In this document: positions 1 to 64,000 of the stretch, piece after piece | Position numbering within the stretch: the first letter of the stretch is position 1 | Layout of the letters: every line of letters starts with the position of its first letter | From: a bacterium | GTDB taxonomy: Bacteria; Joyebacterota; Joyebacteria; Joyebacterales; Joyebacteraceae | Direction: 5' to 3' | Assembly: GCA_025782395.1 (NCBI GenBank) | Contig: JALGZD010000218.1 | Coordinates: 87,556-151,555, forward strand | Length of the DNA stretch: 64,000 bases | Position numbers and translations under genes: made by a program | Notes under the pieces: model-generated | The model's input: the letters and a program-made list of their open reading frames with translations, nothing else | Told to the model about the DNA's origin: nothing | Databases searched by the model: none

Positions 1-618
1 GAGACTGCCCGGACCTGCTCCCACCATGGCAACTCTCTTCCCGGTCGGGGGCGCGACGGGGGGTGAGAACGGTTCCGGGTGCTCGATGTCCCAGTCGGCG
101 GCGAACCGCTTGAGGAAATCAATGCAGACCGGTCCCTCCATAGCGTTCCTGCGGCACTCTTCCTCACAAGGCCTGGTGCAGACGCGGCCGATCGACAGAG
201 GAAACGGGTTCACTTCCTTGACGAGTGCCGTCGCCTCACGGTACTTCTTTTTCGCAATGAGAGCGATGTATCCCTGGACGTCGACACTCGCCGGGCACGC
301 CGCCTGACACGGCGCGATGCAGTCGCCCCGGTGATTCGACATGAGGAGCTCGAGCGCCATACGCCGTACCGCACGCACGTCCTCAGTGTTCGTCCATATC
401 TTCATCCCCTCCGCCACCCGCGTTCCACACGAGGGCACATACCGCTTCACGCCTTCCAGCTTGACTGCGCAGACCCAGCAGGATGTGAAGGGCTCGAGCT
501 GCTCGTCATGGCATAGTGTCGGTATCTCGATCCCGTTCCGCCTCGCGGCCTCAAGGATCGTGATACCGTGCTCGACCTGTACTTCCTTCCCGTCAAGGGA
601 GACAGTTACCAGTGCCAC
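1..618 (-). CDS. 5' part of a gene (continues beyond the left window edge) for a protein with a NuoG-like N-terminal ferredoxin domain followed by a GltD/NfnB-like NAD(P)H-binding domain
   Basis: The minus-strand frame is open from position 1 to a GTG at 616-618 with an AGAGGGAAC ribosome-binding site. Translation: VALVTVSLDGKEVQVEHGITILEAARRNGIEIPTLCHDEQLEPFTSCWVC (2Fe-2S fold); HRGDCIAPCQAACP (His-ligated 4Fe-4S of NuoG type); GKRVAMVGAGPGS (Rossmann start). It is absent from the ORF track because the gene is truncated by the window edge. Confidence 0.5.
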   Translation of the reverse strand, partial: MALVTVSLDGKEVQVEHGITILEAARRNGIEIPTLCHDEQLEPFTSCWVCAVKLEGVKRYVPSCGTRVAEGMKIWTNTEDVRAVRRMALELLMSNHRGDCIAPCQAACPASVDVQGYIALIAKKKYREATALVKEVNPFPLSIGRVCTRPCEEECRRNAMEGPVCIDFLKRFAADWDIEHPEPFSPPVAPPTGKRVAMVGAGPGSL

Positions 619-667
619 CTTGTTCCCTCTCTGATTCAGCCTCGGTCTCAAAGCCTGTTGATTCGAG

Positions 668-2455
668 CTAGCGAACGATGATCGCGTCGAACTTGCACAC
701 CTGCCTGCACGCGTCGCACTTCGTGCAGAGATCCTGGTCTATGACGTGCGGTTTCTTCTTCTCGCCGCTCACCGCGCCGACCGGGCACGCCTTGGCGCAC
801 AGCGTACAGCCTACGCAGTTCTCTGCAACGACTTCGTAGGTCAGAAGCGCCTTGCACGCGAGCGCCGGACAGCGCTTCTCGTGAATGTGCGCTTCGTACT
901 CGTTTCTGAAGTGCTTGATCGTGGTGAGGACGGGGTTCGGTGCGGTCTGCCCAAGCCCGCAGAGCGACGAGCTCACTACTTTCTCACCCAGCTCCTGCAG
1001 GAGTTCGATATCGCCCTCGCGTCCCTCTCCGGCACAGATGCGCTCAAGGATCTCCAGCATCCGCTTGGTGCCTACTCGACAGAACGTGCACTTGCCGCAG
1101 CTCTCATTCTGGGTGAAGTCGAGGAAGAACCGCGCGATGTCCACCATGCACGTCGAATCGTCCATGACAACCATGCCACCCGAGCCCATGATCGCGCCCG
1201 TTTTCGTCACGGATTCATAGTCGACCTTGACGTCGATGAGCTCCTCCGGAATGCAGCCACCGGACGGTCCCCCGAGCTGAACGGCCTTGAACTTCCGCCC
1301 CTCCGGCACACCGCCCCCGATTTCGAAGATGATGTCTCTCAAGCGAATGCCCATCGGGACTTCAACGAGTCCGCCGCGGACGATCTTCCCGGCAAGTGCA
1401 AACACTTTCGTTCCCTTGCTGGTCTCCGTGCCGTGGCTCGCGTACGCCGCGGCTCCATTCGTGATGATCCACGCGATGTTCGCGTACGTTTCGACGTTGT
1501 TGATGTTGGTCGGCTTCCCCCAGAGCCCCTCGACAGCAGGATACGGCGGCCGCAGCTTCGGCATGCCTCTCTTGCCCTCTATGGATGCGATGAGGGCCGT
1601 CTCCTCCCCGCAGACGAAAGCTCCGGCGCCTTCCTTGATCTTGACCGTGAAGCCGAACCCGGATCCCAGAATGTCGCTTCCAAGGAATCCCCGCTCCGTA
1701 GCATCGGCAATGGCTATGTTGAGGCGCTTGATGGCGAGAGGGTACTCCGCGCGAACGTAGAAATAGCCCTCCTTGGCTCCGATCGCATATGCCGCGATCA
1801 TGAGCCCTTCGAGAACCGAATGGGGATCGCCCTCAAGAATGCTCCGATCCATGAAGGCGCCGGGATCTCCCTCGTCGGCGTTGACTATGACGTACTTGAC
1901 CTCTCCCGGCTGCTGCCTGGCCAGACCCCACTTCACGCCGGTCGGGAAGCCGGCTCCGCCGCGCCCCCTCAGACCGGAGTCCTTGACTACCGAGATGACT
2001 TCATCGGGCGACATGGATTTGAGTGCCGTTGCGAGGGCGTCGTAGCCGCCGGCATCCATGTAGTCATCGATCGACTCGGGATCGATTAGACCTGCGTTCC
2101 TGAGGACTATCCGCTCCTGTGGCGCCAGGTAGGCATCGTCCGGAAGCTCCCGACCGTCGGCGTGGATCAGCCACTCTTCGATCGGTTTTCCGCCCACCAC
2201 GTGTTCAGCAATGATGCGTTCGACGCGTTCCGTGGTGACGCCGCCGTACGTCATCTTCCCCAACCCGGGAACCGCTACATCCACGAGCGGTTCTCTGTAG
2301 CACATCCCGACACACCCTGTACGTTTGAGCTCGACGTCGATTCCCTGGTCCTGGAGCTTCTGCCGGAAGGTCTCATACACGTCCCGAGCCCCGGCGGCAA
2401 TCCCGCAGCTCGAAAGACCGACCGTTATCTCAGCAACCACGCCCGAAGTATCCAT
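668..2455 (-). CDS. NuoF-like NADH-binding flavoprotein subunit with N-terminal thioredoxin-like 2Fe-2S domain and C-terminal 2x[4Fe-4S] (HndC/HydB/StnC-like)
   Basis: 595 aa. FMN/NADH motifs GRGGAGFPTGVKW. C-terminal CxxCxxCxxxCP x2. N-terminal CGIAAGARDV...CVGMC ferredoxin-like. Confidence 0.8.
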   Translation of the reverse strand: MDTSGVVAEITVGLSSCGIAAGARDVYETFRQKLQDQGIDVELKRTGCVGMCYREPLVDVAVPGLGKMTYGGVTTERVERIIAEHVVGGKPIEEWLIHADGRELPDDAYLAPQERIVLRNAGLIDPESIDDYMDAGGYDALATALKSMSPDEVISVVKDSGLRGRGGAGFPTGVKWGLARQQPGEVKYVIVNADEGDPGAFMDRSILEGDPHSVLEGLMIAAYAIGAKEGYFYVRAEYPLAIKRLNIAIADATERGFLGSDILGSGFGFTVKIKEGAGAFVCGEETALIASIEGKRGMPKLRPPYPAVEGLWGKPTNINNVETYANIAWIITNGAAAYASHGTETSKGTKVFALAGKIVRGGLVEVPMGIRLRDIIFEIGGGVPEGRKFKAVQLGGPSGGCIPEELIDVKVDYESVTKTGAIMGSGGMVVMDDSTCMVDIARFFLDFTQNESCGKCTFCRVGTKRMLEILERICAGEGREGDIELLQELGEKVVSSSLCGLGQTAPNPVLTTIKHFRNEYEAHIHEKRCPALACKALLTYEVVAENCVGCTLCAKACPVGAVSGEKKKPHVIDQDLCTKCDACRQVCKFDAIIVR

Positions 2456-2550
2456 CTTGTCCCTCTCCGGACACCCCTTAACAGGGTGTTCCGCAATGCG
2501 TCCGCCCTGATTGCCCGTTCAGCCGTGCGCCATCGACCCCCGCCCTGGCC

Positions 2551-3087
2551 TTACTTCCCGTACTCCCGGACAATCTTCCGCGCCTCGGCGGGTGTCAGGC
2601 GACCGTATGTGTCGTCCGCGATCATGATCACGGGGGCAAGGCTGCAACAACCGATGCACGCCACGGAGTCGACGGTGAACATCCCGTCCTCGGTGGTACC
2701 TCCGTCCTCAATACCAAGTTCATCGCAGATGGCGTCGCCGATCGCGACCGCCCCCTGCACGTGGCAGGCCGTGCCGTGACAGACCTTCACAATGTATTTC
2801 CCGACAGGATTGAATCTGAACTGCGAGTAGAAACTGGCGACGCCGTAGACGCGTGCTGGAGGCACATCCAGCGAGTGTCCGATTCTCTGAATCACCTCAA
2901 CCGGCAGGTAGCCGATTCTGGCCTGAACCTGCTGCAACACGGGGATCACGCTCCCCGGCGCGTCCACATACTTCCCGGCTATCTCATCGACGATAGCCAG
3001 GTACTCTTTCATTGTCTCCGCCTGAACAACCGCCTTCTCCATCGTTCCTCCGAGTGATCCGGTGGCTCCGTCCCTTGCGAACACCAC
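2551..3087 (-). CDS. NuoE-like 2Fe-2S thioredoxin-fold subunit (HndA/HydC-like)
   Basis: 178 aa. CHGTACHVQGA...CIGCCSLAPV cysteine pattern typical of NuoE/24 kDa subunit. Abuts ndk (3087/3088). Confidence 0.8.
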   Translation of the reverse strand: MVFARDGATGSLGGTMEKAVVQAETMKEYLAIVDEIAGKYVDAPGSVIPVLQQVQARIGYLPVEVIQRIGHSLDVPPARVYGVASFYSQFRFNPVGKYIVKVCHGTACHVQGAVAIGDAICDELGIEDGGTTEDGMFTVDSVACIGCCSLAPVIMIADDTYGRLTPAEARKIVREYGK

Positions 3088-3510
3088 CTACCCAGCGAGT
3101 GTGCGAGGACAGTCGCCGAAGTAGAAGGCTGATTCATGTTTCACGCGCTCAGGCGCGTCGGAAGCATGCACTCCGTTCTCCGTCATGCTCTTGCCGTACT
3201 TGCCCCTGATGCTGCCGGGCGCAGCCTTAGCCGGGTCGGTGGCTCCGATGAACGCTCGGAGTGCCGTCACCGCATCAGGCGCTTCCAGCATGACCCCGAC
3301 CGTCATTCCCGATGTGACGAACTCAATGAGGGTCCCAAAGAACGGTTTGCCCACGTGCACATCGTAGAACACGTGAGCTTCTTCGACCGACAGTTTTCGT
3401 GATGCGAGGCCGACGATGCGGAAGCCCCCCCGCTCGAGCGCAGCCAGAATCTCTCCCGTGAGACCATCACGGACGGCCCGCGGTTTCACCATGAGGAAGG
3501 TTCTGTCCAT
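3088..3510 (-). CDS. ndk: nucleoside diphosphate kinase
   Basis: MDRTFLMVKPRAV...NGVHASD (active-site His region). The listed ORF's first 40 aa are a spurious extension overlapping korC; the true start is the internal ATG at about 3510. Confidence 0.85.
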   Translation of the reverse strand: MDRTFLMVKPRAVRDGLTGEILAALERGGFRIVGLASRKLSVEEAHVFYDVHVGKPFFGTLIEFVTSGMTVGVMLEAPDAVTALRAFIGATDPAKAAPGSIRGKYGKSMTENGVHASDAPERVKHESAFYFGDCPRTLAG

Positions 3511-4070
3511 CAGCTCACCTTTCCCGTCGCGCGCCTGGCGGCTTCCCGTCCGACAGCCAGCGCTCTCTTGTTCGCCTCCTCGGTTCCGCTCGGTACACGC
3601 GCCACCACGGTCTTCTCGAGGCTGTCCCACTCCACGGCTTTCGAGAGCTCAACAACTGCGCCGAGTGCAACCACGTTGGCGAACAGTGCTCTTCCGCACT
3701 GTTCGATGGCGAGAAGCGTGAACGGGATCCCGATAGCGGAGTCCAGCCCGGCATTGTCCACGAGGTACGAATCCACGACGAAGAGCCCACCCTCTTTGAG
3801 AGAACGCCTGTATTCATCCGCGGATACCTGGGTCATGGCGAGAAGCACATCGACGCTGGTCGCCTTTGGATAGTCGATATCCTCGGTCGAGATGACGATA
3901 TCGGTCTTGCTCTTACCGCCTCTTGCCTCGGGACCGTAGCTTTGCGTTTGCACCGTGTTCTTGCCGTCGTAGACGGACGCCGCCTCCGCAAGGAGCTTGC
4001 CGGCCAGCATCAGCCCCTGACCGCCCGAGCCTGAAAGGCGAATCTCGAATCTGCCTTCATCTTTCGTCAC
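3510..4070 (-). CDS. korC: 2-oxoacid:ferredoxin oxidoreductase gamma subunit
   Basis: 186 aa. RLSGSGGQGLMLAGKLLAEAA matches the Por/Kor gamma family signature. Confidence 0.75.
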   Translation of the reverse strand: MTKDEGRFEIRLSGSGGQGLMLAGKLLAEAASVYDGKNTVQTQSYGPEARGGKSKTDIVISTEDIDYPKATSVDVLLAMTQVSADEYRRSLKEGGLFVVDSYLVDNAGLDSAIGIPFTLLAIEQCGRALFANVVALGAVVELSKAVEWDSLEKTVVARVPSGTEEANKRALAVGREAARRATGKVS

Positions 4071-4132
4071 TTGCGAATCCTCGCGTTGGTGTCGCCGCGC
4101 TCAGGCGGTGACCGTTCCTCGAGATACACCGG

Positions 4133-5041
4133 CTACTCGATCCTCGCCTTGAGCCTGTTCCCAAGCCGTTGGTAGCTCTCGATCGTCGCCCTGAGGTTCT
4201 GGTTGACAACCGAGGAGTCCGTGGTCAGCTCTTCAGCGAGCTTGTCATAGACCTCGATAAATTCGGGCTGATCTCTCTCGACATGAACGCCGCGGATGAA
4301 CTTCCCCTTGAGCTGCTCGGGAGACATATCGGCGGCCTGCTTCACGGTGACCGCGCTCTCCTTCATCCACTTGAACATGTCGACCGGACCGGAGAACTTG
4401 TTGAGTCTGCCGTAGCTCGTGTAGCAGTTGCTGACGACCTCAACGACGGAGAACCCCGGGTGTCGGATGGCACGCTCAAGGATCTTGTCCAGCTCGCGCA
4501 CGTGGTAGACCGACGTGCGGGCAACGAATGTCGCCCCGGCTCCAGCCGCGAGGGAGACGATATCGAATTCGTACTCAACGTTGCCGTAGGGAGCGGTCGT
4601 TCCTCGCTTGCCGTGAGGCGTCGTGGGCGAGTACTGCCCGCCCGTCATCCCGTAGATGCAGTTGTTCGCCACGATGGCGGTTATATCGATGTTGCGCCGG
4701 CAGGCGTGGATGAAGTGGTTGCCTCCGATCGCCACAGCATCCCCGTCACCCATTGCTGTGACGACCGTAAGCTCGGGATTGGCGAGCTTAACGCCCGTGG
4801 CGAATCCGAGCGCTCTGCCGTGTGTCGTATGCAGCGTATTGGTATCGATGTAGGTAGGAAGCCGTCCGGTGCACCCAATACCCGAGATCGTCGCCGTCTT
4901 GTTCTTCTCGAGCCCCATCCCGGACATCACCCTCGTGAGGCTGCCCATAATGATCCCGAGACCGCATCCCGCACACCAAACGGTCGGAAGTTTCTTGTGA
5001 GGCTTGAGATAGGTCCTCGCGCGTTCTATGGCCTGGCTCAT
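4133..5041 (-). CDS. korB: 2-oxoacid:ferredoxin oxidoreductase beta subunit (TPP-binding)
   Basis: 302 aa. CAGCGLGIIMGS...GDGD TPP-binding motifs. Overlaps the alpha subunit by 4 bp. Confidence 0.85.
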   Translation of the reverse strand: MSQAIERARTYLKPHKKLPTVWCAGCGLGIIMGSLTRVMSGMGLEKNKTATISGIGCTGRLPTYIDTNTLHTTHGRALGFATGVKLANPELTVVTAMGDGDAVAIGGNHFIHACRRNIDITAIVANNCIYGMTGGQYSPTTPHGKRGTTAPYGNVEYEFDIVSLAAGAGATFVARTSVYHVRELDKILERAIRHPGFSVVEVVSNCYTSYGRLNKFSGPVDMFKWMKESAVTVKQAADMSPEQLKGKFIRGVHVERDQPEFIEVYDKLAEELTTDSSVVNQNLRATIESYQRLGNRLKARIE

Positions 5042-6210
5042 GACGCTATCTCCTCCAGAACGAAGTCAGTGATCTGATCGGGCTCAAACAAGTGCCCGTC
5101 GACCCGCCCGAAGTGCCGGACCGGAACAACACCGGCCACCGCACGCTCCACTTCTGTTACAAGCTGTCCCAGGTTCATTTCAGGAACGATGATACTGCGA
5201 AGTTGGGGAGCCAGCTCCCTGAGCCTCTTGCCCGAGAACGGCCAGATGGTCTTCACGCGCAGGAGCCCGGCCTTCAGACCGCGTTCCCTCAGAACCCTCA
5301 GCGACGCTTTCGCGACACGCGCCGAGGACCCGTACGCGAAGAGCAGCACCTCGCAGTCGTCCGTCATTGTTTCCTCGTTCATGGCCAGATCGTCCGCTCT
5401 GTCCTCGATCTTGCCCACGATCCCGCGGATCTTCCTGTCCACCTCCTCCGGCACCATTGTCGGGAAGCCGCGCTCGTCGTGAGTGAGGCCTGTCACGTGG
5501 AAGCGATGCGGCCCACCGAAGTGAGCCATCGGAGGAATGCCACTGAGTCCGCCGCAGAACGGCTGGTAGTCCTCCTGCTCGTCGCGCGGGTGCGGCCGCG
5601 AATGCACTTTGTACGACCCCGGAGCCGGAACCTCAACGCTCTCACGCATGTGACCGATCACTTCGTCCATAAGAAGCACGACGGGCGTGCGGAACTCCTC
5701 GGACAGACTCACGCAGCGTGCCGTGAGCTCGATGCACTCGAGAACAGTCGCCGGCGCCAGCGCGATGATAGCATGGTCGCCGTGCGTTCCCCAGCGCGTC
5801 TGCATGACGTCCCCCTGGGCCGGCTGCGTCGGTAGCCCGGTTGAGGGACCGGCACGCTGGACGTTTACGATGACACAAGGGATTTCAGCGAGACAGGCTA
5901 ATCCCAAGTTCTCCTGCATGAGCGAGAAACCCGGTCCGCTTGTGGCGGTCATCGATCTCGCGCCGGCCAGCGACGCACCGATTATGGCTGCTATCGAGCC
6001 GATCTCATCTTCCATCTGGATGAAGCGCCCGCCGATCAGTGGAAGATGTCTTGCCATGAACTCTGCGATTTCGGACGATGGAGTAATGGGATAGCCGGCG
6101 AAGAAATCGACACCGGCGGCGACAGCTCCCACAGAGCAGGCTTCGTTCCCCTGCATCACCCAGATCGACCTTTCGTTGTTCCCTGACATGATTGATGAAC
6201 CCCCGGACAC
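5038..6210 (-). CDS. korA: 2-oxoacid:ferredoxin oxidoreductase alpha subunit
   Basis: 390 aa. Typical KorA/PorA pyrimidine-binding domain: GNEACSVGAVAAGVDFFAGYPITPSSEI. Confidence 0.85.
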   Translation of the reverse strand: MSGGSSIMSGNNERSIWVMQGNEACSVGAVAAGVDFFAGYPITPSSEIAEFMARHLPLIGGRFIQMEDEIGSIAAIIGASLAGARSMTATSGPGFSLMQENLGLACLAEIPCVIVNVQRAGPSTGLPTQPAQGDVMQTRWGTHGDHAIIALAPATVLECIELTARCVSLSEEFRTPVVLLMDEVIGHMRESVEVPAPGSYKVHSRPHPRDEQEDYQPFCGGLSGIPPMAHFGGPHRFHVTGLTHDERGFPTMVPEEVDRKIRGIVGKIEDRADDLAMNEETMTDDCEVLLFAYGSSARVAKASLRVLRERGLKAGLLRVKTIWPFSGKRLRELAPQLRSIIVPEMNLGQLVTEVERAVAGVVPVRHFGRVDGHLFEPDQITDFVLEEIAS

Positions 6211-6232
6211 TGTAGTCCGTTAGCCGGCCTCG

Positions 6233-6523
6233 TTAGGAACCGTTCTTCTTCGCACGCTCTTTGTAGATCGTGATCGCCATATCGGGGCAGAGCATCTCGC
6301 AGAGATTGCAGGCAATGCACTTCTCCGGATGCTCCACGACCGGACGACCGGTCTTGTCCGCCCCGAAGACCTTTGTGGGGCAGAACTCGATGCAGATACC
6401 ACAGGCCTTGCACCAGGCCTGGTAGACAAAGACATCCTGATCCGGGTGCTCTTCACGCGACGGGTAGTTCCATCGCCTGTTGTTCGCGGCCTTGGCCGCC
6501 TGCTTCTCCATGCTACCTCCCAA
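6233..6523 (-). CDS. korD: 2-oxoacid:ferredoxin oxidoreductase delta subunit (2x[4Fe-4S] ferredoxin)
   Basis: 96 aa. [12 protein letters not shown] and [12 protein letters not shown]. Overlaps the sucD stop by 11 bp. Confidence 0.75.
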
Positions 6524-7385
6524 GCGCGGTCTTCAGAAGACCGGGTATCTCACTCGGACGGTCGGCCACGGGCACGCCCGCCGCCGCCAGCGCTTCCATC
6601 TTCTCCTGAGCCGTCCCCTTGCCACCCGCGATGATGGCCCCGGCATGCCCCATCCTCTTTCCTGGGGGAGCAGTTCTGCCGGCGATGAAGCTCACGACCG
6701 GCTTCGTCATCTTCGCCTTGATGAACTCCGCTGCCTGCTCTTCGTCCGTCCCGCCGATCTCCCCTATCAGCACGACGGCTTCTGTCTCCTGGTCATTCTC
6801 GAACGCTTCCAGCGTGTCGATGAAGCTCGTTCCGATTATCGGATCACCACCGATCCCGATAACGCTCGACTGACCCATCCCGTCGCGACGCAGACAGTCC
6901 ACTACCTCGTAGGTCAGCGTTCCGCTTCTCGAGACGACACCTATGCCGCCCTGGGAGTGAATGAAGCCGGGCATGATGCCCAGCTTCGATTTCCCGGGGC
7001 TGATGATACCGGGACAGTTCGGTCCGATCATGCGAACACCGAGCTCCTTCGTCCGCTTGTAGATCTTCGCCACATCGAGAGTGGGCACACCCTCGGAAAC
7101 AACGACAACGAGCTTAGCACCCGACTCGACCGCCTCCATCGCAGCACCTGCGGCGAACTTCGCGGGGACGAAGATGATGGTTGCATTGGCTCCCGTCGCG
7201 TCGACGGCCTCACGCACGGTATTGAAGACAGGGATCCCGTCTATCTCCTGTCCACCCTTCCCTGGTGTGACGCCCGCCACGACAGCGGTTCCGTACTCCA
7301 CCATGGCGCGGGTGTGGAACGAGCCGTCGCGGCCGGTGATTCCCTGGACGCAGACTCGTGTGGTTTCATCCAGAAAGATACTCAC
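6513..7385 (-). CDS. sucD: succinyl-CoA synthetase alpha subunit
   Basis: 290 aa. Canonical SucD N-terminus and CoA-binding/His-phosphorylation region (GHAGAII). Confidence 0.9.
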
Positions 7386-8520
7386 GCCTGCCTCCTCGCC
7401 AGCTCGACCGCCTTCTCGACCGCTTCATCCATCGTCTCCGCGGATTCCATCTCGTGCTCAGCCAGGATTCGCCCGGCCTCTTCCGCGTTCGTCCCCGTCA
7501 GGCGGACAACGAGCGGCAGCCCCACGGGCTGCTCCTCGAGCGCAGCCACGAGTCCCCTGGCAACGTCGTCACAGCGGGTGATTCCCCCAAAGATGTTGAG
7601 GAGGATCGACTTGACGTTCGGGTCACCCGTAATGATGTCGATGGCGGTCTGCATTTTCTCCGGGCTCGAGCTTCCTCCGATGTCGAGGAAGTTAGCGGGC
7701 TCACCACCGTAGTACTTGATGACATCCATAGTGGTCATGGCCAGGCCTGCCCCGTTTACGATGCAGCCAACGTCGCCCTCAAGCTTGATGTATGAGAGAC
7801 CCATCTCTCGCGCCCGCCTCAGTTCATCGGTCTCACTGGATGGGTCGCGCATGGCCTCAATGTCGGGATGGCGGAATAGTGCGTTGTCGTCGATGTTGAT
7901 CTTCGCATCGACCGCCCAGACCTGCTCGTCCGGTGTAACGACCAGCGGGTTTATCTCCGCAAGCGAGGCATCGCTTCCGATGAAAGCCTCATACAGTTTC
8001 TCAACAACGACTGCGATGTCACGAGCCACATGAGGTCTCGCATCGAGCTTCCCTGCAAGCTCTTGCGCGTCGGCTTCAGAGAGCCCGTCCTCGGGATCGA
8101 CCGGATGTTTGTGGATTCTCTCGGGCGTCGTCGCTGCAACCTCCTCGATGTCCACTCCGCCGGCGGCGCTCACCATATAGACCGGCCTCTTGGTCGCGCG
8201 GTCGACGACGATTCCGGCGTAGTACTCGCGATCGATATCGACGGCGTCCGCGACCATGACTCTCTCGACCGTGAGGCCCTTGATGTCCATCCCCAGTATG
8301 GCCGATGCGTGCGCCTCCGCCTCGCGGGGAGTCTGCGCCAGCTTGACGCCGCCGGCCTTACCGCGACCGCCGACGTGCACCTGAGCTTTGACGACGACCA
8401 TACTGCCGATCTTCTCGGCAACACGGCGCGCGTCCCTGGAATCGTCCACGACCTCAAAACGAGGAATCGGGACCCCATACCCGCTCAGAATCTCTCTGGC
8501 CTGGTACTCATGGATCTTCA
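7382..8520 (-). CDS. sucC: succinyl-CoA synthetase beta subunit (ATP-grasp)
   Basis: [12 protein letters not shown]... is the canonical SucC start. The likely start is TTG at 8518-8520 with a GGGGGG ribosome-binding site; the upstream part of the listed ORF (to 8563) is probably non-coding. 4-bp overlap with sucD. Confidence 0.9.
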
Positions 8521-8593
8521 AGTAGTCCCCCCATGGTTGCTGCGGTTCCGGAGATCCGTCCACCCCGGCGTACCGGGCGCGAGCGGCCCGATA

Positions 8594-9904
8594 TCACAGG
8601 AACTTCTTCAGAACATCAACGAGCGTCGGACTACCCTTCACGTCAAGATCGTACCCGACGCGCACGCTCGGTTTCTCTATTGTGATGACCCTCCTGAGAT
8701 CGATCGGCGTCCCCACAACGACGTAATCGCAATCGACCGCGTTCACCGTCTTCTCCAGGTCCGCCACCTGCTCACCACTGTAGCCGGCCGCGGGCAGGAG
8801 CGCTCCTATGCCCGGGTACTTCTCGTACATCTCTTTGATTTTGCCAACTGCCTTGTCGCGCGCGTCAACAAGGATCGCACCGGCACGCTCGGCAGCCACA
8901 GTGCCGGCCCCGATCGTCATGCCGCCGTGAGTCAGTGTGGGACCATCCTCGATAACCAGTACGCGCTTGCCCCTGAGATCGACGTCCTCTTCGAAGACTA
9001 CGGGCGAGTCGGCGTGCATAATCAGAGCTTCCGGGTTCACCGACTCGATATTGCCGACGAGCCGATCTATCTCCGCCTGCTCCGCGGAGTCTTCCTTGTT
9101 GATAATGACGACATCGGCCATCCGGAGGTTCTGCTCTCCGGGGTAGTACGTGAGTTCGTGACCGACGCGATGCGGATCGGCAACCACGATGTAGAGATCG
9201 GCATCGTAGAAGGACGCGTCGTTGTTACCACCGTCCCACAGGACGATGTCCGCCTCCTTTTCAGCCTCTTCCAGGATGCGTCCGTAGTCGACTCCTGCGA
9301 AGACGACGTTTCCACGGTCGATATGAGGCTCGTACTCCTCCATCTCCTCGATTGTGCACTTGTGCTTCGCCATGTCGTCGTAGCTGCCGAACCTCTGCCA
9401 GATCTGCTTCGTCAGATCGCCGTACGGCATCGGATGTCTGATGGCGACGACCTTCTTCCCGGCCTCGGTCAGGATTTCCGCAACGCGTCGCGTCGTCTGG
9501 CTTTTTCCACACCCCGTCCGGGTCGCACAGATGGCGATCACCGGCTTCCCGGAGTTGAGCATCGTCTCGCGCGCACCGAGGAGCACAAAGTTGGCTCCCA
9601 GGGCGTTCACCTGGGACGCCTTGTGCATCACATACTCGTGCGGCACGTCGCTGTACGCGAAGACGACATCATCGACGTTGAGTTCCTCGATCAGGCGTGG
9701 CAGTTCCTCCTCCGCGCGAATCGGGATGCCGTCGGGGTAGAGCCTGCCGGCGAGTTCCGTAGGATATGCTCGACCATCTATGTCGGGAATCTGAGTCGCC
9801 GTGAACGCTACGACCTCAAACTCTTCGCGGTCACGATAGACCAGATTGAAATTATGGAAATCCCTACCCGCCGCCCCCATGATAATGACACGTCTTTTCT
9901 CCAT
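8594..9904 (-). CDS. P-loop protein of the COG2403 / cyclic 2,3-diphosphoglycerate synthetase-like family
   Basis: About 436 aa from the internal Met MEKRRVIIMG. Walker-A-like TRTGCGKSQT. Family assignment is from recall, not a search. Confidence 0.35.
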   Translation of the reverse strand: MEKRRVIIMGAAGRDFHNFNLVYRDREEFEVVAFTATQIPDIDGRAYPTELAGRLYPDGIPIRAEEELPRLIEELNVDDVVFAYSDVPHEYVMHKASQVNALGANFVLLGARETMLNSGKPVIAICATRTGCGKSQTTRRVAEILTEAGKKVVAIRHPMPYGDLTKQIWQRFGSYDDMAKHKCTIEEMEEYEPHIDRGNVVFAGVDYGRILEEAEKEADIVLWDGGNNDASFYDADLYIVVADPHRVGHELTYYPGEQNLRMADVVIINKEDSAEQAEIDRLVGNIESVNPEALIMHADSPVVFEEDVDLRGKRVLVIEDGPTLTHGGMTIGAGTVAAERAGAILVDARDKAVGKIKEMYEKYPGIGALLPAAGYSGEQVADLEKTVNAVDCDYVVVGTPIDLRRVITIEKPSVRVGYDLDVKGSPTLVDVLKKFL

Positions 9905-10165
9905 CACACCTCTCCTTGACTCCCCGACACACTGCTGTCGCGTCACCTTGAGGCCGCGACGCACCCGGCCAATCGCAGATGAATCCCCCATGTACCCGCA
10001 TTCACCCGAAGACGGTCACTTGGAGGATCCCAAACATCATATGGACCGTGCGGATGTCGTTCCACCGGTCCGCCGACAGCCAGGAGTGCGACTGCCGAAC
10101 AACCATATAAGTTTACTCTATTTGCAGAAGATAGTCCAGCAGCCAATGGTGCGTTCACGCCTTTT

Positions 10166-10648
10166 CTAGCGCTCGTGCCGGACCTCCAGAATCCTGTCGA
10201 CGATAGAGCGCGTCGAGCGACCTTCCAGCGCTTCGAGCGCAACGACTCTCCCTCCGTGCTCTTCCACGAGATCAGCCCCGACGATGTTCTCCCTCGAATA
10301 TCCGGCGCCTTTGGCCAGCACATCCGGCACAATCGCCGCGATGAGTTCGTATGGAGTGTCCTCGTCGAAGAGGCAAACGTAATCGACGGACGCGAGCGCC
10401 GCAAGCACATGCGCGCGGTCGTCTTCCGGAATTATCGGTCTTGTCTCACCCTTGAGCGCGCGGACCGACCTGTCGGTGTTGAGACCGACAACGAGGATAT
10501 CACCCAGCGACTTCGCTCGCGCCAGGTAGTCCGTGTGGCCGCGGTGGATTATGTCGAAACAACCGTTTGTGAAGACGACGCTTCTCCCTGCCGTCCTGGC
10601 CTCATCACGGATCCCAATGAACTCCTCACGCGATACGACCTCGCCCAC
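10166..10648 (-). CDS. D-glycero-beta-D-manno-heptose-1-phosphate adenylyltransferase (RfaE domain II, stand-alone)
   Basis: 160 aa. VFTNGCFDIIHRGHTDYL cytidylyltransferase motif. Confidence 0.8.
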   Translation of the reverse strand: MGEVVSREEFIGIRDEARTAGRSVVFTNGCFDIIHRGHTDYLARAKSLGDILVVGLNTDRSVRALKGETRPIIPEDDRAHVLAALASVDYVCLFDEDTPYELIAAIVPDVLAKGAGYSRENIVGADLVEEHGGRVVALEALEGRSTRSIVDRILEVRHER

Positions 10649-10650
10649 GT

Positions 10651-11661
10651 CTAGTCCTCCTCGATATCCTCGAACGACCGGGCTATCTCCTCGGTCGTCA
10701 CCGACGCGGTGCCGATCTCCCGTATCACCATCCCTGCGGCATGATTGGCCACGACTGCAGCCTCAACCATCGTTGCGCCGGCCGCAAGCGCCACGGCCAA
10801 TACACCGACGACGGTGTCTCCGGCGCCCGTGACGTCGAACACTTCTCTGGCCATGGTCGGGAGATGGATGTGCTCGCTGTCCCTCATGAAGAGCGACATG
10901 CCTTCCTCGCCCCTTGTGATGATCACGCACTCCGCGTCGAGTCTCTTCCGGAGTTCCCAGCCCGCTCTCAACAGGTCCTCTTCCCCTCGTATCCCGAATT
11001 CCACGGCGCCCGCCGTCTCTTTCTGATTCGGCGTGATGGCGGTGACGCCCGTGTAGCTCCCGAAGTGCGACTCCTTCGGGTCAACACAGACGGGTTTTCC
11101 TGCCTCGTGCACCCGCTCCAGGACCGCTGCGAGTGTTCGTTCACTCACCACACCCTTGCCGTAGTCGGAGATGACCAGAACATCCGCCGACTCGATCGCT
11201 TCGGTGGCAAGTTCGATAAGTCGTGACTCGGTGTCTGCACTCAGGGAACGAGTGTCCTCGCGATCGGCTCGGACCACCTGTTGGCTGTGCGCGATGATCC
11301 GTGTCTTGGTTGTGGTGGGCCGTCCGTCCACATCGAGGACCTTCGAGATATCAACACCTCGCTCCGTAAGAAACGAGGTCAGCAGATGCGCGTTCTCGTC
11401 CCGGCCGACGACGCCGACGACGATGGCTGATGCTCCGAGCGACGCCACGTTCTCAGCGACGTTGGCCGCTCCTCCAAACCGCACGGTCTCCCTGCTGACT
11501 TCCACGACCGGAACGGGCGCCTCCGGTGAGATGCGATTGACATCCCCCCAGACGTAGCGGTCCAGCATCATGTCACCGAGAATCGCGACCCTGCATTTCC
11601 CAAAGCCATCGAGAAGTTCGCCCAGCCTTTTCCTTGTCATGTGTCTCGAATCCACGAACAA
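10651..11661 (-). CDS. D-glycero-beta-D-manno-heptose-7-phosphate kinase (RfaE domain I, PfkB family)
   Basis: 336 aa. VAILGDMMLDRYVWGDVNRISPEAPVPVV. GAGD motif near the C-terminus. Confidence 0.8.
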   Translation of the reverse strand: MFVDSRHMTRKRLGELLDGFGKCRVAILGDMMLDRYVWGDVNRISPEAPVPVVEVSRETVRFGGAANVAENVASLGASAIVVGVVGRDENAHLLTSFLTERGVDISKVLDVDGRPTTTKTRIIAHSQQVVRADREDTRSLSADTESRLIELATEAIESADVLVISDYGKGVVSERTLAAVLERVHEAGKPVCVDPKESHFGSYTGVTAITPNQKETAGAVEFGIRGEEDLLRAGWELRKRLDAECVIITRGEEGMSLFMRDSEHIHLPTMAREVFDVTGAGDTVVGVLAVALAAGATMVEAAVVANHAAGMVIREIGTASVTTEEIARSFEDIEED

Positions 11662-11831
11662 CCTCCATCAGCTCGTACGATGTGAGGAACAGCGTACCGC
11701 GGCCGCCACAACACGGCAAGAGGGATGCTAAGCCAGTCCAATCGACAAGTCAAGGCCACCCGGCAAAAGCTGCGGCCGGCTCCTCGCGGAACCGACCGCC
11801 TGCTGTTTTCACTCGTGGGTCTGAACCGGCC

Positions 11832-12689
11832 TTAGGTGAGTTTCACCCTCTCGATCGTGCGTCTCCGCCTCGGCTTCCTCTTGGGATGCTCGGGAACGAT
11901 GAGGTCCGGATACGCGTTATGAAGAGCCTGGATCGACGAACCGGAGAAGCATCCGGTCAGCATACCGCCGAGTCCGTACTCCCTGAAGAGGTGATAGGTG
12001 ACGTCCTGGAAAACACGCTCCGGCGGCACGCCGAGCATGTCCTCAACCAGCCACCTGGTGGCCCGCCGCGCGTTTTCGAGTCCCTTCTCACCCTGCCAGA
12101 AGTTCTTCGGAACGTTTCTGAACTCCCAGGGATAGAAACGGCCCGGATAGGCGTTCTCGATAGCGCGGAAGAAAGAACCACGGAAGCAGACTGACAGCAT
12201 ACCCCTCAGGTTGTACTTCCCGAAGGTCGTCGCTGAGATCCGCTGCGGGATCTCGCCTACTGCGCAGCCCTCCCTCTCCTCGATCATCCAGCGGGTAGCC
12301 TCCGCCGCCAGCTTGAAGCGCTCAGGACCTTGCCACATACCCTTGACATTGAACTGCCATTTGTGGAATCGGCCGGGATATGCGTTGTCGATCACCTTGT
12401 ACGGCGACCAGTCGAAGCAGCTCCCCAGCATCCACGTCAAGCCGTTCTCGTAGAACAACTTCTTGTGAATGGCGCGCGGTATCTCGTCGACGCCGATGCC
12501 AAGCTTCTCCTCGAGGAGGTGGCGTGTGATGATACCGGCTCTGGCACGGCCGACCGCCCCCTCAAAGAAGTTATTCGGGAAACGCCTCCGCTGCTTGAGA
12601 GAGACGTCCTCGTAGACCTGGATCACCTCGGCGCGGTCCAACTCAGGCGCCGCTACTCCGGAGTCCAGCCTTTTCAGCTCCGCAACCAT
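11832..12689 (-). CDS. hypothetical protein with three ~85-aa internal repeats and an Arg/Lys-rich tail
   Basis: 285 aa. Repeat core ATRW..E...G......P......F...GL.GML..CF.GS...A..NAYPG.F..W.F. C-terminus PKRKPRRRRTIERVKLT. Good GGAGGAG ribosome-binding site before the ATG. Confidence 0.55.
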   Translation of the reverse strand: MVAELKRLDSGVAAPELDRAEVIQVYEDVSLKQRRRFPNNFFEGAVGRARAGIITRHLLEEKLGIGVDEIPRAIHKKLFYENGLTWMLGSCFDWSPYKVIDNAYPGRFHKWQFNVKGMWQGPERFKLAAEATRWMIEEREGCAVGEIPQRISATTFGKYNLRGMLSVCFRGSFFRAIENAYPGRFYPWEFRNVPKNFWQGEKGLENARRATRWLVEDMLGVPPERVFQDVTYHLFREYGLGGMLTGCFSGSSIQALHNAYPDLIVPEHPKRKPRRRRTIERVKLT

Positions 12690-13173
12690 AGCTCCTCCAC
12701 TCTACAGTTCGGACAACTGTCAAAGCTGTCGAATGCCATCGCAGGATGCTCGTTGCCCACCAACACAGATTCCGCCACGTGTCATCTATCCGTATCTACA
12801 ATATCACCCCGCGCAAAACCTGTCAAGAGAAATGTTCGCCAAAGCTTACACTGACAAGGTTTCCCTTTTGACGGGCACGACGACCGGCATGTCCTCCTTC
12901 ATCGTCGACGCCCCTGCATCGCCACTCACGCCGTTGCGACGTGCGACGTCCGCCCGCCCCATGCTGTGGTGGAACGAAAGACGGAAGCTGGATCCCGAGT
13001 CCAGGCATCCGTACGGACGCACTCGAACCCGGCTTCTCCGACTCGCCGTTCGCTCGACGTGCGCTCTGGACAGGCTCAGCCGCATGACAAGCACCCCCCG
13101 ATCATCCACGCGATCGAGTACCCCACCGTACCCATGTGGCACGGTGATTGCTAGCGCGCGCCCCAGAAAGCGC

Positions 13174-13202
13174 TTGACATGCCATCAGTTCGCTCCTATC
13201 TT
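13174..13202 (+). promoter_or_regulatory. sigma-70-like promoter candidate (TTGACA-17-TATCTT) for the DUF3467 gene
   Basis: TTGACA at 13174-13179, 17-nt spacer, TATCTT at 13197-13202. A GGAGAGG ribosome-binding site at about 13247 precedes the TTG start at 13262. Confidence 0.35.
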
Positions 13203-13261
13203 GACGCAAAATCCGAACTGATGCGCTGTGAAGTTGCACGGCAGGCGGAGAGGCTTAGCTA

Positions 13262-13552
13262 TTGGCAGAGCAGAAGAAGATCAACATAGAACTGAGGGAC
13301 GAGGAGGCCGAGGGCGTCTATGCGAACTTCGCGGTGATCACCCATTCTCCAGCGGAGTTCGTCGTCGACTTCATCAGGATCCTCCCCGGCACGAAGAAAA
13401 GCCGGGTACATGCGCGAATCGTGATGGCGCCTCAGAATATCAAGGCGTTCGCTCACGCTCTGGCCGGCAATGTCAGCAAGTATGAAGAGAAGCACGGAGA
13501 GATCAAATCCGTCTCGAATGGACAGCAGGACAAGCAGATCGGGTTCCAGTAG
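13262..13552 (+). CDS. DUF3467 family protein
   Basis: 96 aa. INIELRDEEAEGVYANFAVITHSPAEFVVDFIRILPG matches the conserved DUF3467 core as I recall it. TTG start. Confidence 0.6.
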   Translation: MAEQKKINIELRDEEAEGVYANFAVITHSPAEFVVDFIRILPGTKKSRVHARIVMAPQNIKAFAHALAGNVSKYEEKHGEIKSVSNGQQDKQIGFQ

Positions 13553-13791
13553 GTTTCGAACGAAGACGATACGAAGGAGGTTAAGGAGAGAGGCTTGTTG
13601 GGTTGCCGACCGGTCCAGGGAACCGGTCGCAGGTTGCTGGGAATGAGTCTTTCTACGGTGCACTGGGGAGCATCTGACGTCCCCGCGAATCCGGAGGGAG
13701 GTGCAAGCACGAAGAGAACGAGGCTGGTCTGACCAATGAAGTTCCTCTGGCAGGGTGGTAATCGATTTCTTCAAGTTCTAGGGGGTTAAGA

Positions 13792-14646
13792 ATGAGACGC
13801 AGTATTCTTTCAGTAGCAGTCATCGTGTTTGTCGTGGGGCTGGCCTGCACGGCCGGCGCTTATGACTTCCTCTACTTCAATGACTCACCGATGACACATG
13901 ATGCCGGCACGTTCGGCGTCAGCGCAGGCTTCGTTTACTTCTCGCAGAACGGTTGGTATGACAACGATGGCGAGAAGGTCGACTTCGAGGGTGACATGGC
14001 CGGAACCGAGATGTATGCCCCGGTCGACATCTACTACAGCATCATGGACCAGCTCGAGATCGGCATCAAGCCCGCTTTCCAGATGAACACCTGGACGGAC
14101 CTTGACGGTGACGAATTCGATTCGAACGGCATCATGGACACATGGATCGACGCCAAGTACATGATCATGATGGACCCGATGGTCACGGCTCGCGCCGGCC
14201 TCAAGGTTGCGACAGGCGACGACGAGGGTGACGAGGACAACGGTCCGACCGGTACGGGTCAGATGGACATCGACGCTGCCGTGCTCTTCGGCATGCCTGC
14301 CGGCCCGGGTCAGTTCGGCGCTCAGGTCGGCTACCGGATGGGCCTCGAGGATGACGACGGCTGCGCGCCGGGTGGAAAGATCATGTTCCTCGTGGACTAC
14401 CACTATCCGCTCAGCGACGTGATGCAGCTCAAGGTCGCGGCCGATGGCTACTTCGGCAGTGACAACACGGTCGACGGCGATGCCGTTGAGGACTCAGGCA
14501 GCAATGCTGTCGAGATCAACCCCGGCATCACCTACTCGATGGACAACGGCATGGACGTCGGCTTCGACGTCTTCTACGTCCTCATGGGCACCAACGAGGC
14601 TGCAAAGTGGGGCGCCGGCCTCTGTGTTGGTTGGGGGACGCAGTAG
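13792..14646 (+). CDS. secreted acidic beta-rich protein, possible major outer-membrane porin-like protein
   Basis: 284 aa. Signal peptide MRRSILSVAVIVFVVGLACTAGA. Asp/Gly-rich alternating pattern. Followed by a strong intrinsic terminator. Confidence 0.45.
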   Translation: MRRSILSVAVIVFVVGLACTAGAYDFLYFNDSPMTHDAGTFGVSAGFVYFSQNGWYDNDGEKVDFEGDMAGTEMYAPVDIYYSIMDQLEIGIKPAFQMNTWTDLDGDEFDSNGIMDTWIDAKYMIMMDPMVTARAGLKVATGDDEGDEDNGPTGTGQMDIDAAVLFGMPAGPGQFGAQVGYRMGLEDDDGCAPGGKIMFLVDYHYPLSDVMQLKVAADGYFGSDNTVDGDAVEDSGSNAVEINPGITYSMDNGMDVGFDVFYVLMGTNEAAKWGAGLCVGWGTQ

Positions 14647-14677
14647 CAGTCTGTTTCCGGCATACCAGGTAGTAAAG

Positions 14678-14710
14678 ACGGGGGGGCAGGTCGGCCCCCC
14701 CGTTTCTTTC
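14678..14710. terminator. bidirectional rho-independent terminator between convergent genes
   Basis: ACGGGGGGG-caggtcgg-CCCCCCCGT stem (9 bp) followed by TTTCTTTC on the plus strand. Its reverse complement is followed by TCTTTACT, downstream of the lpxL-like gene. Confidence 0.7.
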
Positions 14711-14755
14711 TGATGGTCGTCTCTCGCCGGCGCGGCTGCGCCGCTGATGCCTCGC

Positions 14756-15664
14756 CTACTCGCCCGCCGGTCGCGTCTTCCACCGCCTGTGCATCCAGAA
14801 GTACTGTTCCGGATCACTCCGTATGAACGCCTCGAACTCGCGCGTGTAGGCCTGAGTGTAGTATCGCGCGGCTTCATCCGAGTCGGTCCCGTCCGGCGGC
14901 GGCTTGATGGCCGGACAAACGACGATCTCGTGGCGACCACCCCCGCGGCCGACGACCATGCCGGGCAGAAGTGCCGCCCCTGTCGCCGCGGCCAGCCGGC
15001 CGGAACCGTAGGGAGTAGACGCCTGGCGCCCGAGGAACTCGACGAACGTGCCGCGCTTCCCGGCGTCCTGATCCGATAGCATAGCCACGACCCTGTTGCC
15101 GCGAAGCGCCCGGAAGACACCCTTGAGACTTCCGGTCAAGGGCACGATTTCCCCACCAAACCTCGCCCTCATCCTGTTCATGACACCATCTACGAGTATG
15201 TTGTGCTGCTCACCGACGAGGAATGTCATCGGATAGCCCATCAACGGCAGCGTGGCCAGGTACTCCCAGTTACCCAGGTGGCCGGCTACGAGAATCACTC
15301 CCTTCCCTTTCTCAAGCGCCCGGTCGAGATGCTCGGCGCCTGCAAGCGACACCGTGTCCTTGATCCGCCGAGGAGTCAGACGCGGGAAGCGTGCGTACTC
15401 GAATGTCATTCTGCCGAAGTTCCTGTAGGATTCTCTGCCTATGCGAACCAGCTCCTCCTCGCCCATCTCCTCCCCCAGCGCCCGCCTGAGATGGTCCATC
15501 GTGACCGCACGCCTGATACGCAGCGAGGAGAAAGCCAGACCGCCGAGAAGCGCACCTGTCTCACGAGAGAAGGCAGCCGGACTCGCACAGATGAGCGCCT
15601 GAAATGCGCGCGCAGCGCAGTACTCCATCCGATGACTCAGCGTGGTCTTTCCTCTTCGGGCCAC
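14756..15664 (-). CDS. lipid A biosynthesis lauroyl/myristoyl acyltransferase (LpxL/HtrB family)
   Basis: 302 aa. AGHLGNWE (HxxxxE acyltransferase motif). C-terminal QYFWMHRRWK typical of the family. Confidence 0.8.
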   Translation of the reverse strand: MARRGKTTLSHRMEYCAARAFQALICASPAAFSRETGALLGGLAFSSLRIRRAVTMDHLRRALGEEMGEEELVRIGRESYRNFGRMTFEYARFPRLTPRRIKDTVSLAGAEHLDRALEKGKGVILVAGHLGNWEYLATLPLMGYPMTFLVGEQHNILVDGVMNRMRARFGGEIVPLTGSLKGVFRALRGNRVVAMLSDQDAGKRGTFVEFLGRQASTPYGSGRLAAATGAALLPGMVVGRGGGRHEIVVCPAIKPPPDGTDSDEAARYYTQAYTREFEAFIRSDPEQYFWMHRRWKTRPAGE

Positions 15665-15755
15665 GAAAATCCCTCCTTAGGTGGGCGCCACGGCGGTTGT
15701 TCGGGACGGCGCTCGCACACATCCTGCTCGCTGCTGTCTCAGACCAATCCCCCGC

Positions 15756-16937
15756 TCAGGCGAATCTCCGCGCCAGCCACGAAAGCTTCACACGAACCGC
15801 CTCGTGCGGACAGACCTCGTGGCAGCAGAGGCACTCCACGCACCTCTTGCGATCGACCACGGGACCAGTCTCCGTCATCCGTATCGCACCGACGGGACAG
15901 CTGCGCACACAGAGAGCGCACGCCTCCGCCCGACAGCCCCACTCCTTCGACATCTCCGGATATACCCAGATCCATGGCTTGAGCGCGCGCATCAGAAAGC
16001 CGGGTATGTAGTTCAGTACTCCGGCTGACGGCAACACGAATCCCTCTGTATCGAACGACTCGGGAGCTTCTCCAAGAATGTCTATCCTGCGCCTGTCGGC
16101 GATGCCGAGACCCTTCTCGGCCGCTCGCCTGATCATGTAAACTCGACCGTCCTTGATCCCCATCATGCCGGCCAGAATCGTGTCGACGGCAACGGCATCG
16201 GTCCCCGCAATGATGGCACCTACAGCGCGTGGCTTTCCACCGGACGGACCATCACCCTCCATGGCGACTACGGCATCGACCACGTTCAGCGCCGGAGCAA
16301 CAAGAGCGAAGATGTCGACAAGATGATGGCTGAAAGGCCTCGGTCTCGGTGCAAGGTTGTGCATGCGCCCCTTCCCGAACCCGGGAATTGAGCCGAACAT
16401 GTTCTTGATGCACCCGGTGAACAGCGTCAGGACGTGCGTCTTCATCTTCGGGACGTTGATGACCACATCCGCGTCCAGAACGGGGCGTGTGATCATGTAC
16501 GATCTCAGTTCGCCCTCGACCGACTCCGCACCCGCTTTCTCGAAGTTCACAAGCTCGATTCCCATGCGCAGAGAGAGCTCGAGGAAACCCGTGTTCCGCC
16601 ACACGCGCTCCACACCCCTTACGGCTCCACCGGGACTGTCTCCTACCCGTGGCTCGACGCCGGCCTCGCGCGCGAGCTCGGTGAGCGCCTGGATTACTGT
16701 TGGATGTGTCGTGATGGCTCTCTCCGGGGCCTTCGCGGAAAGCATGTTGGGTTTGAGAAGGAGGGACTGCCCCCTCGTCACGAATGCCGACATGCCCCCG
16801 AGCAGGTCTACGACCTGCCTCACGGCTCCTCGTACCTCATCGAGGTCGTAGCTCTCGCACCGCGCGATCGCCACCGTTGCTCTGCCGTTCGCCTTCGCCA
16901 CCGCTATCCTGCTCTCGTATAGAAGCCTCCGGGCCAC
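15756..16937 (-). CDS. DUF362 domain protein with C-terminal 2x[4Fe-4S] ferredoxin domain
   Basis: 393 aa. N-terminal ...AIARCESYDLDEV...LLKPNM resembles DUF362. C-terminal CALCVRSCP and CVECLCCHEVCP. Confidence 0.65.
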   Translation of the reverse strand: MARRLLYESRIAVAKANGRATVAIARCESYDLDEVRGAVRQVVDLLGGMSAFVTRGQSLLLKPNMLSAKAPERAITTHPTVIQALTELAREAGVEPRVGDSPGGAVRGVERVWRNTGFLELSLRMGIELVNFEKAGAESVEGELRSYMITRPVLDADVVINVPKMKTHVLTLFTGCIKNMFGSIPGFGKGRMHNLAPRPRPFSHHLVDIFALVAPALNVVDAVVAMEGDGPSGGKPRAVGAIIAGTDAVAVDTILAGMMGIKDGRVYMIRRAAEKGLGIADRRRIDILGEAPESFDTEGFVLPSAGVLNYIPGFLMRALKPWIWVYPEMSKEWGCRAEACALCVRSCPVGAIRMTETGPVVDRKRCVECLCCHEVCPHEAVRVKLSWLARRFA

Positions 16938-18049
16938 GCCTTTGCGAGGCCCCTCAGTTCGAGCTCCATCAACGCTGCCAGCACCTCCCCGAGCGGCGCG
17001 CCCAGTTTCTCGGCTAGGGCTTCCGGCTGCGCGGGAGTGAGCGACAGCAGCCCCAGCAATCCCGCAACGCCGGTTTCCTCGCTCTTCATGAGGGCAGGCC
17101 GGGCCCCGCTCTCAGGAGATGCGCCTGTCGCACACGCCGTCCCGGCAGCGGAGAGTCCATGACGCGCGAACACAGTCCTCTTGACGGGGAATTCGCCCCA
17201 CGAGCCCTCGAGTTCGACGAGGACGTCCTCGATCGATTCGACGAGCTTGGCCCCGGCCTTTATGAGTGAATGAGGACCGCGCGCTGTAATCTCGTCAACC
17301 GGTCCCGGCACTGCGAACACTTCGCGGCCCTGCTCAAGAGCGCACGCAGCCGTTATGAGGGCGCCGCTTCGCTCGCCGGCCTCAACAACTATGATACCCA
17401 TCGAGAGCCCTGCAATGACGCGGTTGCGCTGCGGAAAGGATCCGGGCCTCGGATCCTGCCCGTACGGGAACTCGGTGACCACGACCCCCCGCCTCGCGAT
17501 CTCCTCACAGAGCCCCGCGTTCTCGGGGGGGTAGATGCGATCGAGCCCCGAACCGAGAACGGCAATAGTCGTCCCGCCGGCATCCAGGGCGCCTTCGTGC
17601 GCCGCAGTGTCTATCCCCCGCGCGAGGCCGCTCACTACGGCAATCCCGTGCGAGACCAGTTCCCGCGCCAATCGTCCGGCATTGATCAGGCCCCGGGGCG
17701 TGGCCCGCCTTGTTCCGACGATCGCAACCGCCGGTATTGCGTGCTCAAGCTCGAGCCCTCGCACGAAAAGACCGACAGGAGGCGCATGGATTCCAGCAAG
17801 GAGCTCCGGGTAGTCGCGAGTTCCCGCCACTGCGAAACGTGCGCCGCGAGCGTCTGCCCTGTCGAGCTGTGCCCTGTGTTCCCGCCGGCCAGCACTGTGT
17901 CCTATCGCGCGCAAGGCCCCGTCGGGGCACCGCACGGCCGCCGCAACTACAGATGTGAAAGAACCAAAACGCGTCCTGAGCCGTGCCGCCGTTACAGGCC
18001 CCACACCGTCCGCCAGAAGAACTGCCAGAGCAGCTTCCCGTTCATCCAC
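16904..18049 (-). CDS. dprA: DNA processing protein DprA (Smf)
   Basis: Rossmann-like DprA core VAIVGTRRATPRG...VVSGLARGIDTAAHEGAL. The likely start is GTG at 18047-18049 (VDEREAALAVLLADGVGPVTAARL). The listed ORF's first 43 aa are translated tandem repeats overlapping the obg 3' end. Confidence 0.8.
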   Translation of the reverse strand: MDEREAALAVLLADGVGPVTAARLRTRFGSFTSVVAAAVRCPDGALRAIGHSAGRREHRAQLDRADARGARFAVAGTRDYPELLAGIHAPPVGLFVRGLELEHAIPAVAIVGTRRATPRGLINAGRLARELVSHGIAVVSGLARGIDTAAHEGALDAGGTTIAVLGSGLDRIYPPENAGLCEEIARRGVVVTEFPYGQDPRPGSFPQRNRVIAGLSMGIIVVEAGERSGALITAACALEQGREVFAVPGPVDEITARGPHSLIKAGAKLVESIEDVLVELEGSWGEFPVKRTVFARHGLSAAGTACATGASPESGARPALMKSEETGVAGLLGLLSLTPAQPEALAEKLGAPLGEVLAALMELELRGLAKAWPGGFYTRAG

Positions 18050-18075
18050 CCGACCACCCCCCGTCCCAGTGAACG

Positions 18076-18154
18076 TACTCCTCCAACAGGAGGAGCCTAC
18101 TCCTCCAACGAGAGGAGCCCACTCCTCCAACGAGAGGAGCCTACTCCACCGTCC
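18076..18154. repeat. 3.5 tandem copies of a 22-bp palindromic unit (TACTCCTCCAACGAGAGGAGCC) between obg and dprA
   Basis: Units at 18076-18097, 18098-18119 and 18120-18141, plus a partial copy. Each contains CTCCTC/GAGGAG inverted arms. The obg stop (TAG at 18141-18143) lies in the last unit. Confidence 0.8.
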
Positions 18155-19130
18155 TGTCGGCTTCATCAAGAAGGGCACGCATCATGCCCTTGAGCTTCTC
18201 CAACCCAGCGCCTGTCGCGGACGAGATCTCTACGATATCCTCGCCCCCGAACGCAACATCTCCGGATCTCACGCCCGATCCGAGGTCCATCTTCGTCAAG
18301 GCCACAATGCGAGGTTTCTCGGAGACGCCGAAACCGTAGCTCCTGAGCTCATGGAGCAGCGTGCGATAGGAGACCTCGGGGTCAGGATCACTTGAGTCCA
18401 CGAGCACGACCAGGACTCGCGTCCGCTCGATGTGACGCAGGAACCGGTCGCCGAGTCCCTTTCCCTGGTGGGCGCCTTCGATGAGACCGGGAAGATCGGC
18501 CACGACGAAGCTCCGATCGATATCGAACGGCACAAGTCCAAGAACAGGACTCAGGGTCGTGAACGGAAAGCTCCCGATCTTCGGACGGGCGGCCGAGATC
18601 GTGGAGAGAAGGGTCGACTTGCCCGCGTTCGGAAGCCCCACCAGCCCGACGTCCGCGACCAGCTTGAGTTCGAGCTCCACCATCCGCTCCTCACCAGGAC
18701 GTCCTTCCTCGCACCTTGTTGGAGCCCGATTGGTGGAGGTCGCGAACCTCGCGTTTCCCCTGCCGCCACGACCGCCGGCGGCAACAACGAAGCTCTTCCC
18801 GACCTCATCCAGGTCAGCAAGGATCTCGCCGATATCGACGTCCTTGATCATCGTTCCGACCGGGACCTTGAGAACAACACCTTCTCCGCTCCTGCCCGTC
18901 TTACGCGAGCCGAGACCGTGATGCCCTCGCTCAGCTTTGATCTCCCTCTTGTATCTGAAATCGAGAAGCGTCGAGTGGCCCCTGGACGCTTCAATGACTA
19001 TGCTGCCCCCCCTGCCCCCGTCTCCGCCGTTGGGGCCGCCGAAAGGCACGAATTTCTCCCGTCGAAAGCTCTTGCAGCCGTTCCCTCCATCTCCTGCCTT
19101 CACACGTATCCTGGCTGTATCGATCAGCAT
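18141..19130 (-). CDS. obg: GTPase Obg/CgtA
   Basis: 329 aa. N-terminal glycine-rich Obg fold [34 protein letters not shown]1-G4 motifs [17 protein letters not shown]. Confidence 0.9.
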
Positions 19131-19140
19131 CCGGGAACTC

Positions 19141-20586
19141 CTATGCCCCGACGGCGGGTGCCCTGAGATCGTCCCACCATGGGTTGGGCCTGTCGGATAG
19201 TATTTTGTCCGGGTTCAGAAGACCGGATGGATCGAGCGCGCGCCTGACGGCCACGGTGACGCGAAGGGCCGCTTCGTCCAGCTCCTCCGCCAGGTGTTCC
19301 GCCTTGGTTATCCCGATGCCGTGTTCGCCGCTCAGGGTCCCACCCAGCTTGAGTGCTGCGCTGAAGAGCATCGATACGGCCTGCTGCGCCCGGACCATGT
19401 GTGACCGGTTGGCGCGGTCGAGCATTATGTTCACGTGGAGGTTGCCGTCGCCTGCGTGACCGAACGCCAGGATCGGCAGATTGACCTCCTCTGAAATGCG
19501 TCGCATCTCCGCGATAAACATCGGAATCCGGCTTCTCGGAACGGCAATGTCCTCGTTGATCTTGCCGGTGCCGAGCCTCGCAAGAGATGCGGAGATGGAA
19601 CGCCTGATCTCCCAGAGCTCATCCCGCTCGTTCTCATCGGATGCGGCTCTGATTCCCGTGGCCCCGCAGCTCTCAAGGATGGGCCGCAGTCTCCCCCACA
19701 TCCCGGCGAGATCGTCCGCAGCACCCTCGACTTCTATGAGAAGCGCTCCCTCCGACCTCGTGTCCGGAGCTCGGCCGCACACGTATTCGGTAGCGCAGGC
19801 AAGAGTGTCCCCGTCCATGATCTCGAGAACGCTCACCGGTACACCATCGGCCGTTATCATTGCCACGGCCGCCGCTGCATCATCGAGCGAGCCGAACTCG
19901 GCCCAGTACGTTCGCGTAACCTCGGGAGCATCGGTCAATCTCAGCGCAACGTTGGTCACCACAGCCAGCGTCCCCTCCGAACCCACGATGAGCGGGCCGG
20001 GATCCCACGCGGCACTGACGTCCGAGGCCGAGGCAAGGTAACCGGTCCGGATGATACTGCCGTCCATTGTTACCAGTTCCAGCCCCACGACGTAGTCTCC
20101 GGTAGTCCCGTAGAGCACGGTCCGGGGTCCCGCGGCACCCTCCGCTACGTTGCCGCCGATAGTGGACACCTTGAGGCTCGCCGGATCGGGAGGATACGTC
20201 AGTCCCAGGCTCTCCACGGTGTTGCGCAGGTCATCATTGACCACGCCGGGCTCGACCACGGCAACACGCGCCGTGACGTTCACGTCGGCAATACGCGTCA
20301 TCTTCTCGAACGAGAGTGCGATTCCCCCACAGATCGGAATGCTACCGCCCGTGTACCCGGTGCCCGCCCCTCTCGGGACGACAGGAAGACGTGCTCGGGA
20401 TGCTATCTTCACCACGGCCACGACATGATCCGGTGACTCAGGCCACACCACGATATCGGGAAGCCCACGGATGTCCGTTGCGTCGAAGGAGTAGCAGATC
20501 CTGTCCTCGCGTGCTGCCGAGCAGGATCCTTGAACCGCAGCCTCGATCTCCCTCTGAACAGCCTTTGTCAGGCGACTGCCTTCCAT
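19141..20586 (-). CDS. FAD-linked oxidase (GlcD / D-lactate dehydrogenase family)
   Basis: FAD-binding PCMH domain ([14 protein letters not shown]) and C-terminal FAD-oxidase domain. Probable start is MEGSRL; the first 22 aa of the listed ORF are doubtful. Confidence 0.75.
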
Positions 20587-20655
20587 GCCCGTGGCCCCAG
20601 TAGAAGAGATTCCCAAGAGAAGCGCACAGAGCCCGGCGGTGGTTCTCGACAACCG

Positions 20656-21660
20656 TCAAGCAATGCTCTGCGCAGCTGTGATCGCAGCCAGATCAACGAT
20701 GTCCTGCACACTCGCGCCGCGCGAGAGGTCATTCACGGGCTTGGCCAGCCCCTGCAGTATCGGTCCCACGGCCATTGCCCCACCGAGCCGCTGCACCAGC
20801 TTGTAGCTGATGTTGGCAGCGTCAAGATCGGGGAATATGAGCACGTTCGCGCGTCCGGCGACTTCGCTTCCCGGCGCTTTCTTCGCCCCGATCGCGGGCA
20901 GAAGCGCCGCATCTGCCTGAAGCTCGCCGTCGATCAAAAGGTCCGGAGCTCGCTCGCGAACGAGCCGTGTCGCGTCTATGATCTTGTTCACATCACGGTG
21001 GTTGGCACTCCCTTTGGTCGAAAATGACAACATGGCCACGACCGGCTCGTCACCGACAAGCGCCTGCCTTGTTGCCGCCGTCGCGATCGCGATGTCGGCC
21101 AGCTGCTCAGGCGTCGGCTGAGCGACTACGGCACAATCGGAAAAGAAGAGTACATGTTCCGAAACCGGCACTTCGTCCGGGATGATCATCAGGAACGTGC
21201 TCGAAACAATGGATGCGCCCTCGGTCAGGCCGATGCAGTGAAACGACGCCCTCAGCACGTCCGCCGTTGCCGTGGCGGCGCCGGCAACGCAGCCGTCGGC
21301 ATCACCGTTTCGTACCATGAGTGTGGAGAAAAAGATTGGATCTCTGACGGCTTCCCATGCCTCCTCCTCCGTGATGCCCTTGTGAGCCCTGAGTTCGTGG
21401 TACTGCCGCGCGAAGTCACCGAGCTTGTCCGAACGCTCGGGTGAAATGGTCTCGATTCCGGAGATATCGTCGCCGTGCGCCCGCGCGGCCGCCTCCAAAC
21501 TCTCCCGCTTGCCAAGGATGACGGGCGTTGCGAAACCCTCGCGCTTGATCCGGGCTGCAGCCTTGACTATGCGATCATCGTTCCCTTCGGGCAGGATTAT
21601 TCTCGCGTCGCGCTCTGCCGCCCGCTCCCTGATTGACTCCAGTATCCCCATCGTCTCCAC
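20656..21660 (-). CDS. pta: phosphate acetyltransferase (or butyryltransferase)
   Basis: 334 aa. [16 protein letters not shown] and ...GVNIIDGLSRG-like C-terminal region typical of Pta/Ptb. Confidence 0.8.
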
Positions 21661-21681
21661 TCTCTCCTGTGATCATGTTTT

Positions 21682-22164
21682 TCAGGAACCGTTGCGCTTC
21701 TTCACAAGCTCCCTGAGAACAACGTCCGGCACGAGTCCGGAGACGTCGCCCCCCAGAAGGGCCACCTCTTTGACGATTGTGGAGTCCAGATATGTGAAGC
21801 GCTCGCTCGGTGTGAGGAACACCGTCTCGATCTCGGCCGCGAGACGTCTGTTCATCAGAGCCATCTGGAATTCGTACTCGAAATCAGAGACCGCTCTCAG
21901 GCCCCGGATCACGGCGCACGCGTCAAGTCGCCGGGCCTCCTCCACAAGAAGCCCCCCGAGTGACGTCACCTCAATGCCGTCAAGGTCGCTCGTGGCCTCC
22001 CGGATCATCTCCACTCGCTCGGATGGCGTGAACATCGGATCCTTGTCCCGGCCCGTGCCCACCGCCACCACCACGCGGTCGAAGATGCCGAGTGCCCGCC
22101 TCAGAAGGTCGAGATGGCCGTTTGTGATCGGGTCGAACGTCCCCGCATAGAGCGCTGTTCTCAA
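21682..22164 (-). CDS. coaD: phosphopantetheine adenylyltransferase
   Basis: 160 aa. ALYAGTFDPITNGHLDLLRRA. Confidence 0.9.
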   Translation of the reverse strand: MRTALYAGTFDPITNGHLDLLRRALGIFDRVVVAVGTGRDKDPMFTPSERVEMIREATSDLDGIEVTSLGGLLVEEARRLDACAVIRGLRAVSDFEYEFQMALMNRRLAAEIETVFLTPSERFTYLDSTIVKEVALLGGDVSGLVPDVVLRELVKKRNGS

Positions 22165-22772
22165 ATGTCCACCTCCGATGTCATCTTCGCGGCACCCGCC
22201 TCGGCACGCGCCTCGAAGAACTCGACCTCAATGGTCCCGTAGCGTTCTCTTCTCACCCTGGTAAGCCGACCGCTCGCGTCCGGAAGCTCGTCACCGACCC
22301 GATGCTCCACGACAACCAGCGAATCCGTGTGTATGCCACCCCAGCTGCCCAGTATCTCAAGTGTCCTCTCGGCCAGTCCGCTGTCGTACGGCGGGTCGGC
22401 AAACACGATATCGAACGCTGCCCTGCCCCGTCCACCCCTCAGGAATTCAGCCACAACCAGCTTAAGGACCGTGGACTCCGGCTTGACACCGAGTCGCTCG
22501 ATGTTACCCACAAGCACGCCTGCAACATCTCGGTCTTGCTCGACGAACGCGACCGATCGAGCTCCGCGAGACAGGCTTTCTATGCCGAGGCTGCCCGTAC
22601 CCGCGAAGAGATCAAGAACTCGCGCACCCTCGATCCTCGATCCGATGATCGAGAACACCGACTCCCTGACACGATCGTACGTCGGCCTGATGTCGCCCTT
22701 CCTGGGAACCTCGATCCGGCGCCCTCTGAGCTCGCCGGCGATTACTCGCAATCCACCCTCCCTGCGCTCCAC
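22161..22772 (-). CDS. rsmD: 16S rRNA (guanine966-N2)-methyltransferase
   Basis: 203 aa. LDLFAGTGSLGIE and FADPPY motifs. 4-bp overlap with coaD. Confidence 0.85.
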   Translation of the reverse strand: MERREGGLRVIAGELRGRRIEVPRKGDIRPTYDRVRESVFSIIGSRIEGARVLDLFAGTGSLGIESLSRGARSVAFVEQDRDVAGVLVGNIERLGVKPESTVLKLVVAEFLRGGRGRAAFDIVFADPPYDSGLAERTLEILGSWGGIHTDSLVVVEHRVGDELPDASGRLTRVRRERYGTIEVEFFEARAEAGAAKMTSEVDI

Positions 22773-22803
22773 CGTTCGTCTTCGCTTCCGCTCTTCGACC
22801 CAC

Positions 22804-24177
22804 CTACTCCTCGACCTGCTCCTCCATTCCGTATCGCTGGAGCTTCCGGTAAAGGGTAGAGGGATTGATGCCGAGGACCTCGGCTGCCTGCTTTTTCTTC
22901 CATCCTATATCGTTGAGGGTCTGAAGCAGATAGCGACGCTCGAGCTCGTCGAGTGTAATCCCGGATACGCCGAGATCGCGCGTGGACACGGTCGAGAGAG
23001 CCTGCTTTCTCAGACGCTCGGGAAAGATCGAGACGTTGAGGCTCTCGCCGGTGATCTCCGGTCCGTCGGAAAGAATCACCGCTCGCTCGATGATGTTCTC
23101 GAGTTCTCTCACATTGCCGGGCCACTCGTAGCTCGCCAGAATGGTCATCGCATCATCGGACACGGTCTTCTCCCCTCCAGTGATCTTCTCGATGAAGTGG
23201 TTCACCAACAGGGGAATATCTTCACGCCGCTCTCGGAGAGGAGGAATGACTACCGGGATCACATTGAGCCTGTAGTAGAGATCGGGCCTGAATCGCTTGT
23301 CCTCAACGAACTTCTCGAGATCGGCGTTCGTGGCCGCGACGATCCTTACGTTGACCTTGGTCGGTTTCGTGCCGCCCACCGGAACGACCTCACGCTCCTG
23401 AAGAACCCTCAGCAGCTTCACCTGGGTCGCAAGTGACGTCTCGCTGACCTCATCGAGGAAGAAGGTGCCTCCGTCGGCCACAACGAAAAGCCCGCGCTTG
23501 TCCTTTATGGCCCCCGTGAAGGAGCCCTTCACGTGTCCGAAGAGCTCGCTTTCGAGGAGCGTCTCAGGCAACGCCCCGCAGTTGATCGAGACGAAGCGTT
23601 CATCGGCACGCGAACTCGCCGCGTGGATGGCACGAGCGACCAGTTCCTTGCCGGTACCGCTCTCCCCCCTCAGAAGCACGGTACTCGACGTCTTCGCGAC
23701 ACGAGCGATCAGATCGAAAACATTCTGTATCTCTTCGCTCTCACCGATCATGTTCCGCTCGCTGTCGACGTGCATCGCACGCTCGAGATCGACCTTTTCC
23801 TCCCTGAGCCTCCGCACTTCCAGAGCGTTTCGTACGACCTGCTTGAGTTCCTCGTTCGAAACGGGTTTCAGAAGGTAGTAGAACGCCCCGAGGTTCAGGG
23901 CCTCTATCGCGGACTCCTGAGACGCGTGCCCGGTTACGATGATTATCGGGACGGTCGGGTCCGACTCGCGGAATGCGCCAAGCAGATCGATCCCGGTCAT
24001 TCCGGGAAGCTGAATGTCTGTGATGACGGCGTCGAAACTCTCCTTCGAGCTCAGCCTCACCGCCTTCTTCCCGTCCGCGGCCGCCTGTACTTCGTAGCCC
24101 TCGCGCTCCAGCATCATCGCCAGATATTCTCGAATGCTGTCCTCGTCGTCGACGACCAGGATTCTCCCGTGCGCCAT
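22804..24177 (-). CDS. sigma-54-dependent response regulator (NtrC/AtoC family: REC, AAA+, Fis HTH)
   Basis: 457 aa. REC domain with conserved Asp. GESGTGKELVARAIH Walker A. GAFTGA motif (FTGA). C-terminal helix-turn-helix. Confidence 0.85.
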   Translation of the reverse strand: MAHGRILVVDDEDSIREYLAMMLEREGYEVQAAADGKKAVRLSSKESFDAVITDIQLPGMTGIDLLGAFRESDPTVPIIIVTGHASQESAIEALNLGAFYYLLKPVSNEELKQVVRNALEVRRLREEKVDLERAMHVDSERNMIGESEEIQNVFDLIARVAKTSSTVLLRGESGTGKELVARAIHAASSRADERFVSINCGALPETLLESELFGHVKGSFTGAIKDKRGLFVVADGGTFFLDEVSETSLATQVKLLRVLQEREVVPVGGTKPTKVNVRIVAATNADLEKFVEDKRFRPDLYYRLNVIPVVIPPLRERREDIPLLVNHFIEKITGGEKTVSDDAMTILASYEWPGNVRELENIIERAVILSDGPEITGESLNVSIFPERLRKQALSTVSTRDLGVSGITLDELERRYLLQTLNDIGWKKKQAAEVLGINPSTLYRKLQRYGMEEQVEE

Positions 24178-24203
24178 CGTGATGTCCTTCCGAATACGTT
24201 TCG

Positions 24204-25808
24204 TTAATCGCCCACTCCGGGCAGGTAAACGATGAACCTGCTGCCTCGATCCTTCTTGCTCTCAATCACAATTCGCCCATCCTGCAGCTCGACGAGCTTG
24301 TCGACGACAGCGAGCCCAAGCCCGGTTCCACGAGCCTTCGAAGTCACAAACGGCGCGAATACCTGATCCACACGCTCCGCTTCGATCCCACATCCCGTGT
24401 CCTCAACGACCACCGCCATCTCTCCCCTCCGCACCTCCGAATTCATTTCGGAGACAGGCAGTAGAAACACCTTGACCCGGCCGCTCCCCTCGATCGCCTC
24501 GAAGGCGTTGATGATAAGGTTCAGGAGGATCTGACGTATCTGCTCGGGGTTCCCACGGACGCTCGCACCGCGGCAGTCAACGTCAAGAGCGATCTCCGAC
24601 CTGTAGCTGGAGTGGTTCCGTGCAAGAAGAGACACCTCGTGAGCGAGTTCACCCAGGTCCACGCGCCCGACGACACCTTCTTCCACCCGTCCGTACCTCA
24701 GCACACCCTGCACGAGGTTACTCAGCCTGTCAGATTCCTTCAGCACGAGTTCGACCAGCTTTGCATCATCGCTGCCCCGATCGACCCCCTCCCCAATCAT
24801 CTCAACCGAACCCCGGATCGCATTCAGGGGATTTCGGATTTCGTGGGCGAGCCCGGCCGCGAACTCGCCGAGCGCCGCAAGACGGTCGGCGTGACGCATC
24901 CTCCGTTCGAGCTCTCGCACATCTGTGAGGTCCTGGAAGATCGCAATCGCTCCTCGTTCCTTCCCGTCGTTGTCACGAAGGACGGAGGTGGATAGCCCCA
25001 CGGGGACCTTGGATCCGTCGGGGCGCGTGACCGACAGTTCCACGCGCGTCTCGGAACGCTGTTCCCCAAGCGCGGCGGCAATGTGTTTGGAAAAGGCCGG
25101 GACGGCCGACAGCACCTCCCGGAAATCCCGGCCTCGTGTCGCCAACGAGGGAACACCGAGGATGCGGCGTCCGGCCCGATTCAGATGAATGAGGACTCCC
25201 TCACTGTCGACGAGAACAAGCCCGCTCCGGATGCTCTCCACGATGTTCTCTGCATCGATCTGCGCTCTCGCCAGCTCCGACCTGGTCTCCTCCAGTTTCT
25301 GCTCGCTCTCCCGCGTGCGGGTACCAAGAAAACCGACCAGGAGCGCGACCAGGATCAGCGACAGCGACAGGATCACCGCCTCATCAAGAAGGTGGTGTCC
25401 GGACTGACCCAGCAGATCCGGCCGCTCGATGAGAAACAGCCCGACGAACGCGGTGAGACCTGCGACGGCGACGATGACTCCAGCGCGCGTGCCGAGCGCC
25501 GACGCAGCTGCAATCACAGGCAGAAAATAGAGCAATTTGAAGGGACTTCCCCCCCCTCCCGAGAAGTAGACCAGAAGAGTGACCAACGCGATGTCTGAGG
25601 CCAGCTGAACCGGCCTGATTCCGTGACGCCACCTGCCCCACGAGTGCCAGAAGTAGAAGCCTCCGCTCAGGAGAAGTACGGCAGCACCAAGCACCAGAAC
25701 AGGCGCCAGGTTGAATTCATTGCGACCGATGGATGCAACACCTATCACGACGGCGGCCACAACGAGTCGCCCAACGATGGCATTCCTCACAGTCGACAGC
25801 TGCCTCAT
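24204..25808 (-). CDS. sensor histidine kinase (N-terminal transmembrane region, PAS, HisKA, HATPase)
   Basis: 534 aa. H-box AAGLAHEIRNPL. N/G1/G2 boxes NLIINAFEA and DTGCGI...GTGLGLA. Hydrophobic N-terminal 200 aa. Confidence 0.8.
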   Translation of the reverse strand: MRQLSTVRNAIVGRLVVAAVVIGVASIGRNEFNLAPVLVLGAAVLLLSGGFYFWHSWGRWRHGIRPVQLASDIALVTLLVYFSGGGGSPFKLLYFLPVIAAASALGTRAGVIVAVAGLTAFVGLFLIERPDLLGQSGHHLLDEAVILSLSLILVALLVGFLGTRTRESEQKLEETRSELARAQIDAENIVESIRSGLVLVDSEGVLIHLNRAGRRILGVPSLATRGRDFREVLSAVPAFSKHIAAALGEQRSETRVELSVTRPDGSKVPVGLSTSVLRDNDGKERGAIAIFQDLTDVRELERRMRHADRLAALGEFAAGLAHEIRNPLNAIRGSVEMIGEGVDRGSDDAKLVELVLKESDRLSNLVQGVLRYGRVEEGVVGRVDLGELAHEVSLLARNHSSYRSEIALDVDCRGASVRGNPEQIRQILLNLIINAFEAIEGSGRVKVFLLPVSEMNSEVRRGEMAVVVEDTGCGIEAERVDQVFAPFVTSKARGTGLGLAVVDKLVELQDGRIVIESKKDRGSRFIVYLPGVGD

Positions 25809-25814
25809 CTTTCA

Positions 25815-26282
25815 CTACTCCCCTTCCGCCTCGAGCGGAAGCAAGATCTCGTCAACGGTTATCATCGGTCTCATACGCTCGAGAGTTCGCCGACCTATCC
25901 CCTTCACTTTAAGAAGGTCCTCCGGGTCGGAGAAACGCCCAAGCGTCTGCCTGAGTTCAATGATGGCCCCCGCACGAACGGGGCCTATGCCGGGAAGCTC
26001 AACGAGTTCGGTCTCGCCGGCAGTGTTCAAATTCAGAGGCCAAACCGGGGCCAAGCTCTCCGCGACTTCTTCCTCGACCGTCGCCGTCGACGGTAGAAGC
26101 CCCTCGACGCGCGACGGGTCAACTCGCCCGACCGCGAGCACTATGACGCCGACCAGGACGGCAATCACCAGAAACACGATGACTCCGCGCTCATCGCGTG
26201 TGAAAATGCCTTTCACCCCATCACCTCCGCCCAATACGTTGAATCTAACGAATTGCAAAACGCAATGCAAACTATTCCTCAC
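25815..26282 (-). CDS. comEA: ComEA-like helix-hairpin-helix DNA-binding protein
   Basis: 155 aa. N-terminal membrane anchor. LNLNTAGETELVELPGIGPVRAGAIIELR tandem HhH. Confidence 0.7.
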   Translation of the reverse strand: MRNSLHCVLQFVRFNVLGGGDGVKGIFTRDERGVIVFLVIAVLVGVIVLAVGRVDPSRVEGLLPSTATVEEEVAESLAPVWPLNLNTAGETELVELPGIGPVRAGAIIELRQTLGRFSDPEDLLKVKGIGRRTLERMRPMITVDEILLPLEAEGE

Positions 26283-26386
26283 AGTCGCCCAGCGGGCGGA
26301 CCACTCGGCCTATCGGAGGACAGCCGCTCAGGGAGAGAAACGATATATGCCAGCGGGTAGCGAGACAGGGAGGAAAACACGCGATC

Positions 26387-26452
26387 CTTGTGGGGTAACG
26401 ACAAGGGGAAGATGCCCGATGCTTGTGGGACAACGACAGGAGACAGATGCCC
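26387..26452. repeat. two tandem imperfect ~35-bp direct repeats, each with hairpin potential, upstream of comEA
   Basis: CTTGTGGGGTAACGACAAGGGGAAGATGCCC (26387-26417) and CTTGTGGGACAACGACAGGAGACAGATGCCC (26422-26452). CCTTGT/ACAAGG inverted arms within each copy. Confidence 0.7.
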
Positions 26453-26489
26453 TGGCCGGCGGCAGGGGCGCTGAAGCCGACCGAGTCGA

Positions 26490-28412
26490 TCAGTTCCAGA
26501 AATCCCAGGAGAACCCGACGGTGACGCGCCGGCCGGCCACATCGCGCTCCGGCCACTGCGGACGGTCCGTCTCAAATGGATTGTCCATGTAAACGTAGAC
26601 GTGCGCTGGTCCCACGTTTCCGGTCACGCTCGCTCGGGTGTAGAGCACGTGGTCATCCACCACATCTCCCCAGAGCTCTCCGACATCCGGAGCTTCAAAC
26701 GTCGCCGCGATCGCCAGTCGCGTGCTGAGCGTCTCCTTGAAGAGGAGTCGCACCAGCCACACCTCCGCATCGACCCTGACGGGCGAAACCGGAACCAGAC
26801 TGTGCAGGCCTCCGACCTCTGTAAGATCCAGGCGCAGCCTCGCGCCACCTCTCAGGCTGTCGTCCAGGGCCGCCCACAACGAGAGCGCTCCTATTGTCTC
26901 GCTGCTGCAGTTGACGGGAAGGAGGACACCGCCGTCGTCTTCAAGAAGGGCGATCGGCGAGTCCATTCTGGACAGCCTACCTGCGAAACCTCCCGAGACG
27001 ATCCGCCTGCGGCCCGACCAGCCGCAGCTGAGCGTAGCAACCGTCTCAGGATTCAGCGCAGGATTCCCTTCCGCGGACATGCCGGCTCCACCAGAGACCG
27101 GGATCGACGTCTCGACAAGCGCAAGTTCGAGCACCGTGGGCTGTCGTCCGCCGAGATTCGCTGCCAACCAGAAGCTACTCGCACCGGGGCCACGCGTGAG
27201 AAAAAGAACCGCTTGCGGAATGAGCGTTTCACGTTCACGACTTGCTCCAGCGGACGCATAGAGCGTCCAGGCCGAACCACACTCCAGCCTGCGATCGACG
27301 CCCGCAGCCACCGTGACAGCATTCTGCGGTTTTCCAAGCAGTGATCCGCGCGCTCTGTGGCTCGCGCCGCGAATCCGCACGGCGTCGAACGGACCGGCAG
27401 CGAAGGAGAGCGTCACACCATCTGTTGTGCCGTCGATACCACGACCGCCCGTGCCGGACCGATCCGAATTGAGCCAACTCTCGATGTGGAAGAGCTGTAC
27501 GCGAGTTCTCCCGTCTGTCGCAACCAGATCGACATCACTTCTGATGAGGCGATTGGCCACCGATGCGATGTCAGACGACTCGAACGGAAGATGCCGCTCT
27601 GCATCTACTCTCATCCCCCGAGCATCGACCCTCCACGCTCCAGGGAGAGAGACCGTGATTCTCCCACCCACGGTTCCGCTCTCGTACGATCCGCCCGGCA
27701 CCGGGGCCCGTCCGTCGCTCGCCTCCATGAAGCCCTGGAAACCCACGTCTCCATCCAGGAGTCGTCGTCCGAACTCGAATGACCGGGCGCGCGCGCTCAG
27801 GTCCCCGCTCATCATCCCCACCCGGGCGAACGGCACCGCCGCGGGTTTCCGCCCGGGATGCACGCTCACGGAGAGCCCCCCGGCGGCGCCTGCTCCGGAG
27901 CCCGCCGGCCCGAAGGGCGCTACGCTGATGCGCTCCGCCGCTGTGGACGGCCATATTGAAAGATCCGGACCGCTCGGAACCAGCACCACACCGTCGGAGA
28001 GCCCATATGCCTCCAGAAGGTCGAGTCCCCCAAGAATGCGATCGTACATGTCTCGACCGCCCATGGTCACCGTGGTCATCGAGGGAGGAAGGGCTCCACA
28101 GGCAAGCGATGAACGGTGGCCCCGCCAACCGGATGACTCTACCCGCACTCCGGGAACTCCTGCAAGCAGGACCGCAGCGTTCTCTGTCCCTGTGGGAGCC
28201 ATGCTCCGGACGGCAACGATAGAAAGCGGATGCCCGATGCGCTCGAGCAGAAGCGTGTCCGGGCTCTCGTGCTCATGCCGCGCCGGGAAGACCCGAGTGC
28301 TGTCCGGGGCGAATGGCGCAGGCTTCGGGATATCATCCGGTTCCTGCGCGGCTACGAGAGCGGCGCTCGCCACGACTACCAGAACAGCGACAAGGTTGCG
28401 AACTGCTATCAT
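26490..28412 (-). CDS. outer-membrane protein, possibly a TonB-dependent-receptor-like barrel
   Basis: About 640 aa from ATG at about 28412 (signal peptide MIAVRNLVAVLVVVASAALVAAQEP). PDTLLLERI is a TonB-box-like motif. AVLLAGVPGVRVESSG is a plug-like motif. Long stretch of alternating beta strands. The upstream 218 aa of the listed ORF overlap another gene and are spurious. Confidence 0.4.
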   Translation of the reverse strand: MIAVRNLVAVLVVVASAALVAAQEPDDIPKPAPFAPDSTRVFPARHEHESPDTLLLERIGHPLSIVAVRSMAPTGTENAAVLLAGVPGVRVESSGWRGHRSSLACGALPPSMTTVTMGGRDMYDRILGGLDLLEAYGLSDGVVLVPSGPDLSIWPSTAAERISVAPFGPAGSGAGAAGGLSVSVHPGRKPAAVPFARVGMMSGDLSARARSFEFGRRLLDGDVGFQGFMEASDGRAPVPGGSYESGTVGGRITVSLPGAWRVDARGMRVDAERHLPFESSDIASVANRLIRSDVDLVATDGRTRVQLFHIESWLNSDRSGTGGRGIDGTTDGVTLSFAAGPFDAVRIRGASHRARGSLLGKPQNAVTVAAGVDRRLECGSAWTLYASAGASRERETLIPQAVLFLTRGPGASSFWLAANLGGRQPTVLELALVETSIPVSGGAGMSAEGNPALNPETVATLSCGWSGRRRIVSGGFAGRLSRMDSPIALLEDDGGVLLPVNCSSETIGALSLWAALDDSLRGGARLRLDLTEVGGLHSLVPVSPVRVDAEVWLVRLLFKETLSTRLAIAATFEAPDVGELWGDVVDDHVLYTRASVTGNVGPAHVYVYMDNPFETDRPQWPERDVAGRRVTVGFSWDFWN

Positions 28413-28438
28413 CGGCCCCTCGCGGAAAAGCGTTACAG

Positions 28439-29032
28439 TCAGATCGACCGTGAGTCCACACGTCGCCCGGCCGTGGCAACGGCTCGAGGCACAATCACGG
28501 GCACAAGCACAGCGAAGACGATCGTGTTTGACACCATATGCACAGTCGAGAAGAAGGCATTGGCGACCAGCGCTGCCCTGAACCCCGTGCCGACATCCAA
28601 GCTGGCCACGGCCAGACCGGCGATAACGCCGACCTGGTAGATACCCGTCAATACGAATCCGGTCACGGCCGCGAAGATCACTTCGCGAAGCCTTCCCCCT
28701 GTCCGCCATACCCCTCTCAGGCAGCCACCGACGAAGCCGGCGAACCCCATCGCAAGAACCTGCGCGACGAACATGGGTGGAATGCCCAAACCGGAACCGA
28801 TGGGGTTCGCCCCGGAGTAGATCCCCATGACGATCATCCCCAGACAAGCTCCACGCCAGCGGCCCAGTACGGCTCCAGACACGAACACAGTGAAAGAAAT
28901 GAGTTCGATATTCGGGACGTGCGCGAGCAGCATACCGAGCGCGACGGCCAGCGCAGTCAGGATCGCCATCAGCACGAGGTCGCGAGCGCCCCGGCCCCCG
29001 CTCTTCTCCCACTCGACCATCGTTGCCTCCAC
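28439..29032 (-). CDS. small polytopic membrane protein (ECF-transporter S-component-like)
   Basis: 197 aa. 5-6 hydrophobic helices. GTG start. No soluble domains. Confidence 0.4.
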   Translation of the reverse strand: MEATMVEWEKSGGRGARDLVLMAILTALAVALGMLLAHVPNIELISFTVFVSGAVLGRWRGACLGMIVMGIYSGANPIGSGLGIPPMFVAQVLAMGFAGFVGGCLRGVWRTGGRLREVIFAAVTGFVLTGIYQVGVIAGLAVASLDVGTGFRAALVANAFFSTVHMVSNTIVFAVLVPVIVPRAVATAGRRVDSRSI

Positions 29033-29080
29033 ACGCCGTGGCGATGAGGATCACCGACGCATCCACTGCGGCGGCAGCTG

Positions 29081-29524
29081 TCAGTCGATCGCCGTTCTCT
29101 CGCGCTCAAGCTGGTTGGGCGTAACGTCATCAAGCTGGGTGTTGTCAGAGTCTCTCTCGCCAATCGGCTTGATGTACTGAGATATCTCGGTCTTGTCCGC
29201 CGGAGTCAGGCGCCCCCAGTTGCGCTGGACTTCATCGATGAGCGGCGTTCCGCACTTGCCTGGAATCTCGCTCCTGTATTCGGGCGGCAGACTCAATGGC
29301 TCGTACATCGCGTACACCTTGTACAGAAGGCCTGTCGAGTAGCCGATTTCGCCTTCCGCGACTGCGAGCGAGATAAGAGAGTACGTGTCGAACTCGGCGA
29401 GTTCGCCCGGCGGACCATGACCTGCCGTCTGAACGCCAGGCGGGTGCTCGATCCCCGCCGGCGGCGCGCATCCCGTCAGGACTACGGCGCAGACGATAAA
29501 CGCCTGTAGAAAGAGCAATCGCAT
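29081..29524 (-). CDS. lipoprotein, unknown function
   Basis: 147 aa. Signal peptide plus lipobox VLTGC. Confidence 0.5.
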   Translation of the reverse strand: MRLLFLQAFIVCAVVLTGCAPPAGIEHPPGVQTAGHGPPGELAEFDTYSLISLAVAEGEIGYSTGLLYKVYAMYEPLSLPPEYRSEIPGKCGTPLIDEVQRNWGRLTPADKTEISQYIKPIGERDSDNTQLDDVTPNQLERERTAID

Positions 29525-29551
29525 GATACCTCCGCTCAGACAGCGGGCGTG

Positions 29552-30178
29552 CTACGACACCTTCTCGAGCACCGTAGCCATCGCGTCTCCGGCAAGACGG
29601 TCGGCCCTTTCCGTCATCTCATTCAGAGCGGCCCGCGCCTTCTCAACGAACACAGCGTGCCGTTCGGCCCGGATGCCGCCGAGATTGATGAGCACGTTCA
29701 GGCGTGCCGCGTGGGCACCGGCTCGGCCGTTCAGCGCCGCTACTCCTGCGTCGGAGACAGCGTTTACGTTCCCCTTCTCGGCAACAGTGACAGACAGCTC
29801 GATGACTTCCACGCACTTACTCATGACCGCGAGAGGAACGCTGGCGGCATCCACGAGGCTGTCCTGGAGCGCCGCCTTCCTTGCCGCCTTCTCCTCGTCG
29901 GTTTCCTTGGGAAGCTTCATCGCAGCCATCACCTTGTCGAAGGCTGCCGCGTCTTCATCGATCAGCTGGGTCAGCTCCAGACGAAGCCGTTCCGTCTCCT
30001 TCAGGACGCGCTTCAGGTCTTCCTCAACATCCACATACTTCTTCTTGCCGATCGTGAGATTGCAGACCATCGAACAGAGTGAGGCTCCGACGGCGCCCGA
30101 GAGCGCTGCGACGCTGCCTCCGCCCGGTGTCGGCGAATCTGAAGCAAGCTCTGCCAGAAAATCGTTCACTGCACTCAT
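29552..30178 (-). CDS. formimidoyltetrahydrofolate cyclodeaminase / methenyl-THF cyclohydrolase family protein (FTCD C-domain-like, stand-alone)
   Basis: 208 aa. SPTPGGGSVAALSGAVGASL is the hallmark N-terminal motif of the cyclodeaminase/cyclohydrolase family. Confidence 0.75.
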   Translation of the reverse strand: MSAVNDFLAELASDSPTPGGGSVAALSGAVGASLCSMVCNLTIGKKKYVDVEEDLKRVLKETERLRLELTQLIDEDAAAFDKVMAAMKLPKETDEEKAARKAALQDSLVDAASVPLAVMSKCVEVIELSVTVAEKGNVNAVSDAGVAALNGRAGAHAARLNVLINLGGIRAERHAVFVEKARAALNEMTERADRLAGDAMATVLEKVS

Positions 30179-30192
30179 CGGACCTCCAGTTC

Positions 30193-31092
30193 TTACTTTT
30201 CGGAAAGACGGTTCTCCAGGATCTGGTTGCGATCGAAATCCTCGAGCCTCAGAAAGAAATCGGCACAGTCAGCGAGTGCATCGAGCGGCACCAGCCCGAC
30301 TATCTCGCTTCCTATGATCGGAACGCCATACCGCTCCGCCTCGCTCTTCACGAGCTGGAAGACACGGAACAGCGGTGTCCCTTTGTAGTGCACCATGTTC
30401 ATCGAGACCTGAACGATGCCGCGGTCCTTGATCTCAAAGCCCATGGCCTTGACATACCTGAGCCCCCCGCCCGCATGCCGTATGGACTTCGCGATCCGCT
30501 TGGCGATCGTGATGTCGTCGGTTCCAAGGTTGATGTTGAACGCCACAAGGAATTCCCGTGCCCCGATAGCTATCGCGCCCGCGGTTGGATGTATCCTGTT
30601 CGGACCGAAGTCGGGCTCCTTGGCCGGGTTCGTCCCGATCTCGTCCCTGAGCCCCTCGAACTGGCCTTTTCTGACCTTGGCAAGATTCTGTCGCGTCGGG
30701 CGAGTCGCCGCCGCCTCGTAGAGGAAGACGGGGATATCCAACTCGCTGCCCACTCTCTCGCCGAGTTTCTTCGCCAGCTCGACACACTCATCCATCGTGA
30801 CGTCACTGACCGGCACGAATGGGCAGACGTCTGTCGCTCCCATGCGCGGATGCTCTCCTTCATGCTTCGTCAGATCGATAAGATCCCGCGCCTTCTCTAT
30901 CCCTTTGAACACCCCTTCCAGAATCACATCGGGGTCGCCGATAATCGTGACGACCGCCCGATTGTGATCCGCGTCCATCTCCCTGTCCAGAAGTCTCACT
31001 CCTTCAACGGCCGTCATCGCTCCGACGATCTCGTCGAGAACCTCGGGACGTCGCCCCTCGCTGAAGTTCGGGACACACTCAACAAGCCTCAT
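30193..31092 (-). CDS. glutamate formimidoyltransferase (FTCD N-domain-like)
   Basis: 299 aa. MRLVECVPNFSEGRR canonical N-terminus of formiminotransferase. Confidence 0.8.
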   Translation of the reverse strand: MRLVECVPNFSEGRRPEVLDEIVGAMTAVEGVRLLDREMDADHNRAVVTIIGDPDVILEGVFKGIEKARDLIDLTKHEGEHPRMGATDVCPFVPVSDVTMDECVELAKKLGERVGSELDIPVFLYEAAATRPTRQNLAKVRKGQFEGLRDEIGTNPAKEPDFGPNRIHPTAGAIAIGAREFLVAFNINLGTDDITIAKRIAKSIRHAGGGLRYVKAMGFEIKDRGIVQVSMNMVHYKGTPLFRVFQLVKSEAERYGVPIIGSEIVGLVPLDALADCADFFLRLEDFDRNQILENRLSEK

Positions 31093-31143
31093 TGGTTACC
31101 TCCATTTTGAGAGCACGCCGCCACAGGCGATCCTGACCGCCTC

Positions 31144-32418
31144 CTACGCACCGTGACCGCGTGTTGACACAACCGTTCCGCGCTTGACGACGCTCGCCGC
31201 CAGATTCACACCGTAGTGGTAGGGGATCGCCCTGTAGTCGTCTACCTCCCAGAGAACCAGATCGCAGAGCTTGCCCACGGCCAGCGATCCGACGCTCCTC
31301 TCCATGCCCACAGCACTTGCGGCGTTGATCGTAGCGGCCACCAGGACCTCTTCCGGGGTCATGCGCATCACCATCGACGCCAGGGCCATTATGATCTGCA
31401 TCGATTCAGTCATGGAGCTTCCCGGGTTGCAGTCGGTGGCAAGCGCAATCGCCCCGCCCGCTTCGATGATGAACCTCGCCCGTGCGAATTCCCTCTTCCC
31501 CAACGAGAGCGTCGTGCCCGGCAGGAGCACCGCCACAACCCCACCGTCAGCCATCGCCTTCAGTCCCTCATCCGACGCACAGATAAGGTGATCCGCCGAG
31601 ACTGCGGAAAGCTCCGCGGCAAGTTCAGCGCCACCAAAAGCGCTGAGTTCATCGGCGTGGAGCTTCGAGGCCATTCCGTGCTCCTGCGCCGCCAGCAGAA
31701 CTGCCCGCGACTGCTCGACGGAGAAGACACCACGCTCGCAGAAGACGTCGCAGAAGCGCGCCAGCTTCGCGCGAGCGACCGCAGGTATCATCCGCCGGGT
31801 GAGCTCCGAGACGTATCCATCGCGATCCTCGCGGTACTCATCGGGGAACTCGTGAGCCCCGAGAAACGTCGGAACGACGTCGAGCGCGTGAAGCTCGGAC
31901 AGCCTGGCGATGACGCGAAGCATCTTGAGCTCAGCCTCGAGAGAGAGACCGTAGCCGCTCTTCACCTCGACGGTCGTCGTCCCGAACTCCATCATCCTGT
32001 CGAGCGTCGCAGCACCTCGAGAGAAGAGCTCATCCTCCGACATCTGACGAACGCTCCGCACGCTTGAGCGAATTCCGCCTCCGGCCTCTGCGATATCCTC
32101 GTAGCTTCTGCCCTCGACGCGCATCGCGAATTCGTTCTCCCGCGTTCGTGCGAAGACGGCGTGTGTGTGCGGATCAACCAGCCCCGGCGTCACAACACGG
32201 CCCCCGGCGTCCAGCTCCGCTGTCCCGGGACCGGCCGAGACCGTATCCAAGACCTCGCTCTCGGACCCGAGCGCCACTATACGACCACCCAGGGCCGCGA
32301 TGGCCCCGGACTCCACGATCCCGAGTTCGCTCATCGCTCCACCGGTTCGCGGAGCATCAGCTCCTCGTACGGTAACGAGCTGACCTATGTCAGTGACCAG
32401 AAGGTCTGCCTCCAGCAT
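31144..32418 (-). CDS. hutI: imidazolonepropionase
   Basis: Amidohydrolase fold with HutI motifs (DPHTH, ...HADE...). The true start is ATG at about 32418 (AGCGAGGGAG ribosome-binding site 5 nt upstream); the listed ORF begins at an upstream GTG. Confidence 0.85.
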   Translation of the reverse strand: MLEADLLVTDIGQLVTVRGADAPRTGGAMSELGIVESGAIAALGGRIVALGSESEVLDTVSAGPGTAELDAGGRVVTPGLVDPHTHAVFARTRENEFAMRVEGRSYEDIAEAGGGIRSSVRSVRQMSEDELFSRGAATLDRMMEFGTTTVEVKSGYGLSLEAELKMLRVIARLSELHALDVVPTFLGAHEFPDEYREDRDGYVSELTRRMIPAVARAKLARFCDVFCERGVFSVEQSRAVLLAAQEHGMASKLHADELSAFGGAELAAELSAVSADHLICASDEGLKAMADGGVVAVLLPGTTLSLGKREFARARFIIEAGGAIALATDCNPGSSMTESMQIIMALASMVMRMTPEEVLVAATINAASAVGMERSVGSLAVGKLCDLVLWEVDDYRAIPYHYGVNLAASVVKRGTVVSTRGHGA

Positions 32419-32431
32419 GAGGACTCCCTCG

Positions 32432-34099
32432 CTATGCACTGTCGAGCATCGGGATCCTGATCCCTTTCTCGGCAGCGAACTCGATTGCCTCCTCGTATCC
32501 GGCGTCCGCGTGCCTCACGATGCCGGTTCCCGGATCCGTCGTAAGGACTCTCTCGAGGCGCCGGGCGGCCTCGGGCGTGCCGTCGGCGACTATGACCATG
32601 CCGGCGTGAAGCGACTTGCCGATGCCGACGCCGCCGCCGTGGTGGAACGATATCCACGTCGCCCCGCCGACTGCGTTAAGAAGCGCATTGAGAACAGGCC
32701 AGTCCGCGATCGCGTCGCTTCCGTCCTTCATGGCCTCGGTCTCACGATAGGGCGAAGCCACGGAACCGCTGTCCAGATGATCCCGCCCGATCACGATGGG
32801 TGCTCCTATCTCGCCGGACGCGACCATGTCATTGATGATCCGCCCGAAGCGGGCCCTCTCCCCGTAGCCGAGCCAGCAGATGCGGGACGGGAGACCCTGG
32901 AACGTGACTCGCTCGCGCGCGAGCTTGATCCAGCGCACGAGAGCTTCGTCCTCAGGGAATTCCCTCATTATCACCTCATCCGTCTTGTAGATGTCCTCGG
33001 GGTCTCCCGAAAGAGCCACCCAGCGAAACGGCCCCTTCCCCGTGCAAAAGAGCGGGCGGATGTAGGCGGGCACAAAACCCGGATAGTCGAACGCGTTTTT
33101 CACGCCCGCCGACATGGCCTGTCCCCTCAGGTTGTTCCCGTAGTCGAACGCCACGGCGCCGCGCTCCTGCATCGTGAGGATCGCTCTCACGTGCTCGGCC
33201 ATCGATTTCATGGAAAGCTCCATGTACCGGTCGGGATCGCTCTCCCTCAAAGCAAGCGCCTTATCGAGCGCCATCCCGCCGGGGACGTAACCGTTCAGCG
33301 AATCGTGAGCCGACGTCTGGTCGGTGACCACATCAGGGGTCACCCCACGCCGCACAAGCTCGGGGAGCACGTCTGCACAGTTGCCGATCAAACCGACCGA
33401 GAGCGGCTCACGCGCGGCGACTGCGGTGTTGACCAACTTCAGCGCTTCGTCGAGATCGTCGGTCATGCGGTCGCAGTAGTTGCCGTCAAGACGCTTCTGA
33501 ATCCGCTCCGGGTCCACCTCAACATCCAGGCAGACTCCGCCGTTCATGGTCACCGCGAGAGGCTGAGCGCCCCCCATTCCTCCCATACCACCTGTGAGAA
33601 CGAGGCGTCCCGAGAGATCGCTGCCGAAATGCTGTCTCGCGAGCTCGACCAGTGTTTCGTAGGTACCCTGAAGAATCCCCTGGGTGCCGATATAGATCCA
33701 GCTCCCCGCCGTCATCTGGCCGTACATGATGAGACCCTGGCGTTCCAGCTCACGGAATTGCTCCCACGTCGCCCAATCCCCGACCAGGTTCGAGTTCGCG
33801 ATAAGTACCCTGGGCGCGTTCTCGTGGGTCTTGAAGACCCCGACCGGTCTGCCCGACTGAACAAGCAGTGTCTCGTCGGACTCGAGCTCAAGCAGGGTCC
33901 GCACGATCGCATCGTACGCATCCCAGCTCCTGGCCGCTTTCCCGGTTCCGCCGTAGACGACCAGCTCGTCGGGGTTCTCCGCCACCTCAGGGTCGAGGTT
34001 ATTCATGAGCATCCGCATCGCGGCCTCCTGCAACCATCCTTTGCAGGAGAGCGTGGACCCGCGCGGGGCCTTGATACTTCCTCTCGCATTCCCGTTCAT
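32432..34099 (-). CDS. hutU: urocanate hydratase
   Basis: 555 aa. [33 protein letters not shown]...[10 protein letters not shown] canonical urocanase. Confidence 0.9.
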
Positions 34100-36969
34100 G
34101 ACCGATTACCTCCAGCTGTCTCAGTGCAAACGTGCAGTCCTTCGACCGCGGACATAAGCTCCGATTCGCAGCTTGCGACTATCACGCGCGTCGGAAGCTG
34201 ATCCAGAAGGCGCGGACCGTAGGATTTGCCATCGAGTCTGCTATCGAGAAACACCACCGCCCCGGTGTCGGTCGTCGAGCGAATCAGGCGGCCGAAACCC
34301 TGCCTGAGACCTATCGCCGTCCGCGGGACCATGTACTTGTCGAATGAGCGTTCACCGTCCTGTTCGTATCGTTCACAGTGCGCCTGTATGACCGGATCGG
34401 ACGGAACCGGGAACGGGAGTTTGACGATGATCAAGAGCTCGAGCGAACGGCCGGGCACATCAACTCCCTCCCAGAAACTGCTCGTCGCAAGGAGAACAGA
34501 GTCGATGTTTCGCGCGAACTCGTTCAGGAGCACAGACGGCGCCCCACCGTGACCCTGTGCGAGGATCAGTTTGCCGGAGCCGGCCAGCTTGCCCCGCACC
34601 TCCTCGAAGACCGCGTTGAGTGCCGCCCTCGACGTGAAAAGGACGAGAGTGCCGCCTGCGGCGGGCTTCGCCAGCTTGACGACGAGATCACTGACAACAT
34701 GATTGAAACCGGGCGACGATGGCGGGTTCAGATAGCCGGCCACAACGGCCAGCGCCTGCGCATCGTAGTCGTACGGGCTCCCGACGTCGAGTGTCAGCAC
34801 CTTCCAGTCGGGGAGTTGATCCAGGCCAAGTCTCTCGAACAGGAAATCGAACGACCCATCTACCGTGAGAGTCGCCGATGTCATCACGAGCGATTCGACT
34901 TTCGAATAGAGGAAGTCCCCCATTTTCTCCGCAACGCTCACCGGCGCGCACCGCAGTTCGCACTCCAGATGATCCCGGAACGAACGGACCTCAAGCCAGA
35001 ACACGCTGTCAGGATCCTCTGCCCCGGCGAGATAACTGAGATCGTCGGCCAATCCACCGATGCGGGCAGCCTCGAACTCCAGATTCTGGAAGACGGAGTC
35101 GACCCGTTCCACGCCGGAATCGGCAATGAGATCTCCGAGCGCCGCGACCGAGTTCCCGGCACGCGCGAGCCCCGATGTCGCATCGGCGAGCTCTTCCGGG
35201 ACGATGCCCGAGATCGAGCTTCCAGGCCGATACCTCAGCTTGCCGTACTCGACGGCCCTTCCCGCGTTGAGCTTGACGTGCGCGGTCGACAGAACCCTGA
35301 AGAAAAGCTCCACGGCTCGCCGGGCGTCTTCTACCTCGTCTCTCAGACGCTCGGCCGCTGCTCTGGCCGCTGACAGCATCCCACCGTCTTCCTGTCCCGA
35401 GAGCTCCGCAAGGATATCGACCACGATCCCGGTGTCCACGCCGTCGCTCCGGTAGACTCCATCGAGCACCGTGCGTGCTCTCCAGACGTTCGCTCGTCGC
35501 CCCAGGTGTTCGGTGGCGACACGCTCAAGATTGTGGGCCTCATCGCAGATGAGATACGAGTAGTCGCCCAGAACCCTGTTGTCGGTCTCGCTGTCGCTGA
35601 AGAGAAGCGAGTGATTGATGATAACGATGTGCGCGGCCTGGGACGCCCGTCGCGCCTGCATCAGATAGCACTTATCGTTCATCGGGCACTTCTGTCCCAT
35701 GCACGGCCCACCGTCTGCGGAGACCTTGCTCCAGAGATAGCCGTAGCGTCTGACGGGAACCGCCTCGCTGACGTCGCCGGAGCGCGTCTCGGCCTCCCAG
35801 AGAACGAGCGGCAGAAGAACCGAACGCTCCTGCGGGGAAAGGCTGCGTTCGGAGAGCTGCACCCACCTCCGCCGGCAGAGGTAGTTGCCCCGCCCTTTGA
35901 GAAGCGAGACGCTGAACCTGAGATCGAGCGCATCCTCAAGAAAGGGAACGTCCTTGTTGAAGAGCTGCTCCTGGAGATTCTTCGTGTTCGTCGAGACAAT
36001 GACACGCTCGCCATTCATCACGGCAAAGTGTGCCGCCGGGACAAGATAGGCCAGAGATTTTCCGACGCCCGTTCCTGCCTCGACCACGAGGTCGATGCCG
36101 CTATTGAAAGAATCGCCGACTGCTCGCATCATCTCCAGCTGTTCGCGTCGCTCCTCGTATCCGGGAAGCCTGGATGCTATCGGCCCGTTCTCCTCGAATA
36201 CCGCCTCGACCATGTCCAGATCGACGCTTAAGTGCTCCTCTCGCGCAACCCTCGTGAACTCCATTCCACGGGCGACGTCGTAGCGCAGAAGTCCGTTTTC
36301 TTTCTCCCCGTGGTCGGGAACTGCGAACGGATCGAGGCGCCCCTCCGATCGGACTCTGGCCGCGTCTATCAGGAGCTTCGTCTGGGGATCCGCGAAAGCC
36401 GACATGCGACTCAGGAGGGCCGAACCGACCTGATCGAGAACACCCAGGAGAGCGACGAGCAGAAGAGCGGTAGCGCCGGCGTCGTCCCCAGCGCGGTGTG
36501 CTCTCGCGAGATCGATATCGAAGAAGGCCGCGAGCGTGGTCAGGCGGTGATTATCGAGTCTCGGAACGAGAGCGCGTCCGACAGTGAGCGTGTCGAACAC
36601 TCCCGCGCCACCCATGAGGAACTCAGGTCTGTTGTCGGCCGCCCTTGCGAGAAAGCCGATGTCGAACGGCGCGTTGTGGGCGACGAGGGGCGCGTCGCCT
36701 ACAAACTCGATGAGGTCAGGAAGCACCTCATCGATCCCGGGAGCGCCGGCCACATCCTCGTCCGTGATGCCCGTGAGGTAGACCACGTCCGCGGGGATGG
36801 AAATACCGGGATTGACAAGAGCCTCAAAGCGCCCATCGATCTTCCCGTCCGTAACGCGGACCGCACCGATTTCAATGATGCGGTCGTGCTGCGGCTCAAG
36901 CCCGGTCGTCTCCAGATCTATCCCGACGAAGGTCCGGGGATATCCCTTCGGCCCACTTCCCATCCTCAC
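34096..36969 (-). CDS. dinG: DinG-family ATP-dependent helicase with N-terminal DnaQ-like 3'-5' exonuclease domain
   Basis: 957 aa. Exo I motif [21 protein letters not shown] (Exo III). Then DEAD_2/helicase C motifs ([18 protein letters not shown], 4Cys FeS-like CRRR...C..C). Confidence 0.8.
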
Positions 36970-38255
36970 TCACCCTCCTTCTCCCGGACGTCCGTCATCT
37001 TCTTGACGGCGCAGAATTCACCACACATAGAGCACAGGCTCTCATCCGAGGGAAGCGCCGCGTCGCGGGAAGCCTTCGCCTTGTCCCTGTCCAGACAGAG
37101 ATCCATCATGGTGTCCCAGTCCAACGCCTTGCGGGCAGCGGAGAACCTGTCGTCCCAATCGCGTGCGCCACGCACGCCCTTGGCTATGTCGGCCGCGTGA
37201 GCAGCCAGACGGAACGTGTAGACGCCCTCCCGGACATCGTCCACATCCGGAAGCCTGAGGTGCTCGGCCGCGGTCACGTAGCAGAGGAAATCGGCGCCGG
37301 CCATGGCGATCACTGCGCCCCCGATCGCTGCCCCGATGTGATCGTAGCCCGGTGCGATGTCGGTGACCAGCGGTCCGAGGACGTAGAACGGGGCCTCATC
37401 ACAGAGCGATTTCTCGAGCTCGACTGACGACGCCACCAGGTTGAGAGGTACATGACCCGGCCCCTCGACGATGGTCTGGACATCTCTCGCGCGCGCTCTC
37501 TGCACGAGCTCGGAGATAACCGTGAGCTCGGCTATCTGCGCAGCGTCGTTGGCGTCGGCAAGGGCGCCCGGCCTGAGGCCGTCGCCGAGGCTGATCGTAG
37601 CATCGTATTCGGCCGTGATATCCAGCAGTTCATCGTACCGTTCGTACAACGGGTTCTCCTTGCCGTTGCAGGACATCCACTCCATCAGAAATGACCCGCC
37701 GCGACTGACGACGTCCGCCAGTCTGTGCGACCGGCGGCAGTGCTCCGCAACCTCCCTCGTAACGCCGCAGTGAACGGTGACGAAGTCGACGCCGTCCCTG
37801 AGGTGATCCTCCACAGCACCGAGTATCTCATCCCCGGTCATGTTGACCATGCCCGCTCCGGAGCGCCGCGCGCGGACGGCCGCCTGATAGATCGGAACCG
37901 TCCCGACCGGCACTGGTGAGCGGTCCACGACCGCCTTCCGGATCGCGTCGAGATCGCCACCGGTAGAAAGATCCATCACCGCATCCGTGCCCGCCTCTAC
38001 TGCCGCATCCACCTTCGCGAGTTCCTCGTCGAGATCCGATGCGTCCGTCGACGTCCCCAGGTTGGCGTTCACCTTCGTCCTGAGACCCTTCCCCACACCT
38101 ACGGGACGGTGGGAATTCGTGTTGTTCTTGAGTATCACTACCTTGCCGGCCGCGACGCCGGCCATGAGTTCCTCAATCGGGACTCCCTCTTCACCGGCGA
38201 CCGACTCGAGTTCCTTTGTTGCGCGGCCCTCCCGGGCCTCTTTCATCACCAGCAT
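36966..38255 (-). CDS. thiC: phosphomethylpyrimidine synthase
   Basis: ThiC core plus C-terminal CSMCGEFC radical-SAM-type cluster motif. The likely start is ATG (MLVMKEAR) at about 38255 behind AGGAGGGGGAGGGGG; the listed ORF extends 10 codons further. Confidence 0.9.
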   Translation of the reverse strand: MLVMKEAREGRATKELESVAGEEGVPIEELMAGVAAGKVVILKNNTNSHRPVGVGKGLRTKVNANLGTSTDASDLDEELAKVDAAVEAGTDAVMDLSTGGDLDAIRKAVVDRSPVPVGTVPIYQAAVRARRSGAGMVNMTGDEILGAVEDHLRDGVDFVTVHCGVTREVAEHCRRSHRLADVVSRGGSFLMEWMSCNGKENPLYERYDELLDITAEYDATISLGDGLRPGALADANDAAQIAELTVISELVQRARARDVQTIVEGPGHVPLNLVASSVELEKSLCDEAPFYVLGPLVTDIAPGYDHIGAAIGGAVIAMAGADFLCYVTAAEHLRLPDVDDVREGVYTFRLAAHAADIAKGVRGARDWDDRFSAARKALDWDTMMDLCLDRDKAKASRDAALPSDESLCSMCGEFCAVKKMTDVREKEGE

Positions 38256-38362
38256 AATCCGCCCCCTCCCCCTCCTGTATCGCATCCGCTGCTGTCAGTT
38301 CGTCGGACCATGAAACCCTCAACGCGCTCATCACAGGCCCGGAACCGCGAACCACACCCGGC

Positions 38363-40423
<2,061 letters not shown>

Positions 40424-40425
40424 TC

Positions 40426-40501
40426 AGAATTCGCGGATCAGACCTACGTGCAGCTTGCCGTCCTAGAATTCGCGGATCAGACCTACGTGCAGCTTGCCGT
40501 C
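40426..40501. repeat. tandem duplication (39-bp period) of the 3' end of the Omp85 gene
   Basis: AGAATTCGCGGATCAGACCTACGTGCAGCTTGCCGTC at 40426-40462 and 40465-40501. On the minus strand both copies encode DGKLHVGLIREF followed by a stop (TGA in the distal copy, TAG in the copy that terminates the gene). Confidence 0.85.
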
Positions 40502-42253
40502 GAGGAGGCTGTCACCCTCACCCAGTCCGTAGTCAATTGCGATTGTACCCAAGCGTGTTTGGCCCCGCAACCCGATTCCGTACCCCAGCTTCGTACCCTT
40601 CGCGAAACCGGGACTCTGCCTGTAGAAGTAACCCGCATCGACGAAAACTATCGCCCTCGAAGTCCGCCCAAGCAGAAAGCGGTACTCGATACTGCCGAGC
40701 GCCACCCGGGAGCCACGGAACTGCTCCTCTCTGTAGCCACGCAGGCTGTTCGCGCCGCCGAGCGTGATCTGTTCGTGGAGCGGTATCTCATCCCGGCTCG
40801 AAGCCATCCCGGTGAGTTCAGCGCGCACGGAGATCACCTGAGCCTCCCGGGTCCGGATCAGGATCTCGCAGTCGATCATCAGTGTGCCTGTCCTGTAATG
40901 TTCCTGGCCCTCCCGCACCTCCTGGTCGCGATACTCGAGTCTTCCACCCACGCGGGCGCCCCGGCGTGGATTCAGCACCTCGTCCCGTGCGTCATATCCA
41001 GCCTCGATGGCCGTTCTGTAACCTTCTGTGGTCGACTCCTCCGGCCCTCCGGGCACATATCGCTCACTGCCGACCGACCAGGTGACAGTCGTGCGCGGGC
41101 CGAAACGCGCCGACACAAAGAGGTCCGCCTCCATTGTCGTGTAGAGCGTATCTCGTATCACCTGCTCGCCGCGGACCCCGACGTTGATCGGCGCGCCGAA
41201 GAGCCACGGTTCCTCGTATCTGAAGGTGATGCGGTCATGTCTGGACTGCAGCCGCTCCCACGACGCTGCCGCTTTCCGACCTGTGCCGGCTATGTTTCCG
41301 AGATATATGTCGACCAGCCCGGTGAACTCCCCCCCACCGTCCGGGGCGGGAGCGTATCCAAGAAGACCGGATACGCTGTTCACAGGACGCTCGGATACGA
41401 CAATGCCCACGGCCGCGCTCCCGGTCGCAGGATCGACCACGACGACCGGCTCCTGAACGTCTGAGAATATCCCGAGTCGCTCAAGCCGGGGACGGACGGC
41501 CTCCAGTATTCGCGCATCGTAGGCCCGTCCGGGGATGATCCCGGTCTCCCGGACAATCACTTCGCCGTGCGTCAGATCATTTCCGGAGAGAAACACCTGT
41601 CCGAAACGAGTGGCCAGGTTCTCGTGGACGCCCAGCTCCAGCGTAGGGCGTTCACCTCTCCGGGCAACCGAGATCCCGGGAGTAACGGCTGCAAAGGGAC
41701 GGCCGGTCGCAGCGTACCAGTCCAGGATCGAGTAGACATCGTCCTCAAGCGACATCAGGCTGAGCACATCTCCAGAACCGAGCTCCATCTGTCGCCTGAC
41801 CGCCGCCTCGTGCACCTCGTCTACACCCGTCAGGCGAACGACGTCCAGCCTGCCATCGGGACCTTCGTCTATCTCCACACGGACCAGAAGACCATCGGGG
41901 CCGTTCATCCAGTCCATCTCCACTCGACCGAATGGACGGCCGCGCATGACGAGCAGCGCGAGGAGCGAATCGGCTCCTGCGCGGGCGTGCGCAATGTCGA
42001 ACACGTCGCCGGGTCCGAGATCGAGCGCCTTCACAGCTTCTCGGCGACTCACGCTCTCGTAGCCTTCGATCTCGACGCGCGCGATCACGATGCTGGTGGA
42101 GGCCTCGACGCCGACGGATGAGTCGGACGCCTCCACATGAGCCCCGAATCCGAGAAGCGAACAAAACAGCGCGGCGACGATCACGCGCCCATACAGCGGG
42201 CGGCGTCTCTCGACCACCGAGTTCAGACTTCCTGCTGTGCTAGAAGAACGCAT
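40463..42253 (-). CDS. Omp85-family outer membrane protein (POTRA repeats plus surface-antigen D15 barrel; TamA/TpsB-sized)
   Basis: 596 aa. Signal peptide. C-terminal beta-signal ...GKLHVGLIREF with terminal Phe. Barrel motif region GANSLRGY. Start overlaps the upstream 1137-aa gene by 14 bp. Confidence 0.7.
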   Translation of the reverse strand: MRSSSTAGSLNSVVERRRPLYGRVIVAALFCSLLGFGAHVEASDSSVGVEASTSIVIARVEIEGYESVSRREAVKALDLGPGDVFDIAHARAGADSLLALLVMRGRPFGRVEMDWMNGPDGLLVRVEIDEGPDGRLDVVRLTGVDEVHEAAVRRQMELGSGDVLSLMSLEDDVYSILDWYAATGRPFAAVTPGISVARRGERPTLELGVHENLATRFGQVFLSGNDLTHGEVIVRETGIIPGRAYDARILEAVRPRLERLGIFSDVQEPVVVVDPATGSAAVGIVVSERPVNSVSGLLGYAPAPDGGGEFTGLVDIYLGNIAGTGRKAAASWERLQSRHDRITFRYEEPWLFGAPINVGVRGEQVIRDTLYTTMEADLFVSARFGPRTTVTWSVGSERYVPGGPEESTTEGYRTAIEAGYDARDEVLNPRRGARVGGRLEYRDQEVREGQEHYRTGTLMIDCEILIRTREAQVISVRAELTGMASSRDEIPLHEQITLGGANSLRGYREEQFRGSRVALGSIEYRFLLGRTSRAIVFVDAGYFYRQSPGFAKGTKLGYGIGLRGQTRLGTIAIDYGLGEGDSLLDGKLHVGLIREF

Positions 42254-45200
42254 TGAGCCTCATGTCGACCGTATGCCTCGCATCGGCATCCGGACGCCTT
42301 TCTCCCGAGTAGGTCACAGTTCCCGTCAGGAACCTGTTGAATCTGTAGTCACCGGAGAGCCTCCATTCAGCCGAAGCTCCGGCTTGCCGTCCATCCGCCA
42401 TGTAGTCCGGCAGCGCTCCGCCTGAGGCTTCCACTCCGGTGCGGGTCAAGCTTGCACTCACGGCACCTCGCCCCTTGAGGCGATAGATCAGCGTCGGCGT
42501 GATCTGCCAGACTCCAACGTCGACGCCGGAGACTGCGTCGCTCTCAACCCCATAGAGCGCAGTCAGCTTGATCTCGGCTCCACCGAGCTGTCTCTTGCCC
42601 ACCTCAGCGAGGACGCAGCGTTCATCCAGATCGTAGTCATTGAGGCTGCCGCCGGCCTCCCGCGCCCTCACGGCAGCGTCTACCTGAACACGATACGCAA
42701 TTCCACCCGGTGGGGAGACCTTGAGTTCAAGAGCCCCGCTCCGCTCCTTCAGTTCCTCCGGAGAGTTGGTGTAGACACGATCCAAGCGGTCACGCGTCTT
42801 GACAGCCAGGCGCGCCGAGAGAACTCCGCTCGTCGCATACCTCACGACGTGGCGTCCCGTCAGCTCCCCGGTGACCGTGTCCTCTCCTCTGAGCACAGAC
42901 GGATCCAGAAGGTAGAGGCGCGTCTTGTCACTGGTCGTCGTAGATTCCCTGAGCTTCAGGCTGCTCTCGAGCGACAGGCCCGTCAGAAAACGCCTCAACG
43001 CGCTGGGATCGGGCGTCCACCGCTCGTCCCGGCGACTGCTCCCGAAGCGAAGCGACCACCTGGTCCCGACAGACAGCTCCGTCACGGGCAGGAAGTTGCC
43101 GGTAGAGACGATGCGCGTCACTTCAACGCCGTCCTCCTCGGTCACGAACCGTTCCTTCTCCTCCACCTCGGTCGCCGTGACCGAGTACTTGAGCTCTCCC
43201 TTGAGGGCGCCGCTCATCGAGCGATGGCCGAGTGTGATGGCGGCGAGATCGTACCTGGTTCCGGACTCCGCGAGACCCTCGGCGACGTCGGTCCGCCTCC
43301 TCATAACATTGCCTTCGACCGTCAGCGCCTCCCAGCGCCTCAGCTGAGCACTCATCTCCTCTGTTCTGGTCGTGGACGATCCAGCCCAGGTCTTTCCATC
43401 CGAGGTCCGTTCAGTGTCCCGGTAGTTGGCCGCAACTCTGAATCCGATCTCGCCGCTCCCGGAGCTCTCTATCGACGCGCCGTGCTCGACGTAGCGTTCT
43501 CCGTCGTTGTCCTCGACACGGGAGTCATGCCTGTAGCTCAAGCCCGGCCGAACAGGCCCGAATGCGTAGCTCGCACCGGCGCGGTAGAACTCTCGTTCCC
43601 TCCGAAGCGAGGAGTCGGCCGAGACCCTGTGCCTCAAGTCAACGAAGCAGCCGCCGGCCCACACACTCCCGTTCTCGAGAGGGCTTGCCAACATGGAGAA
43701 CTCCATTCGATTCGACTCGAGCGCATCAGCGCGCTTGAGAAGGCCTCGAGACAGCTCAATGGCGCCCCCGCCCGGCAGAGAAAGGGCCAGTTCCCCTTCA
43801 CCCAGAACCTCTGCCTCAGGCAGGTCAAGACCCTTGAGCTCCCACGTCTCCTCGTAGCGGACATCTCTGAAGCGACCCACTCCCTCGAAGCTGCCCCCAA
43901 CGCGCCTGCCGACAAAGCCCACGGTGGCCTCAGCTCCGCCGAGGAAGCCGATCCGGACGCCGGGCGTGGAGGCGCGCAGCACGCTCGCGTTTCCCAGATT
44001 GTCGTCGTCATCCAGATCGGAGAAGGTGTTCCGGTCGAAACTTGAGACGGCGGCCTCGGCAGAAACGAATCCGTCCCTTCCGAATTCCCACCGGCCGTCG
44101 AGCGCCGCGACAGCTTTGTCCTGGGGCATGGGGAGTGCCTTGCCCAGACGGAACTCACCTTCATTCTCACCCACGTAGTAGTAGAAACCACCGAGGTAAT
44201 CGAAACCGTATCCGCCGCCGCTGCTCCGTTCAAAACTCAGATCATAGACCCCCGAATCGGCTCCCGCGTATTCGAAGTAACCCTCTTGAGTCAGCGTGTA
44301 GTCCCCGTTGCCGATCCCGAGCGAATCGATGCCGTCATCGTGAGCCAGCTCGATATCGTCTCCCGCCGCCTCGAGGACGGCTATCTGGCCTTCAGTGAGA
44401 GTGGCGGACGCAGCATCTCCGCGGTCGTCCGACTCGCGGAAGAACCCGGCTCCGATGACGAACTCCCCGTCACCCGCAGTGAAGGTCGCTCTTCCCCCAT
44501 AGATGTCTCTGTCGTAATCGCTGGTGGCGTACTCGTAGTCGATGACAATCTCGCTGTCGCTCGTAATGTGCCGGCGCTCAGTGAACTCGATCTCGCCCGC
44601 GGTGTACTCAATTGTGTAGTCGTTGTCCTTTCCCCGCCTGAGCCTCTCCCCGTCGAGCCAGATGCGCTCGCTTCCCGCCACCACCGTTATCCGGGTCGCA
44701 CCACCTCTGTCGGTAAGAAGATAGGGGCCCTGTTTCCCCGCAGTCCCGCGGAATGTCAGGCTTGCGTACTCGCCGTCGGCGCGCGCGCCGGCCAGCACGA
44801 TCGCCGCCCTGCCCACTTCTCCGCTGACCGTCACACCGGACAGATCCCGTCTCACATCCAGGAGGCTCCCTCCGTCTATCTCGAGGATGTAGTCACCCAT
44901 TGTGGCCGCCACGCGCTCGCCCTCGATCTCGACGAGCACCTTGTCGAGCGAACGAAGCTCCTCCGTGTCCCCCTCCGGAATGAGCGGCGTGTTCTGATCT
45001 GAGAGGTAGGCGGTGACGCTCACGTCGCGCGTTATCCTGCCTGAGATGTTGAGTCGCAGCGACTGCTCCAGCCTGAGGTCGCGGTCGGATCCCACCGTGA
45101 TTCCGAAGGTCTTGGCGCCGCCGACTTTGAGGGACGTCGATCTCGTCCCGGCGGCTGAGCCGCCCCCCGTTGCCGCGACGACCATCTCCCCCGGCCCGCC

Positions 45201-45653
45201 CCCATCGGCATCAGGCTGCCTGGCGGCATAGGCCGCCCCCGAGTCGGGTGTCCCTCCGGCCCGCAGGAATAGATCGGGTAGTTGTGCCGACGAGTCGATG
45301 ACCGACCGGCGGTAGACGCCGTGAGCCGGGATGGGATAGTAACGGTAGCGGAGGATGATCAGAGCACTCTCGGAGACAGCGACAGAAAGCGCCAGTTGCC
45401 CGGTCGCGTAATCGATGACGTAGTCGCGTCCGCGTTCTGCCGCCAGCCCGTCAATGAAAAGGGAATCGCTGCCGGCGAAGATAAGCGCGTCCGGAAGAGC
45501 GATACCAAGAACGGCCTCAGCCCCCGAGAACGCAAGTTCCCGTTCACCGCTTACGGCTGAAAGGTGACCGGCACGGACGCCCTGGGCCAACGTCACGAAA
45601 AGAACGAGAGACACAAGAAGCACTGCCGGCGCGGGGCGTCGGGTTCTATTCAT
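42240..45653 (-). CDS. very large secreted beta-rich protein (TamB/AsmA-like or TpsA-like partner of the downstream Omp85), unknown function
   Basis: 1137 aa. N-terminal signal or anchor MNRTRRPAPAVLLVSLVLFVTLAQG. D/G/S/T/Y-rich amphipathic strand pattern throughout. Ends ...RLNAFF. Confidence 0.5.
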   Translation of the reverse strand: MNRTRRPAPAVLLVSLVLFVTLAQGVRAGHLSAVSGERELAFSGAEAVLGIALPDALIFAGSDSLFIDGLAAERGRDYVIDYATGQLALSVAVSESALIILRYRYYPIPAHGVYRRSVIDSSAQLPDLFLRAGGTPDSGAAYAARQPDADGGGPGEMVVAATGGGSAAGTRSTSLKVGGAKTFGITVGSDRDLRLEQSLRLNISGRITRDVSVTAYLSDQNTPLIPEGDTEELRSLDKVLVEIEGERVAATMGDYILEIDGGSLLDVRRDLSGVTVSGEVGRAAIVLAGARADGEYASLTFRGTAGKQGPYLLTDRGGATRITVVAGSERIWLDGERLRRGKDNDYTIEYTAGEIEFTERRHITSDSEIVIDYEYATSDYDRDIYGGRATFTAGDGEFVIGAGFFRESDDRGDAASATLTEGQIAVLEAAGDDIELAHDDGIDSLGIGNGDYTLTQEGYFEYAGADSGVYDLSFERSSGGGYGFDYLGGFYYYVGENEGEFRLGKALPMPQDKAVAALDGRWEFGRDGFVSAEAAVSSFDRNTFSDLDDDDNLGNASVLRASTPGVRIGFLGGAEATVGFVGRRVGGSFEGVGRFRDVRYEETWELKGLDLPEAEVLGEGELALSLPGGGAIELSRGLLKRADALESNRMEFSMLASPLENGSVWAGGCFVDLRHRVSADSSLRREREFYRAGASYAFGPVRPGLSYRHDSRVEDNDGERYVEHGASIESSGSGEIGFRVAANYRDTERTSDGKTWAGSSTTRTEEMSAQLRRWEALTVEGNVMRRRTDVAEGLAESGTRYDLAAITLGHRSMSGALKGELKYSVTATEVEEKERFVTEEDGVEVTRIVSTGNFLPVTELSVGTRWSLRFGSSRRDERWTPDPSALRRFLTGLSLESSLKLRESTTTSDKTRLYLLDPSVLRGEDTVTGELTGRHVVRYATSGVLSARLAVKTRDRLDRVYTNSPEELKERSGALELKVSPPGGIAYRVQVDAAVRAREAGGSLNDYDLDERCVLAEVGKRQLGGAEIKLTALYGVESDAVSGVDVGVWQITPTLIYRLKGRGAVSASLTRTGVEASGGALPDYMADGRQAGASAEWRLSGDYRFNRFLTGTVTYSGERRPDADARHTVDMRLNAFF

Positions 45654-45656
45654 GGA

Positions 45657-46610
45657 TTACTCACAGGCGCCGTAGACAAGATCGACGATGATCAGGCGAC
45701 CGGCGACGCGGTCGAGCACGAGCAGGCGGCCATTTCCGTCGATCGCCAGGCCCACCGGCTCAACGGCCGGGGGTAGCCCGCTTCCCTCAATCGCGACCGC
45801 CGTTATCAGCCGATTCCTCGCGCTGAACGCCACAATGCGGCGTCCCTTGGGATCAGCGGCGATAAGATTGCCGTAGGTATCGAATGCGAGAGCGCACGGG
45901 TGGAAGCCGTCTCCCGGCAGCGCGACCTCACAGAGCTCAGAGCCGAATTCATCAAAGACGTGCACAACACCCGCCCCGGGATCAGAGACGGCAATCTGCC
46001 TGGATGGTCCCATGGCGACGTCACACGGCGACACCAACTCACCCACTCCACCTCCGAAGCCACCGAGCGGCTCGAGGGTCTCTGCAAACTGCGAGTAGAC
46101 GATCACGGCCTGCTTGTCCTCATCGACGATAAGAAGCTCGCCTCCACTCCCTATCGCAATGCCGATCGGGGTGCCGGTCTCATCTTCGTCGACGATCCGA
46201 TCAAGGTAGTTGCCGCGTTCGTCGAAACGCTCCACGCGCCTGTTCCCTTCATCGAGAACGTAGATGTAGAAGCCGGGATAGACGGCCAGATCCGTCGGGG
46301 TGTCGAACTGACCCTCATCCCAACCGTACCCTCCAAACTCCACGACAAGGTCGCCCGTTTCTGTGATGATCAGAACACGGTTATTACCCGAGTCCGCAAT
46401 CAGCATGTCTCCACGATGGTCGACGGCAAGCGATTGTGGAGAATCGAGACCCCACTCTCCGCTCCCCGGCACCTCACCGGCAAGTTCGAACGCAGTTATA
46501 GAGCGAGTATCGCCGACTGTCGCCAAGACGTCGACATCGGAGGAAGAGACGCTGCCGGCAGCGGCAAGGAGGCAACCGACGGCAAGCGCGCATGTCTTGA
46601 AACCTTGCAT
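45657..46610 (-). CDS. secreted NHL-repeat beta-propeller protein
   Basis: 317 aa. Signal peptide. Repeated ...SPQSLAVDHRGDMLIADSGNNRV... / ...PIGIAIGSGGELLIVD... / ...SPCDVAMGPSRQIAVSDPGAGVV... blades. Confidence 0.65.
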   Translation of the reverse strand: MQGFKTCALAVGCLLAAAGSVSSSDVDVLATVGDTRSITAFELAGEVPGSGEWGLDSPQSLAVDHRGDMLIADSGNNRVLIITETGDLVVEFGGYGWDEGQFDTPTDLAVYPGFYIYVLDEGNRRVERFDERGNYLDRIVDEDETGTPIGIAIGSGGELLIVDEDKQAVIVYSQFAETLEPLGGFGGGVGELVSPCDVAMGPSRQIAVSDPGAGVVHVFDEFGSELCEVALPGDGFHPCALAFDTYGNLIAADPKGRRIVAFSARNRLITAVAIEGSGLPPAVEPVGLAIDGNGRLLVLDRVAGRLIIVDLVYGACE

Positions 46611-46681
46611 GAGCCCTCCACTCCGAGTGAACGTGGGGATTCGTGGGGAGGGACAGAAGGGGAAGTGGATCGGGCAGGATG

Positions 46682-47557
46682 CTAGAACGACATCTCGAGC
46701 GTCACCCGGCTGCCCGGAGATCCGTCATCGTCTACGACGGGCGCAACGAAGAGCCTGGCGTGTGGCTCGTTCTTGAGGCCCTGGTTGTGCCGACGCGCCA
46801 TCCAGGCGCTGTCGATGCTGCTTATCGCGCGATTCAGGATCGCGAGCCCGATCATGTGGAACGCGTTCTTGCGCGAAAGCGATGCGCTGTGGCGAAGATC
46901 CAGGTACTCGGAGAACCGTCCGCTACTCTCCCATTCCCAACCTGCGTCCCCAAAGTAGCCGTGTTGTGCGAAGTACTCACTCTGGGCATCCAGGTCATCT
47001 GGATAGAGACTGCGCGCCTCGCTCCTGATCCCCTCATTGTAGCTGTCCTCACCCTCGCTGCGGATGTAGTCGGCGATGTCCCGATAGTACTCACTCGTCG
47101 AGCCTCTGGGCACACCGGCGAAGATGGAGGCGAATTCCTTGTAGTCGTCCTCGCGCATACTCCCCTGGATCTCGAACGAAGCGTACCCAACCCAGATGGC
47201 GCCCTCGGCAGCCATGAAGGCCTTTCCACGACCATCGTTCCCCGTGTACATCTCCCCCCAGCCGGGTAAAACCATGGACATGAGCAGAGCGACCATCGGA
47301 TTCTTCATATCTGTGCCGGACTCTGACGCGGGAACTCTCCTGCCTCTCCCACTCGAGCTGAAATCAGCCGTGCTTCCGATCTCATTCAGGGAGAGCCCGT
47401 CCATCTCGAGTTCCACGCGCGCGCCGTACGCATGCGGAAGATCAGTGGTCACTACGGCCGACGCGGCTCCGGGTAGAAGATCAGCGGTGAGTACGGCCGA
47501 TGCGGCTCCGGGTATGAGCACGGCCATGGCCAAGAGAGCTGTAACGGTGCGATTCAT
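46682..47557 (-). CDS. secreted hypothetical protein, paralog A (shares PG.GE hydrophobic-helix motif and C-terminal region with 47569-48414)
   Basis: 291 aa. Signal peptide. Internal 13-aa tandem duplication IPGAASAVLTADL/LPGAASAVVTTDL. Motif LLMSMVLPGWGEMYTGNDGRGKAFMAAEGAIWVGYASFE. Confidence 0.5.
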   Translation of the reverse strand: MNRTVTALLAMAVLIPGAASAVLTADLLPGAASAVVTTDLPHAYGARVELEMDGLSLNEIGSTADFSSSGRGRRVPASESGTDMKNPMVALLMSMVLPGWGEMYTGNDGRGKAFMAAEGAIWVGYASFEIQGSMREDDYKEFASIFAGVPRGSTSEYYRDIADYIRSEGEDSYNEGIRSEARSLYPDDLDAQSEYFAQHGYFGDAGWEWESSGRFSEYLDLRHSASLSRKNAFHMIGLAILNRAISSIDSAWMARRHNQGLKNEPHARLFVAPVVDDDGSPGSRVTLEMSF

Positions 47558-47568
47558 GCGCCACCCCG

Positions 47569-48414
47569 TCAGTAGGTTGTCACGAAAGCCACACTGAGAC
47601 CGGCCGCACCGCAGGGCACCCCGAATTCGATACCCACTTGAGCGGCAGCCGCGTCATTCTCAGTCCCGTGTCCTCCGGCAAGAATGAACGAGTCCACGGC
47701 GCTCACGACGTGATTCAACAGCGCGGCCATCATGAGATACCGCGCCTGTCTGAGAGACGTGTTGCTGTCCTTCCGCATCCCCCAGTACTCGTTGCGGAGT
47801 TCCAGGGCCTCAGCGGTCGGATCGTTCGGAACGCCGTCACCGCCCCACCACGGCCAGTAGACGTCGTACTTGCCTATATCTTCGTAGAACTCCTGTGATC
47901 CGCAGTCGGCCAGCGGCCTGCATCCATTGGCGTAGTCGTGGGGGCAATCGAGGCAGTTCTCGTTGTAGAACTCCATGTAGCCCTCGAGATCCCAGTTGGC
48001 ATCTGCGAATGATTCATAGTCGCTGCGTTCTTCCAGACCCTGCTTGTCCAGGACATAGAACCCGCTCCACATGGCGATCTCGGCGAGAAGAAAAAGGTAA
48101 CCCCGCTTCTTGCCCTGCACGAGTTCGCCGCTACCGGGGACCGCGAGCGACATGAGAAGCATCTTTGAAGGATCGTGCCCCGACTCGGCGAAGGCCACGT
48201 CGGATCCACCGCTCGACAGGAACTCGGCTCTGGCATCGAGTGAGGAGATCAGCGCCAGATCCGGCCGTGCGGCCGTTCCGTTCGGCACGGCGGCCACACC
48301 GAAAGCCACTGGCGCCAGTGCCGCGATCACGGCGCACACGACAGCGAGCCTGATCACAGGTTCTGATGCAAATCTCACCACATCCACCAAACCAGCCTCC
48401 GTCGGAACCGACAC
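47569..48414 (-). CDS. secreted hypothetical protein, paralog B
   Basis: 281 aa. LLMSLAVPGSGELVQGKKRGYLFLLAEIAMWSGFYV aligns with paralog A. C-terminal ...LRQARYLMMAALLNHVVSAVDSFILAGGH aligns with A's ...LSRKNAFHMIGLAILNRAISSIDSAWMARRH. Confidence 0.5.
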   Translation of the reverse strand: MSVPTEAGLVDVVRFASEPVIRLAVVCAVIAALAPVAFGVAAVPNGTAARPDLALISSLDARAEFLSSGGSDVAFAESGHDPSKMLLMSLAVPGSGELVQGKKRGYLFLLAEIAMWSGFYVLDKQGLEERSDYESFADANWDLEGYMEFYNENCLDCPHDYANGCRPLADCGSQEFYEDIGKYDVYWPWWGGDGVPNDPTAEALELRNEYWGMRKDSNTSLRQARYLMMAALLNHVVSAVDSFILAGGHGTENDAAAAQVGIEFGVPCGAAGLSVAFVTTY

Positions 48415-48426
48415 TGTAGTTTCCTC

Positions 48427-51400
48427 CTAACGAACGACGGCGACCTTCATGATCCTCTGTTCGGTCCGCTCCCTCTGACGCATTTCCCCCATCGGCGTCG
48501 GAAGAACCACGCGCGCCTCAACACGCACCAGGTAGAGCCCACCGGCAACAGAAGAGATGTCCCAGACAAACTCGTTCACCGTCGGGACGCCATCCATCTC
48601 CACACTCTCGATGACCTGCCCCGTCACATCCAGCATCTCGATACTGAGCTCCGCCGCCTCCTCGAGATAGACACGAACCGTGAGATCCGAAGCCATCGCT
48701 GGATTCGGGTAGCAGTAGGTTCGCTCGAGAGCCATGAGCGTCTCTGTTTCATCGTACGCACCGAGAAGAAGCGAATCAGCGTAGCAGCCGGTGCCCGCGG
48801 CGTTTCCGGCCTCGGTCGACCAGACGATTGTTTCATTGGAGCACTCGTACGGCATCCGGTAGAAGAGGATCCGCCCGCTGCTACCCGCGACCAGAACATC
48901 CAGTTCTCCGTCGTTGTCCGCGTCCCCGATCCACGGCGTTCCGAGCGAGACATCAGATGAGAGAGGCCAGCCTTCCAGCATCTTCCCCGTCACACCGTCC
49001 CACGCGAACAGACTACCGCCCGGACCTCCGATGATCACATCTGTAATCCCGTCGGAGTTGATATCACCGACGAGTGGCGAGGACGGAGTGGAACGCAGGC
49101 TGTCGCCCGCGGAGAACCCCAGGGGCCAGTTCTCAACGGCGGTCCCGTTCATCCTGATGCCGGTCACGCTGCGTCTGCCGGTCGGAACAAGCACCTCAAG
49201 ATAGCCATCGCCATCGATATCTCCGAGAGAGACCCGCCCGATGATCTCGGCGCCCACGTCGACGGGCCAACCGGGAAGCTCGTTGCCGCCCGAGTCCCAT
49301 GCGTAGACGACCCCATCTGATCCTGCCGCTATTACCTCTGTACGACCGTCCGCAGCGTGGTCTATGTCACCTATCACGATGCCGGAGGTCTCCTGAAGCC
49401 ACGAGTCCACGATGACGGGCCATCCGGGAAGCGGAGTCCCATCCAAACGAATGGCCGCGATCCAACCTCTGTTGGTGGTCGAAGTCATCAGCTCGTCTGC
49501 CCCGTCTCCATCGAGATCGCCCGCGGCCAGCGTCACGTCGTCCAGAACAAGATGGCCAAACGAGTACGGCGACGAACCGAGATGATGGCCTGTCGCGTCT
49601 ACTATCGTGATGTACCCTCCACGAGACACGGCTGCTATTTCGAGTCCACCGCCGGCTTCGAACTGTGCTGCGAGAGGAGCTCCGCTGGCGGGGCCGCCTA
49701 TATTCAGGGGGAAGTTGTCGGACACGAGGTCGGCGATCCCGTCGCCGCGATCGTCCCGTCCGTACCAGGCGTACAGGAGACCGTTGTCGGACGCGACGAT
49801 CACCTCGGCCGCACCGTCGCCATCCAGATCCGCAAGGGCCGGCGCATGCGAGACGCCCCCGGAGGCCGCGGCGATGAATCCGAACGGTCCCGCGCAATCA
49901 GGCATCACCGGCGATCCGTCGGCGTGCCACGCGTAGACGGCTCCATCCGTTGTTGCCACCACGATCTCCATCTCGCCGTCACCATCGATATCCGCGACGC
50001 GCGGCGTCAACTCGTCGACCGCGTCCTCGAGCTCTATGGGCCATCCGTCCTTCCATCGATCGAAGTGTATCGATGCCGTCATGGTCGAGTCCGGATTCGA
50101 GATACCGCTGATCGAGAGGTAGCTTTTCCCGCCAAGATTGTCGTCTGTAGAAGGGAACGTGTCCCAGGAGAACGTCCCGTTGTTGTCGGCGAAGAACGGA
50201 TCGTATCTGCTGCCGGCCCAGTAGAAACTCGAGATGTTGCCAAGGTCCATGATCCCGTCGGCCTCCTCAACGGCGACGCCGAGTCGATGGCGATCGGCAT
50301 TGACCCGGTTGTACGGAAGCAGTCCGGGGGTCACGCGGGTGTCGTCCACGTGGTAGATGAGAAGCCCGGGGCCGGGGAGCAGAAAATCGTACTCATGATT
50401 GACGGGACATACGGGGTCATCGCAACCGGGATCGACCGGACCCAGCACCACACCTCTCTCCTGCTCGATGACAACGAGGTTGTCTTTGCCAATGTCATCC
50501 ATGCGGTTTTCGAGAAGGAAGTACTCAGTGCTCGTGATCGGGATCTTGAAGAGCCTGGCGCCACCGCTTCTGAGAACGGAAGCCTTGATGGTAATCTCCT
50601 CCATATCCTCAGCAATTATGACGGGATCAGTCCAGCCGAGATACTGGAGCGACCAGCCGCAGGGCGGAACCGGAATGAGACCGTATGCCCACCCCCACGG
50701 CGTGTTCATACCGATCCGTCCGCCGGAATCCATAAGTCCCCAGTAACCGATTGCGGGAAAGAAGTTGGAGGTATTGTACAGGTCGGACAGCCCGAGGACG
50801 TGACCTACTTCGTGGGCAAGCGTCCCGTTCAGAACGATGGTGAGCCCGTCCTGACTCGACGTCTCCGGCATAATCGCCGAGCCCCAGATCTCGTGCGCGC
50901 CATCGTTCACGAGGATCGGCTCGCCCAGCGCGATGTGCGCCGAGGGAAGATCGTACGGCGAGTTCAGATATACATCGCTCTGCCAGTCAGCACCTGCGTG
51001 GAAGACCACGTACCCGTCGTACGCAGCGAAGTCTATGCTGTCTGTCGTATCGGCGGCAGCGAAAGCGTCGCGTATGAACGATTCCACCTGGCTTACGTAC
51101 CAGACTTGTTCTTCCGAGTAGTCGTGGTAGTAACCCATGTCGTGCGGCAGCACGTATGCCTGATTGGATTCGGCCGGAACGACAGTGAACTCGAGATCGA
51201 GTGCGCCGTGTGAGACCGATCCGTAGTAGTTCTTGAGCGCCGTCATGTGAAGCTCGAAGTACTCCAGGTCGTGCGGCGGTCCATCGAACGTTGCCCCGTC
51301 CCACTCGGAGTAGTCGAAGGTCCCGTCTCCTGTGCTCAGCGGGTCGGAGTCGGGCTGGAACTGCACCCGGATGGCCAGAAGGCGCACGAGCGTCCGGTCG

Positions 51401-51621
51401 CCATTGCCACGCTCTCTCGCACGAGCCAGTTCTATCGCGCTCACGCGGGCCGGCTGACTCGGATAGTACCTGGACGTCACCGCCTGGAGCTCCTCCGGGG
51501 CGGCCTCGCCGCTCTTGCTGCAGATCAGCGTGGACGCCGCGCCGGCAGGGAACGCGGTCACAAGCAATATCACAACCAGAACAGCTGCACCCAATCTCAT
51601 TCCGTCCTCCACCGATCTCAT
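48427..51621 (-). CDS. secreted zinc metalloprotease (M6/immune-inhibitor-A-like HEXXH) with FG-GAP repeats and T9SS-type C-terminal sorting domain
   Basis: 1064 aa. LAHEVGHVLGLSDLY. At least six DxDGDG...VY.W FG-GAP-like repeats. C-terminal ~90 aa YPNPA...LSIEMLDVTGQVI...GGLYLVRVEA matches the Por-secretion C-terminal domain pattern. Confidence 0.65.
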   Translation of the reverse strand: MRSVEDGMRLGAAVLVVILLVTAFPAGAASTLICSKSGEAAPEELQAVTSRYYPSQPARVSAIELARARERGNGDRTLVRLLAIRVQFQPDSDPLSTGDGTFDYSEWDGATFDGPPHDLEYFELHMTALKNYYGSVSHGALDLEFTVVPAESNQAYVLPHDMGYYHDYSEEQVWYVSQVESFIRDAFAAADTTDSIDFAAYDGYVVFHAGADWQSDVYLNSPYDLPSAHIALGEPILVNDGAHEIWGSAIMPETSSQDGLTIVLNGTLAHEVGHVLGLSDLYNTSNFFPAIGYWGLMDSGGRIGMNTPWGWAYGLIPVPPCGWSLQYLGWTDPVIIAEDMEEITIKASVLRSGGARLFKIPITSTEYFLLENRMDDIGKDNLVVIEQERGVVLGPVDPGCDDPVCPVNHEYDFLLPGPGLLIYHVDDTRVTPGLLPYNRVNADRHRLGVAVEEADGIMDLGNISSFYWAGSRYDPFFADNNGTFSWDTFPSTDDNLGGKSYLSISGISNPDSTMTASIHFDRWKDGWPIELEDAVDELTPRVADIDGDGEMEIVVATTDGAVYAWHADGSPVMPDCAGPFGFIAAASGGVSHAPALADLDGDGAAEVIVASDNGLLYAWYGRDDRGDGIADLVSDNFPLNIGGPASGAPLAAQFEAGGGLEIAAVSRGGYITIVDATGHHLGSSPYSFGHLVLDDVTLAAGDLDGDGADELMTSTTNRGWIAAIRLDGTPLPGWPVIVDSWLQETSGIVIGDIDHAADGRTEVIAAGSDGVVYAWDSGGNELPGWPVDVGAEIIGRVSLGDIDGDGYLEVLVPTGRRSVTGIRMNGTAVENWPLGFSAGDSLRSTPSSPLVGDINSDGITDVIIGGPGGSLFAWDGVTGKMLEGWPLSSDVSLGTPWIGDADNDGELDVLVAGSSGRILFYRMPYECSNETIVWSTEAGNAAGTGCYADSLLLGAYDETETLMALERTYCYPNPAMASDLTVRVYLEEAAELSIEMLDVTGQVIESVEMDGVPTVNEFVWDISSVAGGLYLVRVEARVVLPTPMGEMRQRERTEQRIMKVAVVR

Positions 51622-51713
51622 TCGACAGCCGGTGCCTCAGATACTCGCTCCGGCACAATCGGGCACTCTCTACCGAGTGCCTGGCTTGCCGGAGCGGAGT
51701 GTGGGTGCTCTTT

Positions 51714-52697
51714 TCAGAATGCGGCAGTCAGTGAGAACCTGAAGGGACGTTTGAGCCCTTCAGCCTGCGGCACATTCGCGATGTCGAATGCGAAGTCCCG
51801 ATACTTGAGCCCCATCCCGAAGGCGAAATCCTTCACTTCTCCGTCCTCATCGTACACGTAGCCCGCGCGTAGGCTCAGGAGGTCGAAGTACCGGTACTCC
51901 GCGCCAAGATTGAGAATGACGCCTGTGGACTGATCCATGATGTCCTCGATGATGACAAGCGACTTGTTGTAGTCACCGCACACCATCACCTTGTTCATCT
52001 CATCCGAGATGACCATGTAGGAAACACCGAGCTTCAGATTCCGGGGGAGAGGATCCGACTGTTCCTCGTCGATGTATGCGATTCTCGGTCCGACATGCTG
52101 AATCGCTCCTCCCAGCCTCAGTCTGCCGTCCCACAATCTGTAGAGCGCGCCGATGTCCGCCGCGAACGTCGTCCCCGCTCCCTTCTGCTGATCCTGCGTG
52201 TACTGAGCGGGAGCGAGATTGACGTAGACGAATTTGAGATTGAGGCCCAGCGCCAGATTATCGGTCAGGAGAGTGCCATAGGCCACCGACGGTATGACCT
52301 CGTAGGAACTGAATGTGCCGATTGGGTCCGGGCTGTCCGGATCCGTGGCTATCTGCTCACCGTACGTGAGATAGACAAGAGACGCCCCGACAGTACCCAG
52401 GCCCTCGATGCGCTGCGCGTACGCCGCGTACTCATAATAGACATCGTCCCAGTCCGGGACCAGCTGCGTGTGCATGAGCGTGACGTTGAACTCAGCTCCG
52501 ATGAATGCGAGTCCGGCAGGATTCCACGAGACGGCACTTGCATCCTCCGCCACGGCTGCAAAGCAATCGCCCATACCGGCCGGCCTGGCGCCCGGCTGGA
52601 TGTAAAGCGACTGAGCTCCGCCGATCGACACCTGCGCGTGTGCCGGTGCCACGATCGCAACTGCCAGCAGCGTCAGAAGCATTCCTGTTCTCAGCAT
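51714..52697 (-). CDS. FadL-fold outer-membrane beta-barrel, PorV/PorQ/PorP-like
   Basis: 327 aa. Signal peptide. GARPAGMGDCFAAVAEDASAVSWNPAGLAF N-terminal motif typical of FadL/PorV-like barrels. Ends ...SLTAAF. Confidence 0.45.
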   Translation of the reverse strand: MLRTGMLLTLLAVAIVAPAHAQVSIGGAQSLYIQPGARPAGMGDCFAAVAEDASAVSWNPAGLAFIGAEFNVTLMHTQLVPDWDDVYYEYAAYAQRIEGLGTVGASLVYLTYGEQIATDPDSPDPIGTFSSYEVIPSVAYGTLLTDNLALGLNLKFVYVNLAPAQYTQDQQKGAGTTFAADIGALYRLWDGRLRLGGAIQHVGPRIAYIDEEQSDPLPRNLKLGVSYMVISDEMNKVMVCGDYNKSLVIIEDIMDQSTGVILNLGAEYRYFDLLSLRAGYVYDEDGEVKDFAFGMGLKYRDFAFDIANVPQAEGLKRPFRFSLTAAF

Positions 52698-52730
52698 ATC
52701 TCGGTCTCTCCCCTCAGTTGTCCATGAAAA

Positions 52731-55700
52731 TCATCTCATGATGACGGCTCTGCCGATCGCCTCGGCCTTGTCGCCACGGTAGCTCCTGGAGACGGCGGAA
52801 ACTCTGTACAGATAAACTCCGTTGGCCGGCTCGTCTCCTACGTGATCCCGACCGTCCCAGAAAACCTGATTGGCTCCTGCGGTCGCATCGATGTCGTCCA
52901 GCGTGACGATTCTCCTGCCTCCCACCGTGAAGATATCGATCCTGACGTCCGCGTCCACCGGCAGCTGGAAGAGGATATAAGTACCCTCTCTCCCCGCGTC
53001 AGGGAACGGATTCGGGTGGTTGGCAACATTCCGTATCTCGAAATCGGCAGCCGAGATCACTTCGAACCAGAGGTTCTCGCTCTGCCTGTTGCCGACGTTG
53101 TCGCTCGCCGAGAGCGAGAGCGAATGGCCGCCCAGTGGCATTGATGGAAGATCGTACTCGAACGAACCCCCGCGAAAATCCCCAAGGTCGCAGATGAAAT
53201 CACCGGTCAGATCGGTCGAATCGCTGCTGTCGATCTGAAGGATGATGCCACGTCCACCGCCCTCGGTCGCCAGGTTGATTCCGCTCTCGTCAAAGAGCGA
53301 GATCGCCATGGTTGCACTCGGCAGAACCGAGGCCCCACCACCCTCGAATTCGAGAGCGATATCCGGGCCGGTGTGGTCCGAGACTTCCACCGAATCCATG
53401 AGTGCCACGTTCTCCAACGAGAAAGCCCCATCAGTACCGCTGCCGTAGGCGTACACCCGGACTCTCCCGTATGGACCCTCGCGCGCCGCAGTCGAAACGA
53501 CGAACTCCGTAGACAGATCACCGTCCAAGACCGCGACCGGTCCCCGGAAGATCGTCTCTCCCGGAAGCGAGTAGTCAACGTGATATCCGCTCGACTCCTG
53601 TGTGTACCCGGTCGTGTCTGCGCTCTCCGAGACACGAATGAGCGCGACCCCGTCCAGACTCTCGATAGCACCCGTGCCCTCACCTTCGACTTCGATCCTC
53701 GAGCCACGCTTCATCGGGTCGAGGTCGTCGGAGACGAGAACACCGCCTCCTACGGGCGCTGCCAAGGTCAGGCCCGGATCGCCCAGCACAACGAACTTCG
53801 AGTTGTTCCACCATGCAGACAGGCTGCCCCACATTGAAAACGCCGTCTGGAACGCACACCCTACGTCCATCACAGCTTCAGGACTTGTCTGCTGGTATCC
53901 AAAGATGGCCCTGAGGAAGTCGCGGTTGAAATTGGCATTCTGGTTGGCCCCTGAGTCCCGCGTGCTTCCGATGGAGATGATGGAACCTCCTATCGCGGAT
54001 TTCGCCAGGGCCTCACCCAGGGAATCGACGGTCTCATGGTCGAACTTATTCAGCCTGCACGAAGCGGCGAAGAAAAGAGGAAGAGTATCGATGTTGTTCA
54101 GAAGTGAGACGTCATCAAACAGTAAGACGGACTCATGAGCAATGACGATCTCACTGCCGTGGCCCGTGTAGTTCAGAAGGAGGGCGCCCCCGTTCCAGGC
54201 GTCGATGACGTCGGCCCGGGCGGCAGGCTTCATCGTGCCCACTTTCTCATATTCCATGAGATAAATCTTGCGCCGATCCAGAGGGAAGGGCAGCACATCA
54301 GTGGCTATCTGCTCCGTCTGCACGGTGTGCAACCACTCGGTGGAGCCGTCCACCGTGTACTCATCGTCGCCCAGGAGAATGGCTGTGTTCTTCCAGAGGC
54401 CCGGCTGCTCTGCCAGCTCGTAGCGCTCAATCTTGTCCACCATCGTCGCCGCTTCCGTGACCGTGTCAACGGACAGGCGTCCGAGAGCGATGTTCATGTC
54501 ACACCGGACAGTGTCCTCGAAGCAAACGTACCAGACGTCGGCCGGCCAGTACCAGGGCGAGAATGATGTGGCGAATCGGAGCATGTGGTGCACAGGAATG
54601 TACGTCGGGAGACTTGATGAAGCGTACCCGCGGGAATCGGACGTCCCGTCGCCGATCAGGACTGCGTGTGTGGGCGGTACAGCCTCATTCTCCCAGGTGA
54701 ACTTGAAGTAGTCCCTGATGGCGGCCGCATCTACGATGCCCCACGAGAATTCGTCGTAGATGTCGGACACCTTCACCAGGCGGACGTCGAAGCTGCCTCC
54801 ACTCGCGCTCTCCCTGATGTTCTTCAATCGGACGGCATCATCGTAGAACATGTCGTGAACAACCATGAGGTAGTCGTGCCCGCCCGGTGTTCTCAGGTCC
54901 CCGAACTCATCCAGCTCCAGCGACGGCGTCAAGTACGCTGCGGATGAGATCGCCGCATACGATGCCGTATCTGCGGCATCGTCCTGAAACACAATAGCGT
55001 TGTCCCTGCCTGCGGTCCCATGTGAAACGCCCGGTATCGTCCGAACGGTGAACTTGTTCATGATCTTGTAGACCATGACATCCGGATTCTGAAATCCGGT
55101 GACCGTGTGTTCCACAATCCCTGTCCTGCCGGAGCTTCCGAAGAAGACGCGATCGTTGGTCGCAATCAGGTTTCTCCAGTACGTGATATCGAACCAGTCA
55201 ATGTATATCGACTCGTCGGTCGCCCCGGGGATATCTCGCGGAAGGTAGATCTCAAGCGTGTTGTAGCCTTCATTGATGGAGAGGCTGTCGGCTTCGAATC
55301 TCATGTCCCCATAGGCATTCCCGTAGGCCTCGTACGCCTCTTCTCCGTTCAGAGAGAAGATGACATGGTGATCCGGATTGCAGGGGAAAGAGCTGTTGCC
55401 GTAGACGCTCGCCGCGAGACATCCGAGCGAGTCGGTCCTGACGTGGCTCAACTGCTCGTGAAAGTAGCGACGACTCTCGCTCTTCGTCATCTCGTGCCAG
55501 AACCAGTTGTCGGACCGCCCCTGACGCGTGAGGATGTTGCGCTCGAAATGCGTACGCACTCTGTGGGCATCAGCCAGGATCGGCGTTGGTGAATTCTGCA
55601 GGTCGTCTTCTTCCATACGGAGAGGATCGGCACTGAATCCCGACGGCGCACCCTGGTTCTCCCACGTCAGCCAGTAGACATTCTCGTTCGCGAAGCGGTT

Positions 55701-56762
55701 CTCGTGGTAGGGCTCCTCCGGATTCTCAATGTCGAATTCGGTCGACCACCCGTCGGCGCCCAGCGCATAGAAGACCACGCAGTCACCGGGATCGAATGAG
55801 CTATCACTCTCACCCGGCACACGTATCGTACACTCTTCCATCCAGTCCGGACGTGGTTCGAGCACGGAGGGTGGCATCGACAACCCGCCCCCGCTGAACA
55901 CGCGAAAGGTCGCAGGATCGATCGCGCCGGCAGCCACACCGAGGGAGACCAGCGCGTCATAGGGAACGCTGTAGAATCCCCTGTCCGAGACCGACATCTT
56001 CACCCAGTTGGACGACGTATAGAAGTAATCCCCGTCACGACGACCAGAAACGTCCAGGCGGTTGCCGACCCGGCGCCAAGCCCTACCGCTCTCGTAGTTC
56101 AGGAGACTGACCCGGAACATATTCTCTCGCCGCGCCGCATCGCGGAGTGGACCGCCGTCCTCGCTCACGGCGCCTCGCTTGAGTCCACTGAATGTCAGCC
56201 TCGCTTGAATCCTCTCCTGCGAGATCAGAGTGTTGCGGGCGGGATCGAACTGAACAGGATGGAACTCCAGAACGACAACGCGCTGGGTCGCGAACCACTT
56301 GGGCCCTTCAAAACTTGCGGCCGTCGGGGGCCAGAGACCGGATATCTCATAGACACTCCCTTCCTGCCGCTCGTACCGGCTGAGTTCACCCGCCGGCACC
56401 CGCACAGAGGATGGAGCCGGAGCCACTCGGACCCCTTCCGTCGACTCTGTTCCGCCCGTTGTCAGCTGGAGCTCGACCGTCTCACAGTCGGGAACGGCAA
56501 GCATGACTCGGATGCATGGGAGATCGGGACCACCAGGAACCGCCAGGAACTGCGAGTGAGGCAGAGCGATCGAGACGTAGTCGCGATCATCTATCGTCAG
56601 AGCCGTGAGAATCGGCTCCCCGGGTTCGCACACGAGCGTGATGCCCGTTTCGTTTGACTCCACGAGCGTGACCGAGGCCGGAACCGCCGCTACGGGACTT
56701 GCGAAAGCTACAATCCAGATCGCCGCCGGCACAGCTGCCGCGAGAGAGCTTCGGTGACTCAC
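52731..56762 (-). CDS. clan CD C25 (gingipain-like) cysteine peptidase with T9SS-type/FlgD-Ig-like C-terminal domain
   Basis: 1343 aa. Signal peptide. Catalytic dyad context LLNYTGHGSE (His) and FFAASCRLNKF (Cys). C-terminus NPFPDAG...VRIDIFTVGGRRIVTL...WDGRDHVGDEPANGVYLYRV. Confidence 0.65.
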   Translation of the reverse strand: MSHRSSLAAAVPAAIWIVAFASPVAAVPASVTLVESNETGITLVCEPGEPILTALTIDDRDYVSIALPHSQFLAVPGGPDLPCIRVMLAVPDCETVELQLTTGGTESTEGVRVAPAPSSVRVPAGELSRYERQEGSVYEISGLWPPTAASFEGPKWFATQRVVVLEFHPVQFDPARNTLISQERIQARLTFSGLKRGAVSEDGGPLRDAARRENMFRVSLLNYESGRAWRRVGNRLDVSGRRDGDYFYTSSNWVKMSVSDRGFYSVPYDALVSLGVAAGAIDPATFRVFSGGGLSMPPSVLEPRPDWMEECTIRVPGESDSSFDPGDCVVFYALGADGWSTEFDIENPEEPYHENRFANENVYWLTWENQGAPSGFSADPLRMEEDDLQNSPTPILADAHRVRTHFERNILTRQGRSDNWFWHEMTKSESRRYFHEQLSHVRTDSLGCLAASVYGNSSFPCNPDHHVIFSLNGEEAYEAYGNAYGDMRFEADSLSINEGYNTLEIYLPRDIPGATDESIYIDWFDITYWRNLIATNDRVFFGSSGRTGIVEHTVTGFQNPDVMVYKIMNKFTVRTIPGVSHGTAGRDNAIVFQDDAADTASYAAISSAAYLTPSLELDEFGDLRTPGGHDYLMVVHDMFYDDAVRLKNIRESASGGSFDVRLVKVSDIYDEFSWGIVDAAAIRDYFKFTWENEAVPPTHAVLIGDGTSDSRGYASSSLPTYIPVHHMLRFATSFSPWYWPADVWYVCFEDTVRCDMNIALGRLSVDTVTEAATMVDKIERYELAEQPGLWKNTAILLGDDEYTVDGSTEWLHTVQTEQIATDVLPFPLDRRKIYLMEYEKVGTMKPAARADVIDAWNGGALLLNYTGHGSEIVIAHESVLLFDDVSLLNNIDTLPLFFAASCRLNKFDHETVDSLGEALAKSAIGGSIISIGSTRDSGANQNANFNRDFLRAIFGYQQTSPEAVMDVGCAFQTAFSMWGSLSAWWNNSKFVVLGDPGLTLAAPVGGGVLVSDDLDPMKRGSRIEVEGEGTGAIESLDGVALIRVSESADTTGYTQESSGYHVDYSLPGETIFRGPVAVLDGDLSTEFVVSTAAREGPYGRVRVYAYGSGTDGAFSLENVALMDSVEVSDHTGPDIALEFEGGGASVLPSATMAISLFDESGINLATEGGGRGIILQIDSSDSTDLTGDFICDLGDFRGGSFEYDLPSMPLGGHSLSLSASDNVGNRQSENLWFEVISAADFEIRNVANHPNPFPDAGREGTYILFQLPVDADVRIDIFTVGGRRIVTLDDIDATAGANQVFWDGRDHVGDEPANGVYLYRVSAVSRSYRGDKAEAIGRAVIMR

Positions 56763-57229
56763 CAGGAGTCCTCCTCGCCTGCAGCGCCGGTGAATGCAGA
56801 ACTCACATCGCTTCGATTGATGACGCCGACGACCCGGCTGTCTTCGTCGACCACGGGCAGGAGAACGTGCTTGTTGTTGAGCATTACAGCAGCGACCTTC
56901 ATCATGGACGTTCCGGGACCGACCGTGTGTGGATCGGCATGCATAATATCCTCTGCAAGGAAAAGCGTCGGTTCGATCTCCGACATCGTCTGCGCTTCGA
57001 TCGCTCCGAAATCGTCGAGAAAAGCGAGATCATCGAACATCGAAAGATAGTGCGGAAGAAATATGTTTATGAGTTCTTCATGTGTGACGACACCGAGCAG
57101 ACGGCCGTCCTCGTCGACGACCGGGACGCCGGTGATTCTATGGCATCTCAGAAGCTCCGCAATCTCAGCGATGTTCGCCGACCGTCCGACAGTGACGACG
57201 TCCGTAGTCATGTAGTCGCGCGCCTTCAT
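56759..57229 (-). CDS. CBS-domain pair protein
   Basis: 156 aa. Two CBS motifs (DYMTTDVVTVGRSANIAEIAELL...ITGVPVVDEDGRLLGVVT; ...HVLLPVVDEDSRVVGVINRSDV). Confidence 0.7.
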   Translation of the reverse strand: MKARDYMTTDVVTVGRSANIAEIAELLRCHRITGVPVVDEDGRLLGVVTHEELINIFLPHYLSMFDDLAFLDDFGAIEAQTMSEIEPTLFLAEDIMHADPHTVGPGTSMMKVAAVMLNNKHVLLPVVDEDSRVVGVINRSDVSSAFTGAAGEEDSW

Positions 57230-57276
57230 GTTCCCCCATTCCGGCGAGGCGATTCCTCGTGCCCTTTGTCAGGCGC

Positions 57277-57735
57277 CTACTTCACCGAGTCGAAAAGCCT
57301 GAGCACATCGTCCACAGAGTCCGTTGAGAGAAGCAGTTCTCTGTTCCCCTCGTCCTTCATCAGAAACGACATGTGCGCTATCAGGTTGAGGTAGAGGCGC
57401 GACGGTTCCTCCTCCTTGGGTGCCCCGATAAGGAAGACGAGTCGGACCGGATTCCCGTCCAGGGCTCCGAAGTCTACGTCTGTCGTCGTGCGCCCGAACG
57501 CGAACACCACATCGCGCACTGCCTTGCTCTTCGCATGAGGGAACGCTACTCCGTAGCCCACCCCCGTCGACACGAGTTCCTCTCTGGCCAAGACGTCGCT
57601 CAGGAAGATGTCGGCATCCGCGACCTTCCTGGATCGCGACAGCAGATCCGTCATGCGTCTGATGACTTCTTCTTTGGTACCGGACGTGACGTCCAGGCTC
57701 ACAAACCTGCGATCGGTAAAGGCTGATAGCTTCAT
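57277..57735 (-). CDS. ptsN: PTS EIIA type-2 nitrogen-regulatory protein
   Basis: 152 aa. GVAFPHAKS active-site His region. EIIA-Ntr fold signatures. Confidence 0.75.
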   Translation of the reverse strand: MKLSAFTDRRFVSLDVTSGTKEEVIRRMTDLLSRSRKVADADIFLSDVLAREELVSTGVGYGVAFPHAKSKAVRDVVFAFGRTTTDVDFGALDGNPVRLVFLIGAPKEEEPSRLYLNLIAHMSFLMKDEGNRELLLSTDSVDDVLRLFDSVK

Positions 57736-57748
57736 CCGGGGAGAGCTC

Positions 57749-58705
57749 CTAGGCTTCCTTGTACTTACCCATACTCATGAACTTCTCGAGCCGGCGGTCC
57801 ACAAGTTCGGTCGGGCTCAGCTTCTCAAGCTCGCTCAAGTGCCTCCGGATCGCCTCACCGACGTTCCGCGCCGCCATCTCGGGATCTCTGTGCGCCCCAC
57901 CCACCGGCTCACGAACAATCTCGTCGATCACACCGAGCGACATCAGGTCCGGCGCCGTTATCTTCATGGCTTCTGCAGCCTGCTGCGCCTTGGCGGCGTC
58001 CCTGTAGAGAATGGATGCGCACCCTTCGGGTGAGATCACGGAGTAGATCGCGTACTCCATCATGAGAACACGATCACCGACGGCGATGCCCAGCGCTCCA
58101 CCACTGCCGCCTTCGCCGATAACCACTACAACGAACGGCACCGGAAGACGCGCCATCTCGTGCAGATTCACGGCGATGGCCTCAGCCTGTCCGCGCTCCT
58201 CGGCACCGATACCGGGATACGCACCCGGCGTGTCCACAAAAGTGATGATCGGACGTCCATATTTCGCCGCCAGCTTCATGAGCCTGAGAGCCTTGCGATA
58301 CCCCTCAGGGTGAGCCATGCCGAAGTTGCGCCTGATGTTCTCCTTCGTATCCCTGCCCTTCTGGTGACCTATCACAACTACCTTGCGATCGCCCCAGAAG
58401 CCGAATCCGCCGACAATGGCCGCGTCATCACCAAAGCGCCTGTCACCGTGGAGTTCGACGAGCTCTATGCCTAACATCTTCACATAGTCCAGCGTGTATG
58501 GACGACGCGGGTGACGCGCTATCTGTGTCATCTGCCACCGGGTGAGCTTCCCGTAGATCTGCCTGCGCAGCTCCCCGGCCTTCGCCTCCAACCGTGTCAG
58601 CTCGGAGGCGACGTCGATGTTCTGGCTGTCCGCGAAGCTCCTGAGCTCGTCTATGCGCTGTTCCAGCTCCAGAAGGGGACGCTCGAACTCAAGCCATCCT
58701 ATCAT
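57749..58705 (-). CDS. accA: acetyl-CoA carboxylase carboxyltransferase alpha subunit
   Basis: 318 aa. [17 protein letters not shown]...[15 protein letters not shown] canonical AccA. Confidence 0.9.
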
Positions 58706-58722
58706 ATGTGTCCCACCTCCGA

Positions 58723-59466
58723 TCAGAACGAGTCGTAGAAAGCGAATCCAAGTGCCCTGCTGTTCAGTTCAGGCGAGCCGCTGGGGCCTACGATGTTCCG
58801 GAAGTAGATGTCAACCTCGAGCTGTTCCATGAATATCCAGCGGAGCCCGAAGTTCAGGCAACCAGTCGTGCCTTCGGGGTCACCCTCGAGTCGATCCATC
58901 TCCCATTGGTACTCAGCAACGACCGAGAACTCCTGTGAGAGACGCGCCGACGCGCCAAAAACGATGTCCGGCTTCGCTCTTTCCTCATCAAGAGTTCGCG
59001 AAAGCCCCGCGTGCGCCTGCCAGAACTCGGAGAAAGGAAGTGTCTTGGCAGCGCTTACATAGATGCCGGGCGAGGCCTTTTCGTACTCCCCGCTCTCCAG
59101 CTGCCGACCGTATCCCCTCGAATCGTAGCCGATGGCGATCTCGGGAATGACGTCCGTCTCCTCGGCTATCCGGAGCTTGATGTCGAACTCTATGCGATCC
59201 TCCCACTCCGGGGACCCGCTCCCCACGACATTCGAGGCCCCGTAGGAAACGCCTGCCAGCACGTAGTCCGAGATTCCAACACGCAGCCCGGTGATCACGC
59301 CCCCATCGGGCACGATACGCATCCCGAGGGAGTACCCGCCCTTTGGAAGCCCGTATGCGCTCTGGAAGTCGACCAGCTTGATCGGATGCTCCACCTGAGC
59401 CGCGGCTATGGATGGAAGCACCACGATCAGAATGAAGAGAGCCGCAAGTGCCCTGCTTCTCTGCAT
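58723..59466 (-). CDS. small outer-membrane beta-barrel protein, unknown function
   Basis: 247 aa. Signal peptide [24 protein letters not shown]. Alternating hydrophobic pattern. Terminal ...FAFYDSF. Confidence 0.45.
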
Positions 59467-59541
59467 CTACGGGTCCTTTCAGCCGACCGGAATGCCCCAT
59501 GATTTGGGAGAAAATATAGCAACGTTGGAATTCGCTGTCAA

Positions 59542-62500
59542 TCAGAAACGCGGTTCGGGCACCCCGGCTCGTTGCGCCGCCCCTACCAGCTCGACGGACG
59601 ACTGTCCAACGAGCGGCTCCAGATCATTGAGAAGCTCCCGAGACAGTTCGACCCTTATCGTTCCCACCTCTATCTTCAGTTCCCGCCCATCCACGGTCTC
59701 GAGAACGATGTCGACCCGACATCGACCCGGGTGCCGCAAGAGAACGGCCCTCACATCATGGAGGAGCGACTCCTCAAGACCTGTGGTGGAGAGATGAATG
59801 GCGATGCGCTCAACGAATCGCCCCATTGCGCTCGACAGCGGGACGATTTCACCAACAATGATCTTCGGCTCCTGCTCCTCACGGGTTGAGAGCTTGCCGT
59901 CGATGATCACGGCGGCCTCGTTTCTTATCTCTGCCTGCCGCTTTGCGTAGATGCCGGAGAAAATGATGGCCTCCACGCTGCCGGTAAAATCCTCGATGGT
60001 CGCGAACGCCATCCGCTGTCCCTTTCTGTCGTTCGTCGTCTTCACCTGGGTGATGATCCCCCCCAGGCGGACCTCCTCGCCATCATCGATCTCACTCAGA
60101 TCCTCGATGGATGCGGTGGCGAAAGCATCCAGCTCTCGCCCGTATCGAGCGAGCGGGTGCCCCGTTACATAGAACCCGAGCACGTCCTTCTCCCGCGAAA
60201 GCGAGAAGCTGTCGCTCCACGGCTCGGCTTCCGGGAGTTTCCTCGGCTGGACCGTCGCCGCCTCATCATCGCCGCCCCCGAAGAGCAACGTCTGTCCGGA
60301 GTCCCGCTCCCGCTGGAGACGCTGACCAAGCTCGAGCGCCGCGGGAATACCCGCCATCTGCTGCGCGCGGTGCCCATGGAGTCCGTCCATAGCGCCCGCC
60401 GCGATGAGGCTTTCCAATACTCTCCGGTTCACGAGCCTCAGGTCAACGCGGCCGACAAGATCGAAGATGTCACCGAATTCGCCGTGTTTCTGTCTCGCAT
60501 CGACAAGTGACTGGATCGCCGGGAGCCCGACGTTCTTTACGGCACCGAGTCCGAACTGGATGTCGTTCCTGGCACTCGCCAGGAAACCGGCGTGCCCCTG
60601 ATTGATGTCTGGAGGGAGCACCTGTATCCCCATGCGCTTGCACTCGTTCATGAGGACCACCATCCGATCGGTGTTGCCCATCTCGCTCGTCATCGCGGCC
60701 GCCATGTACTCAGCGGGATAGTGCGCCTTCAGGTAGGCCGTCCTCACCGCGAGGATAGCGTAGGAGGCGCTGTGGGCCTTGTTGAAGCCGTAGTCTGCGA
60801 ACTTCGCCATCTGATCGAAGACCGCGATCGCCGTCTTCTTCTTGATTCCACCTGCTGTGGCGCCCCTGATGAACTCCTCGCGCTGCTGGTCCATGACGTC
60901 TGTGACCTTCTTGCGCATCGCGTTGAGAAGAACATCCGCTTGGCTCATGGAGAACCCCGCCAGCGCGCTCGACACCTGCATCACCTGCTCCTGGTACGCG
61001 ATGACGCCGTACGTCTCACCAAGGACCGGCTCCAGGTTCGGGTGAAGAAACCTGACCTTTTGCTTGCCGTGCTTTCTCTTGACGTAGTCGTCGACCATGC
61101 CGGAGCCCAGCGGGCCGGGGCGGTACAGCGCGTTGATCGCTATCATGTCCTCGAGCCGTTCCGGCTTCATCTTCCTGAGAAGATCCCGCATTCCCGACGA
61201 CTCGACCTGAAAGACCCCGACCGTATGCGCGGCCGCGAGGAGTTCAAAGGTGGCGGAATCATCAAGCGGGATATCCTGAGGGGTCAGGGTGACACCATGG
61301 TTCTCCCGCATCATCTCTATTGCATCATCGATGACGGTCAGTGTTCTGAGACCGAGAAAATCGAACTTGAGGAGACCGATCTTCGAGAGCGATTTCATCG
61401 CGTACTGTGTCGTGATCTCATCGCGGTTCGTCTTGTACAGGGGTGCCCAATCCGAGATCCGACCCGGCGCGATAATGACGCCTGCGGCGTGCACGGAAGC
61501 GTGTCTGGAGAGCCCCTCGAGCGTCTTCGCGTACTCGAACAGCTTCACATGTCTGTCGTCGGACACTGCGAGCGCCTTGAGATCGGGCACGCGCGCGATC
61601 GCATTGGCCAGAGTGATATTGAGTTCACGCGGGATCAGCTTCGCTATGCGATCGATTTCGGAGTACGTGAACTTGAGAACGCGGCCCACATCTCGTATGA
61701 CGGCCCTGGCCTGCATCGTTCCGAAGGTGATTATCTGGGCGACGGAATCTCTGCCGTACTTGGACGTGACGTAGTCGATGACTTCGCTCCGCCGCTCGTA
61801 GCTGAAGTCGATGTCGAAATCCGGCATGCTCTTTCTGGCCGGATTGAGAAAGCGTTCGAAGACCAGGCCGAACTCCAGGGGATCGAGTTCGGTGATGCCC
61901 AACGCATAGCTTACTATGCTCGCCGCTGCCGAGCCTCTCCCGGGTCCGACCGCGATGTCGCGTCTTCTCGCCTCGCGTATGAAATCGTGAACGATCAGGA
62001 AATAGCCGGAGAAACCCATCCCCGCTATCATCTCAAGCTCCGTTGTAACGCGATCCTCGATCTCCGGCGTGATGGTCTCGTATCTCTCTGCGATCCCCTC
62101 ACGGGTCAGAGCAGTCAGATAGGCCGCCGCGTCCTGGTATCCGTCCGGAATCGGAAAGCGAGGCATGTGAACCCGACCGAACTCAAGAGAGAGATTGCAC
62201 TTCTCAGCGATCTCGACAGTGTTGCTACAGGCCTCAGGAAGGTCGGCGAAGATCTCCTTCATTTCCTCCGGCGACTTGAAGTAGAACTGATCGTTCGCCA
62301 TGCGCATCCGGTTTGGATCATCGATCTCCTTCCCCGTCTGGATACAGAGGAGCACGTCGTGGGCGGCCGCGTCCTCGCGACGGAGGTAGTGGCAGTCGTT
62401 CGCCGCCACGAGAGGCACACCGAGTTCCTGCGAGAGCTGTTTGAACCCCTGGATGACACGCTCCTCCTCCTCCAGACCGTGCCGCTGTACCTCAAGGTAG

Positions 62501-63021
62501 AAATTGCCCTTCCCCATGATCTCCATGAGATCGATCACGGCGGCCCTGGCTCCATCCATGTCCCCGGCGAGAACTCGCTGGGCGGGTTCAGATGCGAGAC
62601 AGGCGCTCGTCGCGATGAGGCCTTCGTGGTATTCCCTGAGGAGCGCCTTGTCGATCCTCGGCTTGTAGTAGAAGCCGTCCACATAGCCGGTGCTTGAGAG
62701 ACGCATCAGATTCCTGTAGCCGTCCATGTTCTTGGCAAGCAGGATCAGATGGTTGTACTTCTGACGCACACGACCCTGCGGCCTCTCAGTGTGCGAGACA
62801 GGATCGAGATAGGCCTCCATTCCAATGATCGGCTTGATGCCTCGCTCCATCGCTGCAGTGTAGAACAGGATGGCCCCGAACATGCCGCCGTGGTCTGTGA
62901 TCGCCAGCGCGGGCATGCGGAACTCGTGCGCCTTCTCGACGAGCGCATCGATTTTCATGGCGCCGTCCAGAAGGCTGTATTCGGTGTGGTTGTGAATGTG
63001 TACAAAATCCGCGTGCCGCAT
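59542..63021 (-). CDS. dnaE: DNA polymerase III alpha subunit
   Basis: 1159 aa. PHP domain FVHIHNHTEYSLLDG. Polymerase core and OB-fold at the C-terminus. Confidence 0.95.
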   Translation of the reverse strand: MRHADFVHIHNHTEYSLLDGAMKIDALVEKAHEFRMPALAITDHGGMFGAILFYTAAMERGIKPIIGMEAYLDPVSHTERPQGRVRQKYNHLILLAKNMDGYRNLMRLSSTGYVDGFYYKPRIDKALLREYHEGLIATSACLASEPAQRVLAGDMDGARAAVIDLMEIMGKGNFYLEVQRHGLEEEERVIQGFKQLSQELGVPLVAANDCHYLRREDAAAHDVLLCIQTGKEIDDPNRMRMANDQFYFKSPEEMKEIFADLPEACSNTVEIAEKCNLSLEFGRVHMPRFPIPDGYQDAAAYLTALTREGIAERYETITPEIEDRVTTELEMIAGMGFSGYFLIVHDFIREARRRDIAVGPGRGSAAASIVSYALGITELDPLEFGLVFERFLNPARKSMPDFDIDFSYERRSEVIDYVTSKYGRDSVAQIITFGTMQARAVIRDVGRVLKFTYSEIDRIAKLIPRELNITLANAIARVPDLKALAVSDDRHVKLFEYAKTLEGLSRHASVHAAGVIIAPGRISDWAPLYKTNRDEITTQYAMKSLSKIGLLKFDFLGLRTLTVIDDAIEMMRENHGVTLTPQDIPLDDSATFELLAAAHTVGVFQVESSGMRDLLRKMKPERLEDMIAINALYRPGPLGSGMVDDYVKRKHGKQKVRFLHPNLEPVLGETYGVIAYQEQVMQVSSALAGFSMSQADVLLNAMRKKVTDVMDQQREEFIRGATAGGIKKKTAIAVFDQMAKFADYGFNKAHSASYAILAVRTAYLKAHYPAEYMAAAMTSEMGNTDRMVVLMNECKRMGIQVLPPDINQGHAGFLASARNDIQFGLGAVKNVGLPAIQSLVDARQKHGEFGDIFDLVGRVDLRLVNRRVLESLIAAGAMDGLHGHRAQQMAGIPAALELGQRLQRERDSGQTLLFGGGDDEAATVQPRKLPEAEPWSDSFSLSREKDVLGFYVTGHPLARYGRELDAFATASIEDLSEIDDGEEVRLGGIITQVKTTNDRKGQRMAFATIEDFTGSVEAIIFSGIYAKRQAEIRNEAAVIIDGKLSTREEQEPKIIVGEIVPLSSAMGRFVERIAIHLSTTGLEESLLHDVRAVLLRHPGRCRVDIVLETVDGRELKIEVGTIRVELSRELLNDLEPLVGQSSVELVGAAQRAGVPEPRF

Positions 63022-63022
63022 T

Positions 63023-63676
63023 CTATCTCTCGTCTCGATCTGCGTTCGGCTTTGTCTTCGGCTCTCTCTCCGGCGTCTCGTAGTTGGCGATTACCCAATC
63101 GGCCAGTTCGACCAGGTTGTCGCGCCCGCTCTTCGCGAACTCGTGTCGCATTTCGAAAACGGTCTCTTCCAGCATGCGCCCCCAGTCGGCGGCATCCAGA
63201 GAAAGCTCCACGAACGTCCGGCAGACGGGGCCTCCGACCCAACGATCCGGAAACCCGTCATAGGCGCGGCCGGTCTCGCAGTCCTCAAAGTAGACCCGGT
63301 CCAGACGCGCTGCTTCTATCAGGTGGCCCGCATAGGACTCAAGTCCCCGTTCTTTGAACTCCACTCTATCAATCGACGTCAGCTCTATACCGCTCCCTCT
63401 TATCGCTCCCGAGAAAACTCTTGTGAAGTCCGTCCGTGACTTCCTGGTGATCTGGGAAAAGACGTCCGCCCGTGCCAGCTCAACGCTCTCCGCCGGTCCG
63501 GCCGCCATCGAGCATCCGCCGACGTAGATGTCCCGTCCATCGGCTGTGGGGTGCACCATGCGGACCCACTCCGGCAGTGGCGACGCGCCACCCGACACCT
63601 GTGTCCCGTGGCCGGCACACCCAGGAAGTGCCACAGCCACAATGATTGCGATAAGAAGTGCAGCAACACGAGTCAT
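63023..63676 (-). CDS. lipoprotein, unknown function
   Basis: About 217 aa from the internal ATG (MTRVAALLIAIIVAVALPGCAG lipobox). The upstream 78 codons of the listed ORF are Arg/Gly-rich and probably non-coding. Confidence 0.45.
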   Translation of the reverse strand: MTRVAALLIAIIVAVALPGCAGHGTQVSGGASPLPEWVRMVHPTADGRDIYVGGCSMAAGPAESVELARADVFSQITRKSRTDFTRVFSGAIRGSGIELTSIDRVEFKERGLESYAGHLIEAARLDRVYFEDCETGRAYDGFPDRWVGGPVCRTFVELSLDAADWGRMLEETVFEMRHEFAKSGRDNLVELADWVIANYETPEREPKTKPNADRDER

Positions 63677-63745
63677 GGGGATCCCTCCTGGCCTGTGTGG
63701 TGTTCCCGATTGAGTGGCGTGCCCGTCAACCGGTCTCTCTCTGCT

Positions 63746-63809
63746 GCTCTGCCTGATCCGCCTGGCAGTATACCCCGCTCCTCTGCCTGATCCGCCTGGC
63801 AGTATACCC
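63746..63809. repeat. two tandem 30-bp direct repeats (34-bp period) CTCTGCCTGATCCGCCTGGCAGTATACCCC
   Basis: Exact copies at 63746-63775 and 63780-63809. Minus-strand reading of each contains TATACT. Located between the rRNA terminator and the lipoprotein gene. Confidence 0.8.
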
Positions 63810-63825
63810 CACCCGCGGACAAAGA

Positions 63826-63860
63826 AGAACCCCCTCTGCCTTTCGGCGAAGGGGGTTCGT
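63826..63860 (-). terminator. rho-independent terminator downstream of the 5S rRNA (minus strand)
   Basis: Minus-strand RNA GAACCCCCUUCGCCGAAAGGCAGAGGGGGUUC followed by UUCUUCUUUGU. Confidence 0.65.
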
Positions 63861-63865
63861 ACGTT

Positions 63866-64000
63866 CCGGCGGCGTCCTACTCTCCCGCAAGGTCGCCCGA
63901 GCAGTACCATCGGCGCTGGAGGGCTTAACTACTGTGTTCGAAATGGTAACAGGTGTGACCCCTCCGCCATTGCCACCGAAACAATTCGCGCCGCCATGAC
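63866..64000 (-). rRNA. rrf: 5S ribosomal RNA (3' part certain; 5' end at or near the window edge)
   Basis: Plus-strand text CCTACTCTCCCGC...ACCATCGGCGCT...GTTCGAAATGG...CAGGTG...CCACCG is the reverse complement of conserved 5S segments (CGCCGAUGGU, CCAUUUCGAAC, CACCUG). Helix I GGCGGCG/CGCCGCC closes at 63866-63874 and 63987-63995. Confidence 0.7.

What the first reader, a model, noticed from the sequence alone, without database searches (positions are those of the whole stretch)
48427..51621. Large HEXXH metalloprotease (M6-like) with FG-GAP repeats and a T9SS-type C-terminal sorting domain
HEVGHVLGL is an M6/immune-inhibitor-A-like zincin motif. It is combined with at least six calcium-binding FG-GAP-like propeller repeats and a canonical Por-secretion C-terminal domain.

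This gene and the C25 peptidase make two large T9SS-type proteases within 8 kb. Together they suggest a proteolytic, protein-scavenging lifestyle consistent with the hut and kor catabolic genes elsewhere in the window.
Basis: partly seen in the sequence, partly recalled or inferred. Interest (0 to 1): 0.5.

Follow-up and report, generated by a model that had tools for sequence, protein, structure and literature searches.

The report
T9SS-operon M6 metalloprotease with propeller
The gene does encode an intact InhA-type (M6) zinc protease fused to an eight-bladed propeller and a type IX secretion tail, but it sits inside a conserved secretion-machinery gene cluster (PorU sortase, PorV shuttle, a SprA-like protein), so it looks like a secretion-linked surface protease rather than one of two free protein-scavenging enzymes.

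Summary

The "two scavenging proteases" reading is not. The C25 protein is the T9SS sortase PorU, and PorV lies between the two genes. Downstream come two small membrane proteins, an NHL protein, a remote SprA-like protein and an Omp85 protein.

PorV is directly upstream in 71 of 72 related loci (Eisenbacteria, Zixibacteria, KSB1, Ignavibacteria and others). PorU is upstream in 26 of 27 loci with an active motif.

A large sister clade, which includes NCBIfam NF052323 ("M6-like inactivated"), lost the zinc ligands but keeps the PorV linkage. All 18 such loci carry an extra HEXXH zincin gene next door; none of 25 active loci does.

Best reading: a conserved T9SS-linked surface protease and scaffold. 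No experimental data exist. I rate it a new variant of a known kind, of moderate interest.

The parts
48427..51621 (-). Whole ORF of the M6-like / FG-GAP / CTD protein (1064 aa as the longest ORF). The probable real start is the ATG at 51600 (1057 aa).
51532..51600 (-). Probable Sec signal peptide (MRLGAAVLVVILLVTAFPAGAAS).
   Evidence: Read from the sequence; helix 7-21 and low pLDDT in the model. No signal-peptide predictor was available.
51397..51531 (-). N-terminal segment aa 31-75, a possible pro-segment. It contains Cys34, which is conserved in 4 of the 5 close Eisenbacteria homologs examined.
   Evidence: The pro-segment role is inferred, not tested.
50047..51396 (-). InhA-type M6 catalytic domain plus a VEG-like domain (aa 76-525).
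50782..50814 (-). Zinc-binding motif HEVGHVLGLSD (His270, Glu271, His274, Gly277, Asp280).
50731..50733 (-). Met297 of the putative Met-turn (WGLMDSG).
   Evidence: Met is 98% conserved in the active clade and 97% in the inactive clade.
48832..50046 (-). Eight-bladed FG-GAP beta-propeller (aa 526-930). Seven blades carry DxDxDG-type Ca-binding-like loops.
48430..48729 (-). T9SS type-A C-terminal sorting domain (aa 965-1064).
51714..52697 (-). PorV-family outer-membrane barrel, directly upstream of the M6-like gene.
   Evidence: NF033709 237.9 bits, Pfam PorV 5.2e-26. Directly upstream in 71 of 72 related loci.
52731..56762 (-). PorU, the T9SS C-terminal signal peptidase/sortase (a C25 peptidase with its own C-terminal domain).
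   Evidence: NF033707 535.8 bits, above 420. Peptidase_C25 1.6e-75. CTD hit.
47569..48414 (-). Small membrane protein 'h281', a conserved downstream partner.
   Evidence: A homolog lies downstream in 43 of 44 loci. Only a weak DUF6677 match.
46682..47557 (-). Small membrane protein 'h291', a paralog of h281.
   Evidence: Only a weak DUF5683 match.
45657..46610 (-). NHL-repeat protein, part of the conserved cluster in the active clade.
42240..45653 (-). 1137-aa protein with a remote, sub-threshold resemblance to the T9SS translocon SprA/Sov.
   Evidence: TIGR04189 29.4 bits. 12 of 15 family members hit the same model, best E=2.8e-10. No PDB hit.
40463..42253 (-). Omp85/BamA-family protein that closes the conserved cluster.

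Best explanation
The gene encodes a catalytically competent zinc metalloendopeptidase of the immune-inhibitor-A (M6, 'thuringilysin') fold. It is fused to an eight-bladed FG-GAP propeller and a type-A T9SS C-terminal domain.

Proposed route. The protein is exported by Sec through its signal peptide. Its C-terminal domain is then recognised by PorV and the T9SS, and it ends up on the cell surface next to PorV and PorU.

Proposed chemistry. His270, His274 and Asp280 bind zinc, Glu271 acts as the general base, and Met297 forms the Met-turn.

Proposed role. The gene is a fixed member of a T9SS outer-membrane gene block: PorU, PorV, this gene, two small membrane proteins, an NHL protein, a SprA-like protein and an Omp85 protein. 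It is therefore most likely a T9SS-associated surface protease and scaffold. It would process cargo or machinery at the attachment step, for example by removing pro-domains. The propeller and the non-catalytic conserved surface would serve as a docking platform. General protein scavenging is the less likely role.

What is shown: the domain identities, the intact active-site motif, the synteny and the family history. What is inferred: localisation, substrates and the link to the attachment step.
For: Fold and motif.
- The family profile hits InhA in the PDB at E=4.3e-9.
- HEXXHXXGXXD and the Met-turn are conserved.

Secretion.
- Pfam and TIGRFAM C-terminal-domain hits reach threshold.
- This protein and PorU are the only two C-terminal-domain proteins in the window.

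Synteny.
- PorV lies directly upstream on the same strand in 71 of 72 loci.
- An h281 or h291 homolog lies downstream in 43 of 44 loci.
- PorU lies within 10 kb upstream in 26 of 27 loci with an active motif.
- The order PorU-PorV-M6-h281-h291-NHL-h1137-Omp85 recurs in Eisenbacteria, Zixibacteria and MAGs labelled Ignavibacteria.
- h1137 is remotely SprA-like in 12 of 15 members.

Family history.
- A clade of 42 of 241 representatives lost the zinc ligands but keeps its length, propeller, C-terminal domain and PorV adjacency.
- Motifs outside the zinc site (EYFLxENR, YDxxLPGxGxLIWHxD, EEADG) are at least as conserved in that clade.
- All 18 loci with an inactive M6 domain carry an inserted gene of about 1000 aa with a conserved THEFTHM zincin motif. 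None of the 25 active loci does. This suggests the block needs one metalloprotease activity.

C-terminal domain.
- The family's C-terminal-domain profile ranks the domains of PorU (8.8e-8) and PorZ (1.6e-5) above cargo domains (7.6e-4 or weaker) in the PDB. PorZ's C-terminal domain is not cleaved by PorU (PMC8545088); that PorU also keeps its own is from my own knowledge.
Against: - No experimental data exist for any member, and no paper was found.
- Synteny can also reflect co-regulation of a machine with its dominant cargo.
- The 18-versus-25 correlation probably reflects one evolutionary event, because the inactive clade is monophyletic in a rough NJ tree.
- The loci are the 80 most similar of 389 or more hits, found through a single peptide pattern, so they are not an unbiased sample.
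- The ranking of C-terminal domains rests on weak E-values. The window's own PorU and M6 C-terminal domains align only at E=0.013.
- The full-length model shows no special similarity to PorZ beyond generic propellers.
- The window protein does not hit the PorZ model.
- Pfam M6 and TIGR03296 scores are below their curated cutoffs.
Confidence: 0.55

Rival explanations
1. It is an ordinary T9SS cargo: a surface or secreted InhA-like protease used for protein scavenging or environmental proteolysis. Its position next to porU-porV would reflect only co-expression with the machine that exports it.
For: The zinc site is intact and strongly conserved in the active clade. InhA-type enzymes are secreted broad-spectrum proteases (own knowledge; PDB 4yu5 hit). 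A type-A C-terminal domain is the normal cargo signal. hutU and an amidohydrolase in the window show amino-acid catabolism.
Against: Cargo genes are normally scattered and variable. This one keeps the same length, architecture and position after PorV across several phyla, in 71 of 72 loci. A large clade is a pseudo-protease in the same position.
Confidence: 0.27
2. It is a PorZ-like structural subunit of the attachment complex. The propeller and an uncleaved C-terminal domain would dock on a PorV/PorQ-type barrel and deliver the anchoring glycolipid to PorU. Proteolysis would be dispensable or vestigial.
For: PorZ consists of propellers plus a C-terminal domain that PorU does not cleave (PMC8545088). 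The family's C-terminal-domain profile hits the PorU and PorZ domains best. Three of 34 members hit the NCBIfam PorZ model at up to 4.2e-9. A large catalytically dead clade persists with its synteny. Non-catalytic motifs are conserved in both clades.
Confidence: 0.12
3. It is a surface adhesin or matrix protein whose propeller binds polysaccharide or calcium (Bap1-like), with a protease domain that remodels the matrix. It would have no relation to T9SS function beyond being exported by it.
Against: Designed and BamB-type eight-bladed propellers score equally well or better. The Bap1 similarity therefore reflects the generic fold and does not explain the PorV/PorU/SprA-like synteny.
Confidence: 0.06

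Closest known systems
Immune inhibitor A (InhA1/InhA2, Bacillus; MEROPS family M6; PDB 4yu5/4yu6)
   Different: Pfam PF05547 and TIGR03296 score below their curated cutoffs. After the VEG-like domain this protein carries an eight-bladed FG-GAP propeller and a T9SS C-terminal domain. It comes from a Gram-negative FCB-group bacterium and is exported by the T9SS. It is fixed in a porU-porV gene cluster.
NCBIfam NF052323, 'T9SS-dependent M6-like inactivated metalloprotease' (curated together with NF052324 PorU2 and NF052325 PorV2)
   Same: The overall architecture and length match, and this is the best NCBIfam hit (390.7 bits). A PorV-family gene lies directly upstream of a true member, P0081, which scores 617 bits.
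   Different: The window protein scores below the 600-bit cutoff and has an intact zinc site. Its neighbours match canonical PorU (535.8 bits, above 420) and the PorV family, not PorU2 (152 bits, below 450) or PorV2 (46 bits, below 325). It belongs to the active clade; its closest inactive relative is 43% identical over the N-terminal domain.
PorZ (P. gingivalis T9SS attachment-complex subunit; PDB 5m11)
   Same: The beta-propeller plus C-terminal T9SS-type beta-sandwich layout is shared, as is the association with PorU and PorV-type proteins. The family's C-terminal-domain profile matches the PorZ C-terminal domain at E=1.6e-5.
   Different: PorZ has two seven-bladed propellers and no protease domain (PMC8545088). 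The window protein does not hit NF052228. PorZ is not among the top structural matches. Only the resemblance in role is a hypothesis.
T9SS-secreted metzincins of Bacteroidota (for example mirolysin and karilysin of Tannerella forsythia)
   Different: They belong to a different metzincin family, are small single-domain enzymes, and to my knowledge (not tested here) are species-specific virulence cargo that is not syntenic with porU or porV.

Membership tests
MEROPS M6 / immune inhibitor A (thuringilysin) metallopeptidases | Extended zinc-binding motif HEXXHXXGXXD (two His and one Asp as ligands, Glu as general base) | tested here: met
   HEVGHVLGLSD at aa 270-280. The motif is conserved in 114 of the first 120 homologs and in 187 of 241 in an alignment.
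MEROPS M6 / immune inhibitor A (thuringilysin) metallopeptidases | Met-turn methionine downstream of the motif (metzincin hallmark) | tested here: inconclusive
   Met297 in 'WGLMDSG' is 97-98% conserved.
MEROPS M6 / immune inhibitor A (thuringilysin) metallopeptidases | Catalytic-domain fold (with following VEG-like domain) like InhA | tested here: met
MEROPS M6 / immune inhibitor A (thuringilysin) metallopeptidases | Score above the curated cutoffs of the family models (Pfam PF05547, TIGR03296) | tested here: not met
   PF05547 scores 20.1 bits against GA 22. TIGR03296 scores 88.8 bits against 110.8. The protein is a divergent relative, significant by E-value (5.8e-25) but below the trusted cutoffs.
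MEROPS M6 / immune inhibitor A (thuringilysin) metallopeptidases | Zinc-dependent endopeptidase activity | not testable with these tools
   This needs recombinant enzyme.
T9SS type-A CTD proteins (cargo or CTD-bearing components) | C-terminal beta-sandwich sorting domain matching TIGR04183 / PF18962 | tested here: met
   PF18962 scores 28.3 bits (GA 27) and TIGR04183 scores 23.1 bits (cutoff 23), both marginal. The family C-terminal-domain profile hits the PorU, PorZ and F. johnsoniae cargo domains in the PDB. The model shows a beta-sandwich at aa 969-1062.
T9SS type-A CTD proteins (cargo or CTD-bearing components) | N-terminal Sec signal peptide | tested here: inconclusive
   A hydrophobic segment followed by AGA-AS was seen by eye. 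No predictor was available.
T9SS type-A CTD proteins (cargo or CTD-bearing components) | Host encodes T9SS machinery | tested here: met
   PorU and PorV are adjacent. A remote SprA-like gene lies in the same block.
NCBIfam NF052323 T9SS-dependent M6-like inactivated metalloprotease | Score of at least 600 bits against the equivalog model | tested here: not met
   The window protein scores 390.7 bits. The true member P0081 scores 617.1 bits.
NCBIfam NF052323 T9SS-dependent M6-like inactivated metalloprotease | Loss of the zinc-binding and catalytic residues | tested here: not met
   The window has an intact HEXXHXXGXXD. P0081 has VILYGFQLGLPA at the same columns.
NCBIfam NF052323 T9SS-dependent M6-like inactivated metalloprotease | Encoded next to a PorV-type gene | tested here: met
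   PorV is at 51714..52697, directly upstream. The same holds for P0081, P0095 and P0106.
PorZ (T9SS attachment-complex subunit, NF052228) | Match to the PorZ family model; two seven-bladed propellers followed by a C-terminal domain | tested here: not met
   The window protein gives no NF052228 hit at E<=1. It has one eight-bladed FG-GAP propeller. Only C-terminal-domain-level similarity to 5m11 was found.
PorZ (T9SS attachment-complex subunit, NF052228) | C-terminal domain retained (not cleaved by PorU); protein held on a PorV/PorQ-type barrel | not testable with these tools
   This needs proteomics or co-purification.

The most novel reading that the evidence does not exclude
In Eisenbacteria, Zixibacteria and allied non-Bacteroidota FCB lineages, this M6-propeller-CTD protein would be an integral and so far unrecognised subunit of the T9SS attachment/sorting complex. 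It would be held on PorV through an uncleaved C-terminal domain. It would take the scaffold place that PorZ/PorQ occupy in Porphyromonas and add a dedicated maturation protease for PorU and/or cargo. In the clade where its own zinc site died, the neighbouring outer-membrane zincin would have taken over the proteolytic step.
Probability: 0.3. Interest if true: 0.7.

Novelty: new variant of a known kind. Interest (0 to 1): 0.5.

Why it matters
Nearly all mechanistic knowledge of the T9SS comes from two Bacteroidota models. This study shows that across several other FCB-group phyla, one large protein family is locked into the porU-porV neighbourhood. The family has at least 2,662 clusters at 50% identity with E<=1e-30.

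The family exists in an active-protease form and a pseudo-protease form, and the pseudo-protease form is always accompanied by a replacement zincin. That pattern suggests a proteolytic step coupled to T9SS sorting that has not been described. It also offers a natural active-versus-dead comparison with which to test the idea.

For annotation, the 'C25 peptidase plus M6 peptidase' pair should not be read as evidence of a proteolytic lifestyle.

Tried and rejected
- A single-sequence search of the PDB gave nothing useful. Only the family profile reached InhA.
- Literature searches found no paper on this family. The terms covered T9SS with immune inhibitor A or FG-GAP, T9SS outside Bacteroidota, and PorU2, PorV2 or 'M6-like inactivated'. 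The Mizgalska 2021 paper on PorU latency is not held.
- The promoter and terminator scan of 40-58 kb did not exceed the shuffled expectation.
- Rfam found only a 5S rRNA in the window.
- Pairwise BLASTP of the window's M6 and PorU C-terminal domains gave only generic similarity (E=0.013). I therefore dropped the idea that the two share a specially related C-terminal domain.
- The 1137-aa downstream protein gave no PDB hit, either as a single sequence or as a profile.
- The extra zincin of the inactive clade has no homolog in the window.
- An exact-sequence lookup of P0001 found no record.
- I considered a lipoprotein reading of Cys34 and rejected it. 'TLIC' does not fit a lipobox, which needs a small residue at position -1.
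Full report
**1. The observation**

The minus strand carries an uninterrupted ORF at 48427..51621 (1064 aa). A GGAGGA Shine-Dalgarno sequence lies 5 nt before a second ATG at 51600. The 100%-identical database protein P0001 is 1057 aa long, which fits that start. The real gene is therefore probably 48427..51600.

A conserved 'WGLMDSG' follows, with Met297 as the likely Met-turn.

Family-model scores:

| Model | Score | Curated cutoff |
|---|---|---|
| Pfam FG-GAP_3 | E=1.5e-20, six stretches | passed |
| Pfam FG-GAP | E=2.6e-16 | passed |
| Pfam Por_Secre_tail | 28.3 bits | 27 |
| TIGR04183 | 23.1 bits | 23 |
| Pfam Peptidase_M6 | 20.1 bits | 22 (not reached) |
| TIGR03296 | 88.8 bits, E=5.8e-25 | 110.8 (not reached) |

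By eye there are eight FG-GAP-like repeats. Seven have DxDxDG-type loops, and six 'GWP/NWP/NFP' linkers separate the blades.

**2. Is the N-terminal part really an M6 protease?**

A profile of 34 diverse full-length homologs (A1) hits B. anthracis InhA (4yu5) in the PDB at E=4.3e-9, over profile positions 32-312.

The full-length AlphaFold2 model is confident (pLDDT 86.2, pTM 0.83). Structure searches with it were swamped by propellers. I therefore modelled aa 29-530 separately (pLDDT 78.8, pTM 0.85).

The domain reading is therefore confirmed: signal peptide, short possible pro-segment, InhA-type catalytic plus VEG-like domain, eight-bladed FG-GAP propeller, and type-A C-terminal domain.

**3. 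The neighbourhood changes the interpretation**

The 'C25 peptidase' at 52731..56762 is the T9SS sortase PorU (NF033707, 535.8 bits against a cutoff of 420). It carries a C25 propeptide-like N-terminus and its own C-terminal domain. Between it and the M6-like gene lies a PorV-family barrel at 51714..52697 (NF033709, 237.9 bits; Pfam PorV 5.2e-26).

The genes downstream, all on the same strand, are separated by gaps of -14 to 71 nt:

- Two paralogous small membrane proteins, 47569..48414 and 46682..47557. They give only weak DUF6677 and DUF5683 hits.
- An NHL-repeat protein, 45657..46610.
- A 1137-aa protein, 42240..45653. It and 11 of its 14 aligned homologs give weak hits to the SprA/Sov translocon model TIGR04189 (best E=2.8e-10).
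- An Omp85-family protein, 40463..42253.

This protein and PorU are the only two proteins in the window with a C-terminal sorting domain.

**4. Is the arrangement conserved?**

The protein has 204 relatives at E<=1e-10 in the word-indexed search. Sources name them only 'M6 family metalloprotease-like', 'T9SS type A sorting domain-containing' or 'FG-GAP-like repeat-containing'. The closest named records are Candidatus Eisenbacteria MAGs, so the window is almost certainly from that phylum.

A scan of one genome per species returned 80 loci. They come from Eisenbacteria, Zixibacteria, KSB1, Ignavibacteria (including a MAG labelled Ignavibacterium album), Melioribacteraceae, Calditrichaceae, LCP-89 and a few MAGs labelled Bacteroidota or Cytophagia.

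I ran tblastn with the window's neighbouring proteins against these loci:

| Feature | Loci with the feature |
|---|---|
| PorV directly upstream, same strand | 71 of 72 with enough upstream DNA |
| h281 or h291 homolog downstream | 43 of 44 |
| PorU within 10 kb upstream, active M6 motif | 26 of 27 |
| PorU within 10 kb upstream, inactive M6 motif | 6 of 20 |

The full order PorU-PorV-M6-h281-h291-NHL-h1137-Omp85 recurs in Eisenbacteria, Zixibacteria and MAGs labelled Ignavibacteria.

Caveat: these are the 80 most similar of at least 389 confirmed hits, and they were found through one conserved peptide (EEADG...). They are not an unbiased sample.

**5. Active and dead forms**

The best NCBIfam hit is NF052323, 'T9SS-dependent M6-like inactivated metalloprotease' (390.7 bits, below the 600 cutoff). 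NCBI curates this model together with 'PorU2' (NF052324) and 'PorV2' (NF052325).

An exhaustive HMMER search with the N-terminal-domain profile found 2,662 representatives (50%-identity clusters) at E<=1e-30. The top 150 are almost all 1000-1150 aa.

In a MAFFT alignment of 241 full-length members, 195 keep His, Glu, His and Asp, and 46 do not. A rough NJ tree with Fitch parsimony puts 42 of the 46 in one clade. That clade contains P0081, a true NF052323 member at 617 bits. The window protein is in the active clade.

Three inactive members were checked individually, and each still sits directly after a PorV gene.

Across the loci, the zinc site and the gene content downstream correlate perfectly:

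- In all 25 loci with an active motif, the small membrane-protein genes come right after the M6 gene.
- All 18 loci with an inactive motif have an extra gene of about 1000 aa inserted there. That gene carries a conserved intact zincin motif, (I/V)THEFTHM. Its product shows a Peptidase_MA_2-like N-terminus, PD40/TolB-like propeller repeats and a probable C-terminal barrel.

This is probably one evolutionary event that was then retained. It still suggests that the gene block needs one metalloprotease activity. In the window that activity would come from the M6 domain itself.

Several motifs outside the zinc site are as conserved, or more so, in the dead clade: PPH, HAG, EYFLxENR, YDxxLPGxGxLIWHxD and EEADG. 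This points to an additional, non-catalytic function of the N-terminal domain.

**6. Relation to PorZ**

PorZ of P. gingivalis consists of two seven-bladed propellers plus a C-terminal domain that PorU does not cleave. It forms the attachment complex with PorU, PorV and PorQ (PMC8545088).

Evidence for a link:

- A profile of this family's C-terminal domain ranks the domains of PorU (6za2, E=8.8e-8) and PorZ (5m11, E=1.6e-5) above cargo domains (8glj at 7.6e-4; RgpB at 0.021; mirolase at 0.07).
- Three of 34 family members hit the PorZ NCBIfam model.

Evidence against a link:

- The window protein has no PorZ-model hit.
- PorZ is not among the top 60 structural matches.
- The window's own PorU and M6 C-terminal domains align only at E=0.013.

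The protein is therefore not a PorZ homolog. A PorZ-like docking role remains a hypothesis.

**7. Most likely mechanism**

Shown:

- An InhA-fold zincin with a complete active-site motif.
- An eight-bladed Ca-loop propeller.
- A type-A C-terminal domain.
- Fixed synteny with PorV, PorU and a SprA-like gene.
- The family history of active and dead forms.

Inferred:

- Sec export.
- Recognition of the C-terminal domain by PorV and the T9SS.
- Residence on the cell surface near PorV and PorU.
- A proteolytic step coupled to sorting or attachment, for example removal of pro-domains from PorU or from cargo.

P. gingivalis PorU is itself made in a latent form; this comes from my own knowledge of Mizgalska et al. 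2021, which is not held in the library. The window's PorU has a Propeptide_C25-like N-terminus.

I put about 0.55 on 'T9SS-linked protease and scaffold', about 0.27 on 'ordinary nutritional cargo protease', about 0.12 on 'PorZ-like scaffold with dispensable catalysis', and the remainder on an adhesin or matrix role.

**8. Novelty and verdict**

The building blocks are all known: M6 peptidase, FG-GAP propeller and T9SS C-terminal domain. NCBI curators have already named the inactivated sister family and its PorU2 and PorV2 partners.

I could not find the following described in any paper in the library:

- The active clade locked to canonical porU-porV across several phyla.
- The embedding in a block that includes a SprA-like gene.
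- The active-versus-dead split with a compensating zincin.

I rate this a new variant of a known kind, with moderate interest (0.5). It is useful to T9SS specialists and for annotation, but it rests entirely on comparative inference.

Noticed in passing
window 42240..45653 (-) and 40463..42253 (-): A 1137-aa protein has no Pfam or PDB match, but it and 11 of its 14 aligned homologs give weak hits to the SprA/Sov translocon model (best E=2.8e-10). In the active-clade loci where downstream DNA was available it is followed by an Omp85-family gene, whose start overlaps it by 14 nt in the window. It could be a short, divergent T9SS translocon or a partner of the Omp85 protein.
   Followed up: partly
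window 47569..48414 (-) and 46682..47557 (-): These are two paralogous small membrane proteins of about 285 aa. They carry a 'PGxGE' motif and end in an aromatic residue, and they give only sub-threshold DUF6677 and DUF5683 hits. A homolog lies downstream of the M6-like gene in 43 of 44 loci. Their function is unknown.
   Followed up: partly
L080 12958..16080; L081 13257..16352; L082 4180..7137: In every locus examined where the M6 domain is inactivated (18 of 18), an extra gene of about 1000 aa sits between the M6-like gene and the small membrane-protein genes. Its product has a conserved THEFTHM zincin motif, PD40/TolB-like propeller repeats and a probable C-terminal barrel (an Omp85 Pfam hit in L082). 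The window contains no homolog.
   Followed up: partly
window 56759..57229 (-) and 57277..57735 (-): Two small genes fill the apparent gap between accA and porU. One encodes a CBS-pair protein whose stop overlaps the PorU GTG start. The other encodes a PTS EIIA-Ntr/PtsN-like protein ('GVAFPHAKS'). I identified both by eye and did not run them against family models.
   Followed up: no
window 63864..63980 (-): A 5S rRNA gene (Rfam RF00001, 95.6 bits). The 295-aa ORF 63023..63910 overlaps it and is therefore at least partly spurious.
   Followed up: no
window 51520..51522 (Cys34 of the M6-like protein): A cysteine in the N-terminal segment ('TLICSK') is conserved in 4 of the 5 close Eisenbacteria homologs examined, but not in the more distant relatives examined. 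It could be a cysteine-switch residue of a pro-segment, as in mirolysin or the MMPs. This is untested.
   Followed up: no
L008-L012, L015, L024, L028, L035, L038 and other Zixibacteria-type loci: In these loci about 2 kb of extra sequence separates PorU from PorV. In Eisenbacteria the two genes are 37-370 bp apart. I did not examine what the insert contains.
   Followed up: no
The 858-aa ORF at 26490..29066 has no Pfam match.
   Followed up: no

What the first reader, a model, noticed from the sequence alone, without database searches (positions are those of the whole stretch)
51714..56762. C25 gingipain-like peptidase with T9SS-type C-terminal domain, followed by a FadL/PorV/PorQ-like barrel
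The peptidase carries the caspase-fold His (NYTGHGSE) and Cys (AASCRLNKF) contexts of gingipains. It also has a C-terminal Ig-like domain of the kind removed by the T9SS sortase.

The next gene downstream encodes a 327-aa FadL-fold barrel with the GMG...DDASA..WNPAGL motif seen in PorV/PorQ-type shuttle proteins. In Bacteroidota, cargo genes are often paired with dedicated PorP/SprF or PorV-like partners. Seeing the same pairing in a high-GC, non-Bacteroidota-looking genome suggests a dedicated cargo/shuttle pair.
Basis: partly seen in the sequence, partly recalled or inferred. Interest (0 to 1): 0.55.

Follow-up and report, generated by a model that had tools for sequence, protein, structure and literature searches.

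The report
PorU sortase and PorV shuttle genes
The two genes are not a protease cargo with a private shuttle: they are the standard type IX secretion sortase (PorU) and its outer-membrane partner (PorV), here in an uncultured Candidatus Eisenbacteria genome, and the main twist is an extra gingipain-style prodomain on PorU.

Summary
Both ORFs and the quoted motifs are real. The 1343-aa protein is not a gingipain-like cargo. It matches NCBI's PorU (T9SS sortase) equivalog model end to end and above its cutoff (535.8 vs 420 bits). Its best solved relative is P. gingivalis PorU (6za2), and the His868/Cys902 dyad is invariant in 18 homologs.

The 327-aa protein is a PorV/PorQ-family barrel (237.9 vs 90 bits). 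Its best solved relative is F. johnsoniae PorV.

porU-porV adjacency is the canonical Bacteroidota arrangement (PG0026/PG0027). The likely cargo is the next gene downstream: an M6-like metalloprotease with an FG-GAP propeller, a type-A CTD and an intact HExxH motif.

The closest relatives (79-83% identity) are Candidatus Eisenbacteria MAGs. T9SS has been reported in several non-Bacteroidota FCB phyla, but I found no paper on it in Eisenbacteria.

One real variant: residues 28-193 form a gingipain-type prodomain (Pfam E 1.6e-18; predicted fold matches only the RgpB and Kgp prodomains). P. gingivalis PorU lacks it.

No PorK/L/M/N or canonical SprA gene lies in the window. A conserved, unannotated 1137-aa giant beta-barrel nearby shows a weak local SprA similarity, which remains inconclusive.

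Verdict: an ordinary new member of a known system.

The parts
52731..56762 (-). porU: T9SS sortase / C-terminal signal peptidase, 1343 aa, with signal peptide
   Evidence: NF033707 T9SS_sortase PorU 535.8 bits (cutoff 420) over aa 249-1341. Best PDB relative is P. gingivalis PorU 6za2, E 1.3e-37. 100% identical protein P0001 lies on a 153,976-bp JGI contig.
56184..56681 (-). PorU aa 28-193: gingipain-type N-terminal prodomain, absent from P. gingivalis PorU
   Evidence: Pfam Propeptide_C25 67 bits, E 1.6e-18. AF2 model of aa 1-250 has pLDDT 81.9. Foldseek against the PDB hits only the RgpB prodomain 4ief_A (E 1.6e-13, TMt 0.81) and the Kgp prodomain 5mun (E 1.6e-10); the next hit has E 0.047. 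PgPorU residue 33 aligns to aa 247 here.
53763..54872 (-). PorU aa 631-1000: Peptidase_C25 catalytic domain
   Evidence: PF01364 255.2 bits, profile positions 1-374 of 374.
54159..54161 (-). codon of the predicted catalytic His868 (NYTGHGSE)
   Evidence: Aligns to the llnyaGHGg segment of PgPorU and to nytGHGse of gingipain R. G867-H868-G869 are invariant in 18 homologs down to 24% identity.
54057..54059 (-). codon of the predicted catalytic Cys902 (FFAASCRLNKF)
   Evidence: Aligns to the itatCdf segment of PgPorU. Invariant in 18 homologs.
52734..53033 (-). PorU aa ~1244-1343: C-terminal beta-sandwich (T9SS CTD-like; PNPF...GVYLYRV)
   Evidence: Aligns to PgPorU up to residue 1137 of the chain. 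FlgD_ig 22.3 bits, below the cutoff of 27. A CTD HMM built from PorU orthologs hits the CTD of the M6-like protein at E 6e-10, and the reverse search gives E 1.5e-4; no other of the 366 window ORFs is hit.
51714..52697 (-). porV: PorV/PorQ-family outer-membrane barrel, 327 aa, signal peptide, C-terminal ...LTAAF
   Evidence: NF033709 237.9 bits (cutoff 90). PorV equivalog 176.7 bits (below its cutoff of 250). PorQ 74.7 bits. Pfam PorV 92.1 bits. Best PDB relative is F. johnsoniae PorV 6h3i_F, E 2.8e-22.
48427..51621 (-). Likely T9SS cargo: M6-like metalloprotease + FG-GAP propeller + type-A CTD, 1064 aa
   Evidence: TIGR03296 M6 domain 88.8 bits. NF052323 390.7 bits (cutoff 600). TIGR04183 23.1 bits (cutoff 23). 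PF18962 28.3 bits (cutoff 27). FG-GAP_3 73.9 bits. HExxHxxGLxDxY (aa 270-282; H270-H274 at 50800..50814) and the CTD motif PNP...GxYxxR are invariant in 6 orthologs down to 29% identity.
42240..45653 (-). Context only; a role in secretion is unproven. Unannotated 1137-aa giant outer-membrane beta-barrel with a local SprA-like segment.

Best explanation
The locus encodes the surface-processing (attachment) module of a type IX secretion system in a Candidatus Eisenbacteria bacterium. It consists of porU (sortase) followed 33 bp later by porV (outer-membrane carrier and anchor), with a probable substrate as the next gene.

Inferred mechanism, by homology to P. gingivalis and F. johnsoniae. Proteins with a type-A C-terminal domain, such as the adjacent M6-like/FG-GAP metalloprotease, cross the inner membrane by Sec. 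They then leave through an outer-membrane translocon bound to the extracellular loops of PorV and are carried to PorU. PorU is itself held on PorV through its own uncleaved CTD. The PorU His868/Cys902 dyad cleaves off the cargo CTD through a thioester intermediate. That intermediate is resolved either by water or small amines (release) or by a surface glycolipid amine (anchoring).

Specific to this lineage, PorU carries an N-terminal gingipain-type prodomain. It is therefore probably made as a zymogen that is kept inactive until the prodomain is removed. This differs from, or adds to, the dimer-based latency described for P. gingivalis PorU.

Shown here: family identity, catalytic residues, domain architecture, gene order, and conservation across relatives. 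Inferred: every biochemical step, retention of the CTD, zymogen behaviour, and the identity of the translocon.
For: PorU identity:
- NF033707 scores 535.8 bits against a cutoff of 420, covering model positions 3-1094 of 1095.
- PDB PorU 6za2 scores 132 bits over aa 631-1323, against 25.7 bits for gingipain R.
- His868 and Cys902 are invariant in 18 homologs.

PorV identity:
- NF033709 scores 237.9 bits against a cutoff of 90. PorV is the best specific model at 176.7 bits, against 74.7 for PorQ.
- The best PDB relative is PorV 6h3i_F, E 2.8e-22.

Gene arrangement:
- porU-porV adjacency is canonical (PG0026/27, Fjoh_1556/1555; PMC5445135).
- The order porU-porV-M6-like/CTD is conserved at 57% and at 30% PorU identity, and in a Krumholzibacteria contig.

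Cargo and CTD:
- The cargo's CTD passes TIGR04183 and PF18962 and is homologous to the PorU CTD.
- Its HExxH motif is intact in all orthologs examined.

Prodomain: Pfam E 1.6e-18, and Foldseek returns exclusively the RgpB and Kgp prodomains.

Mechanism and taxonomy from the literature:
- The mechanistic model is taken from PMC10202324 and PMC10994853.
- T9SS is reported in other FCB phyla in PMC11285876.
Against: - No PorK/L/M/N, SprE, SprT, PorQ, PorZ or canonical SprA/Sov gene was detected in the 64-kb window with NCBIfam. A complete T9SS in this genome is therefore not demonstrated.
- The 327-aa protein misses the PorV equivalog cutoff (176.7 vs 250 bits). It is also about 64 aa shorter than F. 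johnsoniae PorV between Fj residues 258 and 323.
- PorU's CTD does not reach the cutoffs of the general CTD models.
- The synteny block also contains housekeeping genes (dnaE, accA, ligA, dinG, hut). Conserved gene order is therefore weak evidence of functional coupling beyond porU-porV.
- No experimental data exist for this phylum.
Confidence: 0.85

Rival explanations
1. The 1343-aa protein is a gingipain-like secreted protease (a T9SS cargo whose CTD is removed), and the 327-aa barrel is its dedicated PorV/PorP-like shuttle.
For: It has the gingipain layout of prodomain, C25 catalytic domain and C-terminal beta-sandwich. PorU is formally a T9SS substrate as well (PMC10202324; PMC5445135 Table 2). 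More distant C25 proteins with the same Pfam trio but other lengths exist in the databases (P0026-P0036).
Against: - The PorU equivalog model matches aa 249-1341 above its cutoff, including about 380 aa of PorU-specific domains between the prodomain and the catalytic domain.
- PgPorU scores 132 bits against 25.7 bits for gingipain.
- The gene sits in the canonical porU-porV arrangement, inside a syntenic housekeeping block that is conserved down to 30% identity.
- The barrel scores as PorV, not as PorP/SprF (22.4 bits).
Confidence: 0.05
2. The pair belongs to the paralogous PorU2/PorV2 sorting system that NCBIfam models together with a T9SS-dependent M6-like inactivated metalloprotease, not to the main T9SS attachment complex.
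For: The gene trio here (PorU-like, PorV-like, M6-like/FG-GAP/CTD) has the same composition as the set described by NF052324, NF052325 and NF052323. All three models give significant matches (152, 46.3 and 390.7 bits).
Against: All three scores are far below their cutoffs (450, 325, 600), whereas the canonical PorU and PorV/PorQ models pass theirs. The M6-like protein is not inactivated: HExxHxxGLxDxY is invariant in 6 orthologs.
Confidence: 0.05
3. A reduced, non-canonical sorting pathway. PorU/PorV process CTD proteins that exit through the neighbouring ~1100-aa giant barrel (a SprA-like but half-size translocon), possibly without PorKLMN.
For: - No canonical SprA lies in the window.
- The 1137-aa OMP is the only window protein with any SprA similarity (TIGR04189 E 1.2e-7; 35 of 41 family members hit, best E 3.7e-12).
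- Its model is a barrel of about 40 strands, against 36 strands for SprA (PMC10994853).
- SprA chains give the highest query TM-scores in Foldseek, 0.25-0.27.
- It lies 5 genes downstream of porV in Eisenbacteria, in the 30%-identity lineage and in Krumholzibacteria.
Against: - The SprA score is 29 bits against a cutoff of 200 and covers only about 85 aa.
- In a Latescibacteria contig and an Ignavibacteria contig the same OMP is not next to porU/porV.
- The synteny block includes housekeeping genes.
- The rest of the genome was not searched for a full-length SprA.
Confidence: 0.15

Closest known systems
PorU (PG0026) of Porphyromonas gingivalis, T9SS C-terminal signal peptidase/sortase, PDB 6za2; NCBIfam NF033707
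   Same: Full-length match to the PorU model above its cutoff. C25 catalytic domain with the aligned His/Cys dyad. Post-catalytic beta-domains and C-terminal CTD align to PgPorU up to residue 1137. The gene lies directly upstream of porV.
   Different: It has about 215 extra N-terminal residues that form a gingipain-type prodomain PgPorU lacks. Identity to PgPorU is low, and only aa 631-1323 align by phmmer. It comes from a high-GC (about 60%) Candidatus Eisenbacteria genome.
PorV (Fjoh_1555 / PG0027 LptO), T9SS type-A cargo carrier and PorU anchor, PDB 6h3i chain F; NCBIfam NF033709/NF033710
   Same: FadL-fold barrel family. The N-terminal GMGD...DASA..WNPA motif region aligns. It lies immediately downstream of porU.
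   Different: 327 aa against 402 aa, lacking roughly Fj residues 259-322. It scores below the PorV equivalog cutoff (176.7 vs 250 bits). It could therefore combine or differ in PorV/PorQ roles.
Gingipain RgpB/Kgp zymogens (prodomain structures 4ief_A, 5mun)
   Same: The N-terminal prodomain fold (TMt 0.81 and 0.70) sits upstream of a C25 catalytic domain, with a CTD at the C-terminus.
   Different: The catalytic domain and the remaining domains are PorU-type, not gingipain-type (25.7 vs 132 bits). About 440 aa of PorU-specific domains separate the prodomain from the catalytic domain.
NCBIfam NF052323 'T9SS-dependent M6-like inactivated metalloprotease' (for the downstream 1064-aa gene)
   Same: Same overall length and layout: M6-like N-terminal domain, FG-GAP region and CTD. 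It scores 390.7 bits in 5 stretches and is adjacent to PorU/PorV-type genes.
   Different: Below the cutoff of 600. The zinc-binding HExxH...D motif is intact and invariant, so the protein is predicted to be an active protease.

Membership tests
T9SS sortase PorU (NF033707; MEROPS C25, PorU type) | Full-length match to the curated PorU equivalog model above its trusted cutoff | tested here: met
   535.8 bits against a cutoff of 420; aa 249-1341 on model positions 3-1094 of 1095.
T9SS sortase PorU (NF033707; MEROPS C25, PorU type) | Caspase-fold His/Cys catalytic dyad at the positions used by P. gingivalis PorU | tested here: met
   H868 and C902 align to the GHG and atC motifs of 6za2. Both are invariant in 18 homologs. 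That the PgPorU cysteine (Cys690) is catalytic is from the literature as I recall it; the Cys/His dyad is stated in PMC10202324.
T9SS sortase PorU (NF033707; MEROPS C25, PorU type) | C-terminal T9SS CTD (beta-sandwich), retained and used to bind PorV | tested here: inconclusive
   A CTD is present. It aligns to the PgPorU CTD and is homologous to the CTD of the neighbouring cargo. It stays below the FlgD_ig cutoff and gives no TIGR04183 or PF18962 hit. Retention and PorV binding cannot be tested in silico here.
T9SS sortase PorU (NF033707; MEROPS C25, PorU type) | Genomic association with porV | tested here: met
   A 33-bp gap to the PorV-family gene. The same order is found in relatives at 57% and 30% identity and in Krumholzibacteria.
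T9SS sortase PorU (NF033707; MEROPS C25, PorU type) | CTD cleavage and transpeptidation to a surface glycolipid | not testable with these tools
   Needs biochemistry or proteomics.
T9SS sortase PorU (NF033707; MEROPS C25, PorU type) | Co-occurrence with the T9SS core (SprA/Sov, PorK/L/M/N, PorT, PorW) | tested here: inconclusive
   None was detected among about 45 window proteins scanned with NCBIfam. The window covers only 64 kb of a 154-kb contig. Attempts to walk beyond the window ends failed.
PorV/PorQ family (NF033709); PorV equivalog (NF033710) | Match to the PorV/PorQ subfamily model above its cutoff | tested here: met
   237.9 bits against a cutoff of 90; aa 27-327 on model positions 3-326 of 326.
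PorV/PorQ family (NF033709); PorV equivalog (NF033710) | Match to the PorV equivalog model above its cutoff | tested here: not met
   176.7 bits against a cutoff of 250. This is still far better than PorQ (74.7) or PorV2 (46.3). Calling it PorV rests on synteny with porU and on best-hit logic.
FadL/TodX substrate transporter (PF03349) | Full-length match including the N-terminal hatch | tested here: not met
   Toluene_X scores 33.9 bits over aa 47-157 only, on profile positions 31-115 of 421. The only PDB sequence relative is PorV.
Gingipain-type secreted C25 protease (RgpB/Kgp) | Catalytic domain closest to gingipains, with the gingipain domain order (prodomain directly followed by the catalytic domain) | tested here: not met
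   Gingipain R scores 25.7 bits against 132 bits for PorU. The prodomain (aa 28-193) and the catalytic domain (aa 631-1000) are separated by PorU-specific domains.
PorU2/PorV2 putative sorting system (NF052324, NF052325) | Scores above the cutoffs of those models | tested here: not met
   152 bits against 450, and 46.3 bits against 325.
T9SS type-A CTD cargo (TIGR04183 / PF18962), for the 1064-aa M6-like protein | C-terminal sorting domain above the cutoff | tested here: met
   TIGR04183 23.1 bits against 23; PF18962 28.3 bits against 27. Both are marginal. The CTD motifs are invariant in orthologs.
SprA/Sov translocon (TIGR04189), for the 1137-aa OMP at 42240..45653 | Match to the SprA model above its cutoff; 36-strand capped barrel | tested here: not met
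   29.4 bits against 200, local only. Fold searches are non-specific. A giant barrel of about 40 strands is predicted, so analogy remains possible but membership is not supported.

The most novel reading that the evidence does not exclude
In Eisenbacteria, Krumholzibacteria and related FCB lineages, the ancestral or alternative type IX-like pathway is a compact module with three features. PorU is a prodomain-bearing zymogen. PorV is short. The unannotated barrel of about 1100 aa and about 40 strands takes the place of the 2300-aa SprA translocon. This barrel has a local SprA-like segment and is encoded with an NHL lipoprotein and a dedicated Omp85 paralog. Its family is very large (6043 clusters at 50% identity) and has no Pfam or NCBIfam name.
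Probability: 0.15. Interest if true: 0.7.

Novelty: new member of a known kind. Interest (0 to 1): 0.3.

Why it matters
As found, it mainly corrects an annotation: the "protease cargo" is the sortase itself. It also extends the documented range of T9SS surface-processing genes to Candidatus Eisenbacteria, a phylum with no cultured members and no T9SS literature that I could find.

The prodomain-bearing PorU suggests that sortase latency is controlled differently outside Bacteroidota: by a gingipain-like zymogen mechanism rather than, or in addition to, dimer-based latency. That could be tested with recombinant protein.

The neighbouring giant-barrel family would matter more. If it turned out to be a minimal SprA-type translocon, it would bear on how T9SS evolved and on how small such a translocon can be.

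Tried and rejected
1. Gingipain-like cargo reading: rejected on model scores.
2. FadL transporter reading of the 327-aa protein: rejected.
3. PorU2/PorV2 system: rejected, all scores far below the cutoffs.
4. M6-like neighbour as an inactivated protease or a PorZ analogue: the HExxH motif is intact and there is no PDB sequence relative, PorZ included. It is therefore treated as cargo.
6. Walking along the source contig beyond the window: exact-product look-ups for three window genes found nothing.
7. Literature: no paper combines Eisenbacteria with type IX secretion. A search for T9SS with other candidate FCB phyla gave nothing relevant. The PorU structure paper (PMC8501833) is not held.
8. 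Promoter/terminator scan: no enrichment overall and no terminator between porU, porV and the M6-like gene. There is one strong promoter-like site upstream of the 247-aa OMP gene.
Full report
**Observation**

The window is about 60% G+C throughout. Nearly all of its genes lie on the minus strand.
- 52731..56762(-) encodes 1343 aa with a signal peptide.
- 51714..52697(-), 33 bp further on, encodes 327 aa with a signal peptide and a C-terminal ...LTAAF.

The quoted motifs are present:
- NYTGHGSE starts at aa 864, giving His868.
- AASCRLNKF starts at aa 899, giving Cys902.

**What the large protein is**

Pfam finds three domains:
- Propeptide_C25 at aa 28-193, E 1.6e-18.
- Peptidase_C25 at aa 631-1000, 255 bits, covering the full profile.
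- A sub-threshold FlgD_ig domain at aa 1263-1325 (22.3 bits against a cutoff of 27).

The decisive result is NCBIfam NF033707, "type IX secretion system sortase PorU". It scores 535.8 bits against a curated cutoff of 420, with aa 249-1341 on model positions 3-1094 of 1095.

Among solved structures, the best relative is P. gingivalis PorU (6za2), at E 1.3e-37 and 132 bits. The alignment runs from the catalytic domain to the end of the CTD. Gingipain R reaches only 25.7 bits.

The GHG histidine and the catalytic-type cysteine align with those of PgPorU. They are invariant in an alignment of 18 homologs that reaches down to 24% identity.

The protein is therefore PorU, the enzyme that removes CTDs, and not a gingipain-like cargo.

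**What the small protein is**

NCBIfam NF033709 (PorV/PorQ family) scores 237.9 bits against a cutoff of 90, end to end. The other models rank as follows:
- PorV equivalog: best specific model at 176.7 bits, but below its cutoff of 250.
- PorQ: 74.7 bits.
- PorV2: 46.3 bits.
- Pfam PorV: 92.1 bits.
- Toluene_X (FadL): 33.9 bits over aa 47-157 only.
- PorP_SprF: 22.4 bits.

The only solved-structure relative by sequence is F. johnsoniae PorV (6h3i_F, E 2.8e-22). Relative to that protein, this one lacks roughly residues 259-322.

**The pairing**

porU and porV are neighbours in the reference organisms: PG0026/PG0027, 75 bp apart, and Fjoh_1556/Fjoh_1555 (PMC5445135). In the current model:
- PorV carries type-A CTD substrates from the SprA/Sov translocon to the PorQUZ attachment complex.
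- PorU cleaves the CTD with a Cys/His dyad and transfers the substrate to anionic LPS, or releases it.
- PorU is itself a CTD protein whose CTD is not removed and stays bound to PorV (PMC10202324; PMC10994853).

**The probable cargo**

The next gene, 48427..51621(-), encodes a 1064-aa protein with:
- a signal peptide;
- an M6-type metalloprotease domain (TIGR03296, 88.8 bits);
- FG-GAP repeats;
- a C-terminal sorting domain that just passes both curated models (TIGR04183 23.1 vs 23 bits; PF18962 28.3 vs 27 bits).

Its best family match is NF052323, "T9SS-dependent M6-like inactivated metalloprotease", at 390.7 bits against a cutoff of 600. However, the zinc motif HExxHxxGLxDxY is invariant in six orthologs down to 29% identity. 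So are the CTD motifs PNP...GxYxxR. The protein is therefore predicted to be active.

I built HMMs from the CTDs of the PorU orthologs and of the M6-like orthologs. Each hits the other protein (E 6e-10 and 1.5e-4). Neither hits anything else among the 366 window ORFs of 80 aa or more. PorU's C-terminal domain is therefore the same kind of domain as a bona fide type-A CTD.

**Organism and conservation**

The five loci recovered from species-representative genomes are 79-83% identical. Four are titled Candidatus Eisenbacteria MAGs. An identical protein lies on a 153,976-bp JGI metagenome contig.

The following gene order recurs at 57% PorU identity and at 30% identity:
- dnaE
- a gene for a ~250-aa OMP-like protein
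- accA
- small genes
- porU
- porV
- the M6-like/CTD gene
- two genes for small membrane proteins
- an NHL-repeat protein gene
- a ~1100-aa OMP gene

A Krumholzibacteria-type contig shows the stretch from porU onward and continues with Omp85, ligA, dinG and hut genes, as in the window. This block contains housekeeping genes. Its conservation therefore says little about function beyond the porU-porV-cargo core.

[quoted passage not shown] No held paper links Eisenbacteria to type IX secretion.

**A real variant: the prodomain**

The PorU model starts at aa 249, and PgPorU residue 33 aligns to aa 247 here. This PorU therefore has about 215 additional N-terminal residues.

Those residues match Pfam Propeptide_C25. 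By phmmer they weakly match the Kgp and RgpB prodomains (E 0.019 and 0.076).

An AlphaFold2 model of aa 1-250, built from an 18-sequence alignment, has pLDDT 81.9 and pTM 0.77. Foldseek against the PDB returns only two folds:
- the RgpB prodomain (4ief_A, E 1.6e-13, TMt 0.81);
- the Kgp prodomain (5mun, E 1.6e-10, TMt 0.70).

The next hit has E 0.047, and PgPorU itself is not hit.

Residues inside this domain (P82, P91, R161, P169) are invariant across all 18 homologs. The domain is therefore a fixed feature of this PorU lineage.

In gingipains the prodomain keeps the zymogen inactive. In P. gingivalis PorU, latency is attributed to dimerisation (PMC10202324). I infer that this PorU is a prodomain-controlled zymogen. 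That inference is untested.

**T9SS core genes**

NCBIfam scans of about 45 window proteins found only housekeeping functions besides the genes above. These include NuoF-like, KorAB, SucC, RfaE, DprA, Obg, GlcD, Pta, an AtoS/AtoC-like two-component pair, FtcD, HutI, HutU, a DinG-exonuclease fusion, ThiC, LigA, AccA, a PTS-IIA-like protein, a CBS protein and DnaE.

The one exception is the 1137-aa protein at 42240..45653(-). It has a signal peptide, ends in ...RLNAFF, and has no Pfam hit. It gives a weak local hit to TIGR04189 SprA: 29.4 bits, E 1.2e-7, aa 322-408 on model positions 602-687.

What supports a link to SprA:
- The hit is shared by 35 of 41 family members, with a best E of 3.7e-12.
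- The AF2 model (pLDDT 82.5, pTM 0.71) shows about 40 long beta-strands from aa 174 to the C-terminus. SprA has 36 strands.
- In Foldseek, SprA chains have the highest query TM-scores, though these are only 0.25-0.27.

What argues against, or leaves it open:
- Foldseek otherwise returns only generic barrels.
- In a Latescibacteria contig the family lies next to an NHL protein gene and an Omp85 gene, without porU/porV. In an Ignavibacteria contig it stands alone.

The family is very large: 6043 clusters at 50% identity with E up to 0.001. All members seen are unnamed.

I regard a translocon role as possible but unsupported. I could not search the remainder of the genome.

**Verdict**

- The locus is the porU-porV sortase/shuttle module of a T9SS, with an adjacent probable cargo, in Candidatus Eisenbacteria. 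Current NCBI models would annotate it correctly.
- It is a new member of a known kind. It has one well-supported architectural variant (the gingipain-type prodomain on PorU) and one open lead nearby (the giant barrel family).

Noticed in passing
window 42240..45653 (-): A 1137-aa outer-membrane protein with no Pfam domain. The AF2 model (pLDDT 82.5) shows a barrel of about 40 strands, and there is a local SprA-like segment at aa 322-408. Its family has 6043 clusters at 50% identity, all unnamed, in Eisenbacteria, Latescibacteria, Krumholzibacteria and Ignavibacteria MAGs. It may be one of the largest single-chain barrels; its function is unknown.
   Followed up: partly
window 40463..42253 (-): A 596-aa Omp85/POTRA protein, below the BamA cutoff (110.9 vs 297 bits). 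Its start overlaps the end of the giant-barrel gene by 14 bp. The giant barrel + Omp85 pairing recurs in the Krumholzibacteria and Latescibacteria contigs. It may be a dedicated assembly factor.
   Followed up: partly
window 45657..46610 (-): A 317-aa NHL-repeat protein with a possible lipobox (LAVGC). It is conserved immediately upstream of the giant-barrel gene in Eisenbacteria, Krumholzibacteria and Latescibacteria contigs.
   Followed up: partly
window 46682..47557 and 47569..48414 (-): Two adjacent proteins (291 and 281 aa) that look paralogous and share a membrane motif (LxMSxxxPGxGExxxG). They give only weak DUF5683 and DUF6677 similarity (E about 0.004-0.005). They are conserved between the M6-like gene and the NHL gene in all related loci.
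   Followed up: no
window 48427..51621 (-): The M6-like/FG-GAP/CTD protein is closest to an NCBIfam family named "inactivated metalloprotease". It nevertheless has an intact zinc motif, HExxHxxGLxDxY, which is invariant in orthologs down to 29% identity.
   Followed up: yes
window 58723..59466 (-), and 59513..59541: A 247-aa OMP-like protein with a signal peptide, a C-terminal ...FYDSF and no family hit. It is conserved between dnaE and accA in relatives. Directly upstream is the best sigma-70-like site in the region (TTGACA-17-TATATT, 11 of 12, with an extended TG). This may be the start of the transcription unit that runs through porU.
   Followed up: no
window 30193..63021, compared with L006, L008 and L012: Long-range gene order is conserved between Eisenbacteria and a Krumholzibacteria-type contig: dnaE, accA, porU, porV ... 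Omp85, ligA, dinG-like, hut genes. This is unusual across such divergent lineages (PorU about 30% identical).
   Followed up: partly
window 26490..29066 (-): An 858-aa ORF with no NCBIfam hit and only a weak TonB Plug similarity (E 0.015). Its first ~230 codons are Arg/Gly-rich and look non-coding, so the real start is probably near aa 228, where a signal-peptide-like segment begins.
   Followed up: no
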